Source of the DNA: an uncultured Gemmatimonadota bacterium
GTDB taxonomy: Bacteria > Gemmatimonadota > CAZMKB01 > CAZNLH01
Assembly (NCBI GenBank): GCA_964577985.1
Contig: CAZOAR010000002.1
Span: 13,130 to 77,129 of the forward strand
DNA length: 64,000 nucleotides
Direction of reading: 5' to 3'
The notes beneath the pieces are model-generated. The model was given only the letters and a program-made list of their open reading frames with translations. It searched no databases and was not told where the DNA came from. The position numbers and the translations under genes are program-made. Numbering within the stretch: the first letter of the stretch is position 1; every line of letters starts with the position of its first letter. Of the stretch, positions 1 to 64,000 are shown piece by piece.

Positions 1-593
1 GCACGCCGCAATTCCTCGGTCTCCATGTTCCGCAGCACCAGCCGGCACCGCACCACGCAGTGCCGCTCCGGTTTGTAGCTCAGTATATCGAGGCACGACC
101 TCTTTCCGCTGATCCACCACGGCCTGGGCGCCATCGTGGTTAGATTGCTCATGGCTATCCGTTTCAGCTTGCTCGAATCCAGGACGAATCGAAGCCTCCT
201 GAGGCAACGGTCGTTCGGGAAGAATGACAGGATAAAGTGGAAGTCCGGGATGTAGAGAACGGGCGGACCGAAACGGGGTGTGGCGGTATGCGTCTTCAGC
301 GCCTTTTCATATTCTTTCTTCCCCTCGTCGGGCGATACGAATCTCCCGTAGGCCCGCTGGACTTCCACACCCCCATTGCCCCCGGAAGCGAATCTGAGAG
401 AATAACCGATGATGCAACTTATGCCGGGCTTGTAGCGGACATATTCGGGCACACACTCTCTGAGAGCGGATTCCCCCCCGACCGATTCCGGCGGAAGGTG
501 TCGTCTGATGACTGCGGCCATCTCTTCCGCGTCCAGGGCGTCCGCCAGCCTGGGAAACAGCGGGTCGCGGGGCACGGGAAAGGATCGATTCAT
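1..593 (-). CDS. Partial gene (5' end in window, continues past position 1); hypothetical protein, possibly phosphotransferase/kinase-like
   Basis: Minus-strand frame is open from the ATG at 593..591 to the window edge (about 197 codons, no stop; checked by hand). The ATG overlaps the TGA stop of the upstream ABC transporter (ATGA coupling). N-terminus MNRSFPVPRDPLFPRLADAL…YVRYKPGISCIIGYSLRF. Missing from the ORF track only because it has no stop inside the window. Functional guess is weak. Confidence 0.45.
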   Translation of the reverse strand, partial: MNRSFPVPRDPLFPRLADALDAEEMAAVIRRHLPPESVGGESALRECVPEYVRYKPGISCIIGYSLRFASGGNGGVEVQRAYGRFVSPDEGKKEYEKALKTHTATPRFGPPVLYIPDFHFILSFFPNDRCLRRLRFVLDSSKLKRIAMSNLTTMAPRPWWISGKRSCLDILSYKPERHCVVRCRLVLRNMETEELRR

Positions 594-2446
594 CGCCCCT
601 CCTCCCCGCTGCCGCCCTCGCCTCCGGAGGCCAGCTGCATTGAATAGAGTTCATGGTAACGGCTTCCCGTCTTCATCAACTGGTCGTGGGAGCCGTCTTC
701 GATTATTGAAGTCCCCTCCAGGACCAGAATACGATCCGCGGAGGAGATGGTGGAAAAATGGTGCGCGATCACTATGCATGTGCGCTTCTCGGTCATGCGG
801 GTCAGGGAATCAACAACCAGAAACTCCGACTCGACATCGAGACCGGTGGTCGGTTCGTCCAGGATAATAATCGGAGCGTCACGGACTGCGGCTCTGGCCA
901 GGGAGATGCGCTGTTTCTGCCCCCGCGAGAGCGTAGAACCCTGTTCTCCCACGATGGTGTCGTATCCGTCTTCCATGTTCATTATAAAATCGTGAGCGTT
1001 GGCGATCTTTGTGGCCTGGATGATCTCCTCCTCGGTGGCTTCCGGCTTGCCCAGGGCGATGTTCTCCCTTATGGAGAGCCCGAACATGGAGGGCTCATGC
1101 ATGATTACGCTGATCTGGTTCCGGAGGGATTCCAGGGTGATCTCCCGGAGGTCGTAACCGTCGATCCGGACGGCGCCCTGTGCAGGGTCGTAGAAGCGGA
1201 GAACAAGGTTCACCAGAGTCGTCTTTCCCGTCCCCGATGGGCCGACGAGCGCGACCGTCTGCCCCGGCTCGATAGCAAAGTTGATGTCCCGCAGGACGCA
1301 GTCGGAATCACCATAGGAGAAAGAGACATTGTCGAACGCGATCTCTCCACGGAAAGGGGCAGCTGCGATCGCCCCGGGAGAGTCCTTGATCTCAGGTTCT
1401 ATATCGAGGATCTCGAGTACCCTCTCACCACATGCCGTGGCCTTCGCCACACGCGAGGTGAGCTTCGAGAGCTTCCTCAACGGTCTATACATGTCCTTCA
1501 TATACGAGACGAACACCAGCAGATCCCCCGGCGTGAGAACACCATCCATGACCCTCCTGACGCCGAACCATAGCACAACACAGGAGCCCCCCGCCAGGAC
1601 CAGCTCGATGATCCGTTGAAAAGAGGCGGCGAGCCTGGTTGACTTCAGGCCTGCGCGCAGATTGCTTCGATTGAACCTCGAGAACTTGTCGTACTGGAGG
1701 TTCTCGAGAGAGAACGCGTGAACGAGGGAGATAAAATTGAGCGACTCATGGGCCAGGGAAGCCACCCGCCCCTCGTTGCGCCTGGCGCGGTTGGTCGCTT
1801 CCTTGATACCCCGTGTGTATTTCCCTATTGAGATCATCAGGATGGGCACCGTCACCAGCGCCATCAGCGTGAGTTGCCAGTCCATGATGAACATGATCAC
1901 GATCATGCCGGTGAGGACGAGTACTCCGCCGGTAGCGGTGACTATGAAGTTGACGAGCATCTCCTTCAGGAGATTGATGTCCCCGGTCAGACGGACTAGC
2001 AGGTCACCGGACTTCTGCGTGTCGTGAAACGAACGGGACGATCGCTGGATGTGGTCATACAGCCTGCGGCGGATGGATGCCGCTGTTCTCTGGCCGACTT
2101 CGGCGGTCTGGACCTCTTCGCTGTAAGAGAAGAGCCCCCTGAAAAAGGCGATCAGCACGATCGAGACGCATGCAGCAGTGAGGAGCCATACTGGTCCCTT
2201 CTCCAGCAGGTCGGGGACCAGGGGATACTTCATCACCTTGTGTTTCTGGAAGAGGATCCCGTCGAAGATTATCTTGATGGGCCATGGCCGCAGGATATCC
2301 ATGGCCATCAATCCGAATCCGCTCAGCAGGGCCATTCCAAGCTTGCCACGGAAACGCACGATATACTCGTAGAAATAACCATATATCCGCCCGACGGCCT
2401 TGAATTCAATCCCCTTGAGGGTGGGGAACATCTCCGTCAATCGCAT
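590..2446 (-). CDS. ABC transporter, fused permease/ATP-binding protein (MsbA/exporter type)
   Basis: 618 aa. N-terminal half is hydrophobic (6-TM-like). Walker A GPSGTGKTTL, ABC signature LSRGQKQRISLARA, Walker B IIILDEPT. Confidence 0.85.
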   Translation of the reverse strand: MRLTEMFPTLKGIEFKAVGRIYGYFYEYIVRFRGKLGMALLSGFGLMAMDILRPWPIKIIFDGILFQKHKVMKYPLVPDLLEKGPVWLLTAACVSIVLIAFFRGLFSYSEEVQTAEVGQRTAASIRRRLYDHIQRSSRSFHDTQKSGDLLVRLTGDINLLKEMLVNFIVTATGGVLVLTGMIVIMFIMDWQLTLMALVTVPILMISIGKYTRGIKEATNRARRNEGRVASLAHESLNFISLVHAFSLENLQYDKFSRFNRSNLRAGLKSTRLAASFQRIIELVLAGGSCVVLWFGVRRVMDGVLTPGDLLVFVSYMKDMYRPLRKLSKLTSRVAKATACGERVLEILDIEPEIKDSPGAIAAAPFRGEIAFDNVSFSYGDSDCVLRDINFAIEPGQTVALVGPSGTGKTTLVNLVLRFYDPAQGAVRIDGYDLREITLESLRNQISVIMHEPSMFGLSIRENIALGKPEATEEEIIQATKIANAHDFIMNMEDGYDTIVGEQGSTLSRGQKQRISLARAAVRDAPIIILDEPTTGLDVESEFLVVDSLTRMTEKRTCIVIAHHFSTISSADRILVLEGTSIIEDGSHDQLMKTGSRYHELYSMQLASGGEGGSGEEGR

Positions 2447-3702
2447 CGAGACACCCCCTCGAACAACCCCGCCAGCCGCTGGATCGTCCGGTCTATATGG
2501 TATTCACTCTCCACCTCATCTCGCGCGGCAGCTTTGAGCCTGTCCCTCAGCCCCTCATCGTCAAGCAGCAGTTCCAGGGCGCGGGCCAGCCCTTCTGAGT
2601 CGCCGGGAGAAACGAGAAGGCCCGTCCGATTATGCCGGATCAGTTCCGGGATACCGGTGATCGGGGTGGTCACGACCGGAATCCCCATCGCCATCGCTTC
2701 CTCTATGGCCACGGGGAGGCCATCCTTGTCGCCATTCTGCGCCTCTACACACGGAAGGGTGAACACCGTCGCCTTGCGGTAATGACCCTGGACGAGTTCA
2801 TCCTGCGTGCACGATCCCCTCAGGTGCACATATTCCTCGAGTCCGTAGTGGTGTATACGCCCTTCAATCTCCTCCCGCAGCGGCCCGTGACCGACAATAG
2901 AGCAGGAAAAACTCTTTCCGCGATCTCTCAGCAGGGCGCACGCGTCAACGAGAAATGGAAAACCCTTCTTCTCTATCAACCGCCCGACGGAAAGTATGAT
3001 CGGCCTTCGCTCCAGCTTGGGCTCACCGTTGTTGAGGGGAAAGTTGTCCACGGGGATTCCGTTCCTGATGACGTGAATATCAGCCTCGGGACAGATTTCC
3101 TCCAGGTGCTTCCTGTTGTATTCGCTGATCGTCACCACGAAGCTCGCCGTCTGAAGCCGCCGCTTGAGCTGTCCCCGGCTCACCCTGTCGGTAAATATGT
3201 CTTTCGCGTGGGCCGTAAAGCTGAATGGCACGCCGGTCATCAGGTGTATGTACTTGGCAAGCCGGGTACTCCCCGAGGCGAAATGCGCGTGGAGGTGTTG
3301 GATGTCGCCGGATATTACGCCTCGGCTGGCATACCCGGCCAGCATGAACTTCTTCATTGACTCACTGCTGCGGCGTTTCAGCGCGTGCCGAAGACACCGG
3401 AGGTACCCGCCCGGACGGTGGAGCAGCGTGAATAAGTGGGCGGGTATGAATCGGCCAGCGCGTTTCCAGGAAGCCTTCGGCAGGTAGCAAACCGGAGCCT
3501 GAATCTTCTCTACGAATGGATGTACCTTATCCATCGGGTTCTTCATCGAGAAAACCCGGACATCAAAGCCCCTGCGTTCAAGTGCCAGGATCTCATGCGC
3601 TATGAAGGTCTCCGAAAGCCTCGGAAACCGCTTCAGGATATAAGCGACCCGGGTACCACGGCTTCCCGTTCCTTGACCCCGCAGATCTCTTTCGCGATGC
3701 AT
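2437..3702 (-). CDS. Glycosyltransferase family 4 (GT1-fold), EPS/LPS type
   Basis: 421 aa. N-terminal YILKRFPRLSETFI motif typical of WcaL-like GT4 enzymes. C-terminal GT1-fold EX7E-like region (VEAQNGDKDGLPVAIEEAMAMGIPVV). Start uncertain because it overlaps the next gene by about 70 nt. Confidence 0.75.
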   Translation of the reverse strand: MHRERDLRGQGTGSRGTRVAYILKRFPRLSETFIAHEILALERRGFDVRVFSMKNPMDKVHPFVEKIQAPVCYLPKASWKRAGRFIPAHLFTLLHRPGGYLRCLRHALKRRSSESMKKFMLAGYASRGVISGDIQHLHAHFASGSTRLAKYIHLMTGVPFSFTAHAKDIFTDRVSRGQLKRRLQTASFVVTISEYNRKHLEEICPEADIHVIRNGIPVDNFPLNNGEPKLERRPIILSVGRLIEKKGFPFLVDACALLRDRGKSFSCSIVGHGPLREEIEGRIHHYGLEEYVHLRGSCTQDELVQGHYRKATVFTLPCVEAQNGDKDGLPVAIEEAMAMGIPVVTTPITGIPELIRHNRTGLLVSPGDSEGLARALELLLDDEGLRDRLKAAARDEVESEYHIDRTIQRLAGLFEGVSRCD

Positions 3703-4922
3703 ATTACCTCTTCCGCGTTTCTGTTCCAGTTTCGGTTTCTCTCAAGGATAAACCTCCGGGCCTCGTCCCCCATCATCCGGCCAAAATCGGGGTTGTACCG
3801 GAGATAGAGGATCTTCCCTGCCAGTCCCGGGATATCTCCAGGCGGGGTCAGAAGTCCTGTTTCCCCATCTCCGAGGATCTCTTCGATCTGACCGATACCG
3901 CTGGCAATAATCGGCCTGGCCATCGACATATACTCGAATATCTTCATAGGCGAGAAGTAGAAGTCGGGGATCCTGCCATAGGGAGCGACTGCCACATCCA
4001 TGCACGCCAGATATGATGGGATCTCGGTGTATGGAACCTCACCCGTGATTGTTATGCGGTCGGAGAGCTTCTTCTCCTGCATCAACTCCTCGACCCAACC
4101 CCGGAGAGGTCCGTTTCCCACGAGGAGGAGATGAAAGTCCGGGTGGTCTGCCCAGAGGATGTTCATCGCCTCAACGAGTTCCCGGATTCCATGCCACGAC
4201 TTGAGTGAGCCGAGAAAACCTACAACATAGCTGTCCTGCGGCAGTTCCCTGCGAGTTCTTGCCTCGTCCTTCTCCAGGCAGGTCGCCGGGTTGAAGAGTA
4301 ATGGATCCACTGCATTCGGCACGACATGTATCTTTTTTGAGGAAACACCCTCCCTCCGTGCATAGTCACGGACCTCCTCCGATACGGCAACAATAGCGTC
4401 CGACTGCCGGAAACACACCTCTTCGATCCCCCTGGCGACCGTCTTGAGGCGGAGATGTCGATATCTCTCCTGCTCAACAAAGAGGGGCGAGTTGACCTCC
4501 AGTATATAAGGAATTCCGAGTGTTTTCGCGGCCGATGAGGCGGCAAAGCTCCAGAGCGAATATCGCTCGTAGATGCAGTCTATCGGCTTTCCTTGATGGA
4601 TCGATTCGATGACCTCGTAGAACGTTCTGTTCAGGAGGAGAGCGCGGATCTCGCGGACCATCTCGTCATGTTTCCCACCTGCACCGCAGATCCCGGCCAG
4701 ATTCTCCACCATCATGGTCTCCGGTTCGGCCAACCTCACCTCCCGGATATGGGCGGCACAGTTGTTATTCCCACGGCGCCCGGAACGAGCCGTCAGGACG
4801 TTCACATCGTTCCCGAGCCCGTGCAGCGCCCGCGTCAACTCCCGGACATGAACGGACGCGCCCTTGTTTCCAAGGATGGGGACTCCTGAATCCGCTGACA
4901 CGAATACGATCTTCACAGGCAA
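3633..4922 (-). CDS. Glycosyltransferase family 4
   Basis: 429 aa. GT4 N-domain (KIVFVSADSGVPILGNKGASVHVRELTRAL). C-terminal retaining GT-B motif (…APYGRIPDFYFSPMKIFEYMSMARPIIAS…). Confidence 0.8.
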   Translation of the reverse strand: MPVKIVFVSADSGVPILGNKGASVHVRELTRALHGLGNDVNVLTARSGRRGNNNCAAHIREVRLAEPETMMVENLAGICGAGGKHDEMVREIRALLLNRTFYEVIESIHQGKPIDCIYERYSLWSFAASSAAKTLGIPYILEVNSPLFVEQERYRHLRLKTVARGIEEVCFRQSDAIVAVSEEVRDYARREGVSSKKIHVVPNAVDPLLFNPATCLEKDEARTRRELPQDSYVVGFLGSLKSWHGIRELVEAMNILWADHPDFHLLLVGNGPLRGWVEELMQEKKLSDRITITGEVPYTEIPSYLACMDVAVAPYGRIPDFYFSPMKIFEYMSMARPIIASGIGQIEEILGDGETGLLTPPGDIPGLAGKILYLRYNPDFGRMMGDEARRFILERNRNWNRNAEEVICIAKEICGVKEREAVVPGSLIS

Positions 4923-6172
4923 TCCTCCACCGGCCGTTTGCTTCTAAATTCCGTTGAGTGCGGGGCGGGACTCGAGGCACAACCCATTGATCCCCTGTCA
5001 TTGCGAAGGGCTTCAACCCTGTCCGTAATGGAATCAAGCCCCCGAAAGTCTACCAATCCGAAGGGATGGGGTGACCGCCGGGAGTTATCCAGGCTGTCGA
5101 TAATCTCTGCCGCCAGTCTATCCGGTGACAGTTCGAGGGGGTGGATCATCTTCAGGAGCCCCATCCCCGAGAATTTCCTGGCGCGGATCAACTGCTCTGT
5201 CCGGGGGGTGATCCGTGGTATTGTTATGGCGGATTTGTTCAGTGAGAGGATCTCGCATATCGTGTTGTATCCGGACATCGAGACAACGACGTCCGAGATC
5301 GCCATATAGTCGATCAGGTTCGGCATATAATCGCGGTAGATGAACGAGTCATTCATCCCTGTATCTGGAAGTATGGACTTGAGACGATCCGCAGGGAAGT
5401 CCGGCCCGGTCACGATCATGGCCGCAGTATCACCGGAGCTCGATAGTTCTGACATCGCTCTATGGAAGACCGGTACTATCCCGTGGCCGTCTCCACCACC
5501 CCCGAGCGTCAGCAGAACCAGCTTCCGGTCGCCCAATCCGATCTCCCGTCTGATCTTCTCAGGCTCGGCCGATGACCCGTCGCGCCTCAGGTAGCCGCAA
5601 TAGTGGATCATTTCCGCCAGCTTCCGGGGGAATCCGTAGACCTCCACGACATCCATGATCTGCGGAGAACCGTAAACCCATATTTCGTCGTAGAACTCCT
5701 GAAGCGCGTCGTAAGCGCCGGTTTCCTCCCACTCGGTGCGGACGTGCTCCGGACTGTCGAGGATGTCTCTCATCCCCAGGATGACCTTTGTCTGGTTCTG
5801 CCCTTCTCGAAGATAGCGCAGGGAGGCGATAAGCTCGTGATCTATCCCCGTGGGGACCTTGTCTGCGACGAATATGTCCGGCTGATAACCCTTCAGCGCG
5901 TTGAGAATAATCTCCCGGCGGAGCGTTTTCACTTCAGACGGCGCGCCGCTCAGGAACTTGGGTTGATAGCAGCCATTAGTCACCTTGGTCAGGCATGGCA
6001 CTTTCACATAATCGACATTCCTGGGTATTCTCATCTCGTGGATCATGGAAGAACCCGACACTATCAGCACGGACAGATCTGTCATAGAGGAACTCAGGTG
6101 CTCGGCTATCAGCAATGTCCGGCGGATATGCCCGAGCCCGAACGTGTCGTGAGAATACATGGCCAGTTTCAC
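4913..6172 (-). CDS. Glycosyltransferase, GT-B fold (MGT/GT28-like)
   Basis: 419 aa. GTG start with a GGAGAGGAG RBS. N-terminal MYSHDTFGLGHIRR motif and a C-terminal GGGGDGHG loop resemble MurG/UDP-glycosyltransferase-like GT-B enzymes. Confidence 0.55.
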   Translation of the reverse strand: MKLAMYSHDTFGLGHIRRTLLIAEHLSSSMTDLSVLIVSGSSMIHEMRIPRNVDYVKVPCLTKVTNGCYQPKFLSGAPSEVKTLRREIILNALKGYQPDIFVADKVPTGIDHELIASLRYLREGQNQTKVILGMRDILDSPEHVRTEWEETGAYDALQEFYDEIWVYGSPQIMDVVEVYGFPRKLAEMIHYCGYLRRDGSSAEPEKIRREIGLGDRKLVLLTLGGGGDGHGIVPVFHRAMSELSSSGDTAAMIVTGPDFPADRLKSILPDTGMNDSFIYRDYMPNLIDYMAISDVVVSMSGYNTICEILSLNKSAITIPRITPRTEQLIRARKFSGMGLLKMIHPLELSPDRLAAEIIDSLDNSRRSPHPFGLVDFRGLDSITDRVEALRNDRGSMGCASSPAPHSTEFRSKRPVEDCL

Positions 6173-6232
6173 TGGTCTACTCCTCTCCGGATTGACAAGA
6201 ATATCATCATCTGGTATACTTATAAAGGCTGA

Positions 6233-6255
6233 TAAAAAGGGGGCAGATGCCCCCT
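6233..6255 (-). terminator. Rho-independent terminator downstream of the TPR gene
   Basis: Minus-strand RNA reads AGGGGGCAUCUGCCCCCUUUUUAU: a perfect 7-bp GC stem with a 2-nt loop, followed by a U-run. Plus strand shows ataaaaagggggcagatgccccct. Confidence 0.55.
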
Positions 6256-6362
6256 CAGCACCGTACAGCGGTCTATGTCAGCCAGGGGATATCGGACTCA
6301 GCTGGTCGCCAACATCCGGTATCTCCATGGAATGGCTCGCCCTGCACGGCTGAGCCATTCTT

Positions 6363-7511
6363 TTATTGTTTCGTCATCCCGTCCAGGATTCCTTGAACTT
6401 CCCGAATCTTCCTGGGTTCATTGAGTTTTTCCAGGAGAGCCCTTGATTCGTTCAGTGCCTCCGTAGCCGCCACCCTGTCACCCTTCTCCTTCCAGCAGAT
6501 CCCGTAGTCGCGTAACACATCAGCCAGTCCCCTCTCATCCTCTAATTGCCGATGGAGGTCAATACTCTCTCGAAAAGATTTCCGGAACTCGTCGTCCGCC
6601 CCCTGCCGATGACATACAACACCACGCAACCTGTACGCATCCGCCATACCCACTTTATCGCCCAACCCGGTGAATATCTCCAGCGCCAGATCAACAAACG
6701 ATCTCGCCCCTGGAAAATCACCTTCCCCTGTCAGCATCTCCGCTCTTCGCAGATGGAGCATCGCCTGGAGGTCTCTCTCGTCGATATCACCCGCCAGGTC
6801 CATCCCTATCTCCAGGTTCTTCTGAAACTCCTCCTCGTCACCTTTTTCTTCGAAAGCAAGGGTCAGGTTGTAATGAGTCTGAGCCATTCCGCGAATGTCC
6901 CCTTCCCTCTCATAACCAACGAGGGCATCACGGTATCGAACAACGGCCCCCTCCAGGTCACCATTCTCTTGTGACAGGATCGCCAGATTGTTGTTAGCCT
7001 GCGCCATCAGCCTCGGTTCGTCTTCTTCTTCCGCGATCGTAAGGGACTCCTCGAAACACTCTCTTGCCTTCTGCATATCGCCCTTCTCGAAATAGACCGC
7101 CCCAAGATTGTTGCAGGCGTAGGCCCTCCCGGTGCGTGAATCTATGCGTCGGCATATCTCCATGCTTTCATTGTTGCATCGAACGGCCTCCTGCCAGTCG
7201 CCCTGCAGCCTGTGGATATGGCCCATCCACCTGAAGAGGTTCGCCTCGGTCTCCCGCTCATCGATATCCGCGGCCAGTTCCCTTGCCTGTTGATACGCAT
7301 CGAGGGCGCGCTTCCAGTGCCCCGTGATGTCATAGGTTCTGCTGATCCCCACGAGGATACTGAGCTCCATCTTCCGGTCGAGCCTGTGTGGCATTTCATC
7401 CCGGATAGTCTTCCACAGGAGTTCTATATACCGGACGCCTGATTCCTGCGAGGTTGATTTCGCAATCGGCTTGTCCATTTTCACACCAAGTAACCTTCCC
7501 GTCGGTGGCAT
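6363..7511 (-). CDS. Tetratricopeptide (TPR) repeat protein
   Basis: 382 aa with repeated 34-aa A/Y/L-rich units (…AYACNNLGAVYFEKGDMQKARECFEESL…, …AQTHYNLTLAFEEKGD…). Confidence 0.7.
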   Translation of the reverse strand: MPPTGRLLGVKMDKPIAKSTSQESGVRYIELLWKTIRDEMPHRLDRKMELSILVGISRTYDITGHWKRALDAYQQARELAADIDERETEANLFRWMGHIHRLQGDWQEAVRCNNESMEICRRIDSRTGRAYACNNLGAVYFEKGDMQKARECFEESLTIAEEEDEPRLMAQANNNLAILSQENGDLEGAVVRYRDALVGYEREGDIRGMAQTHYNLTLAFEEKGDEEEFQKNLEIGMDLAGDIDERDLQAMLHLRRAEMLTGEGDFPGARSFVDLALEIFTGLGDKVGMADAYRLRGVVCHRQGADDEFRKSFRESIDLHRQLEDERGLADVLRDYGICWKEKGDRVAATEALNESRALLEKLNEPRKIREVQGILDGMTKQ

Positions 7512-7531
7512 CGCAAAACACCCGGACCTGA

Positions 7532-8257
7532 TCAGTTGTGATCAGCCAGGGCGTATCTCCCACTATTCTGCTCCGGAGGAGGAAAAGAGGTGACATCCAC
7601 GGTGACGCAATTTCCTACCGTATCGACCAGCCCCCCGACTATGTCCCAGTTCTGGATGTCCGGGAGCCACTGGTCGATAGAAACATTCTCTTCGTTCACC
7701 AGGTAGAGGCTGGCACTATCATAGGAAAGTCGTACCTCCACCGGGATATTGAACGACAGGTCAGGAGGATAGACCCAGTACTCAACGATAGAGGATTCAG
7801 GGATATACAGGACAACCCACGTATCCTGGTCGACGGCGAATGGCGGAATATCGATATGATTTTCCCCAATCTCGACCTCCCCTCCCTCTTCGACACTGAT
7901 CAACGCGGCATCCCATAACCGGACGTCGCTATCGTCCTCCCTCTCGAGCTCGTCGTCATCCCCTCCATTCAATTCGTCGGTTCCTCCGATAGCTATGGGG
8001 ATCGACCGATTTATCCGCATCATCAGGGATACGGGCGGTGGGCCGGTCTTGATTCCCTCGTCGATCCGGGGCGCATCCGGCAATCGACTCGTCTCGCATC
8101 CTGTAAGGAGCAGGACAAGGGAAAAGACCACGCCGAGCAATATCCCCGGCCTTTCTCGTGGTTCACAGTGCATTCTAAAACCTCCAGCAACAGATTGAGT
8201 GGAACTGGCTTCTGCCGTATCAACCATGGCAAGGGATATGCCAGGAATCAAACCCAT
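7532..8257 (-). CDS. Hypothetical lipoprotein
   Basis: Hydrophobic segment followed by a lipobox LLLTG|C. Acidic, low-complexity mature region. The true start is probably an internal Met (MHCEPRER…). Confidence 0.5.
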   Translation of the reverse strand: MGLIPGISLAMVDTAEASSTQSVAGGFRMHCEPRERPGILLGVVFSLVLLLTGCETSRLPDAPRIDEGIKTGPPPVSLMMRINRSIPIAIGGTDELNGGDDDELEREDDSDVRLWDAALISVEEGGEVEIGENHIDIPPFAVDQDTWVVLYIPESSIVEYWVYPPDLSFNIPVEVRLSYDSASLYLVNEENVSIDQWLPDIQNWDIVGGLVDTVGNCVTVDVTSFPPPEQNSGRYALADHN

Positions 8258-8463
8258 CCGGTTGCATTCTTCAAGATAGTGTGTTCCAATATGTTAGGGC
8301 AATATGCCCGGGGGAATGCCCGTGCAATAGGCGCCGGAAAGACACGACAGTGTAAAACATTACTATAAAGATATTTGACGGTGAGCAGGTCCCGTGGAAG
8401 GGTTAGAACATCTTTATCCTCAGAGAAGGGAGATCGAATCGGGAAGAGCGGTTTATTCGCGGA

Positions 8464-9840
8464 TCATGCCTGGCCGTGTCGCTTGATCATGCTGATCAGG
8501 GTCGGTCTCGACACACCGAGCATCCGGGCGGCCCTGCTCCTGTTGCCGCCGGCTATCCGAAGGGTCTCGGAGAGGAGTCTTTTCTCAACCTCCATTCTCG
8601 AAATCCCTTCCTCGGGTATATCCACCACAATCCGACCGGGCGACTCTCCCGAAGTGGTGCCGGAACCAGGAGACGAATCTCCGAAGGAGAAGATCGAGGG
8701 GTCTATTGATTCCCCATCCTGAAGGATGGCCGCTCTTTCAATCGCATTCTTCAGCTCCCGGATATTGCCCGGCCATGAATGGCCCTTCAGGGCTTCGATC
8801 GCCATAGGGGTGAGTTCCTTCGCGGGAAGCCCATAAGAATCAGTGAAACGATCAAGAAAATGACGGGCCAGGAGCGCTATGTCATCGACTCGTTCCCGGA
8901 GAGGAGGCAGGCGCAGGGATACGACGTTCAACCGGTAGTACATGTCCTGGCGGAAACGCCCCTCTTCGATCGCCTTTTCAAGGTCTATGTTCGTAGCGGC
9001 TATGATCCGGATATCAACCGGGATCATCTTCGTCCCGCCGAGCCGTCGAACGTTCCCGTACTCGATGGCGCGGAGCAGTTTGACCTGCAGGGAAGGATCG
9101 AGGTGGCCAATCTCGTCGAGGAACAATGTGCCTCCGTGGGCAGTCTCAAACAGTCCTTTCTTCCCTTCGGTGGCTCCCGTGAAGGCCCCTTTTTCGTGAC
9201 CGAAGAGTTCTGATTCGAGGAGTTTATCCGGAATAGCGCCACAATCCACCTCCACGAACGGCTCTTCAGGTCGTGCGATATGGAAGTGGATGGCCCTGGC
9301 GAGGAGTTCTTTCCCCGTGCCGGTCTCGCCCCGGATGAGGACAGGACTGATCCGTGCCCTGATAACCCTTTCGGCCACACCGAGGACCTCCTTCAGGCCT
9401 GGACTCTCGCCCAGAATACGACGGAAGTCATATCTCTTCTTCTGGTTGTCTAAATAACGGCTGCTCTGTCCCTCACGTGTCCGTTTTCTGGATCGTTCAA
9501 AGACCTCCTTGCGGAGCGAGTCCAGCTCCGCCGGCAGCAGAAAGAAGTCGCTCGCCCCGGCCTTCAATGACTTTACGGCCATGCGAACCGTTCCTTCTAA
9601 AGAAAAGGCCAGGATCTCGACATGATTCTCTGATCGAGCAAGTCGCCTGAGGACCGAGGGGCCACGCACGGAGGCGTCTACCTCGAATAAACACAGTGGG
9701 TATCCGGCAGGAAGACCCTTTGACGGGTCCTCCTGCATGACCAGCCGTATCCCTGCGTTCTTCAGTAACGATCGCTCGAGAAACCTGAGGGTCTCCTCGG
9801 AGCATATGCATATTATCTTGATTTCATCCGCCATTATCAT
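8464..9840 (-). CDS. Sigma-54-dependent transcriptional activator (NtrC family)
   Basis: AAA+ domain with GETGTGKELLARAIH and the GAFTGA sigma-54 contact motif. C-terminal Fis-type HTH (RSRAARMLGVSRPTLISMIKRHG). N-terminal receiver-like domain has non-canonical acidic pocket residues (IICICSEE). Start placed at an internal Met (MIMADEIK) by codon counting. Confidence 0.85.
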   Translation of the reverse strand: MIMADEIKIICICSEETLRFLERSLLKNAGIRLVMQEDPSKGLPAGYPLCLFEVDASVRGPSVLRRLARSENHVEILAFSLEGTVRMAVKSLKAGASDFFLLPAELDSLRKEVFERSRKRTREGQSSRYLDNQKKRYDFRRILGESPGLKEVLGVAERVIRARISPVLIRGETGTGKELLARAIHFHIARPEEPFVEVDCGAIPDKLLESELFGHEKGAFTGATEGKKGLFETAHGGTLFLDEIGHLDPSLQVKLLRAIEYGNVRRLGGTKMIPVDIRIIAATNIDLEKAIEEGRFRQDMYYRLNVVSLRLPPLRERVDDIALLARHFLDRFTDSYGLPAKELTPMAIEALKGHSWPGNIRELKNAIERAAILQDGESIDPSIFSFGDSSPGSGTTSGESPGRIVVDIPEEGISRMEVEKRLLSETLRIAGGNRSRAARMLGVSRPTLISMIKRHGQA

Positions 9841-9941
9841 CCGCCGTAACTGATTATTTAATATGTCATTATAGGTCATTTGGCGAGTGATGTCAACCCG
9901 CATCGCGAGTGAAGCAGCCGCACGCCGAGTTTCCCACAAGC

Positions 9942-9968
9942 TTGACAAATCGTTGCGACTTCTATACC
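9942..9968 (+). promoter_or_regulatory. Putative sigma-70-type promoter for the outer-membrane protein gene
   Basis: TTGACA, about 15-nt spacer, TATACC. AAGGAG RBS at about 10001. Spacer is slightly short. Confidence 0.3.
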
Positions 9969-10010
9969 TGTTTATTCTTTAGACGGAATCGGCCTGGAAA
10001 AAGGAGATGA

Positions 10011-11234
10011 ATGATGCGGAGGACCGTCGTGGCCTTTCTGGCCATTTTCGGGATGATGACGAGCACGTCTCCGGCCACTGTGACCCGCACGAAAACGATG
10101 GGACGGGTTGGGAACTGGGTATTCGATGACGAGAACATCCTCGCCTGGCCCTCGACTGTGGCGAGTTTCTCAAACCGTTTTCTCCTCGAACTCGGCGAGG
10201 ACGACGCGGCAAACGCTCCCTATGATCCCGCGATGGGCCCTGCGTTCCCCAATGGGTTCGGTGGCGGCGCCCTGTACGGCCTCAGCGATTCTCATCACAT
10301 CGGATTCCTCGTCACGGGAGACGACCGTTCCAGTGGCGGCGGAATCAGCGACGAATACTTCCCCGATGATCCTGCGACAGGTCTGCCAATGACGATTGAC
10401 GATCTCACTACTTTATTTTATGGATACAGGGTAGGTCACTTCGACCTCGGAGCCAACGTGACGGTCGGACAATCACGCAGCGAGCAGAGGATTCCTCCAC
10501 CCCGGAAGTACAAAGTGAGCGTCGCTCGCGTTGGATTCCAGTGGGGAGCCACCTATTGGACGGAGAAGAAGAATTCGGTGGCTGTGACGGTACAATACGC
10601 GGGGACATCTATAACCGAGGAGGATGCGAACCGCGTGAAATCCGAGGATGACGGATTCTACACGCTGGCAACACGGGCACGTATGTTCTGGAATTGCGCC
10701 GGGAGTGTTCAGCTCATCCCCTACGTCGAGTATCTACGTGAAAACCGTGGAATCAAGCGTGATTCCGATGGGGACGGGCGAAGAGCGGGAGACAAGACTG
10801 AGACCACCTCGTTCGACGTTGCTCTCGGCATCAACAATTCCCCCGGCGAGAAGATCCAGCTGATCTTCGTCGGCGGCATCCGTTTCTCCGACACGCACTA
10901 CACAACCCAGGGTGAAGATGCCGGGGATAGCGGTATTAATAAGGCCCCTTACCTCAAGGCAGGCATCGACGCGGGGTTACGTGACTGGCTCAATCTGCGG
11001 GCCGGTGTGGAGAAGCAGCTCTTCAGCTCCGACTCATCAGGTACCGTAAGTGATGCTGTCGGGCTGAAGGCCTCGGGCGCCGGATATCAGGGATACATAG
11101 GGGCAGGTATTAATCTCGGTGGCTGGAGCCTCGACGCTCAGATCAATCCGGCACTCTTCTTCGACGGGCCCAGTTTCATCGGGGGAGATGCCGGCCGGAT
11201 GAATACACGCATAAGCATCGTCCGAGCCTGGTAA
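10011..11234 (+). CDS. Outer-membrane beta-barrel protein (porin-like), hypothetical
   Basis: Signal peptide MMRRTVVAFLAIFGMMTSTSPA. Gly/Ser/aromatic-rich alternating sequence. C-terminal …RISIVRAW ends in an aromatic residue, as in OMP beta-signals. Confidence 0.55.
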   Translation: MMRRTVVAFLAIFGMMTSTSPATVTRTKTMGRVGNWVFDDENILAWPSTVASFSNRFLLELGEDDAANAPYDPAMGPAFPNGFGGGALYGLSDSHHIGFLVTGDDRSSGGGISDEYFPDDPATGLPMTIDDLTTLFYGYRVGHFDLGANVTVGQSRSEQRIPPPRKYKVSVARVGFQWGATYWTEKKNSVAVTVQYAGTSITEEDANRVKSEDDGFYTLATRARMFWNCAGSVQLIPYVEYLRENRGIKRDSDGDGRRAGDKTETTSFDVALGINNSPGEKIQLIFVGGIRFSDTHYTTQGEDAGDSGINKAPYLKAGIDAGLRDWLNLRAGVEKQLFSSDSSGTVSDAVGLKASGAGYQGYIGAGINLGGWSLDAQINPALFFDGPSFIGGDAGRMNTRISIVRAW

Positions 11235-11248
11235 CCCTTTTCCTCGCA

Positions 11249-11272
11249 CTTGACAGGGTACTTTTTGTCAAG
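11249..11272 (+). terminator. Candidate terminator hairpin after the outer-membrane protein gene
   Basis: CTTGACA-(10 nt)-TGTCAAG inverted repeat, followed by T-rich CTCCTGTTTTCCC. Sits between convergent genes. Confidence 0.35.
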
Positions 11273-11286
11273 CTCCTGTTTTCCCT

Positions 11287-11943
11287 TCAGAACGCGTTGG
11301 GATTCACATACTGCAGCACACTGGTGGTCTGTGGATTGTCGTGCCAGGAAGCAGCAATCGGAAGCCCGGATGCGGGGACCATGAGCACCCAGCTGGTGAG
11401 ACCCAGGCTCGGAACCGGGAAGACGGCTGGAATGCCGCCTGTCAGCGCGTAGGAACCTGCCCATGTCAGATTCTCGTCCAGCACGGTAATGGTCTGGGTG
11501 ATCGGGCTGTAAAGCCGGAAGAAGTCGTCGCTGCTGTTCGAGCCCTCTTTTGCTATCGTCTGGATGTAAGCAAGGTCGCGGTGAGGCGTGAGGACGCTTC
11601 CCTGATCCTTCAGGTGTACAGCGAAATCGTTTTGTCCATAAATCTCCACATAGTAAGGGGTGCCGACAGGGACACCGGGTGCCAGACTTGAGAGGAGAAA
11701 ATACTGTGACGGTATTGTGTTGAAGTCCCTCGCCGCCAGGTGGTGGGCTCCACTGTTGTCGACAAAATCGAAGTGGACCGAGTCACCGTACGGACAGAAG
11801 ATGTGGAACCCGATAGCCGAGGAGTCGGGGCCTGGCGTGTTCATCCCGACGTAGTAGTAGTGGTTCGACACCTGAGCAGTCAGCGGGGCGAACGATGAGA
11901 GAAGCAGAACAAAAAACGCGAAGGGGATGAGAAGACGGTTCAT
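11287..11943 (-). CDS. Secreted hypothetical protein
   Basis: Start moved to the internal MNRLLIPFAFFVLLLSSFAPLTAQ (signal peptide) with a GGGAGG RBS 6 nt upstream. C-terminus ends …NPNAF. Confidence 0.5.
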   Translation of the reverse strand: MNRLLIPFAFFVLLLSSFAPLTAQVSNHYYYVGMNTPGPDSSAIGFHIFCPYGDSVHFDFVDNSGAHHLAARDFNTIPSQYFLLSSLAPGVPVGTPYYVEIYGQNDFAVHLKDQGSVLTPHRDLAYIQTIAKEGSNSSDDFFRLYSPITQTITVLDENLTWAGSYALTGGIPAVFPVPSLGLTSWVLMVPASGLPIAASWHDNPQTTSVLQYVNPNAF

Positions 11944-12237
11944 TACAACCTCCCTGTAAAAAAAGAGTTTGGCCTTCCAGATTATCTGAAGGGTATTATA
12001 ACGCAATACCGGGAACTCCGCGGAGCACGGCCGGCGGACTTCCCCGGTCATGATGAGAGAATACCGACTTTCCCGTTTTTCTTGAAGTATTATATCACCG
12101 ACCGTGTGGAATTGTCAAGTGGACAGGGTATTCAGGAAACTCCCGCTAACTGTCCGTGTTGACACGGAATCCTCTTCGTGATAGGATTGTAGCTGTAGTA
12201 TGCTTTCCAGCCACCGCGCTCATCAGGTAGTGGATAA

Positions 12238-14646
12238 TTGAACGATACCAGCCGGACAGATACAGACAAAACCTCTCCCAACCACCAACGATGGATCATA
12301 TGGTCGATCCTGGCCGCCATCCTCTTCTCCGGCATGATATTCAGAATCTCGTATCTCGAGGAGATCGCGGGCAGTCCGGAGTTTTCCTACCCCTCGCTTG
12401 ACGCGGGCTACCACGATTACTGGGCGCGGGCACTGGCGACCGGAGACTGGACCGTCAAGGAGAATGAATGGCTCAGCAACTTCAGCGATCCGGAGATCCC
12501 CGCGAACCCTTATTTCAGGCCGCCCGGATACCCCTGGTTTCTTTCTCTCGTCTACTACCTGACCGGCAGCAGTCCTCTGGCCGCCAGGATAGTACAGATG
12601 ATGCTCGGGCTTATAAACTGTCTCCTCGCCTTCCTTCTCGCAAGAAAAGTGTATGGCAGCATTGAGGGGCTTATCCTCGCCTCGCTGATGGCCTCTTACT
12701 GGGCCTTCGTCTACTTCGAGGGCGAGCTGCTCGCACCTGTACTCACTATCACACTCCTGCTGTCGCTTGTCTACGCGCTCTGCCTCTGGTATGACAGCCA
12801 CTCTTTCCGGCACGCATTCGCGGCGGGTGTTCTGCTCGGATCGGCCTCTCTCGCGCGCCCTAACGTCCTCCTCTCGGGGCCGGTTATACTGGTCTGGATC
12901 TGGTGGGTGTCGAGACACGGCGGCGCCCTGGATTACACCGTGAAGTCGTGTATGAGATTCGCCCTGGCGGCGATGCTGGTAATCGCTCCGGTGACTATAC
13001 GAAACTATGTGGTTGCCCGGGATTTCGTGCTGATTACGTCCAACGCAGGGATCAATCTCTATATCGCCAACAATGAGGGCTCTGACGGCTTCACCCCGAG
13101 CGCGCGGGCACTGCAGGAATTGACCGGTATCGGGGGATGGAGGAGCAGCGATTACCCGAGGGTAGTGCGCGGCCTGGAGGCGAAATTCGGCAGGAAGATG
13201 AAGTACTCGGAGGTATCCTCCTATTTCGCCGGACTGGCGCTGGACTATGTCGGGCAACACCCCTGGGAGACACTGAGGCTCATCGCAAGAAAAGCAGCTC
13301 TTTTCTGGGGACCCGCGGAGGTGTCCAACAACAGGGAAATCTACTACGTTAAAGAGAATTCCCCTGTCCTGCGCTATTTCCCCGGTTTTCCACTGGTCGT
13401 GTCACTCTTCGTGGTCGGGCTGGCATGGCTTTTCGCCGATTGGAGGAGTCGCGCCGGAGTGGAGAGAATCACCCGTTCCCTGACGGACCGGGAGTTCGAG
13501 ATTTCCATACTGATCCTTCTCCTGATTATCGTATACTTCGTGTCATTTCTCCCATTTTTCGTAGCAGGCAGGTTTCGAACACCTCTCATACCGTTTCTTT
13601 TTCTGTTCGGCTCATACGGACTGCACCGTTCGGGTCAACTTGCCACGTCACGCTCTCTCTCCAGAATCGCGCTCCTGTCGGCAACCTACCTGGTAATCTA
13701 CATCGCGGCCCGCGTGCCTGTCGTCGCCTACACGCCCGATGCCGCCCGCTGGCATTTCAACCGCGGTGTCGCCCTCAGTATGGTGGGGCAACTGGAGGAG
13801 TCTTCTGTCGAGTATCTCCGGGCGATCGCGCTCGACCCGGACTTCGAACAGTGTCATCTCAACCTGGCCGATCTACTTGTGAAGAGAGAGGAATTCGATA
13901 AGGCTATCGAGCAGTACCTTGACGCCCTCCGTATCAAGCCGGGCCAGGCGAATGTCCACAATAATCTCGGTAACGCATATCAAATTACAGGCAACTTCGA
14001 AGAATCGATCAACCACTATCGCAAGGCGCTGGAGATCGCGCCGGACAACGCCTCTACATATTTCAACCTGGGGGTATCTTACCTGTCGCAGGACATGCCC
14101 GACGAGGCGATCGTCAGTTATGAAAAGACCATATCGTTGCAGCCCGACAATCCGAATGCACACTATAGCCTGGCAAATGTGCTGCGATTACTGGGACGAC
14201 AGGAAGAGGCGGTCCATCATTTTCGCGAGGCGATACGCCTGGCACCAACCTTCGTCGATGCGCAGGCGGGACTTGCCATGCTTCTGGCACAGAGGGGTGA
14301 TCATAAGGGAGCCATAGATCACTTTGAGCAGGCATTGGCTCTAAAACCGGATGACCTGCCTGCCCTGAACGGCCTTGCGTGGGTGCTGATGGACACCAGT
14401 AACAAGCAGTTCAGCGACCCGGAGCGTGCAGTCACCCTGGCCAGGAAGGCGTGCGAGTTGACCGGGAATAAGCATCCGGCGGTTTTGAACACAATGGCGG
14501 CCGCATATGCCTCTATTGGCGAGTTCGATATGGCGATAGAAACCGCTCAAAGGGCCATCGACCTTGCCACATCAGCACGAAGTGACCAGCTTGCAGACGC
14601 TATTCGGGAGCGACTGGAATTGTATCGACACGGAGAATCGAATTAG
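12238..14646 (+). CDS. GT-C family membrane glycosyltransferase (PMT/ArnT-like) fused to C-terminal TPR repeats
   Basis: 802 aa. About 12 predicted TM helices with an ArnT/PMT-like N-region (…YFRPPGYPWFLSLVYYLTG…). C-terminal third is canonical TPRs (…AHYSLANVLRLLGRQEEAVHHFREAIRLAP…). TTG start. Confidence 0.75.
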   Translation: MNDTSRTDTDKTSPNHQRWIIWSILAAILFSGMIFRISYLEEIAGSPEFSYPSLDAGYHDYWARALATGDWTVKENEWLSNFSDPEIPANPYFRPPGYPWFLSLVYYLTGSSPLAARIVQMMLGLINCLLAFLLARKVYGSIEGLILASLMASYWAFVYFEGELLAPVLTITLLLSLVYALCLWYDSHSFRHAFAAGVLLGSASLARPNVLLSGPVILVWIWWVSRHGGALDYTVKSCMRFALAAMLVIAPVTIRNYVVARDFVLITSNAGINLYIANNEGSDGFTPSARALQELTGIGGWRSSDYPRVVRGLEAKFGRKMKYSEVSSYFAGLALDYVGQHPWETLRLIARKAALFWGPAEVSNNREIYYVKENSPVLRYFPGFPLVVSLFVVGLAWLFADWRSRAGVERITRSLTDREFEISILILLLIIVYFVSFLPFFVAGRFRTPLIPFLFLFGSYGLHRSGQLATSRSLSRIALLSATYLVIYIAARVPVVAYTPDAARWHFNRGVALSMVGQLEESSVEYLRAIALDPDFEQCHLNLADLLVKREEFDKAIEQYLDALRIKPGQANVHNNLGNAYQITGNFEESINHYRKALEIAPDNASTYFNLGVSYLSQDMPDEAIVSYEKTISLQPDNPNAHYSLANVLRLLGRQEEAVHHFREAIRLAPTFVDAQAGLAMLLAQRGDHKGAIDHFEQALALKPDDLPALNGLAWVLMDTSNKQFSDPERAVTLARKACELTGNKHPAVLNTMAAAYASIGEFDMAIETAQRAIDLATSARSDQLADAIRERLELYRHGESN

Positions 14647-14672
14647 AATACGATCCTCTCAGACAATTCCCC

Positions 14673-14700
14673 TTGACAAATGACAGGGATCCGCTATATC
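14673..14700 (+). promoter_or_regulatory. Putative sigma-70-type promoter upstream of the leader ORF and radical-SAM gene
   Basis: TTGACA, 16-nt spacer, TATATC. Same TTGACAAA…TATAyC pattern as at ~9942 and ~25050; the ~15878 site shares the TTGACAAAA -35 box. Confidence 0.35.
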
Positions 14701-14725
14701 ATCACACGCTGGGGAGAGCATCTCC

Positions 14726-14779
14726 ATGTGTCCTGATCTGATCATCACCACGAAGAAGAATAATGAGAAAACTCAATAA
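14726..14779 (+). CDS. Small leader ORF (17 aa, MCPDLIITTKKNNEKTQ) overlapping the radical-SAM start
   Basis: ATG preceded by GGGGAGAG at 7-8 nt spacing. Ends 16 nt into the radical-SAM gene in another frame. May be a leader peptide or a precursor peptide, or may not be translated. Confidence 0.2.
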   Translation: MCPDLIITTKKNNEKTQ

Positions 14780-15767
14780 GTCGCTGGCGATGTGGATGAT
14801 CGCCAGGGGCACTCTCAGCTATAACATAAAAAGGCCTATCAACGTCTCTTTCGAACTTACCCACTCCTGCACATGCAATTGTCTCCACTGCGACCACGGC
14901 GGCATGGTCCCGCGAGAAGTAAGGCTCACTCCACTGGATTACGGAAGACTCGAGAGGGAGATAAAGCCCACACTGCTCCAACTTTCCGGCGGAGAACCGC
15001 TGTTGCGGCCCGACCTGCTCCACATAATAAAAGCCGTTAAAGAAAAATCGGGGCTGCCCTATCTCATAGTGGTAACAAACGGGAGTCTCCTGAAAGAAGA
15101 TTTTTATCTTGCCTGTGTAGAGGCAGGGGTCAATCAGTTTTCAATCTCCCTCGATTTTCCGGATGCTCGTCACGATGAATTTCGCAGGCACGATGGCCTT
15201 TTTCAACACCTTTCCGATCTGCTGCCCAAACTGGCCGCCCACGGTCACGAGAATATCGTACTGAACACGGCCGTTACCAGCTTGAACCTTCCCTTGCTCG
15301 AGGCGTGTCATGAAAAGGCGGTGGAATGGGATGTAGACATCTCCTACAGCCCCTACACTGCGAAACGCACAGGTGAATCTAAATACAGCGTCGAAGATCC
15401 GGAGGAACTGGAACTCCTCGACGAAACCATGGCGAAGCTCTCCCGTCTGAAGAGAACCGAAGGCCGAATCGCGAACTCGGATTGGACGCTCACGGGCATC
15501 TCCGATTTTTTCAGGAACGGAGGAATCCCGGGATGCAGCGCGGGGGAGAGGTCCATAGTCGTCAACCCTGACGGTACTATGCGACCCTGTTCGATGTTCG
15601 ACCTGAAGTTCAAGGATCGCAGAGAGATGGCCGAGAAGTTTGTGAGGAACAACGACTGCAAAGAATGCTATGTGGCCATCAGGGCCTACCTCAACCAGAG
15701 CTACTGGAAGCTCCTCTTCAACAACCTCAGCGAACGGGTGCTGACGTCACGCCGTAACGGCCACTGA
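14763..15767 (+). CDS. Radical SAM enzyme with a Cys-rich C-terminal (SPASM/twitch-like) extension
   Basis: CxxxCxxC at residues about 34-41 (HSCTCNCLHC). GGEPLL SAM-binding motif. C-terminal cysteines CSAGERSIVVNPDGTMRPC…NDCKEC. Confidence 0.8.
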   Translation: MRKLNKSLAMWMIARGTLSYNIKRPINVSFELTHSCTCNCLHCDHGGMVPREVRLTPLDYGRLEREIKPTLLQLSGGEPLLRPDLLHIIKAVKEKSGLPYLIVVTNGSLLKEDFYLACVEAGVNQFSISLDFPDARHDEFRRHDGLFQHLSDLLPKLAAHGHENIVLNTAVTSLNLPLLEACHEKAVEWDVDISYSPYTAKRTGESKYSVEDPEELELLDETMAKLSRLKRTEGRIANSDWTLTGISDFFRNGGIPGCSAGERSIVVNPDGTMRPCSMFDLKFKDRREMAEKFVRNNDCKECYVAIRAYLNQSYWKLLFNNLSERVLTSRRNGH

Positions 15768-15877
15768 TCGGGAAAAATATGACCGTCCCCATTTGATCGT
15801 GTCGATGCAGTATTTCAGAACTCGAAGATTGAACGTTGACTGTCCCCATTTCCTTTGCCTTACCCGGCAGACCATCG

Positions 15878-15906
15878 TTGACAAAACCGTTTCCACTTGG
15901 TATCAT
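15878..15906 (+). promoter_or_regulatory. Putative sigma-70-type promoter for the secreted-protein / metalloprotease genes
   Basis: TTGACAAAA, 17-nt spacer, TATCAT. Confidence 0.35.
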
Positions 15907-15989
15907 AGGTCTTGATGTTGTGGATCTGTTTTGTTCGCGGGCACTGATATGCTCCCGGCAATAATGAGAAGATGGAAAGGAGTCGCGAC

Positions 15990-16553
15990 ATGATGCCGAG
16001 ATTTCCGGTGTTGACTATTCTGTTCCTGCTTGGCCTCTCTACCTGCGCCGACGCAATCACCGTCCTGCCCCTGAGTGAAAGGGATTTGACGAAGAGGGCG
16101 ACGGTAATAGTGATCGGAGAAGTGGAGGATGTTTATTCCGAATTCAACCGGGATGGTGGAACGATCTATACATTCGCGAAGCTCCGTGTCACACGGTCGC
16201 TCAAGGGTGAGATCGACAGCGAGCACATCACCCTCAGGCAGGTCGGCGGGACGGTGGGAGAACAGACAATTGTCCTGCCAGGAGCTCCGTCATACGCGAT
16301 CGGGGAAGAAATCCTCGTATTCGCCGGACCTTTCGCTCAGTCGGACGCATACGGGGTCCTCGGAATCTTCTATGGCAAATATGACATCGAGACCGACGCG
16401 CAGACCGGCAGGAAGACCGTAAATGGGCCATCGTTCGCGACGAAACACTATGACCCTGACACCCTCATGGAACTCCCGGGAAGGGAAAGACCGGACACGG
16501 TGGAGCTCGATGATTTTATCTCGGAGATAGAGTCCTACCTTAGAGATCTGTAG
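15990..16553 (+). CDS. Secreted hypothetical protein
   Basis: Signal peptide MMPRFPVLTILFLLGLSTCADA. GGAG sits 9 nt upstream of this Met. The ORF track starts 18 nt earlier, at 15972. Confidence 0.5.
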   Translation: MMPRFPVLTILFLLGLSTCADAITVLPLSERDLTKRATVIVIGEVEDVYSEFNRDGGTIYTFAKLRVTRSLKGEIDSEHITLRQVGGTVGEQTIVLPGAPSYAIGEEILVFAGPFAQSDAYGVLGIFYGKYDIETDAQTGRKTVNGPSFATKHYDPDTLMELPGRERPDTVELDDFISEIESYLRDL

Positions 16554-16578
16554 GACCCACACGGACAGGAGGCGCGTC

Positions 16579-18894
16579 ATGAAAGGCCATAAGATATCTG
16601 TTGCACTTCTTCTTGCACTGCTGACGGTTTTCTCGACCGTCAGCCAGATCCACTCCTACTGCCTGATAAGGGGCGGCTTGGGAGGACCCGGCAACAGGGA
16701 GGACTGCTGCGCGCAGGACATATCACAATGGCGATGGGAGAACATGCCTGTCCCGATGTGGATAAATGACGGCACCGATCCCGACCTGTGGGATGGCATC
16801 CGAGTGGCGTATGACGTGTGGAACGAGGTGCCATCATCCTATTTCACAGTGGTGGACAGCGGTTTCACTCCCATAAACTATGTCAACGCATACGACGGGG
16901 TCAACGTCGTCAGTTTCAGCAACGACTCGACGCAGTTTCCTCCCGGAAGCAACACTATCGCCTTCACATCGGGAAACTGGGGCGCCAGAGTCGGGGATGA
17001 TTACACGATTACGGGCTTCGACGTTATCTTCAACGATGTCGGGTTCAATTTCGGCTATCCTCCCCCTCCAGGGGCGTTCAGCGTGGTAGGAATCGCGGGT
17101 CATGAACTGGGCCACGCGTGGGCACTTGCTCACTGCTGGGAGGGAGGGCCTCCCGGGTGCGGCCCCAACTGCACGACATCGACCATGTACGGCTACTCGA
17201 GCCCGCCCGGTACGTCGGATGAAAGCCTTGAACTCGATGACATCGCCTCAATCACACTGGCATATCCGAAGTGGCTCCTGCAGGGGCTCGTTCGAGATGC
17301 GGGGACTCACGATCCTCTGGACGGCGCGCTCATTACCGCTACCGCCCCGGTGGCGAAAGACACGTTGATCTATGGATCACTTCCCGATTCGCTTCCCGGC
17401 AACGGATCGACGTGCGGGTATGTCGGAGGGGCGATATCGACCGACGGCAACGGTAACTTCGAGATGGCCACACTCGATTCCGTCTACGATATAGTGGTCT
17501 TCAAGAGTGGGTATATGCCGGACACGCTGCAGGTCGCGTTTACGGGGATCGAGACACTCCAGGTGAGGGCCGACCTTGGACCGTCTGCACTTAGCTCGAT
17601 TACAGGTACCCTCACAGACGAGGGTACTCAGGAAGGGATCAACGGTTTTGTAGTGCTCATGCAGAATGGTCAGCCGTATGACACCGTGGCCACCGACGCC
17701 TTGACCGGAGCTTTCACCTTTTCCGATGTCCCCGTCTCGCTCCCGCCTTTTGTGGTCTACACGGGTGTAGAACTCCTCGCCAGCATGCCATATCCCCGGT
17801 CGGAGGAGATAGATACCACGATCGAGGTCACACAGGGCGGGCCGAGCGTCGTGGATTTTGCTATCTCCCCGGCTGATGTTTTCCTCGTCGATGACGACGG
17901 TGGTGACACTTACGAAGACTATTTCATGAACGAGATCAACGCGGTGGGCAGGACATACTACCACTTCGACATCAACGCGGAGGGCGAATCGGCGGTCAAC
18001 TATGTCGGCGTCTTTCCCCTCTCTTCCATCGTTCTCTGGTTTACCGGCGATGTCACGGAGAATACGCTGTCCCAGACCGAGCAGGACAGCCTCGAGAACT
18101 TTCTCGATCGGGGAGGAGACCTCTTCCTCACGGGCCAGAATATCGCGGAGGACCTCGACGCCCAGGGGTATGGTTTCCTCGAAGACTATCTCCACGTCAC
18201 CCACGAGGGGAACGCCTCGTACTTCATGGCGAGGGGTGTGTTCAACAACCCCGTCACCGGCTTCCTGCAGTCATTTGTCACATCGGGCTCTGGTGGCGCC
18301 AACAACCAGACATCGCGTGATATCCTGTCTCCCGCGCCTCCCGCTGAGGAGTTCATATACTATGTCGCCAGCCCGGCGGATCTGACACCACTCGGGACTG
18401 CAGCGACCTACGTCGAGGGACCGAGTTCCTCGAAGGCGATACTGATGGGATTCGGGTTCGAAGCGATAAACAGTCAGGGGGATGATTCCACTCGCGTCAC
18501 GCGCGAAGAGGCGATGCTCGCGATACTCAACTGGTTCGACGATATTGTGGGCATTGGTGACAATGATGTGTCGAGCGGCGGGCCGGCACTTCCAAGGGCG
18601 TTCGCGTTGAAGCAGAACTATCCGAATCCGTTCAACCCGCAGACCTCGATCCAGTTCGCCATACCCGCGGAGGAGGGCGGCAGCAAGGCGGAAGAGAAGG
18701 TCGTGCTGAAGGTGTATGACATGAGAGGAAGGATGGTTGATAAGCTCGTCGACAAGGCCCTCTCATCCGGCATCTATACCGTGCAATGGGATGGGAAGGA
18801 CTCGCGGGGAGTCAGGGTGCCGTCGGGCGTATATTTCTACAAACTCATCTGGGGTGATCAATCGAGCACGAGGAAGATGGTAGTGCTCAAGTAG
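16579..18894 (+). CDS. Secreted zinc metalloprotease (metzincin/matrixin-like) with T9SS C-terminal sorting domain
   Basis: Signal peptide. HELGHAWALAH (HExxHxxxxxH) zinc-binding motif. C-terminal about 90 aa (…LKQNYPNPFNPQTSIQFAIP…VYDMRGRMV…GVYFYKLIWGDQSSTRKMVVLK) matches the Por/T9SS CTD pattern. Confidence 0.75.
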   Translation: MKGHKISVALLLALLTVFSTVSQIHSYCLIRGGLGGPGNREDCCAQDISQWRWENMPVPMWINDGTDPDLWDGIRVAYDVWNEVPSSYFTVVDSGFTPINYVNAYDGVNVVSFSNDSTQFPPGSNTIAFTSGNWGARVGDDYTITGFDVIFNDVGFNFGYPPPPGAFSVVGIAGHELGHAWALAHCWEGGPPGCGPNCTTSTMYGYSSPPGTSDESLELDDIASITLAYPKWLLQGLVRDAGTHDPLDGALITATAPVAKDTLIYGSLPDSLPGNGSTCGYVGGAISTDGNGNFEMATLDSVYDIVVFKSGYMPDTLQVAFTGIETLQVRADLGPSALSSITGTLTDEGTQEGINGFVVLMQNGQPYDTVATDALTGAFTFSDVPVSLPPFVVYTGVELLASMPYPRSEEIDTTIEVTQGGPSVVDFAISPADVFLVDDDGGDTYEDYFMNEINAVGRTYYHFDINAEGESAVNYVGVFPLSSIVLWFTGDVTENTLSQTEQDSLENFLDRGGDLFLTGQNIAEDLDAQGYGFLEDYLHVTHEGNASYFMARGVFNNPVTGFLQSFVTSGSGGANNQTSRDILSPAPPAEEFIYYVASPADLTPLGTAATYVEGPSSSKAILMGFGFEAINSQGDDSTRVTREEAMLAILNWFDDIVGIGDNDVSSGGPALPRAFALKQNYPNPFNPQTSIQFAIPAEEGGSKAEEKVVLKVYDMRGRMVDKLVDKALSSGIYTVQWDGKDSRGVRVPSGVYFYKLIWGDQSSTRKMVVLK

Positions 18895-18968
18895 AAAGGT
18901 CCATTGGGGAAAACAGAGGGGTCAGATCAGGAATATCGATTCAGGATCCGGCCCCTTTCATGTCCGGG

Positions 18969-19760
18969 CTATCTGATCCATTTCGCTCCGCGCTTCTCCA
19001 GAAACGCGGCCATCCCCTCCTGCGCCTCTTCTCCGGAGCGCAGGTCGGCGATGACACGAGCGGTGTACTCCTTCGCCTCCTCGAGAGACATCCCGCTTAT
19101 CTCGCGCAGGAACTCCTTGCATACCGCGAGGGCGTTCGGGCCCCCTGTAAGGAGGCTTGACACACGATCCTCCACCCTGCTGCGGAGGTCGGCGTGAGGG
19201 ACAACCTCGTTGACCAGCCCGACCTCTTTTGCTCTGCCTGCCGAGATCCGCTCACCGGTGAGGAATAACTCACGGCACGCCTTCTCTCCTATCCTCTTCA
19301 TCAGGTACGGCCCGATGCACGCCGGGACAAGCCCTATCTTCACCTCACTCAGGCTGAACCTCGCCTCATCGGACGCGATCACGATGTCGCACGCGGCCAC
19401 CAGGCCGTTGCTCCCGCCTATAGAGGCACCGTTGACACACGCTATTGTCGGTTTAGAGAGGTTGTAGAGGATGTACATCAGATCAGCAAGCCGGAGCGCG
19501 TCGTCGAGGTTCTCCTCCCGGGTGAAGTCCTTCATCTTCTTCATCCAGTTCACGTCAGCGCCCGCACAGAACGCCGTTCCGCCGCCGGTAATGACGATGG
19601 CTCGGATCGAGGCGTCTTTCTCCGTTCGATCGAGGGCGCGTGTCAGTTCCCCGATCATAACGTCATTGAAGGCGTTGCGCACCTCCGGCCGGTCGAGGGT
19701 TATCCTCGCGACCTGTTCTGTGCGTTCCATCTCTATTGTGTGATATTCGCCGTCCTTCAA
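18969..19760 (-). CDS. Enoyl-CoA hydratase/isomerase (crotonase family)
   Basis: 263 aa. Crotonase fold motifs (…AIVITGGGTAFCAGADV…, …ACVNGASIGGSNGLVAACDIVIAS…). Confidence 0.85.
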   Translation of the reverse strand: MKDGEYHTIEMERTEQVARITLDRPEVRNAFNDVMIGELTRALDRTEKDASIRAIVITGGGTAFCAGADVNWMKKMKDFTREENLDDALRLADLMYILYNLSKPTIACVNGASIGGSNGLVAACDIVIASDEARFSLSEVKIGLVPACIGPYLMKRIGEKACRELFLTGERISAGRAKEVGLVNEVVPHADLRSRVEDRVSSLLTGGPNALAVCKEFLREISGMSLEEAKEYTARVIADLRSGEEAQEGMAAFLEKRGAKWIR

Positions 19761-19849
19761 CTGTCTCCAGCCTGTTCACCGGGTCAGGAAAACGCCCCGA
19801 AAGGAAAAGGGTGTTTATCGAGGGGCACGCTTCTGATGCCTTCCCTGCC

Positions 19850-20248
19850 TCAGGCGATCTCCGGCACCGCCTTGTAACCATAACATAGGATGCCCGCTTC
19901 GCCCTCCTCCACAATCTTTCTGAACTCTATCCTTACCGGCATCCCGATCTCGATGTCGTCCGGGCCGCAATCGGCCACCTGGCACTGGATCATCACTCCG
20001 TCATCGAGTTCCACGACGGCTATCGGATAAGGGATGGCGTCACGAAATTCATCGGGACCGACGTGGATTACCGTAAATGTCGATACCTTCCCCCTGTCGG
20101 CGAGTGTGACCTGTTCGAAATCCTTCTTACCGCACTCCGCGCATATCAGCCTTGGCGGAAACCATACCTTTCCGCACCCCTTACACCGTGCTCCCTCGTA
20201 CCTGTACCGCTGCGGTATCTCTCTCCAGTATCTTGCTGATGTCGACAT
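19850..20248 (-). CDS. DUF35 protein (Zn-ribbon plus OB-fold), thiolase/HMGCS partner subunit
   Basis: 132 aa. CKGCGKVWFPPRLICAECG zinc ribbon followed by an OB-fold. Sits immediately downstream of the thiolase, as in archaeal-type thiolase/HMGCS complexes. Confidence 0.75.
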   Translation of the reverse strand: MSTSARYWREIPQRYRYEGARCKGCGKVWFPPRLICAECGKKDFEQVTLADRGKVSTFTVIHVGPDEFRDAIPYPIAVVELDDGVMIQCQVADCGPDDIEIGMPVRIEFRKIVEEGEAGILCYGYKAVPEIA

Positions 20249-21406
20249 TTATACAACCTCCAGTATGTGGACCAACGAGCTGGCGCACGTGCCGCCCATG
20301 TTCTGCGTGAGTCCTCTCCTCGCACCATCCACCTGCCTGTCACCAGATTCTCCCCTGAGCTGCTCGGTAATCTCACAAATCTGGGCGACCCCGGTGGCGC
20401 CAACGGGATGGCCCTTTGACTTGAGTCCCCCGCTCGTGTTGACCGGTATCCTTCCTCCTATGGCTGTCTCGCCGCTTTCCGTGGCGATACCGCCTTTGCC
20501 GGCCTCTACAAAACCAAGCGCCTCGATCGCGCATATCTCGGATATCGAGAAGCAATCGTGCACCTCGGCGAGGTCGATGTCCGACGGCCCTGCGCCCGCC
20601 ATCTCGTATGCCTTGGCTGCGGCGTTCTCCGCCGCCGCCAGATGCGTTATATCCTTCCTCTGGTGGAGCGCCATCGTGTCTGTCGCGTGTCCTGATCCGC
20701 TGACCCTCACGAGCGGCTTTTTCGAGATCTTTTTCGCCATCTCCAGCGGGCAGATGACCACCGCGGCCGCCCCGTCGGTTATGGGAGAGCAATCGAGGAT
20801 CCTCAGAGGATCGGCGACCATCACCGAGTTGAGCACCTGATCGATCGTCAGTTTCATCCGGTACTGGGCATACGGGTTTTTCGAACCGTTATCGTGGTTC
20901 TTGACCGACACCTGCGCCATCTGCTCCCTTGTGGTCCCGTATTTCTCCATGTGCGATCTTGCCATCAGCGCGTATAGACCGGGGAAAGTCACACCATTGT
21001 AGGCCTCATACTCCTGGTCAGCGGCCGCTGCGAGAGCGTTTGTCGCTCCTCCGCCCTCGATGTCCGTCATCTTTTCCACACCGCCGACCAGAACGATCTC
21101 GCTCATCCCTGAGGCTACATCCATCAGCCCCTGCCTGAAGGCAAGACCGCCCGATGCGCAGGCCGATTCGACACGCGTCGCCGGAATCGGGTTGACGCCA
21201 AGATAATCCGCCATGAGTGGCGCGATATGCTCCTGGCCGACGAAGAGTCCTGGTGACATGCAGCCTACATACATGGAGTCGATCCTGTCGACGCCCGCGT
21301 CCTCGATCGCCTTCAGCGACGCCTCGACAAACATCGTTCTCAGGGACTTGTCCCAGAGCTCCCCCCACTCGATCATTCCCACACCAATCACTGCTATATC
21401 CATCAT
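20249..21406 (-). CDS. Thiolase (acetyl-CoA C-acetyltransferase, archaeal/SCP-x type)
   Basis: 385 aa. [20 protein letters not shown]…MYVGCMSPG… thiolase N-domain. C-terminal [14 protein letters not shown]. Confidence 0.85.
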
Positions 21407-21469
21407 TATCTTGCTCCTTGGTGACCTGTCAGTTGCAATTACAGGAGAAACCTCGACAGAGATCGGCGG

Positions 21470-22516
21470 CTACTCGCCCATCCTGATCTTTCTCCGGTAT
21501 TTCGCGTATGTGCCGTAATCGAGATGTACTTTGTTCCTGTCGAGGTAGTCGGTTGTCCCGGGCGCCTTGTCCCGTACCTCCCTGATCCGGTCGGTCACGC
21601 TGTAGATGAACCCGTCACTGCCCGCTCCGGAACCGTAGGAGACCATCAGTATCGATTGACCCGGCTCTGCGACATCGAGAACCGCGGTCAACCCGATAGG
21701 CGACGCTGCCGAGTACGTGTTCCCCAGCCTCGGACAGAGAAGGCCCGTCTCTATCTGCTTCATCGTAAATCCAAGCTTTTTTCCAACCCTCACGGGGAAT
21801 TTTCCGTTCGGCTGATGGAATACGACATGATCGAAATCCTCCGGACCTTTCCCGGCCATCTCCATGATCGCTGTGGCCGCGCCCGTCACATGCTTGAAAT
21901 ATGCGGGCTCGCCCGTGTAACGCCCGGCGTGTCTCGGATAGTGCATATGTTCCCTGCGCCAGAAATCGGGCGTGTCGGTCATGTATGAATAGGTGTGCTC
22001 CACTTCCGCCACTGTCCCATCGGTCCCGAATATGAACGCCGCGGCACCCGCCGACGCGGAATACTCTAATGCGTCACCCGGCGCGCCCTGGGATGTGTCG
22101 GCCCCTATGGCGAGCGCGTATTCCATCTTCCCCGCCTCCACATGGCTCAGCGCCACGAACATCCCTTCACTCCCGGCCTTGCAGGCGAACTCAAAGTCCG
22201 CGCAGTGGACGTCCGGGGTGGCACCGATCGCCTCGGCGACAACCGTACCGCTCGGTTTCACCGCGTAAGGATGAGATTCCGAACCGATGTACACGGCCCC
22301 TATCCGACGGGGATCAACTTCCGCTCTCTTCAGCGCGTTCCTGGCCGCCTCCACCGACATGGTAATAACATCCTGGTCGGGCGCGGGGACGGACTTCTCC
22401 TCCAGCATCAGGCCCTTCTTGTAACTGGGGGCATCAGCGCCCCAGACCTTTGCGATTTCCTCCACCCTTATCCTGTATCTGGGTGCGTATGCTCCATATC
22501 CAACGATTCCAGCCAC
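21470..22516 (-). CDS. Hydroxymethylglutaryl-CoA synthase, archaeal type
   Basis: 348 aa. GTG start with an AGGAGG RBS. MAGIVGYGAYAPRYRIRVEEIAKVWG…GSESHPYAVKP…DFEFACKAGS matches archaeal-type HMGCS from start to end. Confidence 0.85.
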   Translation of the reverse strand: MAGIVGYGAYAPRYRIRVEEIAKVWGADAPSYKKGLMLEEKSVPAPDQDVITMSVEAARNALKRAEVDPRRIGAVYIGSESHPYAVKPSGTVVAEAIGATPDVHCADFEFACKAGSEGMFVALSHVEAGKMEYALAIGADTSQGAPGDALEYSASAGAAAFIFGTDGTVAEVEHTYSYMTDTPDFWRREHMHYPRHAGRYTGEPAYFKHVTGAATAIMEMAGKGPEDFDHVVFHQPNGKFPVRVGKKLGFTMKQIETGLLCPRLGNTYSAASPIGLTAVLDVAEPGQSILMVSYGSGAGSDGFIYSVTDRIREVRDKAPGTTDYLDRNKVHLDYGTYAKYRRKIRMGE

Positions 22517-22861
22517 TCAAACCTCCTTTTGTTAGATACCAAGAGTAGATGCTCATATATGTCATATATTGTCAACCTTTACAGGGTTTCCCCCGTTCTT
22601 CTCATGCAAAGGGGTGCCAGGCGTTCCTCTCGCGGGCACCATAAGGTATCAGAGGTTCGGTGCCATGTCAAGGGCCGACAGGCAGTGAGGTTTCATGCAT
22701 TTCTGCACGCGAAGGAGCCGGGAAGTCGATGTGATGGGGTGATAGCTGCGATCGAAGGAGCGGTCCATGGTCAGGCGTGGCTGGAGAGAATTTCGACGTA
22801 TTACGTGCCGAAAGCACGCGGGCGGGAATTGGACCGCTGCTCGCCACATCCTCGTTCCGGT

Positions 22862-24472
22862 TCAGCGAGTGAGGATCATCTTCTTCGTCGAAGCAAGAGG
22901 TCCCGCCTTCAGTCGATACAGGTACACTCCGGATCCGACTGTCTGTCTATGATCGTTCTTTCCGTCCCAATGGACCGAGTATTGCCCCGGCTCTTCCTCT
23001 CTCTCCATCAGTGATCTGACTAATTGTCCCCGCAGATCGTAGATCTTCAGCTCCACATGAACAGCGTCTCCCGCCGGAATGGAGTAGCCGATCGTCGTCG
23101 ATGGGTTGAAGGGATTGGGATAGTTCTGGGCGAGTGTGAAGCTCCGGGGAATCGACCGGCCCGGCGGAGATCCCACACCCACGGGCTCTTCGATAATAGC
23201 CGTCCAGACACTCAGGTTGTAATTGTCCAGCCTCGTCCATACAGGGTAGATCTTCCCATTGAATGCGGCGACATTGATGTAGTCGCCGAAGAACACGTAA
23301 TGATCAGGTGTGAAGGAAGATTCGCTGACCCTGAAGTTGGTGAAGGTCTCTCCCCCGTCTTCCGACTTCGCCACAAATACGTCTGTTGCCACCCCACTCG
23401 TCTCCCGCCGGTCATAGAACACAACATAGATGATCCCGCTCACCGGATCCACCGTCATCCAGTTGAAGAACTGGTGCCTCGTGCCCGTGTCGTTGTTCAC
23501 CCGTACGACCTCTCCCCAGTTCGCTCCACCATCGGTCGAGGTGATGAAGAAGACGTCTGTATCGTCGGTTCCATTTCTCTGGTCGGACCAGCAGATGTAG
23601 ACGTTGCCCCGATACGGTGAATGGCTGATATCACTGGCTGTCACGGAAAACCCGTCGCACCGATATATCCCCGTGACATTGAAATCCCATCCCCCCGGTT
23701 GGGGATCGACAAAGATGTCCTCTCCAAAGGTCACACCGCCGTCCATCGACCTGTCGAACATGATGCCCTCCGGCCCTGACCAGCTCGTGTAAATCTCCCC
23801 GTTCGGCCCCACTGCCGGAACCGCGCCCTCTACCGTATCGTCGCTGTCGAGGCAGTTCCCGCCCTGGTCGCTCACCCGGACGGGTTCAGACCAGGTTTCG
23901 CCCTGGTCCGTCGACCGGGAGAAGAGGATCCGGGAGCTGTCGGCCGGATTGGAGCTGTCGTACTCATCGAATTCGGTCCAGGCCAGGTAAAGGTTCCCAC
24001 GGTACGGGGAATTCGTCAGGTCTGTCCCCATCCACTCCTTGTCCTGGTTAGCGGGGGGATTGAACCCCGCCGCCGAACCGTCGTTCCAGGTCAACCCACC
24101 ATCGGTCGACTTCTGGACTACGATGCGGTCGATCCAGTATCCGATGGAATCCGGCGGATTCGAGAGGTGAGAATAGTAGAGATTACCCTCCACGTCGAAG
24201 ATCACGCAGGGATCTCCCCACACACCAAATGCATCCGATGTCATGCGCCCCCCCACCCAGGAGTAACCTCCGTCCGTCGAGTAGTAGATATAATCGAGGT
24301 TCGCGCCCGCCGCCAGATTCATCCGATTCGTCGGATTGATGGCGATTGTCACCTCCTCGGGATCATAGCTCTCTTCGCCGCTGATCTGGACATTCTGGTA
24401 TTGAGCCGTGAGGATGCCCGGGATGCCGAAAAGCAGGACGATCAGACCGATATATCGGGTCACTCGAGGCAC
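22862..24472 (-). CDS. Secreted BNR/Asp-box repeat protein (sialidase / Ycf48-like beta-propeller) with T9SS C-terminal sorting domain
   Basis: Signal peptide. At least six Asp-box repeats (STDGGYSW, STDGGLTW, STDQGETW, SMDGGVTF, STDGGANW, SEDGGETF). C-terminal …LAQNYPNPFNPSTTIGYSIP…IYDLRGQLV…GVYLYRLKAG…KKMILTR T9SS CTD. GTG start. Confidence 0.75.
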   Translation of the reverse strand: MPRVTRYIGLIVLLFGIPGILTAQYQNVQISGEESYDPEEVTIAINPTNRMNLAAGANLDYIYYSTDGGYSWVGGRMTSDAFGVWGDPCVIFDVEGNLYYSHLSNPPDSIGYWIDRIVVQKSTDGGLTWNDGSAAGFNPPANQDKEWMGTDLTNSPYRGNLYLAWTEFDEYDSSNPADSSRILFSRSTDQGETWSEPVRVSDQGGNCLDSDDTVEGAVPAVGPNGEIYTSWSGPEGIMFDRSMDGGVTFGEDIFVDPQPGGWDFNVTGIYRCDGFSVTASDISHSPYRGNVYICWSDQRNGTDDTDVFFITSTDGGANWGEVVRVNNDTGTRHQFFNWMTVDPVSGIIYVVFYDRRETSGVATDVFVAKSEDGGETFTNFRVSESSFTPDHYVFFGDYINVAAFNGKIYPVWTRLDNYNLSVWTAIIEEPVGVGSPPGRSIPRSFTLAQNYPNPFNPSTTIGYSIPAGDAVHVELKIYDLRGQLVRSLMEREEEPGQYSVHWDGKNDHRQTVGSGVYLYRLKAGPLASTKKMILTR

Positions 24473-24591
24473 ATATCACCTCCTGATGTGGTTGTCGGGA
24501 AGAGTCCGTCCTCCCGGAGTATCGACGCATGGGGGGCATGTGCGGCAACCGAAAAGAGGGTCAGCCAGAGAAGCGTGAGAAATATCTTCAT
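24457..24591 (-). CDS. Small ORF (44 aa) with signal-peptide-like N-terminus, overlapping the BNR gene start
   Basis: GGAGG RBS 5 nt before the ATG. Sequence MKIFLTLLWLTLFSVAAHA|PHASILREDGLFPTTTSGGDMCLE. Its stop lies 10 nt inside the BNR ORF. Below the ORF-track size cutoff. Confidence 0.25.
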
Positions 24592-24908
24592 AATCCTCCC
24601 CCCTGGTCACGGGACCCCAGAGGATTCCCTCTCGTTTCACGGTACTTGATGAGCGGATCGCAACAGGAATAGAAGGACGGTTTCGAATCGAGAATTGAGA
24701 GCCTTCTCTCTCCACCATTTTTTGTATATTACAGCGGGACTGATTGGTTGTCAAGGATGTACGGGAGCAGGAGTTTCCCCATAAAATCTGGCTGGATCTC
24801 TATAACTCCTTGCCGGTGCAGCAGATGACGATCAGAAGAAGCGGAAATGTTGTGTGTGGGAAATACTTCCTGACGAATCATATTCGGAGTGATAAGTAAT
24901 TACGCTTA

Positions 24909-24980
24909 ACATGACATTCCCACCCCACACGTCATTCCCGCCTCACACGTCATTCCCACTTCTCATGTCATCCCCGCCTG
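24909..24980. repeat. Four imperfect tandem direct repeats (18-20 bp unit, core ACAyGTCATTCCCrCC) in a divergent intergenic region
   Basis: Units read ACATGACATTCCCACCCC / ACACGTCATTCCCGCCTC / ACACGTCATTCCCACTTCTC / ATGTCATCCCCGCCTG. About 195 bp upstream of the His-rich transporter gene. Confidence 0.6.
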
Positions 24981-25049
24981 ACGCTCTTCCGTGTCACGCT
25001 GTTCTTCAATGTTGTCCTGTCGATCTGACAGTGACTCGATAGATGATGA

Positions 25050-25076
25050 TTGACAAACCACTTCCCGATCTATATC
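25050..25076 (+). promoter_or_regulatory. Putative promoter for the His-rich transporter gene
   Basis: TTGACAAA, 15-nt spacer, TATATC. Spacer is short, so confidence is low. Confidence 0.25.
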
Positions 25077-25174
25077 CTCTTATGTCGATTCGATGACCCG
25101 TAACTATTGCTCAAATCGCGTCATCCGGAGAAGACGTGGAAAGACCGGCACATACCTCCGGTAGGAGATAGCAG

Positions 25175-25891
25175 TTGATGTCGCATGAAATGGCAGCCTT
25201 GACCATTACCGCGGCGACGATCGGACTGATCCACACGTTGCTGGGGCCGGATCATTATGTTCCCTTTATCGTCCTGTCGCGCGCACGGAAGTGGTCGCCC
25301 TCGAGGACCGGCATGGTCACCATTCTCTGCGGCCTGGGACACATCCTGAGTTCGGTTGCGCTCGGAATGATCGGTATCGCGCTGGGCCTGGCGGTGAGCA
25401 GGGTTGAAGCGGTCGAATCGTATCGGGGAAGTATCGCCGCCTGGGCTATGATCGCCTTCGGGCTCATCTACCTTGTCTGGGGACTCAGGAGGGCATGGCA
25501 GAACCGCCCTCACACGCATTTTCACGCGCACGAGAGTGAACTCGTTCACAAGCACTGCCATATTCATACCGACGCCCACGCACATCCTCACACTGTTGAG
25601 GAGGGATCGAACATCACACCATGGATTCTTTTCACCGTCTTTGTGCTCGGCCCCTGCGAGCCTCTAATCCCGCTCCTTATGTATCCTGCCGTAAAGGAGA
25701 GCGTATCGGGGCTGATCTGGGTCACGGTCGTTTTCGGAACGGTAACGATAGGCGCGATGCTGTCGGTCGTCATGATTCTCTCGAAGGGAATCAGCCATGT
25801 CCCACTGCGGCGCCTCGACCGGTATGCACACGCACTGGCGGGCCTGACAATCCTTCTTTGCGGGGCCGCTATCCAGTTTCTCGGTCTCTGA
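25175..25891 (+). CDS. Membrane metal-cation transporter with histidine-rich loop (RcnA/NicO- or HupE/UreJ-like)
   Basis: 238 aa, about 6 TM helices. Central loop HTHFHAHESELVHKHCHIHTDAHAHPHTVEE. ATG at 25178 preceded by GGAG; the ORF track starts at a TTG at 25175. Confidence 0.6.
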   Translation: MMSHEMAALTITAATIGLIHTLLGPDHYVPFIVLSRARKWSPSRTGMVTILCGLGHILSSVALGMIGIALGLAVSRVEAVESYRGSIAAWAMIAFGLIYLVWGLRRAWQNRPHTHFHAHESELVHKHCHIHTDAHAHPHTVEEGSNITPWILFTVFVLGPCEPLIPLLMYPAVKESVSGLIWVTVVFGTVTIGAMLSVVMILSKGISHVPLRRLDRYAHALAGLTILLCGAAIQFLGL

Positions 25892-25937
25892 GACGCGCAC
25901 AGAACTTGCAGTGATGTCTGATATTTGACCCAGGAAT

Positions 25938-26624
25938 ATGACCATGCAATCGAGGCTCGAACAGACAGAAGACTTTGCGATCAAGGACTGCGCCCTGACG
26001 GCCATCGCCACCGGGAAGCGGGCCCAGAACCTCCGGGAACTCAGGGACGGCCTGCTGAGCGTCCACCCGGGCAGCATATATTACCACTTCTGGGGGGGGC
26101 TGCTCCGCCCGAGCTTTGTCGAGCCCGAATACAACAACGACTTCGCCTCGTGGGTGTACCACGGTCTGCACGACAAGATTCTCTGTGAACGGCTCGCGGT
26201 CATCGACCCCACAGACTTCGACACACTGGATGACCTCCGCCAGGAGTTGATAGAGGTGATCGAGGAACGCCTCGACGAGATGGAGCTCGTCCCATGGTCG
26301 AGCCCCGACCAGCAGTTTCACTTCACGCGGTCACAGATAGTGGTTATCGACACCCATCATGTCATCCACGATCCTGAGGAGCTGGTGGAACTGATACCGA
26401 ATATCTCCACCAGCAGTGTCTTCTACCACTTCATTGACGCCCGGCGACGCACCGAAGAGAACACGGATGACTTCCGGTCCTGGCTGAGGGGATTCAAGAA
26501 CCACTATGGAGCGCTTGCCAGCGGTCTCGCCGAGATCGATCCTTACTTTTCCTCCCTGACCAGGCTGAGGGATCAACTCGCAGCGCTGTTCAGGGACTAT
26601 TTCACCAGGAGAGGCCGGGGATGA
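25938..26624 (+). CDS. Conserved hypothetical protein
   Basis: 228-aa soluble ORF with coding-like composition. No family recognised by eye. Confidence 0.5.
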   Translation: MTMQSRLEQTEDFAIKDCALTAIATGKRAQNLRELRDGLLSVHPGSIYYHFWGGLLRPSFVEPEYNNDFASWVYHGLHDKILCERLAVIDPTDFDTLDDLRQELIEVIEERLDEMELVPWSSPDQQFHFTRSQIVVIDTHHVIHDPEELVELIPNISTSSVFYHFIDARRRTEENTDDFRSWLRGFKNHYGALASGLAEIDPYFSSLTRLRDQLAALFRDYFTRRGRG

Positions 26625-26938
26625 ATAAACAGGTAGTTTCCCCTGCTTTTTCAGCGGATCTGTCATAACTCTTTTCGTGGCAGCCGTATGTTGGAGGGAT
26701 GAAGTGCAAACAGTAGTCCGTCGCGTCAACTGTTCCTCTCGCGTAAGTAAAGCCTTTTTGGAGCCCCGTCTTCTCGAGGGTGAACGTTCCAGCAGTGCCG
26801 TGCAGCACTTGTTTGAGACCGCAGGTCGAGTTGCGCGGAGCGAGTGACCCCTAGAGTTAGAACGGGTCAAAAAGACGTCCCTGGAGCGAGAGAAACACTT
26901 GACGCCTCAATGCATAAGAAAAACCGGGGAACCTCCAG

Positions 26939-28180
26939 ATGAATAAACTCCTTGACAGTTACGCGAAGGTGGTTGGAGAAGACGTCATAGATCATCTCCG
27001 ACAGCTCTCCGCTCCGCTCAAAGGTATGAAGATGGTTCACGTCAATTCCACCCGTGTGGGTGGAGGCGTGGCCGAGATATTAACGAAACTCGTTCCCCTG
27101 ATGAAAGAGCTCGGCATAGACGCTACCTGGGAAGTCATAAAGGGAGATGACGACTTTTATCAATGTACGAAGGCGTTCCACAACGCCCTGCAGGGAAACG
27201 TAGTTGCGATCCCCGACTCTCTTCTGAGAAGATATGAGGATACGAACGCCCGCAACTACGAGGAACTCGGCTCCCGGCTGAAAGAGGCCGACATCGTCTT
27301 CATCCATGACCCCCAGCCGGCTCCACTCCTGAAACTCTGTCCCGACAGACGCGGAAAATGGGTCTGGAGATGCCATATCGACATCAGTCGCCCCTACCGA
27401 CAGGTATGGAAGTACCTTCGTGATTTTGTAGCCGGCTACGACGCCAGCATCTTCTCGCTCGCCGCCTTCGCCCAGGACATGCCGCACACGAAGTATCTGC
27501 TCCCTCCCAGCATCGACCCGTTGAGCGAAAAGAACATGCTCCTCGAGAAGAAAGAACTCGATTCTCTGTACAGCCAGTTCGAGCTGGATCCGGGAAGGCT
27601 CCTGGCACTCCAGGTGTCACGTTTTGACCGTTTCAAGGATCCGGTCGGGGTCATTCAGTCTTATCGCTTGACAAAGACGTTTACACCCTCACTGCAGCTC
27701 GTCCTTGCCGGCGGCTCGGCGACAGACGACCCGGAGGGAGAAATAGTGCTCAATGAGGTCCGCAAGGCGGCTAACGGCGATCCGGACATACACATCCTCC
27801 TCCTTCCCCCTGACGCCCACCGGGTGATCAACGGCCTGCAGAGGATCGCTGACATCGTCCTGCAGAAGTCAACGAAAGAAGGCTTCGGACTGACTGTCAC
27901 AGAGGCGATGTGGAAACGCAAACCGGTCATCGGCGGCGACACGGGTGGCATCCGTCTACAGATTCTCAACCACCACACCGGCTTTCTCGTCAGCACTCCA
28001 GAGGGCGCGGCACTGAGAATGCGCTACCTCTTCAACCACCGCGACGTGCTGCACGAAATGGGAAGGAAAGCCGAGGCATTCGTCAGGGAGAACTTCCTCA
28101 TAACCAGGCACATACGTGAATACCTCACACTGTCGCTCGCGCTTATCCACGACGCGAGCGAGCGTATCGAGCTGAAATAG
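26939..28180 (+). CDS. GT4 glycosyltransferase resembling trehalose glycosyltransferring synthase TreT
   Basis: 413 aa. N-terminal …MKMVHVNSTRVGGGVAEILTKLVPLMKELGIDATWEVI… resembles archaeal/Thermotoga TreT. GT-B C-domain (…QKSTKEGFGLTVTEAMWKRKPVIGG…). Confidence 0.6.
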   Translation: MNKLLDSYAKVVGEDVIDHLRQLSAPLKGMKMVHVNSTRVGGGVAEILTKLVPLMKELGIDATWEVIKGDDDFYQCTKAFHNALQGNVVAIPDSLLRRYEDTNARNYEELGSRLKEADIVFIHDPQPAPLLKLCPDRRGKWVWRCHIDISRPYRQVWKYLRDFVAGYDASIFSLAAFAQDMPHTKYLLPPSIDPLSEKNMLLEKKELDSLYSQFELDPGRLLALQVSRFDRFKDPVGVIQSYRLTKTFTPSLQLVLAGGSATDDPEGEIVLNEVRKAANGDPDIHILLLPPDAHRVINGLQRIADIVLQKSTKEGFGLTVTEAMWKRKPVIGGDTGGIRLQILNHHTGFLVSTPEGAALRMRYLFNHRDVLHEMGRKAEAFVRENFLITRHIREYLTLSLALIHDASERIELK

Positions 28181-28199
28181 CCCCGCGTGGAATTTACCA

Positions 28200-28227
28200 T
28201 TCACAATCTGACAAATTTGTATATATT
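28200..28227 (+). promoter_or_regulatory. Putative promoter for otsB-otsA
   Basis: TTCACA, 16-nt spacer, TATATT in an AT-rich island between the TreT-like gene and otsB. Confidence 0.35.
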
Positions 28228-28290
28228 TTAGGTTGACCGGAATGGAGGAACTCCTTCGCGAGCGGGGAACATATCCTCAGATACAACGGC

Positions 28291-29181
28291 ATGCGCTCTC
28301 ACCCCCGTCAAAGGATCTGTCGTGCCATGAAAGTCCTGAAATCAGACCTCGATCTGGAGCTTTTTTTTCGAGATCTCTGCTCATCAACGCAGCGGGTACT
28401 CTTCCTCGATTATGACGGGACGCTTGCCCCCTTCAGGATCGAGAGAGACGGGGCCGAACCCTACCCCGGCGTCCGCAGGATCCTGCAGACGATCCTGCAG
28501 AGCGGTAATACCCGCCTCGTGATGATCAGTGGACGCACGATAGACGACATCGTCCCTCTGCTCAAGATCGAGCCGCTCCCCGAGATCTGGGGTTCTCACG
28601 GCTGGGAACGGTTGCGCCCCGGCGAGGGGTATGAAGTGGGAGAGATGGATGACCTCTCCGCCAGAGCGCTGGATGCCGTGCGGACAAACCTGGAGGACGA
28701 AGGGCTGGCTCATCTGAGAGAAGACAAGCCGGGATGTCTTGCTCTCCACTGGAGGGGGATGGACGAATCGGAGGTCGGGGAGTTGAGGGAGAGGTACCAG
28801 AAAAAATGGTCAAATCTCAGCAGGAGTTATGATCTCACACTGATAGCGTTTGACGGGGGCCTGGAGCTCCGCATCAAAGGGCGCAGCAAAGCCCACGCCG
28901 TGAGAACCACCCTCGCGGAGATGGGAGAGGAAACCATTGCAGCCTTCCTGGGCGACGACATGACAGACGAGGAGGCCTTCCGGGAGCTTGGCAAAAACGC
29001 CATTGGAGTACTGGTGAGGGATGAGTTTCGCCCGACATCCGCAGACATATGGATCAGGCCGCCAGGGGAACTCCTCGAGTTCCTCGAACGCTGGGCGGAC
29101 GCATCCCTTGAGGAACCGGGGCCGGATAGGAAGGGCAATGCGATCGACACACGGTCCGGCTCAAGAGGAGACGCGTCTTGA
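28291..29181 (+). CDS. otsB: Trehalose-6-phosphate phosphatase (HAD-IIB)
   Basis: LFLDYDGTLAPF HAD motif I, …ISGR… motif, C-terminal GDDMTDE. The start may instead be the internal Met at 28327 (MKVLK…). Confidence 0.8.
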   Translation: MRSHPRQRICRAMKVLKSDLDLELFFRDLCSSTQRVLFLDYDGTLAPFRIERDGAEPYPGVRRILQTILQSGNTRLVMISGRTIDDIVPLLKIEPLPEIWGSHGWERLRPGEGYEVGEMDDLSARALDAVRTNLEDEGLAHLREDKPGCLALHWRGMDESEVGELRERYQKKWSNLSRSYDLTLIAFDGGLELRIKGRSKAHAVRTTLAEMGEETIAAFLGDDMTDEEAFRELGKNAIGVLVRDEFRPTSADIWIRPPGELLEFLERWADASLEEPGPDRKGNAIDTRSGSRGDAS

Positions 29182-30650
29182 AACCTCCGGAGAAGCGTCT
29201 TGTCCTGGTCGCGAACAGGCTGCCGGTCGTCCTGAAGAGAAGCATTGAGGGGTGGGAGGCCCAGCCATCATCGGGAGGACTGGTCACGGCGCTCGCGCCG
29301 GTACTCAGGAACCGGGGTGGTCTCTGGATCGGCTGGCCCGGCACATTTGGCATAGATGATGACGAAATAAATGAGCTGCTTGCGCTTGGCAGCAGAAAAA
29401 CCGGATACGAGTTGAAGGCGGTACACCTCACGCCGGAGGAGGTCGAAAGTTATTACTACGGCTTTTCCAACGAAATAATCTGGCCCCTGTTTCACGACCT
29501 TCAGTCACACTGCAACTTCAACCCCACCTTCTGGAAGACGTATCAGGATGTGAACAGAAAATTCAGCGAGGTGATTCTGAGGAATACCGATCCCCTTGAT
29601 TTCGTCTGGGTACACGACTATCACCTGATGTGCGCGGCAAGAGAACTGCGCGACATGGGTGTCGACCCACTGATCGGATTTTTTCTCCACATCCCATTCC
29701 CTTCTCTGGACATCTTTCTCAAACTCCCCTGGCGGTTCCAGATTCTCCGCGCCCTTCTCGCCTTCGACCTGCTGGGCTTTCAGACACTGCGTGACAGGCG
29801 CAATTTTCTGCAGTGCATCAAGGCGCTTATCAAGGACGCAACCGTCCGGGGGAAAGGGCAGGTCATGACGATACATTACGAGGGTCGGGAGATCAGGGCG
29901 GGGAGCTTTCCCATCAGCATCGATTTCGAGGAGTTCTCTCAGCTCGCCGCCACTCAGGCGGTCGCGGACAAGGCCTGGTACACACACGAGGACCTTTCCG
30001 ACCTGCATATAGCCCTGGGGATAGACCGCCTCGACTATACGAAGGGAATTCCCAACAGGCTCGAAGCGTTTAGAAACGCGCTCTCCCGCTATCCTGACCT
30101 GATCGGCAGGATCATACTGATTCAGGTGGTTGTCCCCAGCAGAGAGGAGATTCCCGAGTATTACGGGCTGAAGACCGAGATAGAGCGAATGGTGGGGGAG
30201 ATCAACGGCCAGTTCACGCAGTCGGACTGGGTCCCCATACACTACATATACCGAAGCATTGAAAAGACTGAACTCCTCGCCTATTACCGTACCGCCGAGA
30301 TAGCGCTGGTGACCCCGCTGAAAGACGGAATGAATCTTGTCGCGAAGGAGTATTGCGCGTCGAACCTCGAAGAGAACGGCGTTATCATACTCAGCGAATT
30401 CGGAGGGGCCGCGGCCCAGCTGCAGAAGGGAGCGATAATGGTCAATCCCTACGACATAGAGGGCGTTGCGGATGCCATATACCAGGCCTTCACGATGGGT
30501 CGGGAGGAGCGCAAATTGCGGATGAGAAAGATGCGGCAATCGATCCGCCGACAGGGCATCTTCTGGTGGGTCGACTCTTTTCTCAAGGCTGCCATCGCGA
30601 AGGAGCTTCAGGATTTTCCGCTGCTCGATGAATACTTCCCGGAAGATTGA
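29178..30650 (+). CDS. otsA: Alpha,alpha-trehalose-phosphate synthase (GT20)
   Basis: 490 aa. [10 protein letters not shown]…GGLVTAL…GGLWIGW…, HDYHLM, …[16 protein letters not shown]… are all GT20/OtsA hallmarks. Overlaps the otsB stop by 4 nt. Confidence 0.9.
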
Positions 30651-30825
30651 CTTCAGGCAACTATTTCCTTTATTTCTCAGGCCAGGCATGTTAGAGTCAT
30701 AAGGGATTCCGGATGAGTCAGACAATTTACGGCGAAGAGCGGATTGACGTAACCCGCTACCAGGATTAGTGATATCATCGTTACAGGTGGGTACTTGCTG
30801 TCGACTGACAAGGGGGAGATGACCA

Positions 30826-31572
30826 ATGGCTACTATTGACGAGCTTCAGAAACAGATCACGGACATCAAGGAGAGGCTGAACCAATTGATGGCGGGCGGC
30901 GGCGCGAGGCCCGGCGAGATCCGTTCGATGAGAAAACGACTCAAGAGGACGCAGAGAAAGCGCGGCAAGCTGATAATCAGGATTGAGCAGGCCGAGAAGA
31001 TTATGAGCGGGAAGAAAGAAGCGGCAAAGGCTACTCCCGCGAAAGAGGTGAAGGAAGAGAAAGAGACGCCCGCCGAAGAGCCGAAGGCTGTAGAGGCGGC
31101 TGCCGAAGCGCAGGAAGTATCATCCGCCGAGTCTGCGCCTGCGGAGGAAGTGGCGAAAGAAGCTCCCGCCGGGGAGGTGAAGGCGGAGGAGGAGGCACCT
31201 CCGGCTCAAAAGGCGAAGGAGGAAAAGGAGTCCGTGGCTGGAGAAGCTGAGGACGAGGATAAGATTCCCGCGAAGGAGGAAGCCGCGCCGGCTGAGCAAA
31301 CCGGGGGAGCAGGTGAGTCCGCGGAGGCAAAAACCCCTGATGACAAGCAGGCACCGCCCGGGGAAGTAAAGAAAGAGGAGACAACTCCGACTGATCAGGC
31401 CCCACCTGCCACGGGGGCGAAAGAGAAGAAGACCTCCCCGAAAAAGGCCGTGACTGAGGCTGAGGGAGCAGAAGAGCCCGGCAAGGCGAAGGCCTCCGCG
31501 GCGAAAAAGAAGACTCCGGCAAAGAAATCCGCAAAGAAGGAATCGAAGCCCGAAGAAGATGCGAGTGAGTAG
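30826..31572 (+). CDS. Lys/Ala/Glu/Pro-rich low-complexity protein with basic coiled-coil N-terminus
   Basis: 248 aa. First about 70 aa are a charged helix (…RKRLKRTQRKRGKLIIRIEQAEKIM…). The rest is AKPEE-type low complexity. Antisense frames of this repeat produce spurious long ORFs. Confidence 0.5.
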   Translation: MATIDELQKQITDIKERLNQLMAGGGARPGEIRSMRKRLKRTQRKRGKLIIRIEQAEKIMSGKKEAAKATPAKEVKEEKETPAEEPKAVEAAAEAQEVSSAESAPAEEVAKEAPAGEVKAEEEAPPAQKAKEEKESVAGEAEDEDKIPAKEEAAPAEQTGGAGESAEAKTPDDKQAPPGEVKKEETTPTDQAPPATGAKEKKTSPKKAVTEAEGAEEPGKAKASAAKKKTPAKKSAKKESKPEEDASE

Positions 31573-31644
31573 AAGATACAAAGGAATAGAGTCAGGAGAC
31601 GGAGTGCTTGAGGACGTTGCGGGGCATCGCAAGCTCCTGCAGCA

Positions 31645-32610
31645 CTATTTCTGAAAAAGCTCGGTCGAAAAATAACGATACGCGTTGTCCGGTATTATGG
31701 TCACGACAACCTGGCCCTCTGCCAGAGATTTTCCCACCTCCAGCGACGCGTATACGTTTGCACCTCCAGATATCCCGGTCAGGATCCCTTCCTCTCTGGC
31801 CAGGCGTCGGGCAGTGCTGATTGAATCTTCATCGCCGACCTGGATAACCTGGTCCACGAGTTCGGTACTCATCGTGCTCGGGACAAAGCCTTCTCCTATC
31901 CCCTGAATCTTATGAAACCCCGCCTCGCAGCCCGACATGACGGCGGAACCGGACGGTTCTACTACCACCCTCTTTACATCAGGAGACTTCCTGCTCAGAA
32001 CCTCGGCGACCCCACTGAAGGTTCCACCAGTACCGCAGGCGGCGACGAAGGCGTCAAGCTTTCCGTTCGTTTGATCAAGGATCTCCCTGGCGGTTGCATT
32101 TGCGTGCGCGATGGGGTTGTCAGGATTTTCGAACTGATTCGGCATAAAAGCATTCGGTGTCTCTTCGACGATATCCTCGGCCCTCTTTACGGTGTTCTCT
32201 ATATCCTCTTTTGTAAATCCTCTCTCGACATCGCCACAGGAAGGGACCTGCTCAACCCGCGCTCCCAGATACTCTATCAGCATCTTGCGCTCACTGCTCA
32301 TCGCCTCAGGCATCACCGCTATCATCTTGTATCCCTTCAGGGCGCACACCAGGGCGAGCCCGATACCGGTGTTTCCAGAGGTTGGCTCGACAATCACCGA
32401 GCCTTCCTTTATCTGACCTCTCCTCTCCGCCTCTTCCAGCATGTGCAGGGCAATCCTGTCCTTGATACTCCCGCTCGGATTGTAGAACTCGAGCTTCGCC
32501 CATATCTCCGCCGGATTATCCTTCGATAATCGTTCAAGTTTCACTATGGGCGTGTTGCCAATCAGAGACAGCACGCTTTCGATTGGACCATCCACTACTG
32601 TATCCTCCAC
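31645..32610 (-). CDS. cysK: Cysteine synthase (PLP-dependent, CysK/CysM family)
   Basis: …GNTPIVKLERLS…KLEFYNPSGSIKDR… with the PLP-lysine motif. GTGGT nucleotide loop. Confidence 0.85.
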   Translation of the reverse strand: MEDTVVDGPIESVLSLIGNTPIVKLERLSKDNPAEIWAKLEFYNPSGSIKDRIALHMLEEAERRGQIKEGSVIVEPTSGNTGIGLALVCALKGYKMIAVMPEAMSSERKMLIEYLGARVEQVPSCGDVERGFTKEDIENTVKRAEDIVEETPNAFMPNQFENPDNPIAHANATAREILDQTNGKLDAFVAACGTGGTFSGVAEVLSRKSPDVKRVVVEPSGSAVMSGCEAGFHKIQGIGEGFVPSTMSTELVDQVIQVGDEDSISTARRLAREEGILTGISGGANVYASLEVGKSLAEGQVVVTIIPDNAYRYFSTELFQK

Positions 32611-32731
32611 CAGTCATTGATACCATCAGTTCACGCCTGGCGCCGCAACCGCTTCTCTGGCGCCGAAGGGCCATCGTATAGTAAGAGAAGTGCCGAAGGG
32701 TGTCAAGAAGCGAAGCGGTAGAATCTTGCCT

Positions 32732-33655
32732 CTAATCCACCATTGGAATCTCGATGACCATCCCCTGCTCCAGAAAACTCGACTCGTACGCATCAACCGG
32801 AAAGGTCTTCTCAATCTTCTCAAGGGCCAGGCTCATCTGTTTCTGATCCCGGAAGATCCCGAAAACCGATGATCCCGATCCGGCGAGGAGAGATCCCTCG
32901 GCGCCCATACCGAGGAACGCATCCTTGATCTCCTTCAACTCTGGATGCCTGGCAAATATTACCTTCTCGAAGTCATTATGGAGGTGAGAGAGTATCCACT
33001 CCTCCTGATTGAGGTTGTCAAATGAAACGATATCAGTTCCGGGGTAGTCTATCTCATCCATCTCATCCATCAGATGATACGCCGACTGGCTTGAGACTTC
33101 AAACCCGGGATAGCAGACTCCCACGTTGAGTGAGGGAACTGTGCGCAGCGGTATCAGCCGATCTCCGCGACCCCACGCCAGTGAAGACCCGCCATACAGG
33201 AGAAACGGAACATCAGATCCAAGTTCACCCGCCAGACGATAGATACTGGTCTCCGGGAGAGGGCTCCCATACAGGAGGCTGAGTCCCCTCAGGGCCGCCG
33301 CTCCATCCGCTCCCCCGCCACCCAACCCGCCCCCGACGGGGATATGTTTCCTGATGGTAATGTCCACTCCCTCTTCCTGGCCGGTCTCCTGGAAGAATCG
33401 CTCAGCGGCCCTGCAGGCTATGTTCTCCGTCCCCCGGGGGATTCCTTCCTGGTCTTCCGGCTCGATCGAGAGGTTTATCCCGCCCGCGTTCCTTTTAAGC
33501 AGCACTTCATCCCGCAGGTCTATCGACTGGAACAGGGTCTCAATCAGGTGATAGCCCGAATTGCACGACTCCAGTATTCTCAGATAGAGGTTTATCTTGC
33601 CCGACACAACGACCAGGACCTGGTCCAGAGCATTGCTTCCCGCTGTCTTATCCAT
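32732..33655 (-). CDS. ispE: 4-diphosphocytidyl-2-C-methyl-D-erythritol kinase (MEP pathway)
   Basis: KINLYLRILESCNSGYHLIETLFQSIDL aligns with E. coli IspE [28 protein letters not shown]. GHMP motif PVGGGLGGGGADGAA. Confidence 0.85.
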   Translation of the reverse strand: MDKTAGSNALDQVLVVVSGKINLYLRILESCNSGYHLIETLFQSIDLRDEVLLKRNAGGINLSIEPEDQEGIPRGTENIACRAAERFFQETGQEEGVDITIRKHIPVGGGLGGGGADGAAALRGLSLLYGSPLPETSIYRLAGELGSDVPFLLYGGSSLAWGRGDRLIPLRTVPSLNVGVCYPGFEVSSQSAYHLMDEMDEIDYPGTDIVSFDNLNQEEWILSHLHNDFEKVIFARHPELKEIKDAFLGMGAEGSLLAGSGSSVFGIFRDQKQMSLALEKIEKTFPVDAYESSFLEQGMVIEIPMVD

Positions 33656-34732
33656 TTATTCCTCCACGCTTGAATCTTCCATCTTTATCCTTTCCTCTGT
33701 CCTCTTCAACTCTTTCCACGTAAGATGTTCCTTGAGAAAATAGATGAAGCCTATCAAGGTTACCGGCAGGAAAGAAAGCATGTGGAACACACTCGAGTAA
33801 CTGAGAGAAAGGTCCTTGGATATCCCGTAAACCATCAGCGCACGCTCTGTGAGCCACTGGTACGTGCCTATAAACGCGGGTGACGAGGGCGCCGCCAGAC
33901 CAAGCGCGACTATGGAGAGGACGAAATACGGACCGGTACGCGGGACCTGGATACCGAAACTTTTCAGCGCGATCGAGATCGACCACCCGAGGATCAACCA
34001 GTGTACAAACGAAAGGATTAACACGATCGCTATGAGGCGCCTGTCTCTCAGGATATCGAGCCCGTTGATAAAGCGGAGTATAAGCGATTCCATCCTGGTT
34101 TTCATCTCGCTTGAGACGATTCTCCCCACATTCGAGATAACACCGGCAAACCTCTCGGGCCACAGCATCATTGACACAACGAAGACGCACAGGAAAACGA
34201 AGATACCAGTCCCGTACCACCCGACGACAACCACCCACCCTGGAAACGTAAACGTATAGAAGACAAAGAGGAGAATAGTCAGCAGGGTAAATCCGTCGAA
34301 GAGTCTTTCAACGACTATCGTTGCCATCGCCGCGCTCCCGCTGATCTTCTCTTTTCGCGAGATGACATATGCTTTCACAAATTCGCCAAGCCTTGCCGGC
34401 AACAGGTTGTTGGCCATAAAACCTATCATCGTCGCGGAGAAGAGCGAAGCAAACGATATCTTCTTCCGGGGAAGGAGGAGATACCCCCACCGGATGGCAC
34501 GGAGGGGAAACTGGATCATTGACACGAGGCAGGCGAGTCCCAGGGCCTTGTAGTCGGCGGTGATAAGATAATAGCGGATCTTCTCCAGATGGAGATCAGG
34601 GTTGAATATCTTTCTCGATTGAAGATGGATTATGCCATATGACAATTCCTTGAGATCGTGATTGAGGATTACCAGTCCAAGGAAAAATAAGCCCAGGAGA
34701 GGGCCGGCCCACTTCTTCCAGCTCACGAGCAA
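33656..34732 (-). CDS. UPF0104 / lysylphosphatidylglycerol-synthase-TM-like (flippase-like) membrane protein
   Basis: 358 aa, about 8 TM helices. N-terminal …LVILNHDLKELSYGI…IRWGYLL… is typical of the family. Confidence 0.7.
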   Translation of the reverse strand: MLVSWKKWAGPLLGLFFLGLVILNHDLKELSYGIIHLQSRKIFNPDLHLEKIRYYLITADYKALGLACLVSMIQFPLRAIRWGYLLLPRKKISFASLFSATMIGFMANNLLPARLGEFVKAYVISRKEKISGSAAMATIVVERLFDGFTLLTILLFVFYTFTFPGWVVVVGWYGTGIFVFLCVFVVSMMLWPERFAGVISNVGRIVSSEMKTRMESLILRFINGLDILRDRRLIAIVLILSFVHWLILGWSISIALKSFGIQVPRTGPYFVLSIVALGLAAPSSPAFIGTYQWLTERALMVYGISKDLSLSYSSVFHMLSFLPVTLIGFIYFLKEHLTWKELKRTEERIKMEDSSVEE

Positions 34733-34793
34733 TTATCTCCTATCCCATGCGGCTCTCAGGACACACAACCTCAGAGGTTCGGCTCCGTCTCCC

Positions 34794-35933
34794 TCAATTG
34801 ACATCGAGAACCTTCTTGTGGATCTCTATCGGTTCCGTTTCCAGTTCCTTTTCTTCCACCATTCTCAGGGGAATCGGGTAACAGAGGAGCGTAACTTCCA
34901 GCCGATCCAGGTTCTCCAGGAGCGGGACTTTAGAGATACCCGTTCGTTTCCCGCCCGGATCAATACGGTCGTCTTTGAGGATCGATCTAGCGTTCCAGAT
35001 GTCCACGGAATCGTCATCCGCCATCTCAAACTCCACTCCGAGCCTGAATCCCACATCCTCGAACAGTTCCCTGCCGTCTCCATCCAGACCGACGATACTT
35101 ACCACGAGTTCCCTCAGCGGAGATCCCCCCGGTAACTTATGGCCCGATCCATTGTTTGATATAGTAGTTCTCACATTGACCGAATCCGAGGATACCGTCA
35201 GCGTCGCCGAGAAGGTGCAGGCCTTCTGAAGCATCTCAGCCCTTTGTCCACCGGAGAACCGATGGCTCGAGACATCGCCCCTGACTTTCCCGTAGTTTGA
35301 AGCCCTGGCCGTCGACTCCGGCATGTGGCAGTCCCGGCAGCTTTTTCCCGCCGTTCTCGATCTGTTCTCTTTCCATGATTCATAATCAGAATAGATGAGA
35401 ACACCATACTCATTCCTCAGATGATGACACGTCGCACAGTAGTCCGCCGTTCCAAAGCCATCTTCTTCCTTGATCCCATGGTATATCGATTCTCCTCGGC
35501 CTGTACGGCCAACCTTGTCGTTTCCGGGACGGGATTGAAACTCGGTTATGCCTGAACGCTCACGCAACACTGATAGTGAGTGGCAGTAATCGCAATTAAC
35601 GCCTTCACGCGAGATTCCCTTCATGACCTTCGTGTCTCCACTGTTCCACGCGACCGGGGCGTGACACGAAAGACACTTCACATCTTCTTCCCTGGATTTG
35701 ACGGCGGCGTACAGGTCCTGAAAGAGGGAATCCTCCCACGATACCGCGTGAAAAGATCTCTCCCACTCGTGGTAGATGTTGCTGTGGCACGATTCGCACA
35801 CAAGAGAGGACTCGTAGCTCTTCTCTGTCGCGAACAGGTTGCCGGGCAGAGAGGGAGCCGTGAGAAGGACCGGCAGAAGGACCGGCAGCAATTCCCAGGT
35901 CCGGAATCGATGATACATCTCTATCGGGGACAA
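34794..35933 (-). CDS. Secreted multiheme c-type cytochrome (five CxxCH)
   Basis: Signal peptide. Heme motifs CESCH, CLSCH, CDYCH, CATCH, CRDCH. First-heme context CESCHSNIYHEWERSFHA parallels CRSCHAEIYEKWNATSHA in the C-terminus of the selenoprotein at 61597..62928. Confidence 0.8.
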   Translation of the reverse strand: MSPIEMYHRFRTWELLPVLLPVLLTAPSLPGNLFATEKSYESSLVCESCHSNIYHEWERSFHAVSWEDSLFQDLYAAVKSREEDVKCLSCHAPVAWNSGDTKVMKGISREGVNCDYCHSLSVLRERSGITEFQSRPGNDKVGRTGRGESIYHGIKEEDGFGTADYCATCHHLRNEYGVLIYSDYESWKENRSRTAGKSCRDCHMPESTARASNYGKVRGDVSSHRFSGGQRAEMLQKACTFSATLTVSSDSVNVRTTISNNGSGHKLPGGSPLRELVVSIVGLDGDGRELFEDVGFRLGVEFEMADDDSVDIWNARSILKDDRIDPGGKRTGISKVPLLENLDRLEVTLLCYPIPLRMVEEKELETEPIEIHKKVLDVN

Positions 35934-35952
35934 GACTCACTCCAGTCGGTAA

Positions 35953-36663
35953 TCATTCGACTGCCCGCAGGATCACCCTGGCTGGCGCGCCATCGACTCC
36001 ATCCAGCTTCAAGGGAAGGCAGATAAGCTCATACTCACCGCCCTCAATTCCTCTGAGATCCAGGCCCTCGATCAGCCCTGTTCCCGCGGAGAGAAAGATG
36101 TGGTGTGTTGGCGCTTCCTCGAGACCATATTTCTCCACCGAGAGGTAATCGATACCCACTGTCTTCACTCCGATGTCAACGAGATGAGACGCAGCCTCCT
36201 CAGAGATGTAGACGAAGTCCCTCTGGAACGGGCCCTTCTCCCACAGGAGCGAATTCGAAGTCTTGAATATCACTCGATCTCCCCTCCGGATGTCCAGCGA
36301 TTCCAGATCTCCCTTTCCTATGCACGTACTTGCCGTCATGGTGTGAACCACGGCCCTGCCTACAAAAAGATCGAGGGGGAGCTTATCGACACTGTCTCCG
36401 CCGCCGACAAAATGAAGAGGAGCGTCGACGTGCGTTCCCGTGTGACAGCCAGCCCTCAACCCCGAGACATTCGCGCCCGCCCCATTCTCTATCGAATGCA
36501 ACCTGTGGACCTCCAGGTCCGGCTCTCCCGGCCATACCGGCATTCCGGGCCTCAGGTGTACTGAGATATCATATATCTTCATCCTCGCTGGAGCCTCTCC
36601 CTTCTTCCGGATACGAGATTCGTCCCCGGGAAACACCACCTGAATTTTGAAGAAGCTTAACAT
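35953..36663 (-). CDS. Cyclase family protein (kynurenine formamidase-like)
   Basis: 236 aa. …HTGTHVDAPLHF… metal-binding motif of the putative cyclase/arylformamidase family. Confidence 0.75.
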   Translation of the reverse strand: MLSFFKIQVVFPGDESRIRKKGEAPARMKIYDISVHLRPGMPVWPGEPDLEVHRLHSIENGAGANVSGLRAGCHTGTHVDAPLHFVGGGDSVDKLPLDLFVGRAVVHTMTASTCIGKGDLESLDIRRGDRVIFKTSNSLLWEKGPFQRDFVYISEEAASHLVDIGVKTVGIDYLSVEKYGLEEAPTHHIFLSAGTGLIEGLDLRGIEGGEYELICLPLKLDGVDGAPARVILRAVE

Positions 36664-36707
36664 TATTCAGCCGATAAGTCAATCGACCCGCGAGTGCCGC
36701 AAAAAGG

Positions 36708-36737
36708 TTGACAAACACTCCCGCACTTCGGTAGACT
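36708..36737 (+). promoter_or_regulatory. Putative sigma-70 promoter for glnA
   Basis: TTGACA, 18-nt spacer, TAGACT. AAGGAGG RBS at about 36756, 5 nt before the ATG at 36767. Confidence 0.45.
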
Positions 36738-36766
36738 TACCGGTATTGAGCCCAAAAGGAGGAAAT

Positions 36767-38092
36767 ATGGCCCATACAAAGGAAGAAGTCCTTCGAATAA
36801 TCGAAGAACTCGACGTCAAGTTCATTTACCTGTGGTTTACGGATATCCTCGGCATGCCGAAGAGCTTCGCGATTCCAGCGCATGAAGCGGAAAACGCGTT
36901 GAACACCGGGATGGGGTTCGATGGTTCGTCGATCGAGGGTTTCACAAGGATCCAGGAGAGCGACATGATCGCCTTTCCTGATCCGGGTACATTCAAGATC
37001 CTCCCGTGGCAGTCTAACGGTTTCCTTATCGGTAGAATCTTCTGTGACATTCTTCGACCCGACGGCTCTCCCTACGAAGGTGATCCGAGATATATACTCA
37101 AGAAGAACCTGGAGTACATCGGCAGCAAAGGGTACACGTATTATGTGGGCCCCGAGCTTGAATATTTTTATTTCCCCGATCAGCATGACCCGACGCCCCT
37201 CGACAAGGGAGGATATTTTGATCTCCTGCCTCTCGACATGGGAACGGATCTCCGCAAGGAGACGATAAAACACCTCGAGGAGATGGGTATCCAGGTGGAA
37301 TACAGCCATCATGAGGTCGGCAACGGCCAGCACGAAATAGACCTCCACTATATGGACGCCTTGACGATGGCCGACAACGTGATGACGTATAAGATGATCG
37401 TAAAACGGGTGGCGCACGACAGGGGTGTGTATGCCACGTTCATGCCCAAGCCGATCTTCGGCATGAACGGCAGCGGGATGCACGTGCACCAGTCCCTCTT
37501 CGAGGGAGAGAAAAACTCCTTTTTCGAGCCGTCCGCCGAAAACCATCTGTCGGACGTAGCGAAACACTACATTTCAGGTCTGTTGAAACACTCACGGGCT
37601 ATTACATGCGTGACTAACCAGTGGGTGAACTCGTACAAGCGGCTTGTCCCCGGTTATGAGGCACCCGTTTACGTCTCGTGGGCGACAAAGAACCGCTCGG
37701 CACTCATCCGTGTTCCGGATTACAAGCCCGGCAAGGAGGGAGCGACGAGGATCGAGTATCGCTCTCCTGATCCCGCCTGCAACCCCTACCTGGCATTTGC
37801 GGTCATGCTTCGCAGCGGTTTTGAAGGTATCGAGAGGAAGTACGAACTATCTCCGCCAGTCGGGAACAACATCTACGACATGACCGATGAAGAACGCAGA
37901 GATGCGGGTATAGCGAACCTCCCCGCGGACCTGTGGGAGGCGATAAACCTTATGGAGGAGAGTGAGCTCATAAAGGAGACCGTCGGAGAGCACATCTTCT
38001 CACAGTTTCTGCGGAGCAAGAAGATCACCTGGGAAAAATACAGGGCACACGTAACCCAGTACGAGATAGACACGTTCCTCCCGATCCTTTGA
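36767..38092 (+). CDS. glnA: Glutamine synthetase, type I
   Basis: 442 aa from the internal ATG (MAHTKEEVLRIIEELDVKFIYLWFTDILGMPKSF…) with a strong RBS; the ORF track extends upstream to a TTG. GS catalytic motifs (…NGSGMHVHQS…, …RIEYRSPD…). Confidence 0.9.
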   Translation: MAHTKEEVLRIIEELDVKFIYLWFTDILGMPKSFAIPAHEAENALNTGMGFDGSSIEGFTRIQESDMIAFPDPGTFKILPWQSNGFLIGRIFCDILRPDGSPYEGDPRYILKKNLEYIGSKGYTYYVGPELEYFYFPDQHDPTPLDKGGYFDLLPLDMGTDLRKETIKHLEEMGIQVEYSHHEVGNGQHEIDLHYMDALTMADNVMTYKMIVKRVAHDRGVYATFMPKPIFGMNGSGMHVHQSLFEGEKNSFFEPSAENHLSDVAKHYISGLLKHSRAITCVTNQWVNSYKRLVPGYEAPVYVSWATKNRSALIRVPDYKPGKEGATRIEYRSPDPACNPYLAFAVMLRSGFEGIERKYELSPPVGNNIYDMTDEERRDAGIANLPADLWEAINLMEESELIKETVGEHIFSQFLRSKKITWEKYRAHVTQYEIDTFLPIL

Positions 38093-38214
38093 TCGTTGGA
38101 CGTGCTCTGAAGCAGACGAGCGCATATCTGTCGCCCCACTTCCACCGGGGATGACGGTGAACCGGGACAACACAGGGCGCGTACTTCCAGCACGGTACAG
38201 CCCCACGGATCAAT

Positions 38215-39357
38215 TCACGACTGAATAAGGGCGATCAGCCTCTCCGCAATTCCGTCCCAGGTGTAACCCTTCTCGATCCGATGGCGGCCGTTTTTCCCCA
38301 TGCGGCGGGCAAGTTCCCTGTTCGACAACAGCATGATGGTCTTGCCGGCAATCTGGCGTGGATCTGCTGGATCTACAATGAATCCCGTTTCGCCGTCTGA
38401 GATGGCATCCGACACACCGCCGGAGTCGCCCCCTATCACCGGTTTTTCACAGGCGTTCGCCTCGAGGTATGTTATGCCGAACCCTTCCGTGTCACCTTCT
38501 ATTTCCCTGCTCGGCATGAGGTAGACGTCGCAGAGGTTGTAAAACAGACGCAACTCCTCCGGCATGGCGTATCCCGCGAAAACGACATGATCAGCAATAC
38601 CGAGTGATTCCGACTGCGCCTCGAGTTCACGGCAATATAGATCATCCCGCGGACCGCATATGATGTATTTTACGTCAGGGAACCTCCTCACTATTTCTGG
38701 CAATGCCGCGATCACGCGGTCGTGCCCCTTGCGACGGATCACCCGCGCCAGCGTGAGGATTATTCTCTCATTTGATAGCCCTAAACGCTGCTTCAGTAAC
38801 GATGTGTCCCTGTCTGGATAGAATCTCTCTATGTCTACCCCGTTTGGAAGCACCACACACTGCCCCTTCCCCAGACCAAACTGATCAATTATGTGACGCC
38901 GGGTAAACCGGCTGACGGCGATCACCAGCGTACTCTTCTCAAGCGTGCGTCTGAGCCACTTCCTTTTCAGACGGGTCATCTTCCGGGTGACTTCAAGTCC
39001 GTGAACAACCGTCACGAGCGGTATCTCCCTGGCGCGGGCCGTGCCGACCAGCCCCCTGGCGACGTTCCAGGTGGTTGCAATCACCAGGTCGGCCTCGGCG
39101 CCAGATGCGAAATATCGCCTGATCGCCCTGCGGCAGAATATAGTACGCCACCTTCGCCATCCCTCACCCTCTATCAGGCTCAGTTCATACACTCCATCCC
39201 GCCTGACCGGTGGAGATTCCGCTCGATCCCGGCTGAAGACCACAACTCTGTGACCTTGCCCGCTCAGGCCGGCGGCAATGCCGGATGCCCACTCAGATAT
39301 CCCGCCGCTGTATGGAGGAAAGTCTTCCGAGAAAATCAGGATGGTTCTTCTTTTCAT
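38215..39357 (-). CDS. Glycosyltransferase family 4
   Basis: Start trimmed to MKRRTILIFSEDFPPYSGGISEW (typical GT4 N-terminus), leaving a 17-nt gap after the tsaD stop. C-terminal …EGFGITYLEANACEKPVIGG…. Confidence 0.8.
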   Translation of the reverse strand: MKRRTILIFSEDFPPYSGGISEWASGIAAGLSGQGHRVVVFSRDRAESPPVRRDGVYELSLIEGEGWRRWRTIFCRRAIRRYFASGAEADLVIATTWNVARGLVGTARAREIPLVTVVHGLEVTRKMTRLKRKWLRRTLEKSTLVIAVSRFTRRHIIDQFGLGKGQCVVLPNGVDIERFYPDRDTSLLKQRLGLSNERIILTLARVIRRKGHDRVIAALPEIVRRFPDVKYIICGPRDDLYCRELEAQSESLGIADHVVFAGYAMPEELRLFYNLCDVYLMPSREIEGDTEGFGITYLEANACEKPVIGGDSGGVSDAISDGETGFIVDPADPRQIAGKTIMLLSNRELARRMGKNGRHRIEKGYTWDGIAERLIALIQS

Positions 39358-39376
39358 CTGTGAAATACCCGCTCGT

Positions 39377-40408
39377 TTACGGGAAGGGAAGATTAGGCAG
39401 GGCGTCGATATCGAGATCGTCCTCTCTTCCGCGCTGATAATGGAACAGGGCGGTCCTGGCAACCATAGCCCCATTGTCGGTACAGAGAAGAGGAGACGGG
39501 TAGAACAAAGACCCGCCCCTCTCGCCAACCGCTTTCAGGAGTTCATCCCGAAGCCTGCGATTGCTCGCCACGCCACCCGCAAGTACCAGTCTGGATATGC
39601 CCAGATCCTCCATTGCCATCATGCTTTTGCGGACCAGGAGCTCAACAGCCGCTGACTGGAAAGAAGCGCAAATGTCTGCAATGTGGCTTTTCTGATCTGT
39701 ATCTTCGCGAGACTTGCAGAAGTTGACCACCGCGGTTTTCAGTCCGCTGTAACTGAAATCATAGCTCGAAGCCTTGTCGGCACTGCCGGACATGGGTTTA
39801 GGAAATCCCGCAAAATGCTCATTGCCACCTTCTGCTGCCTTCTCCACGGACGGTCCTCCCGGGAAGGGAAGGCCCAGCAGTCTGGCTACCTTGTCGAACG
39901 CCTCCCCTACTGCGTCGTCCCGCGTCCTCCCCAGGAGAGAATAAGAGCCCCAATCTTTCACCTCTGCAAGTGTCGTATGGCCACCCGAGACTATGAGCCC
40001 GATGAAGGGCCCGGAGAGGTCAGGACGCTCCAGCAGATTGGCGAACAGATGAGCTTCGACGTGGTTGACACCGATAAGGGGTCGATCGAGTGACAGGGAG
40101 AGGCCTTTTGCGGTGGCGAGCCCGACGAGAATGGAGCCTATGAGACCGGGACCATGAGTCACACCTATTATGTCTATGTCTCCGAGTTCACACGACGCCC
40201 TCTTCATGGCTTCCCGGATAATCGGCAGCAGGGTTCGCAGGTGCGCCCTGGATGCTATCTCCGGGACTACACCTCCATATCGTATGTGCTCGTCCTGGGT
40301 AAGGACGATGTGCGCCCTCAGTTTGTCTTCTCCCTCGAGGATCGCCACCGAGGTCTCGTCGCACGACGTCTCGATGCCAAGTGTCAGCATAATCTGAAAC
40401 TCCGTCAA
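39377..40408 (-). CDS. tsaD: tRNA N6-adenosine threonylcarbamoyltransferase
   Basis: MLTLGIETSCDETSVAIL…, HVEAHL, …SGGVASN… are Kae1/TsaD hallmarks. Confidence 0.9.
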   Translation of the reverse strand: MTEFQIMLTLGIETSCDETSVAILEGEDKLRAHIVLTQDEHIRYGGVVPEIASRAHLRTLLPIIREAMKRASCELGDIDIIGVTHGPGLIGSILVGLATAKGLSLSLDRPLIGVNHVEAHLFANLLERPDLSGPFIGLIVSGGHTTLAEVKDWGSYSLLGRTRDDAVGEAFDKVARLLGLPFPGGPSVEKAAEGGNEHFAGFPKPMSGSADKASSYDFSYSGLKTAVVNFCKSREDTDQKSHIADICASFQSAAVELLVRKSMMAMEDLGISRLVLAGGVASNRRLRDELLKAVGERGGSLFYPSPLLCTDNGAMVARTALFHYQRGREDDLDIDALPNLPFP

Positions 40409-40484
40409 GAGGTGTACTTTGTTCGCCTATAAGATAATAAATTCCGGGATGGATACCAGCCTGTGGGATGATGGGCGGGTCCGT

Positions 40485-41828
40485 TCAACCGTTTATGATA
40501 TGAGGGGTAATGAAGATAAGGAGGTCACTTCGCTCTTCTTTCAAGCTCTTGTGACTGAAGAGCCTTCCCAGGAGCGGGATGTCTCCGAGAAGCCACAGCT
40601 TCGACACGGTCTCACCGCGATTCTCCTTCAGCAGGCCTCCTATGACGATCGTCTCGCCGTCCTTGACCCGTATACTGGTCTCGCTGCTCCTCTTGGTTGT
40701 GATCGGCACCTGGTACTCGACCGGGCCGGAATAACCCGAGATCTCCTCGATAGTCGGCTCGACCTGCATGGTTATGGTCTTACCCTCATTGACGCGCGGC
40801 GTGACCTTCAGAGTGATTCCGATGTCGATGTATTCAAAACTCGCGACGTCCTGCGATTCCGCCGCGAAGCTGAACCGGTTCACCGTCTGGATAGGGACAG
40901 ACGTCGTGACCGCTATTTCTGCCTCCTGGTTGTTCAATGTCGTTATCCTCGGATTCGATATCAGCTTGGAGTTCGTTTCCTGGCTGAGGATGTCGATAGC
41001 ACCCTGAAGATCCTTGCCTGACAGCATACCCCACTTGAAGATCGATCCTACCTGTTCTGACGTTCCACTGGTGCTGCTGCTGCCCGACTGGTATTTTTCC
41101 TCTATCGAGAGCTTCGAATAGAGCAGTTGAAGCGTGTTAGGCCACGCGATCCCGACCTGGTCATTCTTGTTGAACAGTGCCTCAACGATTCTGGCTTCTA
41201 TCATGACCTGAGGCTCAGGCACGTCTATTCGGGATATGATCTTTTCAACATCCCTGATCACGTGAGGCTGATCGTTCACGATGAGTACTTCCGACTGGAC
41301 GACCGCCTCTTCACCACCTCCCATGGTGCGTCTGAAGGTCTGAACCTTTCCACCCTCCGTCAGTATTCCCTCCACAGCCTTCTTTACATCCGCACCGTCC
41401 ACATACCGGAGATCGAAGACACCCACTTCTCTGGGCTTTGGAGGTACCTTGTTCTCTCCGGGCTTCACCAGAATGACATTTTCATCCCGGGAAAACGCAT
41501 AATCATTGGCCTTCAGGATGTTGCGAAGCGCCTCATCTACGGTTACCCCGTGGAGCCGCACCGTGACCTGGCCCGCCACGTCAGGTCCAGCCACAATGTT
41601 GAGGCCGTTCTGCTCCGCGAGAAGCCGCAGGACATTTCGGAGGTCCGCGTTCTTGAAGTCCATTGTGAGGAGATTCTCTCCCGCGTCACCGCTGGAGACC
41701 TTGAAGTAGTCACCCTCAGGCCAGCCCTCCAGCTCGGCCTCGAGGCAGCAGGGCGTCGCCAGGAGAATAGCCGCCAGTAATATGACCCATAACGCCTTTA
41801 TTGTCTTGTCGTTATTCAACATCATCAC
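40485..41828 (-). CDS. pilQ: Type IV pilus secretin
   Basis: Signal peptide. Secretin C-domain (…VIGGLLKENRGETVSKLWLLGDIPLLGRLFSHKS…LLIFITPHII). Confidence 0.8.
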   Translation of the reverse strand: MMMLNNDKTIKALWVILLAAILLATPCCLEAELEGWPEGDYFKVSSGDAGENLLTMDFKNADLRNVLRLLAEQNGLNIVAGPDVAGQVTVRLHGVTVDEALRNILKANDYAFSRDENVILVKPGENKVPPKPREVGVFDLRYVDGADVKKAVEGILTEGGKVQTFRRTMGGGEEAVVQSEVLIVNDQPHVIRDVEKIISRIDVPEPQVMIEARIVEALFNKNDQVGIAWPNTLQLLYSKLSIEEKYQSGSSSTSGTSEQVGSIFKWGMLSGKDLQGAIDILSQETNSKLISNPRITTLNNQEAEIAVTTSVPIQTVNRFSFAAESQDVASFEYIDIGITLKVTPRVNEGKTITMQVEPTIEEISGYSGPVEYQVPITTKRSSETSIRVKDGETIVIGGLLKENRGETVSKLWLLGDIPLLGRLFSHKSLKEERSDLLIFITPHIING

Positions 41829-42369
41829 CGCCTTCGAGGTTGAGGACTATCTTACCCCGGCCCCTCTTGAGAACAACAGAGTCCTGATGGATACTGACGA
41901 CCTCTGCGCCGTCGATGTCGTCTCCCCTTCTCAGGACCGAATCGTTGATCAGCACTACCGCATCGTCGTCTTTCCAGGATATCGCGGTGAGGAGTAGGTC
42001 TGGTTCCCGGGTTGTTTCAGATGTCCCGGGGGATTCTTTTCCTGAAATAAAGGGATCGCGTCCCCAGGTCGAATATACGGGGACTACTTCATCTTCTGTC
42101 CCCACGGAGTACGATGCCATACCAGACTGGACGACGGCAAGCTGTTCGCTCATTTCCCTGAATGCTGTGCCGCTTTCCTCTTCAACCCCCTCCGACGTCG
42201 ATGAGTCCGAATATCGCCGTTTACTCCCCATTGAGAAGAAGAGTATCAGACTGAATATCAGCATGCCACCATAGGCGAGCCACTTCTTCTCTTTCGCAGG
42301 GCCTCCCCCACCGGATCTGTCGGCAAGACGATCGGTGATGGGTGACAGAAACTTCCTTACAGCGTCCAT
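41812..42369 (-). CDS. PilP-like pilus assembly lipoprotein (tentative)
   Basis: N-terminal TM segment. C-terminal beta-domain (…ISWKDDDAVVLINDSVLRRGDDIDGAEVVSIHQDSVVLKRGRGKIVL) resembles PilP/GspC. Sits between pilO and pilQ. Confidence 0.45.
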   Translation of the reverse strand: MDAVRKFLSPITDRLADRSGGGGPAKEKKWLAYGGMLIFSLILFFSMGSKRRYSDSSTSEGVEEESGTAFREMSEQLAVVQSGMASYSVGTEDEVVPVYSTWGRDPFISGKESPGTSETTREPDLLLTAISWKDDDAVVLINDSVLRRGDDIDGAEVVSIHQDSVVLKRGRGKIVLNLEGGDDVE

Positions 42370-42380
42370 TCTTGACTACC

Positions 42381-42977
42381 TCACAACCTTTCGTCCGCGG
42401 CGCTGACTCCGCGCCTTATATAAACCATCATGGAGAAATTCGATTCCAGATCCTCCCGCCGGCCTGAGATACGGCTTATCTCCAGTTCGCCAAAGGAGGC
42501 GAAATATGGCAGATCCTCGAGTGACCGCAGGAATCTCCCGATCGGGACATAATGTCCTCTGGCAACCAGTTGAAACGGAAGGACCAGCACTTTACCGTCT
42601 CCGGCTGTGGCATCTCCGTTGTCGGACGAAAACAGATCGGCAAAGGGTACTCCCACATAGGTGACTACGCAGTCGTTGCTCTTTCCGGTCTTGATTATTT
42701 CCTCGGCCATCCCCCTGACCTGCTTTGCCCCCGGAAGCGTAGAGAAGAACCTGGTGCGCTCTTTCTCGAGGGAGACATATTCATCATGATACCGGGAGAG
42801 ATTCTTTGTATCATCCGTCCAGGAGGAAACAAGCGACTCCATCTCAGCGATGTCCTGGCCAATTCCCTTGAGCTCTTTGCTCTGTTTGACAAAGATGAAG
42901 CTGTACCACAGGAAGATGATTGCCGCCATAGCACAGACACCCAGAAGCAACCTCTTATTTTCTGCAATTCGTCCCAC
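42381..42977 (-). CDS. pilO: PilO-like type IV pilus assembly protein
   Basis: Single N-terminal TM segment, coiled coil, then a periplasmic domain. Operon position matches PilO. Confidence 0.6.
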   Translation of the reverse strand: MGRIAENKRLLLGVCAMAAIIFLWYSFIFVKQSKELKGIGQDIAEMESLVSSWTDDTKNLSRYHDEYVSLEKERTRFFSTLPGAKQVRGMAEEIIKTGKSNDCVVTYVGVPFADLFSSDNGDATAGDGKVLVLPFQLVARGHYVPIGRFLRSLEDLPYFASFGELEISRISGRREDLESNFSMMVYIRRGVSAADERL

Positions 42978-42996
42978 TGGATCTTTGACCTCTCTA

Positions 42997-44814
42997 CTAA
43001 AGAAGCATCTTGTTTTCTTCGAACGGCCTTATGACAACGCACTTTATCGAGAATTCCACTGCTTCACCGCCGGAGCCTTCTATCTCATCCATGCCAATGA
43101 GCTCAGGATCACGGAAGAACGGCGAATTCTCAAGATCAAGCATCATCGCGGACAGGATTGGCTCAGAGAGAGCCCGGGGAGACAATAAAGTGCCCTCCAT
43201 TCCCAGCTCCCATCTCTTCTCTTCCTTCACCACAACCGTCTCTTCTCCCTCGCCTTCGTACTCCTCTGAGTCCTGTGGCGTCTGCTTGTCCTCGTCCTTT
43301 CCGGCTCCCCCTCTCCTTACCAGAAACAGGTCCTCAAGCACGACCCCCTCCGGTATCCTGTGGCTGATATCCATCAGAAGATCAGGGGTGAGATCATGGT
43401 TGAGGATGACCTTCTTGATAAGATTGTCCATGCCTTTCATACGCTCCTGGATGTTTCGTATGTCCTGAAAAGAAGGATCAGAGCGGATCTTTTCCCAGGA
43501 CATCTCCATCCCCTTCAGTTTCGTGGTGTCAACGCGTTTTCTGACCTCCATGTTTACAGACGCCCCTGCGAGCAGGAGAGCCATGATTCCCGCGGCCGTA
43601 CTGAGCAGCTTCTTCTCCATCACCGTTCTCTTGATGTCCTGGACGCCGGTGGTGATCAGGTTTATTCCGTCACCCTTCTCCAGTGCCAGTCCCACCGCTA
43701 CAGACCATGATAGTCCGAGCTTTCTCAGTCCCTTCAGGGCCTCCTCTTCCAGGGGGAGTTGTTTCGCTTCGAGTTCCCTGCTCAGATCGAGCGTCTCGAC
43801 CGGCTGACCGAGACTGGAACTCAGGTACTCCCGCAGATTCAGAAGCGCTGCAGACCCTCCGGTCAGCCACAGCTTCCCTACGTTGTCGATGCCGTAGTTC
43901 CGGGCGGCGTATTTGATGGATCTGTCGATTTCATTCGCGAGACGCTCCGCTGCTGGTCTGACCAATGCCTGAATACTGGAGAATGGAATGCCATCTTCCG
44001 TGTATTCGGGGGTCTCGCCCAGAGGTATACCATATTTGCACTTGATCTCCTCGGCCCTTTCGAGGTCGATCGAGAATTCTTCCCCTTTGTAGGTGACCTT
44101 ACCCATCAACGACTCCGTCATCGCCTTCCCGGCCGTCATGATATCCCTGGAGAACTCGAGTGTGTCCCGGGAAAAGAAGGATATGCTGGTAATCCTTTCA
44201 CCAATGTCGATTACCACGTTTACGTCCTCTTCTCCATGCTTCAGGTTGCCGAGTACGTTACTGATAGCGAGGGGCGCGACCGTCACTACAGACGGTGGAA
44301 GGCCTATTTTTCGCGTACTGGAAAGAAGTCTGTTGATCCACTCTCGCCGGGCGACGACCACCAGTATCTCCAGTTCACCGCTCTTCTTCTTGTCAAGAAC
44401 CTTGAAATCATATGCCGCGTCCTCTATGGAGTATGGCAGGAATCTGTCCACGACCCATGGAATTGCAGCCTTGAGTTCGCCCCTCGGCATGGGAGGGACT
44501 TCGACGCGCCTGACCATGACCGAGGACCCCTGCACCGAGATAATGACGTTGTTGATCTCCTCTTTTCGACCCTTGAGCGATTCCTTTATAAGAGGCATGA
44601 CATCTTCTATCCACTCATCATCCTTCTTCTCCACAGCGGGGCGCTTTGCTGAGATGCCAGTAATCGTTTCGATCGTCCTGCCCTTCCGCCTGAACAGAAC
44701 CATCTTGACCGATTGGGCTCCGATGTCGATCCCGAGCGTGACTTTCTTCTTCATCTTGAGGGGATCGCTGATGAATTCTCTCAGAGCGTTCTTCTTTCGA
44801 CTCTTCGCTATCAT
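42997..44814 (-). CDS. PilM (actin-like ATPase) fused to PilN
   Basis: N-terminal …VTLGIDIGAQSVKMVLF… actin-fold PilM domain. A later TM segment plus coiled coil resembles PilN. Start chosen at the Met whose ATG overlaps the upstream stop (ATGA); the ORF track extends to 44907. Confidence 0.7.
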   Translation of the reverse strand: MIAKSRKKNALREFISDPLKMKKKVTLGIDIGAQSVKMVLFRRKGRTIETITGISAKRPAVEKKDDEWIEDVMPLIKESLKGRKEEINNVIISVQGSSVMVRRVEVPPMPRGELKAAIPWVVDRFLPYSIEDAAYDFKVLDKKKSGELEILVVVARREWINRLLSSTRKIGLPPSVVTVAPLAISNVLGNLKHGEEDVNVVIDIGERITSISFFSRDTLEFSRDIMTAGKAMTESLMGKVTYKGEEFSIDLERAEEIKCKYGIPLGETPEYTEDGIPFSSIQALVRPAAERLANEIDRSIKYAARNYGIDNVGKLWLTGGSAALLNLREYLSSSLGQPVETLDLSRELEAKQLPLEEEALKGLRKLGLSWSVAVGLALEKGDGINLITTGVQDIKRTVMEKKLLSTAAGIMALLLAGASVNMEVRKRVDTTKLKGMEMSWEKIRSDPSFQDIRNIQERMKGMDNLIKKVILNHDLTPDLLMDISHRIPEGVVLEDLFLVRRGGAGKDEDKQTPQDSEEYEGEGEETVVVKEEKRWELGMEGTLLSPRALSEPILSAMMLDLENSPFFRDPELIGMDEIEGSGGEAVEFSIKCVVIRPFEENKMLL

Positions 44815-45734
44815 TGCATATTCCAGTTTCTGGCGACCATTCTCACAGTCTCCGGGCTCACAATATCCACATTCCTCTCTTTCATCGAGATGAGCGAGTG
44901 GCAACACATGGAGTTCGCTTTCAAAGGATTACCTCTGCTGAAGCACCATATCTCGTTGACAGCCATATCATCGAAAAGCATCTCGACGTTCCCGCAGCCC
45001 GCCTTCCTCAGCCTGTGAAAGATATATTCCTTCAGATCATCGGGGTCGAGCGGGTTGATCGTGTAGACAAGGTCCACCCTGATATCGCGAGAGCCGCTCC
45101 CGGTGATCTTGTCGAGAAGACCCGTCCTGCCCAGCATTACCACGTTCATGAGACCCGCCCCGTCGAACTGACACCTCAGAAGTTCCCCGAGGACCTGAAT
45201 GTTTCCGGTAGACAACCTCTCTCCGTCGTCGATCACGAGAACCAGGGTTTTCCCCTCTTCTATGACACTTCTGAACGCATAATCATGTATAGCTTGTCTA
45301 CACTCGAGTCTTGTCCGGTATTTCGCGCCAATGTCCAGTGCTCGACAAATCTGCTGAAGGAACTTGAATTCTGATCCGGAGTCCGGTCTCGGCAGCAGCT
45401 TTACGATGGAATTCTTCCTTCGGGCCTGCAGGCGATCGATCAGGACCCTGGCGAGAGCTGTCTTTCCCACCCCCGATTCGCCGAGAATGACATCAATTCC
45501 ACCCCGCATATGAAGAGACAGTTCGATTCTCCTGATGCACCAGGCATAATCCCGGGTCGGGAAAAAGAATTCCGGGTCCGGCTCGGCGGCGAACGGATCT
45601 TTCTTCAATCGAAGAGATTCGTAGTATTTCACTTGCATCACCTCCAACCAATTCCAGGATGTCAATCCTGCCCCATTCGGAATACATGCCTCCCGTATCG
45701 AACCGGGCAACCGAAATCGGGCCGACATCTTCAA
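44811..45734 (-). CDS. ExeA/GspA-like AAA ATPase
   Basis: Walker A ILGESGVGKTALARVL and Walker B VLVIDDGERL, as in secretion-associated ExeA proteins. Confidence 0.7.
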   Translation of the reverse strand: MKMSARFRLPGSIREACIPNGAGLTSWNWLEVMQVKYYESLRLKKDPFAAEPDPEFFFPTRDYAWCIRRIELSLHMRGGIDVILGESGVGKTALARVLIDRLQARRKNSIVKLLPRPDSGSEFKFLQQICRALDIGAKYRTRLECRQAIHDYAFRSVIEEGKTLVLVIDDGERLSTGNIQVLGELLRCQFDGAGLMNVVMLGRTGLLDKITGSGSRDIRVDLVYTINPLDPDDLKEYIFHRLRKAGCGNVEMLFDDMAVNEIWCFSRGNPLKANSMCCHSLISMKERNVDIVSPETVRMVARNWNMQ

Positions 45735-46895
45735 CTACACGGTGAATGATACCGTCGACCCGTCACTGAATGTAATCGTAAATGATGTACCCCTCATATC
45801 CACGTTGCTCGCCCCCCCACTCTGGGCGTCCTTGAATTTCTTGTACTCGATCTTCACATTGCTGCCGTCGCTTATTACAACCGCCGAGAATGTTTTTGTT
45901 TCTCCACTGCCGCCCCTCGGATTGTTGCTGTCGAAGACCTTAGTACCGCCGATCTTTATTTCTTCATACCAGGCACTGGTCGCGTAGACTGCCTTGATGG
46001 ACGTGATCGATATGTCGCTGCCGCTGTTGTTCTGAACAACAAACTCGACGTCTCGGTGGCCGTTCCCCTTAGCCTTGGCGGACCCCCCCAGCAGGGTAAG
46101 GCCGCCCGATCCCCCTGCCTGACTCCAGAGATCACCAGGCAACCTGATGTTGGACACGGCGTCTGACCCGGGCAGAAGAGATATATAGAGGACAGAAGTG
46201 TCCGACGTAGTGGAGTAGGTCGCCTGGAGTTGATGGTTTCCTATGGGTATCTGGTTGTTGAACGCGAAGGTGCCGGAAGCGTTCGGAGAGGTGGTCCGGG
46301 TGGTCATGCTTCCCGAACCATCAGGAAACGTTATCCTGAGCGTTACATTGGCGGCGTCAGTTCCCGGAGGGTTCCCCACACCGTCCAGTACTACTCCTTC
46401 CACGGTATTGCTCTTCAGGTCACTCATACTGCTGGCTATCGTCCTCGTGATAGCGCTTCCGCCGCCACTGCTGCTGATTGTCAGACCTCCGTTGTAGGTA
46501 TACTGATTCCCCCATTCATCGGTCTTGAAACCGTTCGCATTCTGGGTAAAATCGATCGCCATGTAAGGGCCATCCCAGGTGCCATAACCCGGATTGGTCA
46601 CGAGCTCGTCAAGGTTGGATGGCAGGCCACCCACGTCACCGAAATAACCAAAATCCGTCCGGACTCCACCAGAGTACAACTCGGGGTTTCCCACGATAGC
46701 CTGGACGAGTTGATCCATTTCCGCAATGGTACCCTCGAACCTGCTCCGGTCGAGTGTGTCCTGTATCGCTGTCATGGCGACCGTGCTCAGTATCCCGATA
46801 ATTACAATCACCATCAGCATTTCGAGGAACGTAAAACCGCGTCCGGCGGCATCCATCCCCGCCCTTTTGTCAGCATGCAAGAGTGATAATCTCAT
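45735..46895 (-). CDS. Large type IV pilin-like protein (prepilin N-terminal methylation motif)
   Basis: Leader …AGRG|FTFLEMLMVIVIIGILS matches the class III signal G|FTxxE plus a hydrophobic helix. Long Gly/Ser/Thr-rich C-terminal beta region. Start Met uncertain (46895 or 46856). Confidence 0.65.
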   Translation of the reverse strand: MRLSLLHADKRAGMDAAGRGFTFLEMLMVIVIIGILSTVAMTAIQDTLDRSRFEGTIAEMDQLVQAIVGNPELYSGGVRTDFGYFGDVGGLPSNLDELVTNPGYGTWDGPYMAIDFTQNANGFKTDEWGNQYTYNGGLTISSSGGGSAITRTIASSMSDLKSNTVEGVVLDGVGNPPGTDAANVTLRITFPDGSGSMTTRTTSPNASGTFAFNNQIPIGNHQLQATYSTTSDTSVLYISLLPGSDAVSNIRLPGDLWSQAGGSGGLTLLGGSAKAKGNGHRDVEFVVQNNSGSDISITSIKAVYATSAWYEEIKIGGTKVFDSNNPRGGSGETKTFSAVVISDGSNVKIEYKKFKDAQSGGASNVDMRGTSFTITFSDGSTVSFTV

Positions 46896-47092
46896 GTCTT
46901 TGACCGCCTCACCAATTAACAATGCTTCGCGTTATGAGCAATTGCCTGCTCGTTGTCCATAGCAATCGCGTATTCATGGTCATTCCCGCTTGTCGGGAAT
47001 CTCCCTGGAAAAGGATGCCCGCAGGACGATGCGAGAGACTTCCGTCGTCTTTCAGCGTATGCGCTGCAATCGCCGACGTCATGCCCGATCTC

Positions 47093-47548
47093 CTAAAATG
47101 AGAGGACTATGTTCTCCGAGGATCCGATACTTGTAATGGTCCTCGTGCTGGAACTGTATACATAGGCGACCCCCCAGGCATCCGTGAGAAATTCACTGTC
47201 AGCGGGATCTATGTAGGGCCCGTTCCAGCCGCTCCTTGTGAACCTGTTGTATGATGCTACACCTGCCGGCTTTATCGCAAGATCAAGCAGGCTGGTGGGC
47301 AGCGCCCCGACATCCCCCTCGTAGCCAACGTCGATAAGTCCGCCTCCGGCCGCGAGGCTGGGATTACCAACAATCGCTTTCTTTATCTCTCTCATCTCCT
47401 CGAGCGTGGCCGATTTGCTGGAAGATTCCAGCATCAGACCCACTCCCGGTATCGCCGCAGCCATGACGAGTGCGACGATCGCGAGCACTATGGTCAACTC
47501 AACCAGCGTGTACCCGGATGTTCCGCCTTTTCTTTCTCTCCACTCCAT
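47093..47548 (-). CDS. Type IV pilin (major pilin candidate)
   Basis: 151 aa. MEWRERKGGTSG|YTLVELTIVLAIVAL prepilin leader and N-terminal methylation motif. Confidence 0.75.
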   Translation of the reverse strand: MEWRERKGGTSGYTLVELTIVLAIVALVMAAAIPGVGLMLESSSKSATLEEMREIKKAIVGNPSLAAGGGLIDVGYEGDVGALPTSLLDLAIKPAGVASYNRFTRSGWNGPYIDPADSEFLTDAWGVAYVYSSSTRTITSIGSSENIVLSF

Positions 47549-47629
47549 CGTGTCATCTCCATTGTGTCGCGCGTTCCATCTTCGTCATATTTGCCCGGGC
47601 GCCCGGTCGTCGGGTAGCACAATGATTCA

Positions 47630-48907
47630 TCAACGCTGTGCTATACCCACCATGTTCCACAGCGGCATGAAGACGCCCAGAGCAAGAAGGAGCATCATTC
47701 CGCCAAGCCCCACGAGCAGGATAGGCTCGATCGCGGCGGTCAACCTCTTGAGGTGGTAATCGATCTCCATCTCGTAGTGATGCGCTGCCTCATTAAGCAT
47801 TTCTTCCATAGCCCCGGTCTCCTCACCGATCGATACCATCTGCACGAGGAGGGGGGGGAACGTCCCTTCCTGGTTCATAGGCACTGAAAGGCCGGTCCCA
47901 CCCATGACCCGCTCTCTGACTCCCTCTATCCAACCTGCTATTATCTTATTGCCCACTGCCTCCCCGACGACGTCGAGCGCCTCCAGTATTGGCACACCGC
48001 TGCCGGTGAGGATCGCCAGAATCTTAGCGAACCGGGACATTATCCCCTTCAATGTTATCCTTCCCACTGCGGGCAACTTCAGTTTGAGCATGTCCCGCGT
48101 CCTCATCCCACCGTCCGTCCGCAGCAGAAGACGTATCCCGACAGTGATGCCTGCTACGAGTATGAGGTTTATGTACCAGTAGTTATGAAAAAAGTGGCTG
48201 ACCCCCATCAGAATTCTCGTGGGAAGCGGCAGTTCCATGTCGAATCTCGCAAAGATGGTCATGAATTTCGGCAGAACATATGTGACCAGCACAAAAAAGG
48301 CGAGAGACATGACTATGATCACCATGACCGGGTATCTCATCGCCGATTTGATCTCTTCCTTCACCTTCTGCTCATACTCGAGGAGCCCGGAGAGTTTGTC
48401 GAGTACTTCATCCAGCCGTCCAGCGGTCTCTCCGGCCTTTATCGTGTTACGATACACAGGAGTGAACACGTCAGGCTGTTTCTTCATCGCCTCATACAGG
48501 GACGTTCCTTCCTGTATGTCTTTCAGCAGTAGTGAAATGACTTCCCGCATCTCCTTCTTCTCGTTCTGGTCGCGGAGAGACTGGAGGCCTCTTACAAGGG
48601 GGACGCCCGTCCTGACGAGCGTCTGAAACTGCTTGGTGAACAGGATCATATCATCGGGCTTTACCTTCTTCTCGAACAAGAAGTGGAATCCGGGGCCCGA
48701 ATTGCTGCTCTTCCTGATACGAACGGGGACATATCCTATCTGCCCGATCTCCCGTGCGGCTTCCTGGACACTTTCGCCCTCTATCTCACCCTTGACCAAT
48801 CCTCCTCTCTCGTTTCTCGCCTGGTAAGCAAAGCGCGTCATCTCATGCACCCCCACGTCATCGTCCAGCGACCATTGAAGACAACGGACCTCGAATGCCA
48901 ATGACAA
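47630..48907 (-). CDS. pilC: Type IV pilus platform protein (GspF/PilC family)
   Basis: 425 aa. Duplicated GspF-domain architecture with 3 TM helices. Confidence 0.85.
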   Translation of the reverse strand: MSLAFEVRCLQWSLDDDVGVHEMTRFAYQARNERGGLVKGEIEGESVQEAAREIGQIGYVPVRIRKSSNSGPGFHFLFEKKVKPDDMILFTKQFQTLVRTGVPLVRGLQSLRDQNEKKEMREVISLLLKDIQEGTSLYEAMKKQPDVFTPVYRNTIKAGETAGRLDEVLDKLSGLLEYEQKVKEEIKSAMRYPVMVIIVMSLAFFVLVTYVLPKFMTIFARFDMELPLPTRILMGVSHFFHNYWYINLILVAGITVGIRLLLRTDGGMRTRDMLKLKLPAVGRITLKGIMSRFAKILAILTGSGVPILEALDVVGEAVGNKIIAGWIEGVRERVMGGTGLSVPMNQEGTFPPLLVQMVSIGEETGAMEEMLNEAAHHYEMEIDYHLKRLTAAIEPILLVGLGGMMLLLALGVFMPLWNMVGIAQR

Positions 48908-48925
48908 CGCGGAGTGGTCGCACTA

Positions 48926-50641
48926 TTATTCATCGATTGTAACACCCAGGACCTCTTCAATCGTCGTTTCTCCCGACAGGACCTTCTTGAGACCGCTCTC
49001 CCTCAGCGAAGACATACCGTGAGATGCCGCAACCTCTTTAATTCTCGTGCTGTGCTGTTGCGTGAGTATGCAATTTCGGACTTCTTCGTTGATCACAAGA
49101 ATCTCTATGACAGCCTTTCTTCCCCGGAATCCAGTCATTCGGCACTTGTCGCATCCTCTGGCCTGAAAAAAGGTGGCCCCTTCCGGCACTTCCTCCCTGA
49201 AGACGCTCTTCAGCAGTTCGGGAGCGGGTTCGAACGGCTGCTTGCAGCTTTCGCACAACACACGGATGAGTCTCTGCGCGATTACTCCAGATACCGTCGA
49301 GGCAAGGAGAAATGGTTCCACTCCCATTTCGATGAACCTCGTGAGCGCGCTGGAGGCATCGTTCGTGTGAAAGGTGGCAAGAACAAGATGACCCGTCATA
49401 GCGGCGTGAATAGCAACATCTGTAGTCTCCCTGTCCCTTATCTCTCCAACCATTATCACGTCGGGATCCTGCCTGAGAATTGCCCGCAGGCCATTAGCAA
49501 AATTCATTCCCGCCTTCGGATTGACCTGAGACTGCCTGATCAACTCCAGCTGGTATTCGACAGGGTCCTCGATCGTGATGATGTTTTTGGAAACCGTATT
49601 TATCTCATTGAGCATCGCGTAGAGCGTGGTCGTCTTCCCGCTCCCCGTTGGTCCGGTTACGAGGATGAAGCCATATGGGTCCGCCAGCATCTCCTTCACT
49701 CTTTCCAGATCGTTCTCCTCGAGTCCCAGGTTCCTTATCCCCAGTGAGACAGCCCTCTTGTTCAACAACCGGAGCACAAGGTTCTCTCCGTGGATCGTGG
49801 GGAAGGTCGAGACCCTTACCCCGATATCTTCGGTAGGCAGATTGAGCTCGAAACGACCATCCTGGGGCACCCTGCTCTTGGCTATGTCGAGCTTCGCCAT
49901 TACCTTGATTCGCGAGATGACGGGCAGTTGCAGACCCGTCGGCAGAACAGACACCTCCGACATCTTGCCGTCCACTCTGAACCGGGTCCGCGTGAACTTC
50001 GCCTCGGGCTCGATGTGAATATCGCTGGCCTTTTCCTTGACCGCCTGAAGGATCAACTCATTTACAAACCGTACTATCGGCCCCTCCTGGATCAACCCTT
50101 CCAGGTTCTTGACGTTGTACTCCTCCTCGCCATCCTGTCCCGTCGACGACTCGGAGACCTCACTTATCGCATCGTCCAGCGTGGCGCTCGAACCGTAATA
50201 ATTTCTTATCGCTTTATCCATGGCGGACATCGAGCTGAGTGCGGGTTCTACTTCGAGACCGGTTTCTCTTCGGATCTCATCCTGCGCCACTATATCACTC
50301 GGGTCAACCATGGCAACATTGAGCGTATTGCCGAGTTTGAACAACGGTATCACTTTGTAGGTCTCTGCAAGCCATTTGGAAATCAGCGAGACCGTCTGGG
50401 GCTCTATCACGTAGTGTTCGAGGTCAATTGTAGGTATACCGAGCTGCTCGCTCAGTATGCCTGTAAGGTCCTCCTCACGGATGAATTCAAGATCGACCAG
50501 AACCTCGCCCAGTTTCCGGGTCGAACCTCCCTGGACCTCCAGTGCTTCCTGCAGTTGCGCCTCAGTGATGAGTCCTCCCGAGAGGAGGATGTCCCCGAGT
50601 TTATCCTGCTTTTTGCTGCTCACCATTCCCTCCCGAGCCAC
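48926..50641 (-). CDS. pilB: Type IV pilus assembly ATPase (GspE/PilB family)
   Basis: N-terminal T2SE_N domain. Walker A GPTGSGKTTTLYA. Asp/His boxes. Tetracysteine CESC…CDKC. Confidence 0.9.
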   Translation of the reverse strand: MAREGMVSSKKQDKLGDILLSGGLITEAQLQEALEVQGGSTRKLGEVLVDLEFIREEDLTGILSEQLGIPTIDLEHYVIEPQTVSLISKWLAETYKVIPLFKLGNTLNVAMVDPSDIVAQDEIRRETGLEVEPALSSMSAMDKAIRNYYGSSATLDDAISEVSESSTGQDGEEEYNVKNLEGLIQEGPIVRFVNELILQAVKEKASDIHIEPEAKFTRTRFRVDGKMSEVSVLPTGLQLPVISRIKVMAKLDIAKSRVPQDGRFELNLPTEDIGVRVSTFPTIHGENLVLRLLNKRAVSLGIRNLGLEENDLERVKEMLADPYGFILVTGPTGSGKTTTLYAMLNEINTVSKNIITIEDPVEYQLELIRQSQVNPKAGMNFANGLRAILRQDPDVIMVGEIRDRETTDVAIHAAMTGHLVLATFHTNDASSALTRFIEMGVEPFLLASTVSGVIAQRLIRVLCESCKQPFEPAPELLKSVFREEVPEGATFFQARGCDKCRMTGFRGRKAVIEILVINEEVRNCILTQQHSTRIKEVAASHGMSSLRESGLKKVLSGETTIEEVLGVTIDE

Positions 50642-51014
50642 TCGAGCCGTCAGCCCCCGTCAGCCTGTCTATCATTTCTATCACTTCTACAACGTCGAAC
50701 GGCTTGGTAAGATATTCGTCAGCTCCCACCTCTTTGCCCATGCTGACGTGATGTGTATCGGTCTTGGCGGTCAGGAGAACTACAGGAATGCCGCTGTACT
50801 GAGAATCGTATTTCAACATCCGGCAGACCTTGTATCCATCGAGATTGGGCATCATGATGTCCAGGAGGATGACATCGGGCTCGAGGCTGCGCGCTCTGTC
50901 CAGGGCCTCCAGACCATCATTCGCCTCAAGTACCTCGTGTCCATGCGCCTCGAGGACAAACCTCAAGGTCTCCACGATATCCAGCTCATCGTCGACGACC
51001 AGCACCCTCGCCAT
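50601..51014 (-). CDS. Response regulator, single receiver domain (CheY-like)
   Basis: MARVLVVDDE…ILLDIMMP…LTAKTD…KP. Confidence 0.8.
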   Translation of the reverse strand: MARVLVVDDELDIVETLRFVLEAHGHEVLEANDGLEALDRARSLEPDVILLDIMMPNLDGYKVCRMLKYDSQYSGIPVVLLTAKTDTHHVSMGKEVGADEYLTKPFDVVEVIEMIDRLTGADGSSGSGGNGEQQKAG

Positions 51015-51039
51015 CAGGGACCTCCTTTAATCCGCCGGA

Positions 51040-51450
51040 TCAACTGTGGCTCTCCATTTCTCGGAGGGGGCTATCCTCGACATCGTTGATCGGGACATAG
51101 AGCGAAACGACCCTCATGAACTCCTCCAGAGTAAACGGCTTTGTGAGAAATTCATTTGTGCCCACTTCATAACCCCTGGCCTTGTCCTTCTCGTCGCTCT
51201 TGGCGGTGAGCATGACGATGGGGATGTGTTGAAACTTCGAGTCGAACTTCAGATAACGACTCACCTGGAAGCCGTCGAGGCCCGGGAGCATGACATCCAG
51301 GATTATCAGGTCAGGATTCCACTTTCTCGCTTTTTCAAGCGCGTCAAGACCATCGGACGAGAAGAGGCACTCGTGACCGTAGCCCTCCAGCGTGAGCTTG
51401 AGGCTCTTCAGGATCTCCTCTTCGTCGTCTACCACGAGAATTCTCGACAT
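51040..51450 (-). CDS. Response regulator, single receiver domain (CheY-like)
   Basis: MSRILVVDDEEE…IILDVMLPGLDG…LTAKSD…KP. Confidence 0.8.
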   Translation of the reverse strand: MSRILVVDDEEEILKSLKLTLEGYGHECLFSSDGLDALEKARKWNPDLIILDVMLPGLDGFQVSRYLKFDSKFQHIPIVMLTAKSDEKDKARGYEVGTNEFLTKPFTLEEFMRVVSLYVPINDVEDSPLREMESHS

Positions 51451-51497
51451 TCATCCCTCCGCGGACAGGTGTTGTATAGCTCCGTACTGCTGCCTGA

Positions 51498-52439
51498 TCA
51501 GTTCTTTCTCTTGTCCACCTTGCAGACGCTCCCGGGGAACGTCTTTGCGTAGTTCTTCATCTCTGTGGCCACCTCGGCAGCCCTGATGTGGGAATCGATC
51601 TTCATATTTACGTTTGTGGCAACCCCTATGGAAATCGACAGCATCGGATGCCTTACAACGTTGCCCCGTCTGTCGGGAAGTTCCAGGAAACCTCTTTCCA
51701 GATCTTCTGCGTTGTAAAAGCCCGGGAGGGAAGTCTGGAACCGTGTAATGATCTCGTCGCACAACCTCCTCGCACGCTTCGGATGCGTGATGAGGATAAG
51801 GTCGTCACCGCCGATGTGACCTATGAAATCGTTCCTGTTCCCCATGTCGTCTACGACGTTGATTATGGTCTCGGCGACGTGCCTGATAACCTGATCACCA
51901 TGATTGTAGCCATAATGATCGTTATACGGCTTGAAGTTGTCGAGATCGAGATAGGCGAGTGCGAATTTCTGGTCTTCCTTGATCCTGCGGTCTATCTCTT
52001 TGTTGATGCTTATGTTGCCAGGCAGCTTTGTCAGGGGGTTTGAGCTCAGGCTCTTCTCGACCCTCCTTAGAATCATATTTATGCGCGCTCCGAATTCGTC
52101 CAGCTGAAAGGGCTTGCTGATGAAATCGTCCACACCCTCCTCGAACGCGAGAATCTTGTCGCTGTAATCCGATTTGACGGTTATCATGATCACCGGGATA
52201 TGTGCGGTGATAAAACTCTTTTTGAGTTGCGCGCAGACTTCCACGCCTGTCATCTCCGGGAGAAGGAGGTCGAGAAGAATCAGATCGGGACGGGCCTCCT
52301 GGGCCTGGTCAAGTGCAGCTTTCCCATCATAGGCCTCGAAACACTCGAACCCCTTTTCTTCGAGGTTGAAACGGAGCAGTTTCACAAAGTTCTTTTCGTC
52401 ATCGACTATCAGCACTTTTTTCTTCGCGATGGTTTCCAT
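51498..52439 (-). CDS. Response regulator receiver fused to a GGDEF domain with a degenerate active-site motif
   Basis: Receiver (KVLIVDDEKN…ILLDLLLPEMTG…). GGDEF fold (…LTKLPGN…YLDLDNFKPYNDHYGYNHGDQVI…) in which the GG(D/E)EF site reads GGDDL (IGHIGGDDLILI). Confidence 0.8.
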   Translation of the reverse strand: METIAKKKVLIVDDEKNFVKLLRFNLEEKGFECFEAYDGKAALDQAQEARPDLILLDLLLPEMTGVEVCAQLKKSFITAHIPVIMITVKSDYSDKILAFEEGVDDFISKPFQLDEFGARINMILRRVEKSLSSNPLTKLPGNISINKEIDRRIKEDQKFALAYLDLDNFKPYNDHYGYNHGDQVIRHVAETIINVVDDMGNRNDFIGHIGGDDLILITHPKRARRLCDEIITRFQTSLPGFYNAEDLERGFLELPDRRGNVVRHPMLSISIGVATNVNMKIDSHIRAAEVATEMKNYAKTFPGSVCKVDKRKN

Positions 52440-52903
52440 CAGGAGGTCCCCTTTTTCTTTTCTAAAAGGTCCTTCACTTTCTTTTCAAGCTCATCAATGT
52501 CGAAGGGCTTGTACATGAAATCTTCCGCCATGCTCCAGGACCTGAGCAACTTCTCTTTTCCGGTGTCTGAGAACTTGGCCCCGGTCAATATCAATATAGG
52601 GATGTATTCGGAATCCGGTTTTCCCCTCATCTCTTCCTTTACGATTCGTGAGACTTCATATCCATTCAACTTTGGAAGAAGGACATCGAGTATGATGAGA
52701 TCGGGATTTTCGGCTATGGCGGCGCCGAGCGCCTCATAACCGTTCTCGGCGGTGATTATCTCATAGCCTTCCTGCTCCAGGACAAACTGGATCATGGCCA
52801 CGGTATCCGGTTCGTCATCGACAACCAGGATTTTCTCTCTTTCGATCCCGGTGACGTCTTCTCCCACGACAACCACCTCACTTTTCCAGGTCTGACACGC
52901 CAA
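52439..52903 (-). CDS. Response regulator, single receiver domain
   Basis: KILVVDDEPDT…IILDVLLPKLNG…LTGAK…KP. Confidence 0.75.
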   Translation of the reverse strand: MACQTWKSEVVVVGEDVTGIEREKILVVDDEPDTVAMIQFVLEQEGYEIITAENGYEALGAAIAENPDLIILDVLLPKLNGYEVSRIVKEEMRGKPDSEYIPILILTGAKFSDTGKEKLLRSWSMAEDFMYKPFDIDELEKKVKDLLEKKKGTS

Positions 52904-53138
52904 TTACGAAAAGGGCGGTCTTTTTTCTCAGTCTTGAAATCAATTGACAGTTGTAGCAGTCTACTCTTCCTTCTTCATACATCCAGCAATCAAGGAGTTT
53001 GTCGACTTTGTCTAGCAGATCCTGTGCCCTGATCTTCCTGATTTCCGCCATCTTGATCTGATTAATCTGGAGAGTCAGACCCCTGATTACCTCTTCCTCT
53101 TCCTGGAAGATTCCGCAGTGAATTTTGGCACCTTTCAA
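52878..53138 (-). CDS. Small Cys-containing hypothetical protein at the head of the response-regulator/pilus gene string
   Basis: 86-aa ORF with a 26-nt overlap onto the next gene. Cys pattern HCG…DCW…DCYNC. No family recognised. Confidence 0.3.
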   Translation of the reverse strand: MKGAKIHCGIFQEEEEVIRGLTLQINQIKMAEIRKIRAQDLLDKVDKLLDCWMYEEGRVDCYNCQLISRLRKKTALFVIGVSDLEK

Positions 53139-53393
53139 TTTACCTGTCCCCTCTTCTTATTGTTGTCCGGCAACATGGTTCAACTCCCGCCATCCAGGGT
53201 GCACGAATTCTACGAGCAGGACTATCAATAAGCATGCCATATCGGGCGACGTTGTTCAGAAGATAGAAAAGGGGATCCTCATATAGAGGACGAGGCGGCG
53301 CTGGAGTTGAATGAGCGCATTTGGGGCTGTTTTCCAGAGGTATGTTATTTCGCCATGTTCAAGGCGGGAAGTGAGGATCGAGGAAATATTTTC

Positions 53394-54425
53394 CTACAGG
53401 ACGTCCGGATCGTGATCCGGTGGCCGTGTCGGATCTTCCGGAGGAAGGCCATTTGCATCCTCCGCTGGGACAGCCTTGAAGAGTTTCGGCTGTTCAGACA
53501 GCAATTCGATCCCGTCAGGAAGCTCTATCATCGGGGAGTAGTAGGTCTCCCCAACTGGAGGGTCGTTGATTTCTATATATACATCAATTTCGTTCTTGTT
53601 GAGCACCTGGATAAGGGAAATAGGTCCGATGACTGCAAGTTCTATGTTGCCAGGCTGAACAGAGAACTCGTCCCGGAGCCTGCCCCTGATGGTAATAGGA
53701 ATCTCCCCGAGCTCAATTTCGACAAATTTCTCAACCTTCCCGGATAGCGTGACCTTTTTCACGCTGGGCGCTACCGTCCTCATGCCGGAAAGATCGAGCG
53801 GCAGCGAGATGTCAAATGAATCCTTCACGCCATCTACCACACCTTCCACAGTCATTATCGAGTCAACGTTACTGAGCTCCCCTCGCGCGCCACTCAACAA
53901 GACGGTGGGCGGGTCTATGGAGACACCGCCGGCAAGCACATATCCTTCATCGGGCACGATCCTCAGGCGAGACACGATCGTCAACTCCCTCTCTATAAGC
54001 CTGTCCAGGGCCAGATGAAGTTCGGCCGGGGACTTGACCCCGAGCGGGATGAGGTTGATGTCCGAGGGCATGGATAGAGATGAGACATCGAGACTCAGGT
54101 CTCTCACCCCCACATCACTCCCTTCTACCTCTTTGACGAAAAACGGCTTTTTCCACCAGAGCTTCAACAGCTCTTTGCCTGTCCCCGCGAATATTATGCT
54201 CACCTCGGATGGAGGCTCGTTCACAATCACAAGTGTCGTGTCGGAGACCACTATCTCGAGAGGGACCGGGTAGTCAAGCTGGTGAGCCTGGTCAGTCACC
54301 GCGTGAAACCAGAGAAAAAGACCGAGTACGAGGGCTATGACCTTCAGAAGGATATTTTTCGAAAACCATCCTCTTAAAGATGCCAAAAGGTGTGGATCAG
54401 ATCCTGGTCTCACTCTCCCGGGCAT
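53394..54425 (-). CDS. YbbR-like domain protein (CdaR family)
   Basis: N-terminal TM segment …LKVIALVLGLFLWFHAV… followed by repeated YbbR-like beta domains. No CdaA is adjacent. Confidence 0.7.
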   Translation of the reverse strand: MPGRVRPGSDPHLLASLRGWFSKNILLKVIALVLGLFLWFHAVTDQAHQLDYPVPLEIVVSDTTLVIVNEPPSEVSIIFAGTGKELLKLWWKKPFFVKEVEGSDVGVRDLSLDVSSLSMPSDINLIPLGVKSPAELHLALDRLIERELTIVSRLRIVPDEGYVLAGGVSIDPPTVLLSGARGELSNVDSIMTVEGVVDGVKDSFDISLPLDLSGMRTVAPSVKKVTLSGKVEKFVEIELGEIPITIRGRLRDEFSVQPGNIELAVIGPISLIQVLNKNEIDVYIEINDPPVGETYYSPMIELPDGIELLSEQPKLFKAVPAEDANGLPPEDPTRPPDHDPDVL

Positions 54426-54488
54426 GATCTCCGATCTCCGGTAATCAGGTCGAATCTATCGGCTGAAGGCAACCCGGTCAACAGTAAT

Positions 54489-54857
54489 TTATGTTTTATC
54501 TTTATGCCGTTCCCGACTGCCATGTGTTTCGTGATAATAAGCGCCCTGCTCCTTAGTGTCAAGCTTTAATGAGGAGTGTCCCTGGAGGGATTTCCTGAGG
54601 CGGTTTTCATCTACTCTATATTTAAACGCCTTGCGGCCACAGACGAAGATAACCGGTATCTCTTCGCCATAGAGCCTGGTGAGCTCATCATCTTTCGAGA
54701 TGTCTATTTCACGATAAACGAACGGGATCTCCTGCTTCACCCTCATTATCACGTCCTTCGCCTTTCGGCAGAGAGAGCATCCCGACCGCGTATAGAGTGA
54801 AACGGTCAGGTTACTCGATTCTGATATATTTGCACCTTCCATCCTATTCAGCATCAT
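54489..54857 (-). CDS. Glutaredoxin-like protein (thioredoxin fold, CxxC = CSLC)
   Basis: …VSLYTRSGCSLCRKAKDV…IPVIFVCGR… resembles NrdH/glutaredoxin. Start Met uncertain (several Mets between 54842 and 54899). Sits immediately downstream of selenoprotein candidate A. Confidence 0.6.
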   Translation of the reverse strand: MMLNRMEGANISESSNLTVSLYTRSGCSLCRKAKDVIMRVKQEIPFVYREIDISKDDELTRLYGEEIPVIFVCGRKAFKYRVDENRLRKSLQGHSSLKLDTKEQGAYYHETHGSRERHKDKT

Positions 54858-55806
54858 AGATTCTCCGGAGCTGCGCCTTCCTCCTCGTCCTGTACTCATC
54901 CAGAAAAGGCAGCATCCCTGACTGGTCTTCGATGTCGGACCCGAGGGGAATCAATTCCGCGCTTTTCTGTTCAACGGGGCTATCGCCGAGCCCGAGATCC
55001 AGCCGCCCGAGAGAACGTCCGTGAGTCTCACCCTTCAGGACCACTGTTCCACCAACCAATATGGGATCGTAGATCCTTGTGCCACCGTGCCCCAGTATTA
55101 CCACGTCGAGGTTCTGGTACTTCTCTGCCAGTTTCCTGCCCTCATCGAAACCGACGTGGAACAAACCCACGAGGAGATCGACTTTATCCTTCAATTCTAT
55201 CGTGAGTTTCTCGACACGTTCATCCGGATCCGCCATAACCCATCCAGGGGCCATCATACCATCGCCGGTCGGCAGCGTGACACCTATCAACCCGATCTTC
55301 AACCCGCCCCTGTCGACAATCAGAGATGGTATGCCGACTTCCTCGCCCTCGAACTCGAGATTACACGAAAGAAGCGGTAGACGTCCAGAAAGACTCTCAA
55401 TGAATTGATTCCCCATGGCTAGATCTCGCTCGCCGGGGACAACGGCGTCATACTTCATCGCCGCCATAGCCTTTGCCAGTATATCCGATTTGAGCTCACC
55501 CAGCGGGTCCGGCGCCAGCGAGAAGTCGCCCACATTCACGAGCAGCACAGCCTGGCCCTCTTGTCTTATCTTATCGATCATCGTCGCCCGCCGGGCGATT
55601 CCACCCTGAAGGGGCTTCTTTCACCCGCACGGCTCCAGGTATCCCAGCTCGTCCGAACTGTACAGGATCGTCACCAGAGAAGATTCCTCGGCGGGAGAGG
55701 AGACCGGGAAAAGCAGCGCCGCCACACATGAAAGAAGGAGAAACAGTCCGGCCCCCGGAGATGAAATAACTCGGCCAATACGGGTCCCTGACAAGGAACT
55801 CATCAT
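54844..55806 (-). CDS. Candidate selenoprotein A: secreted degenerate metallophosphoesterase-like protein with in-frame TGA (Sec) at 55621..55623, motif …YLEPCG-U-KKP…
   Basis: ORF-track entries 55621..55806 and 54844..55581 are in the same frame (55623-55581=42) and separated only by TGA plus 13 sense codons (KKPLQGGIARRAT). Signal peptide. ILYSSDELG replaces the DxH motif-I, NVGDFS is motif II, GERDL replaces GNHE, and GHGG is retained. The ATG overlaps the TGA of the DtxR-like gene. Confidence 0.6.
55584..55598 (-). promoter_or_regulatory. Putative SECIS-like hairpin about 25 nt downstream of the UGA of selenoprotein A
   Basis: mRNA UCGCCCGGCGGGCGA (5-6 bp GC stem). The same nucleotide sequence occurs at the equivalent position in paralog B. 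Confidence 0.35.
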
Positions 55807-56666
55807 GTCACCTCCCTCACAAAAATCTCTCTGCCGACGGCCTTATCGAGCGCGACCGTTGTCTCGTCCACCTCCACCACGTAGCTGGGATGGCGCTGTT
55901 TGAGTCTGAGGACGCCGCCCGGCGCCAGTCCAAGCGTGCCGAGGCGCTCGAGCCTGCTCTGATAGCTTGGTGTTATGAACACAACACGTGCTTTCTTTCC
56001 CACTTCGAGGTTCGTCAATGGCGTCACAAGGGGTTCGATATGCGTTCCGAAGATCCTGCAGCAGTCGCCCCGGGGGATAGCCTTCCCGTGGGGACAGGTC
56101 GGGGGATGCCCGAGGAATGTGCACACCCTGTCGGTCACCTGAGGGCTCAATATGTGTTCGAACTTGCAGGCACTGCTGTGGGCCTCAGGATCGCCTACGT
56201 CGAGAATCTCCATGAGCAGTCGTTCTGCGAGCCGGTGACTGCGCACGATCTTTCTGGCGATCGCTCTCCCACGTTCCTTCATGAATATTTCGCCATCCCC
56301 GAGCGAGATCAGACCTCTATCCTCTATCGCTCTCAGCTGATCTGACAGCTGCCCCTTCCCCTTGAAATCCACTGAGTCATGCGGCGATTCATCGCTTTCC
56401 GCCTCTCGTGTCCCAGATTCGCCTTCGAGCATCGACACCTTGAGGCCGCCTTCTCCTCCACCCTCTTCCCACAACCACAACCTTTGGAGCAATTCTTCTA
56501 TGCGTTCTTCCAACTCTACTCTCCCTGGCTTTCTTCCCTGTGACTGAACCCGCGCTTGATGACAGCGCATATCCTGCCGATAATATCTACAATCTTCGAT
56601 TGGCCGACGACCTGATACCCGCAGCGGGGACAGCAGGCAAGATGGTTCCCGCTCGACAGGGGGCAA
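55803..56666 (-). CDS. DtxR/IdeR-family metal-dependent regulator with C-terminal FeoA/SH3-like domain
   Basis: …SHRLAERLLMEIL…, …CTFLGHPPTCPHGKAIP… (DtxR metal site). C-terminal …VGKKARVVFITP…LGLAPGGVLRLKQRHPSYVVEVDETTVAL (FeoA-like). N-terminal extension is atypical and the start is uncertain. Confidence 0.7.
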   Translation of the reverse strand: MPPVEREPSCLLSPLRVSGRRPIEDCRYYRQDMRCHQARVQSQGRKPGRVELEERIEELLQRLWLWEEGGGEGGLKVSMLEGESGTREAESDESPHDSVDFKGKGQLSDQLRAIEDRGLISLGDGEIFMKERGRAIARKIVRSHRLAERLLMEILDVGDPEAHSSACKFEHILSPQVTDRVCTFLGHPPTCPHGKAIPRGDCCRIFGTHIEPLVTPLTNLEVGKKARVVFITPSYQSRLERLGTLGLAPGGVLRLKQRHPSYVVEVDETTVALDKAVGREIFVREVT

Positions 56667-56718
56667 GTGGAGCAGCTCGAATTATCCCGATCGAATTCAA
56701 GACCACACAACTGACACG

Positions 56719-58680
56719 TCAGAATGTCCAACCCATGCCTCTCAGGATCGTGTTCAACACACCGCCCGTCAGGATCGCAAACGGGAAAATGAAGGCCATC
56801 ATCGCCAGGGCCATGCCCAGTCCCCTCTCCTTGACGATTATAAAGAAATTGGCGATGCATGGAACGAAAAGAGTTATCGTGACCAGGCTCACGACTATCT
56901 GAACACCGTCGAGCTTGCCGTCACGCGCCAGCATGAAGAGCCCGGCGGCGCCATAATCTCTCCGCAGAAATCCCACGACAAAAGACTCGGTCGTTTCACC
57001 CGGCAGACCCAGAAAACCCTCGACAACGGGTCGTGCCGCGTGTTCAACGGCCGACAGGAGTCCGATCCTGCTGGAGAGGAAAAGAACCAGCGTGCCAAGG
57101 ACAAAGAGGGGAACCGCCTCCTTGAGATACCACTCTATCCGGGCGACACTCTTTGTCACTATGTTCTTCATCTGCGGAAGCCTCACCGGGGGTATCTCGA
57201 GTATGAAATCCGCCCGTTCTCCGGGAATCACAAGTGATGCCAGAAAACCCACGAGGAGCAACATGCACGAGATTACTCCCACCCAGAGCAGAGTCGCCCC
57301 GAACGACAGGCCCCCCAGCATTCCCAGAATGACCCCGAGCTGTGCGGAGCACGGAACGCCGAGGGCGAGAAGCAGTGTCGTAACGATCTTCTCTTTCCTG
57401 CTGCCCAGGATACGTGTCGTCAGTGTGGCCATGGTGTCACATCCGAGTCCAAGGATCATGGGCAGGACGGCTTTTCCGTTGAGACCTATCATTCTGAATA
57501 CCCTGTCCACCATGACGGCGAGCCTGGGCAGGTAGCCCGAATCTTCCAGTATACCGAAGGCGACAAAGAAAGTGCCTACAACAGGAAGTACGATCGCCAC
57601 TGAATAGGTAAGCGCCATAGTGAAGACACCATATTCCCCGACGAGGAGGTCCCGTACAAGCTGAAACGGGATGATGGCGTCGACCAACCTTGTGACAGCC
57701 GGATTTACATACTCACCAAAGACCACACCTTCCATGAAGTTCACCATATCACCGGCTCCCAGCACACCCACAAACTCATACAGAAGATAGAGTACGACAA
57801 GCAGGAACGGAATGCCCCACAGGGGATGCATGGCCAATTCCCCGATATCCTTCACGACGGATGACTTCCGGGCGGCTTTTTTCGAAAGCACCTTGTCCAG
57901 GATCCTGTCGATCGCCCACAACCGCTGCTGATTGATGATCGACCCGATGGGCTGCGCGTATTTAGCCCTCATCACCCTGCACACTTTCTCGATGCCATCG
58001 ATCGCATCGGTGTTTATCCTGTCTCTGAGATACGGTATTATCGTCGTGTCGCCGGAAAGCAACATCAGCGCCAGGGAACGCCGAGCTATCGCGCAGTGGG
58101 GCAGCAATTCCTCGAGTCCGGCTATTGCCTCCTCGACTTCCTCCGAATATACGACAGGTCTTCCTGTTTTCTTCTCTTTCGTGATACCCTTCAGGAGGGA
58201 GTCGATCCCCTCTCTTCGGGTCGCCACTGTAGAAACAACGTCTATACCAAGCAATTCCGAGAGCCTGTCCGTGTCAACCTTTATGCCTCGGTTACTGGCC
58301 TCGTCGCCCATATTCAGATCGAGGAGGAAGGGGAGTCCCATCTCGATCAACTGTATGGAGATGCTGAGAGCACGCCTGAGGTTTTTCGCATCCGCGACCT
58401 GTACGATGCTGTCCGCCGGGTGCTCAAGAAGGACATTCCGCGTCACCTCTTCATCCTCCGATGTGGGCACCAGACTGTTAATCCCGGGCGTGTCAAAGAC
58501 GGTATAGCTCTCTCCGCCGAGTACCACCTTCCCTACACTCATCTCAACGGTGGTCCCCGGATAATTGGACACGGTCACATATCGTCCGGTCATGACATTG
58601 AAGAGCACGCTCTTTCCCACGTTGGGGTTGCCCACCAGGATCAGCTTCTTCTCTATTCTTTCAGTGCGGGTTCTGGTCAT
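56719..58680 (-). CDS. feoB: Ferrous iron transporter B
   Basis: G-domain LILVGNPNVGKSVLFN…DTPG. Long polytopic C-terminal permease. Confidence 0.9.
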   Translation of the reverse strand: MTRTRTERIEKKLILVGNPNVGKSVLFNVMTGRYVTVSNYPGTTVEMSVGKVVLGGESYTVFDTPGINSLVPTSEDEEVTRNVLLEHPADSIVQVADAKNLRRALSISIQLIEMGLPFLLDLNMGDEASNRGIKVDTDRLSELLGIDVVSTVATRREGIDSLLKGITKEKKTGRPVVYSEEVEEAIAGLEELLPHCAIARRSLALMLLSGDTTIIPYLRDRINTDAIDGIEKVCRVMRAKYAQPIGSIINQQRLWAIDRILDKVLSKKAARKSSVVKDIGELAMHPLWGIPFLLVVLYLLYEFVGVLGAGDMVNFMEGVVFGEYVNPAVTRLVDAIIPFQLVRDLLVGEYGVFTMALTYSVAIVLPVVGTFFVAFGILEDSGYLPRLAVMVDRVFRMIGLNGKAVLPMILGLGCDTMATLTTRILGSRKEKIVTTLLLALGVPCSAQLGVILGMLGGLSFGATLLWVGVISCMLLLVGFLASLVIPGERADFILEIPPVRLPQMKNIVTKSVARIEWYLKEAVPLFVLGTLVLFLSSRIGLLSAVEHAARPVVEGFLGLPGETTESFVVGFLRRDYGAAGLFMLARDGKLDGVQIVVSLVTITLFVPCIANFFIIVKERGLGMALAMMAFIFPFAILTGGVLNTILRGMGWTF

Positions 58681-58711
58681 AGATCACCGGTCAACGCCGT
58701 ATCGCTCCTCA

Positions 58712-59179
58712 TCAGTCAATCTCCGTCGAACATTTCCTGCACAGCCCGTAGATCACCAGCTCATGATCCCGGGCGTCAAAGCTGAGCTTGTCAATTACGA
58801 CCTCCTGCAGCCGTTCTATATCAGGCACCTCGAACTCGATCACCTCGCCGCAATCCTCGCAAATCAAGTGATCGTGATGGCGTTTGTCAATGATCCTTTC
58901 GAATTTCCGGAACCCGACGCCGAAATCGTGCTCCCGGACCACCCCACTCGAGACCATCAGCGCGAGCGTCCTGTAAATGGTCGCCAGACCTATCCTGAGG
59001 TTCTTCTTCTTCAGGACGAGCGCGAGTTCCTCCACGGAGAAATGGCCATCCATCGACATGACCGTCGTCGCGATTTGCTCCCGCTGAAGCGTGAGAAACA
59101 GCTTCTCCTCTCTGAGGTACTCCCTGAATCTGCCTGTAGTATCCATGATCTGCTCTTCGAAATTGAGAATGATTATCAA
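58712..59179 (-). CDS. fur: Fur-family transcriptional regulator
   Basis: …LRRTLQREQIATTVMS… HTH. HHDHLICEDCGEVIEFE metal site plus C-terminal CRKC. The true start is likely the internal ATG at 59146. Confidence 0.85.
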   Translation of the reverse strand: MIIILNFEEQIMDTTGRFREYLREEKLFLTLQREQIATTVMSMDGHFSVEELALVLKKKNLRIGLATIYRTLALMVSSGVVREHDFGVGFRKFERIIDKRHHDHLICEDCGEVIEFEVPDIERLQEVVIDKLSFDARDHELVIYGLCRKCSTEID

Positions 59180-59183
59180 TATA
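59165..59183. promoter_or_regulatory. Fur box in the fur / oxidoreductase divergent promoter region
   Basis: GAGAATGATTATCAATATA matches GATAATGATAATCATTATC at 15 of 19 positions. Confidence 0.5.
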
Positions 59184-59275
59184 AGTTATCGGCGATACGG
59201 TCAGCTGTCAAGGACCATTTGACTCGACTGATGAGAATGGCTAATATAACACAAACGCAAGAGGAGGAACCAGAG

Positions 59276-60319
59276 ATGCGTGCAGTTACTATCCATGGTC
59301 ATGGCGGGCCCGAAGAACTTCGCCTGGAAGAAGTGGAAAAGCCGACACCCGGCAAAGGAGAGGTGGTGGTGAGACTTGCGGCCGCGGCACTTAATCATCT
59401 CGATATCTGGGTGTTGAAAGGTGTACCGGGCCTCACGCTTTCTTTCCCCCATATCATGGGTTCCGACGGCTCCGGGACGGTGGATCAACCTGGTGAGGCA
59501 GTCGACGGAATCAAAAAGGGAGACAGGGTCCTGATCAATCCCGGCATAAGCTGCGGGGAGTGTGAATTCTGCGGGAAAGGCGAGGAGAGCGAGTGCCGCT
59601 CCTTTCACCTGCTGGGAGAGCATATAGACGGGACATTCGCCGAGTATGTCGCGGTGCCGGAGAAAAACCTCCACGTCGTGCCTGAACATCTCTCTTTCGA
59701 GGAAGCCGCTGGTCTGCCCCTTGTATTTCTCACCGCGTGGCGGATGCTCGTATCAAGGGCGCATCTGGCTGCCGGTGAGGACCTGCTGGTGATAGGCGCA
59801 GGTGGCGGGGTAGCCGGAGCGGCCATCCAGCTCGGGCTGGAGCTGGGAGCCAGGGTGATCGCGACGTCAGGCGATCCGGAAAAGGTGGAGAAAGCGTCGA
59901 AGATGGGCGCACACCACGCGTTCAATCACGGGGAGAAGGATATAGTCAGGGAGGTCAGACAGTTTACGAAAGGGAGGGGCGTAGATGTCTGTGTGGACTC
60001 CGTTGGAGAAGCCACCTGGAGCAAGAGCATCGGCAGCCTTGTCAAGGGAGGAAGGCTGGTGAGCTGTGGGGCAACATCGGGTCCCCTGGGGGAGACCGAC
60101 ATCCGCAGGGTCTTCTGGAACCAGTTGACTATCCTCGGCTCGACGATGGGCAGCCGGTCTGACGTAAGAGAAATGCTTCGCTTCGTGGAGGAGAGAAGCA
60201 TGAAACCCGTCATCGACACCATATTTCCCCTGGAGAATGCCCTCGAGGCCCACGAGCGCATGATCCAGGGAGAACAGTTCGGCAAGCTGGTCCTCAGGAT
60301 AAGCGGGGACAGGTCATGA
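59276..60319 (+). CDS. Zinc-type alcohol dehydrogenase / quinone oxidoreductase (MDR superfamily)
   Basis: AGGAGGA RBS. MRAVTIHGHGGPEELRLEEVEKPTPGKGEVVVRL…, GxGxxG (VIGAGGGVAGAAIQL). Confidence 0.85.
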   Translation: MRAVTIHGHGGPEELRLEEVEKPTPGKGEVVVRLAAAALNHLDIWVLKGVPGLTLSFPHIMGSDGSGTVDQPGEAVDGIKKGDRVLINPGISCGECEFCGKGEESECRSFHLLGEHIDGTFAEYVAVPEKNLHVVPEHLSFEEAAGLPLVFLTAWRMLVSRAHLAAGEDLLVIGAGGGVAGAAIQLGLELGARVIATSGDPEKVEKASKMGAHHAFNHGEKDIVREVRQFTKGRGVDVCVDSVGEATWSKSIGSLVKGGRLVSCGATSGPLGETDIRRVFWNQLTILGSTMGSRSDVREMLRFVEERSMKPVIDTIFPLENALEAHERMIQGEQFGKLVLRISGDRS

Positions 60320-60942
60320 GGTCTGGATTGGCGAGACGCGCGTTCGCATTGTTCCTGATCTCTCTGCCGGTATTTGCCGGCACTCTCATGGCAGGGGAGG
60401 AAGACGCCGAAGGGCCGGGAAAGGAAATCGACACAAAAAAGCAGGAGACCTTCGATGTGGCCGTCATAGAGACCAGGTTCGGGAATATCGCATTCGAATT
60501 CTACCCCGGGGATGCACCAAACCACGTGAAGAACTTCAAGAAACTGGCAGGGGAGGGTTTCTACAACGGCACTACCTTCCACCGGGTCGTTCCCGCTTTC
60601 ATCATCCAGGGTGGAGACCCCCTTTCCAGAGACGATGACAGGAGCAACGACGGCACCGGCAGGCCTGATTATACTATAGATGCCGAGATCAATTCGCGGA
60701 AGCACTTCAAGGGAACGGTCTCGATGTCGAGATTGCAGGATGACAAGAACAGCGCCGGCAGCCAGTTTTTCATATGCCTGGCCAGGCAGCCCAGCCTTGA
60801 CGATGAATATACCATATTCGGAAAAGTGATAGAAGGAATGCAGGTTGTGAGCCGGATCGCCACGGTCGAGACAGACTCTCTCGACAATCCGATAGACCCG
60901 GTCCTGCTGGATAGTGTATATATCGAGACAAGAGAGAAATAG
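60316..60942 (+). CDS. Peptidyl-prolyl cis-trans isomerase, cyclophilin type, secreted
   Basis: Signal peptide. …GFYNGTTFHRVVPAFIIQGGDP…, …SMSRLQDDKNSAGSQFFICL…. Confidence 0.85.
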   Translation: MRSGLARRAFALFLISLPVFAGTLMAGEEDAEGPGKEIDTKKQETFDVAVIETRFGNIAFEFYPGDAPNHVKNFKKLAGEGFYNGTTFHRVVPAFIIQGGDPLSRDDDRSNDGTGRPDYTIDAEINSRKHFKGTVSMSRLQDDKNSAGSQFFICLARQPSLDDEYTIFGKVIEGMQVVSRIATVETDSLDNPIDPVLLDSVYIETREK

Positions 60943-60966
60943 CCGGCCGGACCCGCGCGATCCATG

Positions 60967-61506
60967 TCAGAGCAATTCCTCGATCTTCTCCTCCATAAAC
61001 GCACGCCCCCTGAAGCCTTCGAGCATTTCCCTTACTCTTCCCTCCCTATCAAAGATAAATGTCGTGGGAACTCCCCCTATTCCGCCGAAGAGGTGAGCCG
61101 TCTCCACGCTGCCGATCAGGAGAGGGATCTTGACCTTGTGCCTCTCGATAAAAGAATTGAGATACTTACCCTCCCCCTTGTCGAGAGAGATGGCTACGAC
61201 TTCCAGGCCCTCTTTCTTATGTTCCGACTCGAGCCTGTCGAGCCCCTTCAGTTCGGCTACACTCGCCTCCGCGGATGGCATCCAGAAGAGAATGACAACG
61301 ACTTTTCCCCACAACTCGGATGAGCTGTGGATTCCGGCGCGATGGTCCTTCAGGGAGAACCGCGGAAGATATGCCTCATCAGGCAACCCGTAGGGTTTTT
61401 TCCCTGGATAGAACAGAACGATGGCCGTGACAATCGCGATCAATACCAGCGCGGAGAAGATCAAGATCTTTCGCCGGCTCTTTTCGGACCTTTTCACACA
61501 CATCAC
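60967..61506 (-). CDS. TlpA/ResA-like thioredoxin-fold protein lacking the CxxC active site
   Basis: N-terminal TM anchor. Thioredoxin fold (…GKVVVILFWMPSAEASVAELKGL…VVAISLD…IPTTFIFDREGRV…) in which the canonical WCxPC is replaced by WMPSAEAS. Confidence 0.65.
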   Translation of the reverse strand: MMCVKRSEKSRRKILIFSALVLIAIVTAIVLFYPGKKPYGLPDEAYLPRFSLKDHRAGIHSSSELWGKVVVILFWMPSAEASVAELKGLDRLESEHKKEGLEVVAISLDKGEGKYLNSFIERHKVKIPLLIGSVETAHLFGGIGGVPTTFIFDREGRVREMLEGFRGRAFMEEKIEELL

Positions 61507-61596
61507 CCCTGTGACTGTTCGATCCCTGTTTCCGCCTCCTGATCACGAGGCGGATGTGGAATGAGGCTGATCCTCGGTACTATCATGGAATTGGCG

Positions 61597-62928
61597 TCAG
61601 TGAACGAGATCCTTCATCGCCTCGTAGTCGAAGCCCTCTCCCCTCTCACCCGTGTGACAGGTGATGCATACAAAGACATTGCCCGCCTGTAGAGGCGCGT
61701 TTCCTTTGTCGGCAATATGCCTTGACGCCGGACCATGGCACTGTTCGCACTGGACGTTATTGAAGTTGGGAGTCTCGTCTATTGTCACAAAACCGCCTTT
61801 CTGATAACCGGTCGTGTGACACTTCACGCATTCCGGGTTGTACTCCTCGCCTTCCTTCTTGAGCGTAAGAAAAGCACGGGCGTGGCTCGTAGCATTCCAC
61901 TTCTCGTATATCTCAGCATGACAGGAACGGCACCACGCGGCGCCCATGTAGCCCGCCTTAGAACCCTTCAATTGCCCCCTTCGAGCATCCACATCGCTTT
62001 TTACCATATCCTTGACTCTCGACTGGTAGTCGGAGTAGAGTTCCGCCATCTCTGTGTCATCAGCGACCTTCGCGTCGAGAGGCACGAGTTCTCCGGAGAA
62101 TTCTACGATTTCCTTCGCCTTACGGTCAAAGGTAAGATCTATCCTGCCAAGATACTTACCCTTATCACCGGACTGGGCCATTATGGCTCCACCAACCGAT
62201 ACCGGTGTCTTCACCCTTCGACCCTGATGCCCCACGACAACGACATCTATCCCCTCCTGGCTTTCCGCCAGCGCAACCGACTGCCGATATCCCAGATGGC
62301 TCATCACCACAACAAGGTCGACCTTCTTACGCAATCTCGGAATGGCCTCCGCGAGGGCCTCGAACGGATCCTGGACCGTCCATTCCTCCTGCCCGACCCT
62401 GAGTTGATCAAGGGTGACCCCCACTATGCCGATTTTGATTCCTCCCCGCTTGATTATGAGATCTTTCCTGCCAAACTGCTTCCCGTTGTACTTCATATTC
62501 GTGTCGACGATGGGGATATCGCTCTTCTTCATCGTCTCCATGACAAACTCATCACCAAGCGCCAGTTCTCTCTCACCAAGCACAAGCGCGTCGTAATGCA
62601 TCTTCTTCATCGCCTCGAGGGACACGCTGCTCTTGACCCTTCCCTGATCGGTTGGCTTGCCGGCAAAATCTCCCAGACCCAGTATCAAGATCTCTCTATC
62701 CTCGTCTTCCGCCTCTCGTATCTTCGTCGCCCGCCGGGCGACCCCTCCCATAGGGTGCTTCTTTCAGCCACACGGTTCGAGATACCCGTATTCATCGCCT
62801 GTGTAGAGGATCGTAAGATTAACCAGGTCGCCACCCCTGGATGATGCGGGCAGAAGAGGAATGGACAGGAAGAGCGGCACGATGGAGGTCAGCGCCGCCG
62901 CGATAAGACACTTGTTTCGAAAAGACAT
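61597..62928 (-). CDS. Candidate selenoprotein B: secreted metallophosphoesterase-like domain with in-frame TGA (Sec) at 62764..62766 (…YLEPCG-U-KKH…) fused to a C-terminal tetraheme cytochrome c
   Basis: ORF-track entries 62764..63009 and 61597..62751 share a frame (62763-62751=12) and are separated by TGA plus four sense codons (KKHP). Signal peptide from the internal Met (MSFRNKCLIAAALTSIVPLFLSIPLLPASS). Motifs ILYTGDEYG / GLGDFAG / GERELALG / VVGHQG. C-terminal CRSCH, CVKCH, CEQCH, CITCH. Confidence 0.6.
62726..62742 (-). promoter_or_regulatory. Putative SECIS-like hairpin about 25 nt downstream of the UGA of selenoprotein B
   Basis: mRNA GUCGCCCGGCGGGCGAC (7-bp stem, 3-nt loop). Core GCCCGGCGGGCGAC is identical to the paralog A site. 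Confidence 0.35.
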
Positions 62929-63126
62929 TTTACAAGACTCCAGGTTTGTAAGGACACACAGGCAACGATTAGAAGACGTCGAAAGCACGAGATTCACGCT
63001 GTCGCTCACGCCTGAACCGGGATGGGAAGACCACTCGTCTCAGACAAGCAATCCAATGCAGTAATGACCGAAAGCAGGAATCAGTAGTTTATTAGACACA
63101 GATCAAGCCGTAAGGTTCCTCTCTGT

Positions 63127-64000
63127 CTACCTGTTTCTGACGAGGTTCAGCAGACCTCCGGCCAGCAGGATTTCACGCTCGCGCTGGCTCAGTTCTGCCT
63201 TGACACGGATATCGCCGCCACCCTCGCGTCGAACAGTGAGATCGTTTCCTTCCATGATCGCGTCGCGAACACCTTCGATCACAAGCGTCTCACCGTCGGA
63301 GATGACGTCATAATCTCCATCACTGGTAAACTGAAGCGGGAGAATCCCGAAGTTGACAAGATTGGACTTGTGGATCCGGGCGAACGACCTGACGACCACG
63401 AACTTGATCCCGAGATACATCGGCGCCAGGGCGGCGTGTTCACGGCTGGAGCCCTGGCCGTAGTTCGCTCCACCTATGATCGCTCCACCTCCGGCTTCCT
63501 TTGCCCTCCGGGCAAATTCCGGGTCGACCCCGCTGAAGACAAACTCGGAGATCGCGGGTATGTTCGACCTGAGCGGGAGGATCTTCGCCCCGGCCGGCAT
63601 GATGTGATCCGTGGTTATGTTGTCCCCCACCTTCAACAGGACCCTGGCCTCCATCCTGTCATCGAGTTCCTCTCTCAACGGCAGCGGCTGAATGTTCGGG
63701 CCACGAAGCACTTCCACTCCTGAGGGGTCTTCAGGTGGACTGAGTATCATGCTGTCATCGATCTTCATCCGCTCAGGCATGGCGATATCGGGAGGCGAAC
63801 CAAGCTCCCTCGGATCGGCGATCTCACCCTTGATCGCGGACGCGACCGCTACTTCCGGGCTGACAAGATAAACCTGCGCGTCTGCCGTTCCCGAGCGCCC
63901 TTCAAAATTGCGGTTGAAAGTCCTTACGGTGACACCTCCCGATGGCGGTGCCTGTCCCATCCCTATGCACGGCCCGCACGCGGACTCAATTACTCTGGCG
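63127..64000 (-). CDS. Aconitase-family hydratase, C-terminal portion (gene continues beyond window end)
   Basis: …ESACGPCIGMGQAPPSGGVTVRTFNRNFEGRSG… (aconitase/LeuC CGPC…NRNFEGR motif) followed by a swivel domain …SSREHAALAPMYLGIKFVVVRSFARIHKSNLVNFGILPL…. The frame stays open upstream of the listed Met to position 64000. Confidence 0.7.
   Translation of the reverse strand, partial: ARVIESACGPCIGMGQAPPSGGVTVRTFNRNFEGRSGTADAQVYLVSPEVAVASAIKGEIADPRELGSPPDIAMPERMKIDDSMILSPPEDPSGVEVLRGPNIQPLPLREELDDRMEARVLLKVGDNITTDHIMPAGAKILPLRSNIPAISEFVFSGVDPEFARRAKEAGGGAIIGGANYGQGSSREHAALAPMYLGIKFVVVRSFARIHKSNLVNFGILPLQFTSDGDYDVISDGETLVIEGVRDAIMEGNDLTVRREGGGDIRVKAELSQREREILLAGGLLNLVRNR

Follow-up and report, generated by a model that had tools for sequence, protein, structure and literature searches.

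Selenoproteins of the UshA-like CxU family entered the catalogs in the mid-2000s, with the GOS selenoproteome study, and were listed again in later reviews, yet there has been no clue to their function. In the 64-kb stretch of DNA analyzed here (the window), a gene for such a protein, selA ("selenoprotein A"), is found in a gene string for Fe2+ uptake. The question is whether this location means that the selenoprotein is made in response to iron, and whether it has a role in acquiring iron, such as ferric reduction, as the original prediction had suggested. The gene string comprises the following genes.

58712..59146, minus strand: fur, 144 aa from ATG 59146 (PF01475, 6e-31)
56719..58680, minus strand: feoB, 653 aa (TIGR00437, 404.1 bits vs. 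a cutoff of 315.65)
56516..56731, minus strand: Cys-rich zinc-ribbon-like ORF, 71 aa, TTG start
55803..56513, minus strand: DtxR/IdeR-type gene (dtxR), 236 aa (PF02742, 2e-26; PF04023, 1.6e-11)
54844..55806, minus strand: selA, 320 aa, UshA-like CxU selenoprotein with predicted export (NF041198, 3.2e-41)
54489..54857, minus strand: glutaredoxin-like gene (grx; DUF836, CSLC motif; PF05768, 2.6e-18)

Profile matches agreed with the order proposed earlier (fur, feoB, DtxR-like, selA, and grx), which had overlooked the 71-aa Cys-rich ORF and had placed the start of the DtxR-like gene at 56666 instead of TTG 56513. The gaps are indeed short: fur and feoB are separated by 31 nt, and the junctions from feoB to grx are -13, +2, -4, and -14 nt, the first being the overlap of the Cys-rich ORF with the end of feoB. 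Two ATGA overlaps had been claimed, of which one is a true stop/start overlap, that of dtxR and selA at 55803–55806. The selA/grx junction is either a 14-nt overlap (ATG 54857, TAG 54844–54846) or a 1-nt gap (ATG 54842). A GGAGG ribosome-binding site precedes selA, and the glutaredoxin-like protein lacks a signal peptide. Such packing from fur through feoB, the Cys-rich ORF, dtxR, and selA to grx is that of an operon, and these genes are likely cotranscribed. Elsewhere in the window, T9SS-type sorting domains were observed, a hint of an FCB-group host.

The best NCBIfam equivalogs for the Fur-family protein are Fur, then PerR, and then Zur, with every score below cutoff. FeoB has all of its domains (FeoB_N, FeoB_Cyto, Gate, and FeoB_C). 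The Cys-rich ORF has only weak zinc-ribbon matches in Pfam; it was detected by tblastn at the same position in all loci of the clade (E-values of 1e-13 to 1e-21) and is gene-called in L175–L177. A stand-alone FeoA was not found, the FeoA domain being present solely as the C-terminal part of the 236-aa DtxR-type protein. This had been taken as an unusual fusion to a DtxR regulator; the match is, however, to the SH3-like domain with which DtxR/IdeR proteins ordinarily end, an architecture common to more than 1,000 homologs. In the best 120 of 1,292 matches, PF02742 and PF04023 are the sole domains. The order of feoB before the FeoA-domain gene is not unusual either, since fur–feoB–dtxR recurs outside the clade, in Nitrospirota. 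Alignment of the DtxR-type protein with IdeR revealed shared ligands (H79, E83, H98, C102, E105, and H106), and four additional Cys residues are invariant. The winged-helix domain at the N-terminus is divergent, and its HTH profile PF01325 gave no match. The AF2 model keeps the H1-H2-H3-wing topology with residues 33–53 disordered, a disordered insertion of approximately 20 aa lying in the HTH turn, and the H3 recognition helix is the least conserved segment among orthologs.

Regulation by iron would depend on the region upstream of fur, where two elements were identified.

59164..59183, minus strand: predicted Fur operator, TATATTGATAATCATTCTCA, with the 7-1-7 core TGATAATcATTCTCA
59183..59211, minus strand: putative fur promoter, -35 TTGACA (59206–59211), 17-nt spacer, -10 TAACTT (59183–59188)

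A Fur box at 59165–59183 had been reported to score 15/19, which is correct as read; the minus-strand reading scores 16/19 against the 19-mer Fur consensus used here (GATAATGATAATCATTATC). It is the sole match with three or fewer mismatches in the 64-kb window (0.00 expected, 100 shuffles). The core (59164–59178) has one mismatch to the 7-1-7 Fur consensus, for which shuffled sequences gave 0.005 such sites per 64 kb, and a second, overlapping register is present at 59159–59177. The box would overlap the fur start, as originally stated, if fur began at the upstream TTG 59179; it does not with ATG 59146, the start backed by alignment with the L174 ortholog, from which the box is 18–37 nt upstream, just past a -10. 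A generic promoter scan did not call the fur promoter because its -10 is weak.

Among the clade loci that cover this region, all six have TTGACA 26–27 nt upstream of the Fur box, keep the operator core TGATAATnATTCTCA at a constant distance from it while the flanks have diverged, and have the operator downstream of the -10 and ahead of the fur start codon. The core is identical in L001, L168, L173, L174, and L176, and in outgroup feoB loci a Fur-like palindrome also lies directly upstream. Neither the window nor the orthologous loci contained a relevant match to the IdeR/DtxR operator TTAGGTTAGGCTAACCTAA (six or fewer mismatches). Based on these statistics and on conservation, the predicted Fur operator is genuine, and we infer that Fur binds it, for which a feoAB operator provides a precedent (PMC11353095).

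The selA reading frame contains a stop codon that may be decoded as selenocysteine (Sec), followed by a hairpin.

55621-55623, minus strand: in-frame UGA as predicted Sec, in a PCG-U motif (...GYLEPCG-U-KKPLQGGIARRAT)
55584..55598, minus strand: SECIS-like hairpin TCGCCC-GGC-GGGCGA, 22 nt after the UGA, over the I-A-R-R-A-T codons

If the UGA were a true stop, there would be no selenoprotein, and the locus would instead code for two products, a peptide of 61 aa and a protein of 245 aa. Public gene callers do give two genes (48 and 242 aa), neither Sec machinery nor tRNA-Sec was found within the 64-kb window (ARAGORN found no tRNA), Rfam at gathering thresholds gave nothing there, and the 59 nt past the UGA, folded as a single sequence, are unexceptional (z = -1.2 to -1.3). 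However, GYLEPCG-*-KK...GGIARRAT runs unbroken across the stop in approximately 20 sequences from several phyla, ...GYLEPCG*KK... being kept in a paralog in the window (paralog B, below) and in all selA orthologs, and Cys fills the UGA column in Polyangia and many other homologs. Moreover, 87% of cells in the hairpin pair across 20 Sec-form sequences, compared with 34–49% with a slid partner, and pair 18-30 varies at synonymous positions (CG 9, GC 7, AU 2, UA 1). Sec decoding is thus supported by the conserved frame, the Cys homologs, and the covarying hairpin, and the UshA-like PCGU family is itself a curated selenoprotein family; we consider a true stop extremely improbable.

The selA product is best described as a short member of this known UshA-like CxU family (NF041198). 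Its match spans positions 7–270 of the 519-position profile and scores 141.5 bits, below the curated cutoff of 275. It consists of the metallophosphoesterase N-domain alone, without a cytochrome domain or any CXXCH, and this domain matches the N-domains of 5'-nucleotidases in PDB (E-value of 2e-14) and SoxB (TIGR04486, 1.7e-22). In the PCGU family, the His of motif I is replaced by L/Q/Y and the NH of motif III by ER, so that canonical metal ligands are partly lost. Judging from the look of its N-terminus, the protein is probably exported, and it may use a remodelled metallophosphoesterase scaffold for redox catalysis by the Cys-Sec pair.

A longer member of the family is encoded 6 kb from selA.

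61597..62928, minus strand: paralog B, UshA-like PCGU selenoprotein with a four-heme c554-like domain (NF041198, 297.9 bits)

Paralog B passes the NF041198 cutoff of 275 bits, matches PF13435 (3e-17), contains four CXXCH, and has its UGA at 62764–62766. The two proteins are 37–38% identical; residues invariant between them, all kept in selA, are D52, D94, E126, N149, H217, H240, and PCG-U, and the end of selA coincides precisely with the start of the cytochrome domain in B. So far selA was seen solely alongside B (four of four loci with both regions visible), one further locus having B only and one neither.

We then asked how general the linkage of selA to iron-uptake genes is. Adjacency of selA and Feo genes was seen in one clade alone, where gene order is conserved over the whole region of approximately 17 kb, even for genes of opposite orientation; the adjacency is therefore inseparable from inherited synteny, and the conserved position carries little weight. 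That position is kept in at least seven distinct orthologs, which are 52–59% identical and keep the frame across the UGA. The dtxR–selA gap ranges from 27 to approximately 90 nt in orthologs and exceeds this in none; in L168 it holds a sequence resembling an extended -10 (TGATATAAT), and internal promoters may thus exist. Two clade members (L174/175 and L176/177) lack selA and retain fur–feoB–Cys ORF–dtxR–grx, and a Nitrospirota MAG has a fur–feoB–dtxR module without a selenoprotein. The glutaredoxin-like gene follows dtxR or selA in the window and in L006, L171, L172, L174, and L176, and is missing in L001, L007, L168, and L173. Distant family loci served as a negative control: FeoB, Fur, or DtxR occurred within approximately 10 kb in 0 of 46 PCGU/PCGC loci, and none of the 25 commonest neighbor families of these loci is an iron-uptake Pfam family. 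In genome and metagenome contigs, no further selA ortholog exceeded 34% identity among the matches listed; the back-translated GYLEPCGC pattern used there matches Cys forms and not TGA, and a second pattern gave at least 600 matches, ordinary 5'-nucleotidases. Among the papers searched, no earlier report of selenoprotein–FeoB linkage was found.

On balance, we favor an ordinary, Fur-autoregulated Fe2+ uptake operon that in most members of this one uncultured clade carries a UshA-like CxU selenoprotein at its 3' end as an optional low-iron accessory, with a probability of roughly 0.5. Fe2+-bound Fur would occupy the operator immediately past the -10 and block transcription, and at low iron the whole gene string would be transcribed. 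Translation of selA would be coupled to dtxR through the ATGA overlap, the UGA would be recoded as Sec through the downstream hairpin, and the product would then be exported. The iron-responsive control of selA first proposed is thus a reasonable inference from the operon layout and the conserved Fur operator, cotranscription being predicted from sequence, and under this mechanism the link of selA to iron would be regulatory, that is, expression at low iron.

A direct role in iron acquisition, for instance in reducing ferric iron or ferric chelates in the periplasm or in handling Fe2+ for FeoB, fared less well. The metallophosphoesterase fold often binds Fe or Mn, and selA, in a gene string headed by a Fur operator, occupies a tight, translationally coupled position downstream of feoB and dtxR that is retained among its orthologs. 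However, the same operon occurs without selA in the two clade members and in Nitrospirota, the family has no Feo, Fur, or TonB association elsewhere, its metal ligands are partly lost, and selA has neither a redox cofactor nor an electron donor encoded alongside it. We consider such a role quite improbable, and the selenoprotein appears to be an optional accessory rather than part of the Feo transport machinery. The gene could also be a passenger that a chance duplication and insertion brought to its place ahead of grx/ybbR and after dtxR, or that was retained there by chance; its coupling to iron would then be incidental or absent, as with a promoter or transcript of its own. This would fit its patchy presence within the clade, the coming and going of the grx-like gene at the identical spot, the explanation of conserved position by whole-region synteny, and the wider ortholog gaps, including the one with the -10-like sequence. 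On the other hand, selA in the window overlaps the dtxR stop, has a good ribosome-binding site, and could have a promoter only inside coding sequence. Moreover, orthologs that have diverged to 52–59% protein identity still have an intact gene with the UGA and the hairpin; a chance passenger is unlikely.

Another possibility, as good as a role in iron acquisition, is that selA is a heme-free backup of the four-heme paralog B, by which the cell would make the same Cys-Sec enzyme under iron scarcity without the cost of four hemes. Iron-sparing replacements include flavodoxin for ferredoxin, and the Zur-controlled ribosomal protein paralogs are a further analog. Consistent with this, selA corresponds to B minus the cytochrome domain with the shared catalytic-core residues retained, it alone of the two lies behind the single Fur box of the window, and it co-occurs with B wherever both regions are visible, in counts that are, however, tiny. 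Their low identity implies an old duplication and thus possible functional divergence, and a protein without hemes would need another periplasmic electron donor; none was identified, and a neighboring redoxin has SxxS and so would be redox-dead. We regard this as rather unlikely. Taken together with the alternative of a periplasmic redox helper for FeoB-dependent uptake, a Fur-controlled, heme-free stand-in for the four-heme paralog is a possible function, which we put forward tentatively.

Returning to the favored low-iron accessory, the link between selA and iron is real in layout, yet local and optional: the Feo module appears able to do without the selenoprotein, and iron uptake is not what characterizes the UshA-like CxU family overall. 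What emerges is a regulatory lead in one uncultured lineage and not a new iron-acquisition mechanism. Its value is that a selA gene behind a conserved Fur operator makes iron limitation a simple condition for seeking the protein and its phenotype, and that a heme-less and a heme-fused paralog in one genome suggest which partner supplies electrons. If true, the stand-in would be the first iron-sparing paralog replacement that involves a selenoprotein, and either it or the redox helper would open, for the first time, a way into the physiology of the family.

Comparison with known systems places these components. GrdA shares with selA the label "selenoprotein A" and Sec and nothing else; the sequences are unrelated, and this identity was rejected, as no GrdA is among the Pfam/NCBIfam matches, all of which are metallophosphoesterases. 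Like other UshA-like CxU proteins (COG0737 UshA-like; NF041198), selA has a 5'-nucleotidase/SoxB-type N-domain, a signal-peptide-like N-terminus, PCG-U followed by GG(I/V/L)ARRA, and Cys/Sec interchange among homologs; unlike them, it lacks the C-terminal multiheme half of the profile, and its feo-operon setting is absent from the 46 other family loci. With SoxB and the 5'-nucleotidases (UshA and CD73) it shares a homologous N-domain that keeps the D of motif II, the H of motif IV, and the H of motif V, whereas the DxH of motif I has lost its His, GNHE of motif III has become GERD, the C-terminal substrate-binding domain is missing, and a Cys-Gly-Sec triad has been gained.

The DtxR-type protein resembles DtxR/IdeR regulators in its dimerization/metal-binding domain with the IdeR ligands and in the C-terminal SH3-like domain that Pfam names FeoA, and differs in the missing PF01325 match, the HTH insertion, and the four extra invariant Cys. 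Finally, as in the Fur-repressed feo operons of Magnetospirillum gryphiswaldense (feoAB1) and E. coli (feoABC), FeoB lies behind a 19-bp/7-1-7 Fur operator at the promoter. The operon in the window differs from these in having a zinc-ribbon ORF and a three-domain DtxR-type protein instead of stand-alone FeoA or FeoC, and in the selenoprotein and/or glutaredoxin-like gene appended within the clade; moreover, because fur is its first gene, this operon, unlike those two, would be autoregulated.

ORF lists and translations revealed a compact gene string on the minus strand (59183-54489). Profile searches supported the five gene identities of the original prediction (fur, feoB, dtxR, selA, and grx, in this order), which had left out a 71-aa Cys-rich ORF (Cys-ORF). 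The features are listed below, with junction distances based on start codons picked from an orthologue alignment.

Gene string and paralog B (distance to the next gene in nt)
fur, minus strand: Fur-family regulator (PF01475, 6e-31; top NCBIfam matches are Fur equivalogs, then PerR and Zur); +31
feoB, minus strand: FeoB (TIGR00437, 404 bits vs. cutoff 316); -13
56516-56731, minus strand: Cys-ORF, 71 aa, Cys-rich, zinc-ribbon-like, without curated family; +2
55803-56513, minus strand: dtxR, DtxR-type protein (PF02742 and PF04023); -4 (ATGA)
54844-55806, minus strand: selA (selenoprotein A), interrupted by a single in-frame TGA; -14, or +1
grx, minus strand: glutaredoxin-like protein (PF05768)
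61597-62928, minus strand: paralog B, full-length UshA-like PCGU selenoprotein (motif GYLEPCG-U-KK, UGA 62764-62766)

Two ATGA overlaps had been proposed; only the dtxR/selA junction is genuinely of this type. Cys-ORF, which overlaps the feoB stop, has the same position in every related locus of the clade (the lineage sharing a syntenic region around this string). No promoter-like site in the region is stronger than TTGACA-17-TATTAT (11/12; 54534-54562, minus strand), which falls in a 3' stretch of the glutaredoxin-like ORF that is not conserved, immediately before a YbbR-like gene; the feo transcription unit may end here.

The 19-mer at 59165-59183 matches the Fur consensus GATAATGATAATCATTATC (consensus sequences from PMC11353095) at 15/19 positions in the orientation first used, exactly as predicted; read on the minus strand, the match rises to 16/19. 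No other site in the 64 kb has three or fewer mismatches (0.00 in shuffles); a second register (59159-59177) has four mismatches. The 7-1-7 core TGATAATcATTCTCA differs from the consensus at one position, and such sites occur 0.005 times per window in shuffles. The box lies immediately downstream of a promoter-like pair, TTGACA-17-TAACTT. It had been thought to overlap the fur start; however, ATG 59146 is most likely the start codon because the orthologue in L174, a clade locus, begins with MDYIVQFKEYL, compared with MDTTGRFREYL in the window. The box would thus be 18-37 nt upstream, with no start-codon overlap.

Six distinct related loci contain this region (the window, L001, L168, L173, L174, and L176). 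In all six, the core TGATAATnATTCTCA is identical, has no second site of its kind in the locus, and is found 26-27 nt 3' of a conserved TTGACA, and the flanking intergenic sequence has diverged. This comparative conservation is the strongest evidence for a Fur operator, and we regard the predicted operator as real. Fur binding to a feoAB operator has precedent (PMC11353095). Two outgroup feoB loci, from Deltaproteobacteria and Nitrospirota, have Fur-like palindromes right upstream (L178 4563-4577, CGATAATAGTTATCA; L181 5487-5501, TGAAAATGGTTTTCA), so predicted Fur control seems to be a trait of this FeoB lineage in general. Another Fur-box-like 19-mer, GATAATTACAATCACCATC (46797-46815, plus strand; four mismatches, no match to the 7-1-7 core), is inside ORF 45735-46922, which has no Pfam match.

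The fusion of FeoA and DtxR domains was originally described as unusual; it is instead the standard three-domain layout of DtxR/IdeR, and alignment with the IdeR and DtxR structures showed that all six metal ligands are conserved. More than 1000 homologues were detected, with the same two Pfam domains among the matches listed (best 120 of 1292). What differs from DtxR/IdeR is the N-terminus: profile search gave no match to PF01325, and the AlphaFold model (mean pLDDT 80) retains the winged-helix topology with a disordered insertion of ~20 residues in the HTH turn. Orthologues are almost invariant except in the would-be recognition helix, where conservation is lowest. Four additional Cys residues (C131, C140, C151, and C152) are invariant in 44 homologues. 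This protein may act alongside FeoB as a metal-sensing, FeoA-like partner rather than as a classical DNA-binding repressor.

Reading selA through the TGA (55621-55623) gives a 320-aa product whose N-terminus resembles a signal peptide and whose metallophosphoesterase domain is the N-terminal one known from 5'-nucleotidase/SoxB enzymes (PDB 5'-nucleotidases, 2e-14; SoxB TIGR04486, 1.7e-22). Identity with glycine-reductase GrdA was rejected on the basis of these matches. The best family match was NF041198, "UshA-like (seleno)protein" (PCGU; 3e-41), which is confined to positions 7-270 of the 519-position profile and scores 141.5 bits, under the curated cutoff of 275. This family is already known, without an assigned function, from the GOS selenoproteome ("COG0737 UshA-like, CxU"; PMC2398784) and later reviews (PMC9312934, PMC13188914). 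Paralog B passes the same cutoff (297.9 bits). A and B have 37-38% identity and share the GYLEPCG-U-KK motif, but only B continues into a c554-like domain with four haems at its C-terminus, and the end of A coincides exactly with the beginning of this domain. B is probably the copy from which haem-less A in the feo operon derives. Adjoining B is a membrane-anchored thioredoxin-fold "redoxin" (60967-61506, minus strand) in which S-x-x-S (FWKVSVESS) replaces the CxxC of TlpA/ResA proteins. Five clade loci share this feature; L168 (2242-2961) also has a DsbD_TM (CcdA-like) gene between the redoxin and B.

Both window paralogs, like ~20 sequences from the clade, Chloroflexota, and other phyla, keep frame and motif unbroken at the UGA, and many homologues have Cys in the UGA column, as PC-x-C. 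A hairpin that begins 22-25 nt 3' of the UGA spans the codons for (I/V/L)-A-R-R-A-(T/S). Pairing was found in 87% of cells, compared with 34-49% when the partner was slid by 1-3 columns, and no shuffle reached its covariation score; one pair occurs as CG 9, GC 7, AU 2, and UA 1, from synonymous third-codon positions. Single-sequence folding alone found the region unremarkable. No sel genes or tRNA-Sec are present within the 64-kb window, which says little for a fragment of such size. Frame continuity, Cys homologues, and the covarying hairpin agree on predicted Sec at the UGA. Because motif I no longer has its His nor motif III its Asn-His, PCG-U/C, N149, H217, and LGRLD are invariant family-wide, and most relatives are haem-domain fusions, we infer that A uses a remodelled metallophosphoesterase scaffold for Cys-Sec redox chemistry. 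C60 and U62 form the Cys-Sec pair, and D52, D94, E126, H217, and H240 make up what is left of the dimetal site.

Close orthologues of A comprise seven distinct sequences (52-59% identity), all from one group of metagenome contigs and MAGs. Samples containing the clade include JGI 3300041075, 3300038380, and 3300023444 and SRR33785030, and GCA_976012165.1 and GCA_975971865.1 are among its MAGs. Wherever the contig extends, A is immediately preceded by a DtxR-type gene and followed by a YbbR-like gene. However, ~17 kb around selA is collinear across clade genomes (paralog B; redoxin; PPIase and ADH on the other strand; feo string; YbbR; response regulators; T2SS genes), so selA-feo adjacency is indistinguishable from inherited synteny. 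Two further members, detected by searching from the DtxR-type protein, are decisive.

Clade members without selA
L174/L175: Fur box-fur-feoB-CysORF-dtxR kept; glutaredoxin-like gene next after dtxR, no room for selA; B nearby
L176/L177: Fur box-fur-feoB-CysORF-dtxR kept; glutaredoxin-like gene next after dtxR, no room for selA; B not nearby

The glutaredoxin-like gene itself is variable (present in the window, L006, L171, L172, L174, and L176; absent in L001, L007, L168, and L173). Elsewhere in the window, secreted proteins (16579-18894, plus strand; 22862-24472, minus strand) contain the domains FlgD_ig and Por_Secre_tail (T9SS sorting), a hint that the organism belongs to the FCB group.

Beyond the clade, neither Cys-ORF nor a selenoprotein accompanies fur-feoB-dtxR in a Nitrospirota MAG, and a deltaproteobacterial relative has feoB on its own. 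Among 46 distant PCGU/PCGC loci (Brocadiales, Poribacteria, Desulfatiglans, Anaerolineales, Latescibacterota, Nitrospinaceae, and others), the majority of proteins are fused to a multihaem domain. None of these loci (0/46) has FeoB, Fur, DtxR, or Grx homologues within ~10 kb, and no iron-uptake family is in the top 25 neighbour families, the commonest being DUF1573/Ig-like and PQQ-type propeller proteins. The loci L009-L087 (e.g., L010, L019, L035), L013, and L020 include many GYLEPCG-C multihaem cytochrome fusions, from anammox Brocadiales/Scalindua, Poribacteria, Desulfatiglans, and others, often adjoined by DUF1573/Ig-like proteins, as well as Sec forms (HTNDxxGxxxPCG-U-G) in Chloroflexota, at times as two nearby copies. 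The core module is Fur box-fur-feoB-(CysORF)-dtxR; the absence of selA from the modules of two clade members and of Nitrospirota and the lack of Feo linkage in the distant loci argue that the selenoprotein is a dispensable, clade-specific addition.

In the most likely reading, to which we give about even odds (0.5), the string would be transcribed as a single Fur-repressed unit, with selA expressed at low iron, its translation coupled to dtxR, its UGA recoded, and its product exported. The predicted link of selA to iron is then regulatory. Two sub-readings compete here. In one, A would serve as a haem-free, iron-sparing stand-in for B; this is supported by its clean domain loss, by its absence from any of the few informative loci that lack B, and by a Fur box preceding its operon and not B. 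The other, a direct part for A in iron acquisition as originally suggested, is weakened by the clade members that lack selA in the same operon and by the family-wide lack of iron context. It is also plausible that selA is a neutral passenger.

Our literature search found no haem-less UshA-like CxU selenoprotein at the 3' end of a fur-feoB-dtxR operon under autoregulation, and on the sequences compared this arrangement is restricted to one uncultured clade. Alone, it reveals no new mechanism, and it offers a practical experimental handle on a selenoprotein family of unknown function. Taken singly, Feo operon, Fur box, and selenoprotein family all belong to known kinds.

Follow-up and report, generated by a model that had tools for sequence, protein, structure and literature searches.

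A probable SECIS hairpin written in the codons of a conserved peptide in two UshA-like selenoprotein genes

The experimental archetype of the bacterial SECIS is that of E. coli fdhF, in which a hairpin past the UGA recruits SelB and carries a G-U or G-G dinucleotide in its apical loop; its SelB-binding minihelix begins about 11 nt past the UGA and contains a bulged U. According to the bacterial SECIS consensus (bSECISearch; Zhang & Gladyshev 2005; summary in PMC13188914), the apical loop may have 3-9 nt and the upper stem 4-16 bp, UGA and loop are 16-37 nt apart, and the minimum free energy is -7.5 kcal/mol or lower; G is found within the first two positions of the loop, as a rule with G or U after it. 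The UshA-like family (COG0737) is catalogued as a CxU selenoprotein and has been listed since 2008 (PMC2398784, PMC9312934, PMC13188914).

Two genes resembling this family, par1 and par2, lie on the minus strand of the 64-kb stretch of DNA analysed here (the window), and their products share 40% amino-acid identity. As judged from its translation, par1 (54844..55806) is a stand-alone UshA-like (PCGU) selenoprotein gene of 61 codons, the UGA and a further 258 codons. The translation of par2 (61597..62928), together with Pfam matches to PF13435 and PF00149, identifies an UshA-like (PCGU) selenoprotein that has a tetrahaem cytochrome c554-like domain fused at its C-terminus, with four CxxCH motifs (PF13435, E = 3.3e-17). 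The best match of both is to the NCBIfam family NF041198, “UshA-like (seleno)protein, PCGU” (UshA_like_PCGU), with which they share an N-terminal domain resembling 5'-nucleotidases and, close to the start of that domain, the PCG-U motif, and par2 also the multihaem cytochrome C-terminus. par2 scores 297.9 bits, above the curated cutoff of 275, whereas par1, which covers only positions 7-270 of the 519 in the profile, for that reason stays below it at 141.8 bits. The N-terminus of par1 has a signal-like segment; a cytochrome domain is lacking, and the protein ends past the nucleotidase-like domain, with the C-terminal half of the profile missing; it is therefore a relative and not a full member. 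Its setting, a Feo iron-transport/glutaredoxin-like operon, also differs from the DsbD/redoxin neighbourhood usual for the family. Directly downstream of par2 Pfam identifies an AhpC/TSA-redoxin (TlpA-like) gene (60967..61506, minus strand), which is a conserved neighbour of this selenoprotein in other genomes (L068, L071, L073, L075, L077) and belongs to the context rather than to the SECIS itself. Canonical 5'-nucleotidases (such as T. thermophilus 2z1a, human CD73 and E. coli UshA) are homologous (E = 2.5e-19 to 2z1a) and share the GGxARRA motif, but they have neither a Cys-Gly-Sec motif nor an in-frame UGA, and compared with them the metal-ligand motifs of par2 are degenerate (NDTH to GDEY, GNHE to GERE, GGHS to VGHQ).

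In both genes the in-frame UGA, the predicted Sec codon, lies in the motif LEPCG-U-KK, at 55621..55623 in par1 (alignment to the Cys of PCGC homologs) and at 62764..62766 in par2, both on the minus strand, and each is followed on that strand by a putative SECIS hairpin. The par1 hairpin (UCGCCC-GGC-GGGCGA, 55584..55598) has a stem of 6 bp and the loop GGC and is written in the codons of I-A-R-R-A-T; that of par2 (GUCGCCC-GGC-GGGCGAC, 62726..62742), in the codons of V-A-R-R-A-T, has the same loop on a stem of 7 bp. There are 22 nt between UGA and stem in par1 and 21 nt in par2, where the stem is one pair longer, and the energy of the 15-mer hairpin is -8.9 kcal/mol in each. These positions, and a GC stem of 6-7 bp, are as given in the initial annotation, and the offset of 25-26 nt recorded there corresponds to the same distances if the count starts at the U of the UGA. 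The core described there as 14 nt is indeed identical between the genes, but its true length is 18 nt: the run UCGCCCGGCGGGCGACGA (55598..55581 in par1, 62741..62724 in par2) begins 22 nt past the UGA and is the longest nucleotide string common to the two. The codons on either side differ, as had been noted (AUC/GUC before, AUG/AAG after). Where the two proteins have identical degenerate residues the same codon is used in 37% of cases only, and the chance of identical codons throughout A-R-R-A-T, given the codon usage of the window, is about 1e-3. With up to 2 mismatches permitted, the 15-mer is absent elsewhere in the 64 kb (0.34 matches expected by chance); since it has no further copies there and occurs at two sites only, a dispersed repeat or REP element was rejected.

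Both hairpins agree with the bacterial consensus in their UGA-adjacent position in the coding sequence, 3-nt loop, 6-7 bp stem, G[G/U] loop, spacing, the energy of the paralogs and the presence of compensatory change, and the loop with its closing pair, C-G-[G/U]-N-G, follows the pattern N1-G-[G|U]-N-N2. No defining feature differs; the unusual point here is that a conserved peptide motif, G-G-x-A-R-R-A-T, largely sets both the stem and the loop G. The likeness to fdhF lies in a hairpin 3' of the UGA within the open reading frame and a G-U/G-G loop, with SelB recruitment predicted by analogy. The fdhF-type minihelix at about 11 nt with its bulged U is not found in par1 or par2, where the stem stands 21-22 nt past the UGA and is a perfect, unbulged GC helix closed by a triloop. 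The fit to the consensus, together with the conservation of the stem described below and the known UshA-like selenoprotein family, supports the SECIS reading put forward in the initial annotation. It is very likely, judging from sequence, that each hairpin is the bacterial SECIS of its own gene and would bind SelB and direct Sec insertion. No new mechanism is involved, as both the SECIS consensus and this family of selenoproteins have already been described.

In the proposed mechanism a translating ribosome would arrive at the UGA in LEPCG-UGA-AAG of par1 or par2, and the mRNA just past its footprint would form the 6-7 bp G+C-rich stem with the loop G-G-C. With the closing C-G pair open this would become a pentaloop, C-G-G-C-G, and SelB with Sec-tRNA(Sec) would bind the stem-loop via the exposed loop G and the G or U next to it, bringing Sec to the A site so that the UGA would be read as selenocysteine and not as a stop. 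The product would be an UshA-like protein of the periplasm that carries the redox motif Cys-Gly-Sec and is fused in the par2 version to the tetrahaem cytochrome. The codons in which the RNA signal would be embedded are those of G-G-x-A-R-R-A-T, a peptide conserved across the superfamily. Of the six pairs, four are set by the peptide x-A-R-R-A-T alone, as is the loop G. The remaining two pairs (x3/Ala2-3 and Ala1-3/Arg2-3) may be provided by selection acting at four synonymous third positions, and selection on a fifth third position, Arg1-3, may keep the second loop base as G or U. The independent evidence at the RNA level therefore consists of two pairs, one of which varies.

Conservation was assessed in 15 distinct UGA-containing homologs (the Sec set; 23-71% amino-acid identity, locus GC 47-67%). 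The initial annotation had named an ARRAT peptide kept with freely varying codons as the observation that would speak against a SECIS; all 15 of these homologs keep every one of the six base pairs (90 pair cells, 100% paired), and free variation of the ARRA codons is confined to homologs that have Cys, or that lack the PCG motif, at the UGA position. The covariation that it proposed to look for in homologs is present, as third positions switch in a compensatory manner: pair 27-39, formed by two codon third positions, is C-G in eight sequences, G-C in six and U-A in one, and is broken in none. This is the only covarying pair. The covariation score observed in these phylogenetically related sequences was matched by 0 of 500 shuffles, pairing falls to 37-56% when the 3' partners are slid, and a neighbour-joining tree requires at least three independent changes in the state of pair 2-14.

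The loop of the Sec forms is always G[G/U]N (GGC, GUC, GGA or GUA; 15/15), and C at its second position is seen in none of them, against 4 of the 10 non-Sec controls described below. The spacing from UGA to loop is 28 nt in 13 sequences, both paralogs included, and 25 nt in L012 and L078. Codon choice in the Sec group is equally restricted within the hairpin: Ala1 is encoded by GCC in 14 of 14, and the one other sequence has GUC and a U.G wobble; Arg2 is NGG in all 15; Arg1 is CGG in ten and CGU in five, and never CGC or CGA. Hairpin energies in the Sec forms range from -6.7 to -9.5 kcal/mol, with 13 of the 15 bare 15-mers at -8.9 kcal/mol or lower and the others at -6.7 (L012) and -7.2 (L073). 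A covariance model, R1, scores par1 at 55.1 bits and par2 at 59.3 bits; over 346 kb it recovered its training sequences alone and no new SECIS copies.

Folding bears on the possibility that the hairpin is functional and yet not a SelB site, being instead a structure that pauses ribosomes or stabilises mRNA in a general way, or one component of a larger SECIS to which a spacer helix or the alternative fold of par1 also belongs. In par2 the hairpin is present in the minimum-energy structure (49 nt, z = -2.35), accounts for 87% of the ensemble and has a probability P of 0.98. The minimum-energy structure of UGA+60 nt in par1, however, is a competing helix, and L002 likewise favours a competing fold in silico over its full UGA+60 nt. 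A small CCN/GGN helix is moreover possible in the spacer of most sequences, and the 22-nt gap to the stem exceeds that of the E. coli fdhF archetype. Nevertheless a non-SelB role is considered highly unlikely. The par1 competitor is lost once the 12-18 nt under a ribosome paused at the UGA are removed, whereupon the hairpin has a probability of at least 0.9; the alternative fold, which is unconserved and uses ribosome-covered bases, was rejected as the functional structure. Of the hairpin folds expected in the initial annotation over UGA+60 nt, that of par2 was thus found in the whole segment and that of par1 only when the ribosome-covered bases were left out. The spacer helices differ in register from one sequence to the next and are absent in L003, L005 and L026; they were rejected as part of the element. 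RNAalifold, applied to the 15 UGA-containing homologs, predicted the SECIS hairpin alone, with no lower stem or second conserved helix. Finally, the structure is conserved next to the UGA only, and the G[G/U]N restriction of its loop is the SelB-contact pattern of the SECIS consensus.

It is likewise highly unlikely that the hairpin lacks any function as RNA and is a by-product, arising automatically as a palindrome from x-A-R-R-A-T and G+C-biased codons. Such an origin would be in keeping with the four pairs and loop G forced by the peptide, with the conservation of GGxARRAT throughout the 5'-nucleotidase superfamily, vertebrate NT5E included, and with a chance of 0.07-0.08 per gene, given I/V-ARRAT and the codon usage of the window, of forming the full 6-bp stem. 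The controls for this question were five Cys-containing homologs with the same ARRA peptide and five ordinary 5'-nucleotidases. The full stem is found in two of the latter, L021 and L022, which are closely related members of one clade and would have formed it by chance, and five of six pairs are formed in L020a. None of the five Cys forms has it, and their ARRA codons vary; L079 and L082, although 88% identical in protein, differ at three ARRA third positions. The energy of the control hairpin is -0.5 to -5.7 kcal/mol in 8 of the 10. A Fisher test of 15/15 Sec forms against 2/10 controls with the full stem gives p = 4e-5, with only 10 controls. Nor would a by-product be expected to show three Watson-Crick types and zero mismatch at the third-position pair, or GCC and NGG fixed even at loci of 47-50% GC (L068, L077) while the two Gly codons just upstream make use of all four codons.

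It is extremely unlikely that the UGAs are real stop codons or lesions of pseudogenes, with each locus making a short peptide from its N-terminal part and a C-terminal protein with a start of its own: TGA is the usual stop codon in the window and the database homologs P0001-P0013 are all annotated with a start downstream of the UGA, but the same UGA in PCG-U recurs in 15 diverged homologs of different lineages with frames conserved on both sides, it aligns with the Cys of PCG-C homologs (P0014-P0027, L004, L079-L083), the curated NF041198 is defined as a (seleno)protein, and a downstream start would deprive the haem-c protein par2, whose CxxCH cytochrome domain requires export and lies downstream of the UGA, of its sole signal peptide, which lies upstream. 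A global reassignment of UGA was rejected as TGA, which ends 22 of 40 long ORFs in the window, is the ordinary stop used most often there; recoding is therefore site-specific. Other UGA-split ORFs with a nearby Cys in the window were found only in frames judged non-coding. No tRNA was found in the 64-kb window, and the 10 ORFs of suitable size examined in it for SelB, selA and selD were all other things; the Sec machinery of the organism is therefore assumed. Rfam at gathering thresholds gave no match over the window, and at E <= 10 a chance-level match only around par2; it returned no bacterial SECIS match of any kind.

The SECIS reading has a direct consequence for annotation, in that par1, par2 and P0001-P0013 are or would be called as truncated proteins starting past the UGA; once the SECIS is recognised, the proteins regain their signal peptide and Cys-Gly-Sec motif. 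It would also provide a clean, comparatively validated SECIS overlaid on a strongly conserved peptide, in which the RNA-constrained synonymous positions can be pinpointed. It is conceivable, though doubtful, that G-G-x-A-R-R-A-T acts as a latent SECIS, in which the codons GCN CGN CGN GCN would give four pairs and the loop G automatically and suitably spaced from the active-site Cys, such that Cys could be converted to Sec by tuning about four synonymous positions. If true, this would be a concrete case of pre-adaptation for recoding driven by a protein motif, and repeated conversions could account for the interleaving of Sec and Cys forms on the family tree. It could also account for the near-intact SECIS in the Cys form L004, which at 28 bits heads the next-best matches to R1, followed by L021 and L022 at about 22 bits.

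Each of the two paralogous UshA-like (PCGU) genes on the minus strand, par1 (55806..54844) and par2 (about 62928..61597), contains one in-frame UGA (55623..55621 and 62766..62764, respectively), and its context, L-E-P-C-G-UGA-K-K, is identical in both. The initial annotation had placed the same GC hairpin, a possible SECIS element, downstream of each, and its coordinates were reproduced: the par1 mRNA hairpin, UCGCCC-GGC-GGGCGA (55598..55584, minus strand), begins 22 nt past the UGA, and par2 carries GUCGCCC-GGC-GGGCGAC (62742..62726, minus strand). The nucleotide identity of the core also held, but over 18 nt and not the 14 nt first described. This run, UCGCCCGGCGGGCGACGA, is the longest string common to the two genes, whose proteins are only 40% identical and which use the same codon at only 37% of identical degenerate residues. 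Under the codon usage of the window itself, the two genes would share all their A-R-R-A-T codons with a probability of about 1e-3, and I/V-ARRAT would be encoded with a full 6-bp stem with a probability of 0.07-0.08; no other copy of the hairpin 15-mer was found in the window with up to two mismatches permitted. It is clear that the shared hairpin exceeds chance; the two genes by themselves would not be conclusive.

The hairpin is coded by the x-A-R-R-A-T codons of a GGxARRAT motif that is conserved across the 5'-nucleotidase superfamily, vertebrate enzymes included. With the hairpin bases numbered 1-15, the pairs U1-A15, G3-C13, C4-G12 and C6-G10, as well as the G that opens the loop, are dictated by first and second codon positions. 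This leaves freedom only at pairs 2-14 and 5-11 and at the second base of the loop, and these are exactly the positions that are constrained in UGA-containing homologs (Sec forms) and relaxed in those with Cys at the UGA position (Cys forms).

Thirteen further distinct Sec homologs were taken from public-contig DNA (loci L001, L002, L003, L005, L012, L017, L026, L068, L071, L072, L073, L077 and L078), giving with par1 and par2 a set of 15 at 23-71% protein identity and 47-67% locus GC. The covariation in homologs that the initial annotation had proposed as a check was found, as compensatory third-position changes with all six hairpin pairs intact in 15/15 Sec forms. In the alignment 100% of cells in the hairpin are paired, and this falls to 37-56% when the 3' partners are slid. 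Alignment pair 27-39 (hairpin pair 2-14), which joins the third positions of an I/V/L/F codon and the second Ala codon, is C-G in eight sequences, G-C in six and U-A in one, and the covariation score was reached by none of 500 shuffles. Pair-preserving switches are seen for the same residue, both for Val (GUC/GCG vs GUG/GCC) and for Ile (AUC/GCG vs AUU/GCA), and in L012 an Ala-to-Val replacement makes a C-G pair a U.G wobble. The first Ala codon is GCC in 14/14, plus one GUC, the second Arg codon is NGG in 15/15 and the first is CGG (10) or CGU (5), while at the two Gly codons 5' of the hairpin all four codons occur.

The hairpin could instead be a by-product of the peptide and of codon bias. 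The peptide alone is able to generate the stem, since a full stem is present in L021 and L022, ordinary nucleotidases of one clade at 70% GC that have neither the PCG motif nor the UGA; there it arises by chance. Their perfect 6-bp ARRA hairpin (L021:2500-2527, L022:1414-1441) reads AUG GCC CGC CGG GCC AC, with loop GCC. These two belong to a control set of ten, comprising five Cys forms (L004, L079, L081, L082 and L083) and five ordinary 5'-nucleotidases with an ARRA or QRRA peptide. Codons varying freely under a kept ARRA peptide, which the initial annotation had regarded as evidence against a SECIS, are a feature of the Cys forms, where no full stem is seen (0/5), pair 2-14 is a C/C mismatch in 4/5 and pair 5-11 is mismatched in two; L079 and L082 are 88% identical in protein, yet differ at three ARRA third positions. 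A full stem is thus present in 15/15 Sec forms and 2/10 controls (Fisher p = 4e-5, uncorrected for phylogeny). On a neighbour-joining tree without bootstrap, Sec and Cys forms are interleaved and the state of pair 2-14 switches at least three times. A by-product of peptide and codon bias would account neither for the difference between Sec and Cys forms, nor for the covariation, nor for GCC/CGG being kept even in loci of 47-50% GC. On the same tree, Cys form L004 (2498-2542) is the sister of Sec form L017 (1428-1472); its hairpin is kept but for one C/C mismatch (GCG to GCC), scoring 28 bits against the SECIS model, and this gene may have changed from Sec to Cys recently, its SECIS now being in decay.

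In the bacterial SECIS consensus, a stem of 4-16 bp carries a loop of 3-9 nt with a G among its first two bases (mostly as part of N1-G-[G|U]-N-N2), UGA and loop are 16-37 nt apart and the minimum free energy is -7.5 kcal/mol or lower (PMC13188914). The hairpins lie inside these limits, with a 3-nt loop on a 6-7 bp stem, a loop and closing pair of C-G-[G/U]-N-G, a UGA-to-loop spacing of 28 nt, shortened to 25 nt for L012 and L078, and a bare 15-mer fold of -8.9 kcal/mol. A single result spoke against this fit: when UGA+60 nt was folded, as had been suggested, the minimum-energy fold of par1 was a different helix; this helix is not conserved and is lost on removal of the 12-18 nt under a UGA-positioned ribosome, whereupon the hairpin is regained with a probability of 0.9-0.98. 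In the spacer (55599..55620 and 62743..62763 of the window; columns 4-25 of alignment A3), Pro codons (CCN) frequently pair with Gly-Gly codons (GGN) in a small helix, which is strong (-14 to -16 kcal/mol) for L072 and L078. A larger or different RNA structure is nevertheless not supported, as RNAalifold on the Sec forms (UGA..+75) predicts the SECIS hairpin and no second helix, and the spacer helices are out of register between sequences and missing from L003, L005 and L026. Relative to the E. coli fdhF SECIS, the spacing is longer here and the bulge is absent.

Both genes match best to NCBIfam NF041198 (UshA_like_PCGU, UshA-like (seleno)protein), par2 with 297.9 bits, above the cutoff of 275, and par1 with 141.8 bits because the C-terminal half of the profile is missing from it. 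Lists of CxU selenoproteins have included the family (COG0737, UshA-like) from the GOS survey onwards, and it is also present in recent reviews (PMC2398784, PMC9312934, PMC13188914). Homologs with PCGC, Cys replacing the UGA, were found. Among ordinary stops in the window, TGA is used most often (22/40 long ORFs), so the recoding is site-specific. In par2 the sole signal peptide lies 5' of the UGA and a haem-binding domain that requires export, cytochrome c554-like with four CxxCH motifs, lies 3' of it, so that a functional product would need read-through. That the UGA is a true stop, or the genes pseudogenes, is contradicted both by its conservation in 15 diverged genes and by where the signal peptide lies. 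Metagenome gene calls systematically mis-annotate the family; the close database homologs P0001-P0013 are all annotated from an internal Met, Val or Leu 3' of the UGA, losing signal peptide and PCGU motif.

The Sec-specific covariation and the consensus fit bear out the proposed SECIS, and support assigning both hairpins to the bona fide bacterial class in a known selenoprotein family. SelB-mediated recoding is most likely: the ribosome would pause at the UGA and SelB with Sec-tRNA(Sec) would bind the stem-loop, as in the standard bacterial mechanism. Sec machinery was not found in the window by tRNA search or by tests of 10 ORFs. Modestly new are the explicit comparative validation of the hairpin, the finding that most of the SECIS is pre-encoded by a conserved peptide motif, and par1 itself, a short relative that lacks the cytochrome and lies in an operon of Feo and glutaredoxin-like genes.

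That apparent operon (54489..58680, minus strand) contains FeoB (58680..56719), a DtxR-type repressor/FeoA fusion (56666..55803) whose stop is overlapped by the par1 ATG, and, after par1, a DUF836 protein resembling glutaredoxin (54899..54489). Genes for iron transport are not the neighbours that the family usually has. Synteny 3' of the Sec-cytochrome gene, compared between window 58565..61506 and L068, L071, L073, L075 and L077, is kept as an optional DsbD_TM/CcdA gene, an AhpC/TSA-type redoxin (61506..60967, minus), a cyclophilin (60316..60942, plus) and a Zn-dependent alcohol dehydrogenase (58565..60319, plus); the DsbD_TM gene is absent from the window, as it is from L071. The arrangement points to a possible thiol/selenol redox relay in the periplasm. 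The metal-ligand motifs of the par2 metallophosphoesterase domain are degenerate relative to T. thermophilus 5'-nucleotidase 2z1a (NDTH to GDEY, GNHE to GERE, GGHS to VGHQ), so that phosphoesterase activity is improbable for this domain; the Cys-Gly-Sec motif adjoins the former metal site. Elsewhere, an ORF at 21470..22516 (minus) scores 555 bits with TIGR00748, a model for HMG-CoA synthase of the archaeal type, and the rest of the window looks bacterial, with sigma-54 regulators, PilM, an MsbA-like ABC transporter and GT4 glycosyltransferases.

Follow-up and report, generated by a model that had tools for sequence, protein, structure and literature searches.

A probable selenocysteine-containing UshA-like protein fused to a tetraheme cytochrome domain in an uncultured bacterial lineage

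Does the in-frame TGA that interrupts gene B, a minus-strand gene in the 64,000-nucleotide stretch of DNA analyzed here (the window), end the protein or encode selenocysteine (Sec), and what would the read-through product do? A sequence-only reading of this DNA had proposed a candidate selenoprotein fused to a tetraheme cytochrome, working as a selenocysteine-dependent periplasmic redox enzyme. We consider it likely that the best explanation as a whole is an already catalogued UshA-like heme selenoprotein with Sec and a presumed redox mechanism.

Layout of gene B

Gene B extends from 62928 to 61597 and comprises 443 codons and the stop codon. Translation of the window revealed exactly one internal stop, the in-frame TGA at 62764..62766 that the sequence-only reading had pointed out (context ...ILYTGDEYGYLEPCG-stop-KKHPMGGVARRAT...; at the residue level, ...YLEPCG-U-KK...). 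The motifs GLGDFAG (residues 84-90), GERELALG (residues 118-125) and VVGHQG (residues 231-236) as well as four CxxCH sites (C333RSCH, C367VKCH, C394EQCH and C421ITCH), all listed in the same reading, were also located. As gene B has a signal-peptide-like N-terminus, export of its product to the periplasm is plausible. A scan for promoters and terminators around the gene yielded matches at chance level only. The features of gene B, of its paralog in the window and of the next gene are as follows.

61597..62928, minus strand: complete gene B, UshA-like (seleno)protein; ATG at 62928 with GGAG 9-12 nt upstream; 297.9 bits against NCBIfam NF041198 (cutoff 275)
62839..62928, minus strand: signal-peptide-like N-terminus, approx. 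residues 1-30 (MSFRNK, hydrophobic run, PASSRGG), recognized by reading the sequence
62764..62778, minus strand: E51-P52-C53-G54-U55 motif with probable Sec codon TGA at 62764..62766; C53, G54 and C/U55 invariant in 62/62 members
62726..62742, minus strand: putative bacterial SECIS hairpin (GUCGCCC-GGC-GGGCGAC) with its start 22 nt downstream of the UGA; folded in the minimum-free-energy structure
61999..62826, minus strand: 5'-nucleotidase/UshA-type metallophosphoesterase-fold domain, approx. residues 35-310, catalytically degenerate (PF00149, PDB matches, Foldseek, ligand mapping)
61600..61956, minus strand: cytochrome c554-type tetraheme domain, residues 325-443 (PF13435, 63.6 bits; PDB c554 1bvb, E = 1.4e-7)
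61918..61932, 61816..61830, 61735..61749 and 61654..61668, minus strand: CxxCH sites
54844..55806, minus strand: paralog A, short form of 320 aa with EPCG-U motif and no cytochrome domain; TGA at 55621..55623; near-identical hairpin
60967..61506, minus strand: TlpA/ResA/Redoxin-fold protein without CxxC (FWMPSAEAS), the next gene 3' of B on the same strand; also follows the orthologs in loci L003 and L086

Family membership

When the Sec column was filled with Cys, gene B matched NCBIfam NF041198 ("UshA_like_PCGU") above its curated cutoff with E = 1.3e-88; the model has 519 positions and spans the heme domain, with cytochrome-like positions 400-480. In addition to this score, gene B shows the P-C-G-U motif after phosphoesterase motif I and carries an UshA-type N-terminal domain and a multiheme C-terminal domain in one polypeptide. 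Judged by its sequence, gene B is a member of an already catalogued selenoprotein family and not a new one; of the earlier proposal, the Sec codon and the fusion to a tetraheme cytochrome stand, while novelty is lost, as the whole architecture is that of NF041198. The family and gene B have in common the P-C-G-U motif, the UshA-like N-domain, the c554-type heme C-domain and the alternation of Sec and Cys, and we found no material difference between them; gene B stems from an uncultured lineage, with public gene calls that end at the UGA. The window adds no evidence beyond what the NF041198 family already offers. A bearing on annotation is that gene B should be called as one read-through NF041198 selenoprotein; a "cytochrome c554 family" open reading frame is a truncated call.

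A COG0737-type CxU selenoprotein was described by Zhang and Gladyshev in 2008, and selenoproteome surveys have included the UshA-like CxU family ever since, among them reviews of 2022 and 2026 (PMC2398784, PMC9312934, PMC13188914). As the searchable literature holds only catalogue entries for the UshA-like (seleno)protein family, with no experiment and no paper assigning a biochemical function, its function is inferred here. A family profile search recovered 5,941 clusters at 50% identity with E <= 1e-30, and 21,427 representative clusters at E <= 1e-10, some of which may match one of the two domains only; in this large and widespread family, a phosphoesterase-derived scaffold would link four hemes with a Cys-x-Sec site. 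A scan of GTDB genome contigs with gene B returned a single distant locus (30% identity). NCBIfam NF049981 (UshA-like (seleno)protein family 2) resembles gene B in its UshA-like fold and in having a Sec near motif I, but differs in its CxxU motif, its model of 262 positions and its lack of a heme domain; gene B and paralog A scored 89.5 and 62.6, respectively, as compared to a cutoff of 140. Paralog A also stayed below the NF041198 cutoff of 275, with 141.5 bits.

Decoding of the in-frame TGA

The column of the TGA was counted in 65 related environmental loci matched by regular expression. TGA occupied it in 55 loci and Cys (TGC or TGT) in 10, while TAA and TAG were never found; the only other stop at this column belonged to one off-family match of the regular expression. 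Every family member examined thus had Sec or Cys at this position. Among 62 non-identical full-length family members, C53, G54, C/U55, G61, G62 and G86 were invariant and P52 was present in 58. Paralog A, approx. 7 kb from gene B and 39% identical to it over 294 residues (E = 2e-68), has its TGA at the same column (...YLEPCG-stop-KKPLQGGIARRAT...), and so does the ortholog in locus L003, which is 61% identical to B (YLEPCG-stop-KSKPIGGIARRAT). An identical gene B with the same TGA was found in an independent ENA assembly (L002). The 13 closest database homologs (P0001-P0013) were all cut off at the TGA, and full-length database homologs have EPCGC, i.e., Cys at the Sec column. These data agree with the earlier argument, made from the two paralogs, that a TGA shared at one column speaks against a random nonsense mutation.

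At a distance of 22 nt from the UGA, the downstream hairpin has the hallmarks of a bacterial SECIS element, and a stem-loop of this kind, as expected for a bacterial selenoprotein gene, is present in gene B at 62726..62742. Across 46 Sec-form sequences, 81.4% of 322 stem cells were paired, as compared to 31-48% when the pairing partner was slid. Covariation was observed at two wobble positions, with compensatory changes at synonymous sites; pair 27-39, for example, was GC in 21, CG in 11, GU in 3 and UG in 3 sequences. Moreover, the Ala codon in the stem was GCC in 37/38 Sec forms as compared to 1/7 Cys forms (P = 5.9e-6; Fisher's exact test). Part of the conservation of the hairpin is at the protein level, because it overlaps the conserved peptide GG(L/V/I)ARRA, and the fold z-score of the post-UGA region was only -1.5 for the single sequence. 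Rfam gave no match in the whole window at the gathering threshold, and there is therefore no independent SECIS call.

Were the TGA a true stop, through nonsense mutation, pseudogene formation or sequencing error, the locus would give rise to a small secreted peptide, a stand-alone cytochrome of 384 residues starting at M60, or both. Automatic gene callers do annotate the 384-aa open reading frame at 61597..62751 alone, and neither selA, selB, selD nor a tRNA-Sec gene was found within the 64 kb window, where ARAGORN detected no tRNA and hence no tRNA-Sec. Against a true stop stand the 55 loci, drawn from many environments, that have TGA at this column, with Cys in 10 others and TAA or TAG in none, the same TGA in the independent assembly, the structured and covarying hairpin downstream, and the single continuous domain, aligned with 5'-nucleotidases, that runs across the TGA. 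The post-TGA fragment, furthermore, would carry four c-type heme sites with no signal peptide, which argues for read-through as c-type heme attachment needs export. We regard a true stop as highly improbable. Genome-wide reassignment of UGA to Gly or Trp (genetic codes 25 and 4) would fit a poorly known candidate lineage, in which the nearest named relatives of GlnA are from Candidatus Glassbacteria (71%) and KSB1 (67%). TGA, though, terminates 25 of the 41 well-supported ordinary genes in the window and is the commonest ordinary stop codon there, which indicates the standard genetic code; homologs have Cys at the column and not Gly or Trp, and no housekeeping gene in the window showed an in-frame TGA at a Gly or Trp column. 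The probability left for reassignment is next to negligible. Overall, the TGA at 62764..62766 is very probably a real Sec codon and gene B a Sec-containing member of NF041198, both taken jointly.

The phosphoesterase-fold domain

By homology, the N-terminal part of the gene B product has a 5'-nucleotidase fold and the C-terminal part is a tetraheme domain of the cytochrome c554 type, which replaces the C-terminal nucleotide-binding domain of 5'-nucleotidases. PF00149 matched with 21.8 bits (threshold 21.5), the best PDB sequence match was 2z1a (E = 2.5e-19), and 5'-nucleotidases aligned over residues 31-305; the sequences before and after the TGA belong to a single, uninterrupted conserved domain. 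A structure was modeled with AlphaFold2 for the Cys homolog P0020, not for gene B itself (pLDDT 90.2, pTM 0.88); Foldseek matches to this model were headed by 5'-nucleotidase N-domains, with approx. 310 aligned columns.

UshA, CD73 and the T. thermophilus 5'-nucleotidase (PDB 1ush, 4h2i and 2z1a) share with gene B the N-terminal metallophosphoesterase fold and, around the Sec position, the ...LEP... and GGxARRA segments; the Cys-Gly-Sec motif at the insertion site and the tetraheme cytochrome in place of the nucleotide-binding domain set gene B apart. D45, D87, H211 and H234 of B correspond to UshA D41, D84, H217 and H252, while UshA H43, N116, H117, D120 and Q254 are represented by Y47, E119, R120, A123 and G236, respectively. 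The full dimetal ligand set, the His-Asp dyad and the C-terminal nucleotide-binding domain of a functional UshA are absent; gene B scored 50.2 against NF007109 (cutoff 600), and its alignments to PDB 5'-nucleotidases end at approx. residue 305. The sequence-only reading had called the phosphoesterase motifs degenerate, which is borne out for the dyad and the site-1 His; this degeneracy is partial, as D87, E119, H211 and H234 (metal site 2 of UshA) are kept together in approx. 31/62 members, including both paralogs in the window. 48/62 members have E119, and an acidic residue occupies position 121 throughout. Above 80% conservation, the sole ligand-capable side chains (H, M, K, Y or C) of the N-domain are C53 and C/U55; at the classical phosphoesterase ligand positions, residues differ between family members.

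SoxB thiosulfohydrolase (TIGR04486; PDB 2wdc) belongs to the same superfamily, is periplasmic and acts on cysteine-bound sulfur compounds. Its di-manganese ligand set is not conserved in gene B, it has neither hemes nor Sec, and gene B scored 90.9 bits against TIGR04486 as compared to a cutoff of 550, which places it outside SoxB.

The tetraheme domain

The matches to PF13435 and to 1bvb agree with the earlier identification of the C-terminal domain, with its four CxxCH sites, as a tetraheme c-type cytochrome. Exactly four CxxCH sites were present in 60/62 members, and in these 60 all four sites, H349 and H404 were conserved throughout. The only conserved non-motif histidines for the four hemes are H349, H404 (60/60) and H443 (50/62). 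The heme domain has no conserved Met or Lys; Tyr42, Tyr112, Tyr438 and Lys441 are each conserved in 61-76% of members. Cytochrome c554 of N. europaea (PDB 1bvb/1ft5; PF13435) likewise has four CxxCH sites and only three distal histidines, and it shares with gene B the contexts of hemes 1-3, i.e., CVKCHTTGYQKGGF and NVQCEQCHGP. Whereas the domain in gene B is fused, c554 is a free electron carrier of ammonia oxidation; gene B scored 32.4 against NF043010 (cutoff 400).

Proposed mechanism and alternatives

Tentatively, and at somewhat less than even confidence, we propose a heme-wired Cys-x-Sec redox center as the general mechanism. The protein would be exported to the periplasm, where its fold, having Arg120 and Ala123 for UshA His117 and Asp120 and Tyr47 for the site-1 His43, would no longer act as a phosphoesterase. 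The Glu-Pro-Cys-Gly-Sec loop, invariant in its Cys-Gly-Sec/Cys part, may form a new active site that cycles between selenenylsulfide and thiol/selenol, and the four hemes would relay electrons between it and the pool of periplasmic cytochromes. Likely substrates would have S-S or S-Se bonds and could be inorganic (polysulfide, selenite) or recurrent thioredoxin-fold neighbor proteins. The Sec codon, the tetraheme domain and plausible export all fit the redox enzyme suggested by the sequence-only reading, and the redox role itself is what we infer.

Two other readings of the conserved site were considered. C53 or Sec55 could serve as an axial ligand of heme 2 (C367VKCH) while the other Sec/Cys attacks the substrate, giving a His/Cys(Sec)-heme center as in MccSep, TsdA and SoxAX. 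In favor of such a center, H349, H404 and H443 are too few distal histidines for four hemes and, with Met and Lys unconserved in the heme domain, C53 and C/U55 are the conserved ligand-capable residues other than the four Tyr and Lys positions named above. Heme II of N. europaea c554 (CVGCH), which aligns with CVKCH of gene B, is five-coordinate; c554 by the same token shows that a five-coordinate heme can be non-catalytic. In MccSep (PDB 9wt8), a Cys239-ligated heme 2 lies near Sec325, and the enzyme reduces polysulfide and selenite (PMC13510729), but gene B has no homology to it beyond generic heme modules. We consider this reading rather unlikely. The other reading is a metallo-(seleno)enzyme with metal in the D87/E119/H211/H234 pocket, to which Cys53/Sec55 would contribute or on which they would act, in a hydrolytic reaction as in SoxB or in a redox one. 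As gene B and approx. half of the family keep this quartet, a metal may still be bound there and could underlie the chemistry; the frequencies of E119 and of an acidic position 121, and SoxB and 5'-nucleotidase as the nearest characterized relatives, point the same way. The other half of the family, though, keeps Cys-Gly-Sec/Cys and the four hemes with the quartet missing, so the shared function cannot depend on it, and the loss of the site-1 His and of the catalytic His/Asp dyad and the low TIGR04486 score also weigh against metal chemistry, which we judge improbable.

MccSep/ExtKL of Geobacter sulfurreducens (NF040886) is, like the product proposed for gene B, a periplasmic multiheme c-type cytochrome with one Sec and an essential Cys (PMC13510729). 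It differs in a non-homologous catalytic part, five hemes, an Ig-like domain and a DGUP motif, and gene B, with 25.3 bits as compared to a cutoff of 250, falls outside NF040886. In 2026 this heme selenoprotein was shown to act as the polysulfide reductase in sulfur respiration, which sets a precedent for catalysis by Sec beside a heme on S-S and Se substrates (PMC13510729). After MccSep, the UshA-like family is an obvious next candidate for periplasmic sulfur/selenium redox chemistry. Docking of the Cys-Gly-Sec loop on a heme without a conserved distal His, as a second, independently evolved heme-plus-selenocysteine catalytic center convergent with MccSep, is doubtful; such a center, if real, would have polysulfide, selenite or protein disulfides as its substrates and would operate in the periplasm of numerous uncultured anaerobes.

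Gene neighborhood and the pentaheme cytochrome

The TlpA-like gene at 60967..61506 is probably co-transcribed with gene B, and in L003 a CcdA gene lies between the ortholog of B and the TlpA-like gene. As its thioredoxin fold has no cysteines, the TlpA-like protein cannot be a classical dithiol partner. DsbA-like genes adjoin five Cys forms (L068, L073, L080, L087 and L089). Together with the TlpA-like genes, they speak for a tie to thiol redox chemistry, in favor of the proposed mechanism. Clustering of neighbor genes at 60 loci with a crude open reading frame caller did not show any universally conserved neighbor; many clusters were antisense shadow reading frames in GC-rich contigs, and the recurring neighbors were thioredoxin-fold proteins only, restricted to some clades and absent from the majority of family loci. 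A Glrx-like gene beside paralog A was discounted as functional evidence because it holds the same syntenic place in relatives without paralog A.

The free-standing pentaheme cytochrome at 34794..35933, suggested earlier as a dedicated partner of gene B, was rejected in this role for want of linkage: 26 kb separate it from gene B, its own neighbors are unrelated genes (for a cyclase, an LPG-synthase-like protein, a GHMP kinase and glutamine synthetase), and its similar first-heme context is explained by the shared c554-type module (PF13435). It also matches positions 400-480 of the NF041198 model. With 69.1 bits against NF040886 and Ser at the Sec325 column, it is, from its sequence, a distant MccSep-like cytochrome in which both catalytic residues are missing.

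Gene B, its paralog and their family

Translation of gene B, a minus-strand reading frame of 443 residues, agreed with the sequence-only reading in its in-frame TGA, motifs and four heme sites; the sole internal stop is TGA 62764..62766, within ...ILYTGDEYGYLEPCG-TGA-KKHPMGGVARRAT..., and GLGDFAG, GERELALG and VVGHQG as well as four CxxCH sites were all found. A paralog with a TGA at the same column had also been proposed some 7 kb away, and a search of all six frames for in-frame TGAs beside Cys with long open frames on either side located one other TGA of this motif in the window, i.e., that of paralog A.

Gene B: ATG at 62928, stop 61597..61599, minus strand; GGAG 9-12 nt upstream of the ATG
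Paralog A: 54844..55806, minus strand, TGA 55621..55623; 320 aa, signal peptide, EPCG-U, SECIS-like hairpin as in B

Proteins A and B share 39% identity across 294 residues (E = 2e-68), and the C-terminal end of A, which keeps the D-D-E-H-H ligand pattern and has no cytochrome domain, coincides with the start of the heme domain of B. With Cys set at the Sec position, B scored 297.9 bits on the NCBIfam model NF041198 ("UshA_like_PCGU, UshA-like (seleno)protein"), an equivalog model of 519 positions with a cutoff of 275 that includes the heme domain. Paralog A did not reach the cutoff of either NCBIfam model for UshA-like selenoproteins (141.5 vs 275 and 62.6 vs 140), mainly because it has no heme domain. 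The UshA-like CxU family (COG0737) was already listed, with 76 Sec sequences, in the 2008 GOS selenoproteome table (PMC2398784) and appears again in surveys from 2022 (PMC9312934) and 2026 (PMC13188914), none of which gives a function for it. The score above the cutoff and these survey entries thus place B in a selenoprotein family that is known and already curated. Its novelty is low, B being the NF041198 UshA-like selenoprotein of an uncultured bacterium. The lasting interest lies not in this window but in the family, an uncharacterised group of great size (21,427 representative clusters at E <= 1e-10; 5,941 at E <= 1e-30) that pairs selenocysteine with hemes.

Paralog A was not found at the syntenic position in L003 and L086, two environmental loci with relatives of B. 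Another locus, L055, carries a second heme-free short form (35..949; 304 aa, of Cys type and lacking an obvious signal peptide) just upstream of a full-length Cys-form member that closely resembles it (843..2357), so short-plus-long pairs recur in the family. A glutaredoxin-like ORF (~54489..54842, minus strand, ~117 aa, CSLC motif; translation read by eye) starts 2 nt past the stop of paralog A, and its homologs are found at the corresponding syntenic position in both L003 and L086.

UGA-55 as a selenocysteine codon

The TGA had been read as a selenocysteine codon, and comparative evidence (i.e., the Cys/TGA column, the downstream hairpin, the standard code and the logic of the protein) indicates that UGA-55 of B is recoded to Sec. 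The proposed check of the ortholog column, carried out on the DNA of related loci from a metagenome scan and contig look-ups, gave TGA 55 times and TGC or TGT 10 times, and TAA or TAG in no family member among these loci. An ortholog 61% identical to B reads YLEPCG*KSKPIGGIARRAT, and an identical gene with the same TGA is present in an independent ENA assembly. For each of the 13 database proteins closest to B (60-95% identity), the gene call starts past the TGA; more distant full-length homologs carry EPCGC, with C53-G54-C55 invariant among them. A post-TGA fragment of B would begin at M60 and have no signal peptide, yet it carries four c-type heme sites that require export; moreover, residues on both sides of the TGA form one continuous domain in the alignment to solved 5'-nucleotidases. 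Reassignment of UGA in the source organism was excluded, since TGA terminates 25 of the 41 well-supported genes in the window. The 64-kb window yielded no tRNA genes, and there was no selA, selB or selD among the 48 window ORFs scanned.

Both A and B contain (G/A)UCGCCC-GGC-GGGCGAC starting 22 nt past the UGA; they have 42/60 bases in common in the first 60 nt past the UGA and 26/60 in the next 60 nt. Among 46 distinct Sec-form sequences, the 7-bp helix was paired in 81.4% of cells, as compared to only 31-48% when the 3' partner was moved by 1-3 columns. Pair 27-39, both members of which are third-codon positions (Leu/Val/Ile and Ala), varies on both sides (GC 21, CG 11, GU 3, UG 3). The stem Ala codon was GCC in 37/38 Sec forms as compared to 1/7 Cys forms (Fisher p = 5.9e-6). 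About 10 other Sec-form loci (L015, L040, L041, L064, L067, L074, L077, L078, L081 and L085) have, within the first 40 nt past the UGA, an alternative hairpin, CUUGGC-GGUCUG-GCCAGG, that begins ~12 nt past it and resembles the E. coli fdhF SECIS in its GGUC-containing loop; the family thus has at least two SECIS designs.

Domain structure

Judged by eye, residues 1-30 of B resemble a Sec-type signal peptide. The stretch from residue 31 to 305 shows homology to the N-terminal metallophosphoesterase domain of 5'-nucleotidases (2z1a, E = 2.5e-19; also CD73 and UshA), and a structure search with the AlphaFold2 model built for P0020, a Cys homolog from the database (pLDDT 90.2, pTM 0.88), ranked 5'-nucleotidases first with ~310 columns aligned. 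Residues 325-443 form a cytochrome c554-type tetraheme module (PF13435, 63.6 bits; c554 1bvb, E = 1.4e-7; OcwA 6i5b, E = 2.6e-13). The proposed fusion of a phosphoesterase-type domain to a four-CxxCH cytochrome is confirmed by the PF00149 match, although this is barely over threshold, and by the PF13435 match.

Ligand positions in B, from a HMMER alignment of B to 2z1a (residue in UshA numbering; B residue; state)
D41; D45; kept
H43; Y47; lost
D84; D87; kept
N116; E119; changed
H117 (catalytic); R120; lost
D120 (catalytic); A123; lost
H217; H211; kept
H252; H234; kept
Q254; G236; lost

The description of this domain as a degenerate phosphoesterase held in outline, as the mapping shows loss of the catalytic dyad and of metal site 1, but a site-2-like quartet (D87, E119, H211, H234) survives in B, as it does in A and in ~31/62 members, while it is missing from the rest. 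Among 62 non-identical family members, N-domain residues conserved in >80% were G48, E51, P52, C53, G54, U/C55, G61, G62, R65, R66, A67, N144 and D228, together with several further glycines and hydrophobic positions; none is a classical phosphoesterase ligand. Position 84 is Gly in B and Asp in 53/62 members. In the heme domain, the four CxxCH sites, H349 and H404 were conserved in 60/60 members and H443 in 50/62, and the family alignment showed no other conserved His, Met or Lys, leaving one heme with no conserved His as sixth ligand. Heme II of c554 is likewise not known to have a His in this position.

Possible mechanism and electron partners

B has two domains and has lost the phosphoesterase catalytic residues, whereas Cys-Gly-Sec and the four hemes are invariant. 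We tentatively favor a scheme, possible but short of probable, in which B would be an exported, periplasmic protein whose Cys53 and Sec55 would form a redox-active selenenylsulfide, and the tetraheme domain would link this site electronically to periplasmic carriers; likely substrates would contain S-S or S-Se bonds. Alternatively, Cys53 or Sec55 might ligate, or sit over, the histidine-less heme, by analogy with the Geobacter sulfurreducens polysulfide reductase MccSep, in which Cys239 and Sec325 ligate or sit over a heme (PMC13510729); we regard this as unlikely. That a metal is still bound in the surviving D-E-H-H pocket and acts together with Cys/Sec seems quite improbable, and as the pocket is missing in half of the members, a metal centre cannot be the family-wide mechanism.

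We also surveyed the genes near B and its relatives. A TlpA/ResA/Redoxin-fold gene lies 90 nt downstream of B, and the pair recurs in the 61-64% identical relatives L003 and L086.

TlpA-like gene: window 60967..61506, minus strand; L003 11904..12512; L086 9155..9688

The window protein has S-A-E-A-S in place of CxxC (FW-MPSAEAS-VAEL) and a lone Cys at residue 3, and is a redox-dead thioredoxin fold; the Cys-less SAEAS form is also found in the L003 ortholog. In L003, a CcdA (DsbD_TM) membrane thiol-reductant transporter gene (11230..11949) lies between the selenoprotein and TlpA-like genes. DsbA-like genes with CxxC in FYCHSCY or FYCGHCY adjoin Cys forms (downstream in L068, L073, L080 and L089; upstream in L087), all in a clade of short members of the CGCSPKTDFGG type; in other loci (e.g., L088) the neighbourhood is variable. 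Periplasmic thiol-disulfide genes are thus recurrent, not universal, near the family, which is consistent with a Cys-x-Sec redox site without proving one; the CcdA and ResA-type neighbours could equally have a plain role in cytochrome c maturation. Synteny on the larger scale common to the window and the relatives (ADH, Fur, FeoB, DtxR-like, Glrx-like) is lineage-level and says little on function. The window also has a DsbD_2-family gene far from B (25175..25891, plus strand).

A free-standing cytochrome had been proposed as the dedicated electron partner of B.

Pentaheme cytochrome: 34794..35933, minus strand; five CxxCH, c554-type first module (PF13435)

We found no specific link. The similar first-heme context is explained by the PF13435 module in both proteins, and the flanking genes are unrelated (a cyclase, an LPG-synthase-like membrane protein, a GHMP kinase and glutamine synthetase). 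The protein, itself unrelated to the family, matches NF041198 model positions 400-480; its PDB matches include 9wt8/9wt9 (E ~6e-8), of which 9wt8 is MccSep, and cytochrome c552 5ze8 (E = 1.6e-17). It is distantly related to MccSep/ExtKL (NF040886, 69.1 vs cutoff 250) and to cytochrome c552, has Ser (GGSP) at the Sec325 column where MccSep has DGUP and, as we read the alignment, lacks a Cys at the column of the heme-ligating Cys239. It is possibly one of many periplasmic electron carriers.

Other genes in the window

No Pfam match was obtained for the ORFs 53394..54425 (minus, 343 aa), 45735..46922 (minus, 395 aa) and 10011..11234 (plus, 407 aa); the 343-aa ORF, which also has no NCBIfam match, is kept downstream of the glutaredoxin-like gene in L003. 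Among named lineages, GlnA of the window comes nearest to Candidatus Glassbacteria (71%) and KSB1 (67%), which points to an uncultured lineage as the source. The window further contains two clusters.

40485..50641, minus strand: type IV pilus / type II secretion-like cluster (secretin, PilM/N, AAA, T2SSF, T2SSE)
26939..30650, plus strand: trehalose cluster (TreT-like, trehalose-phosphatase, GT20 synthase), with a DUF5752 gene ahead
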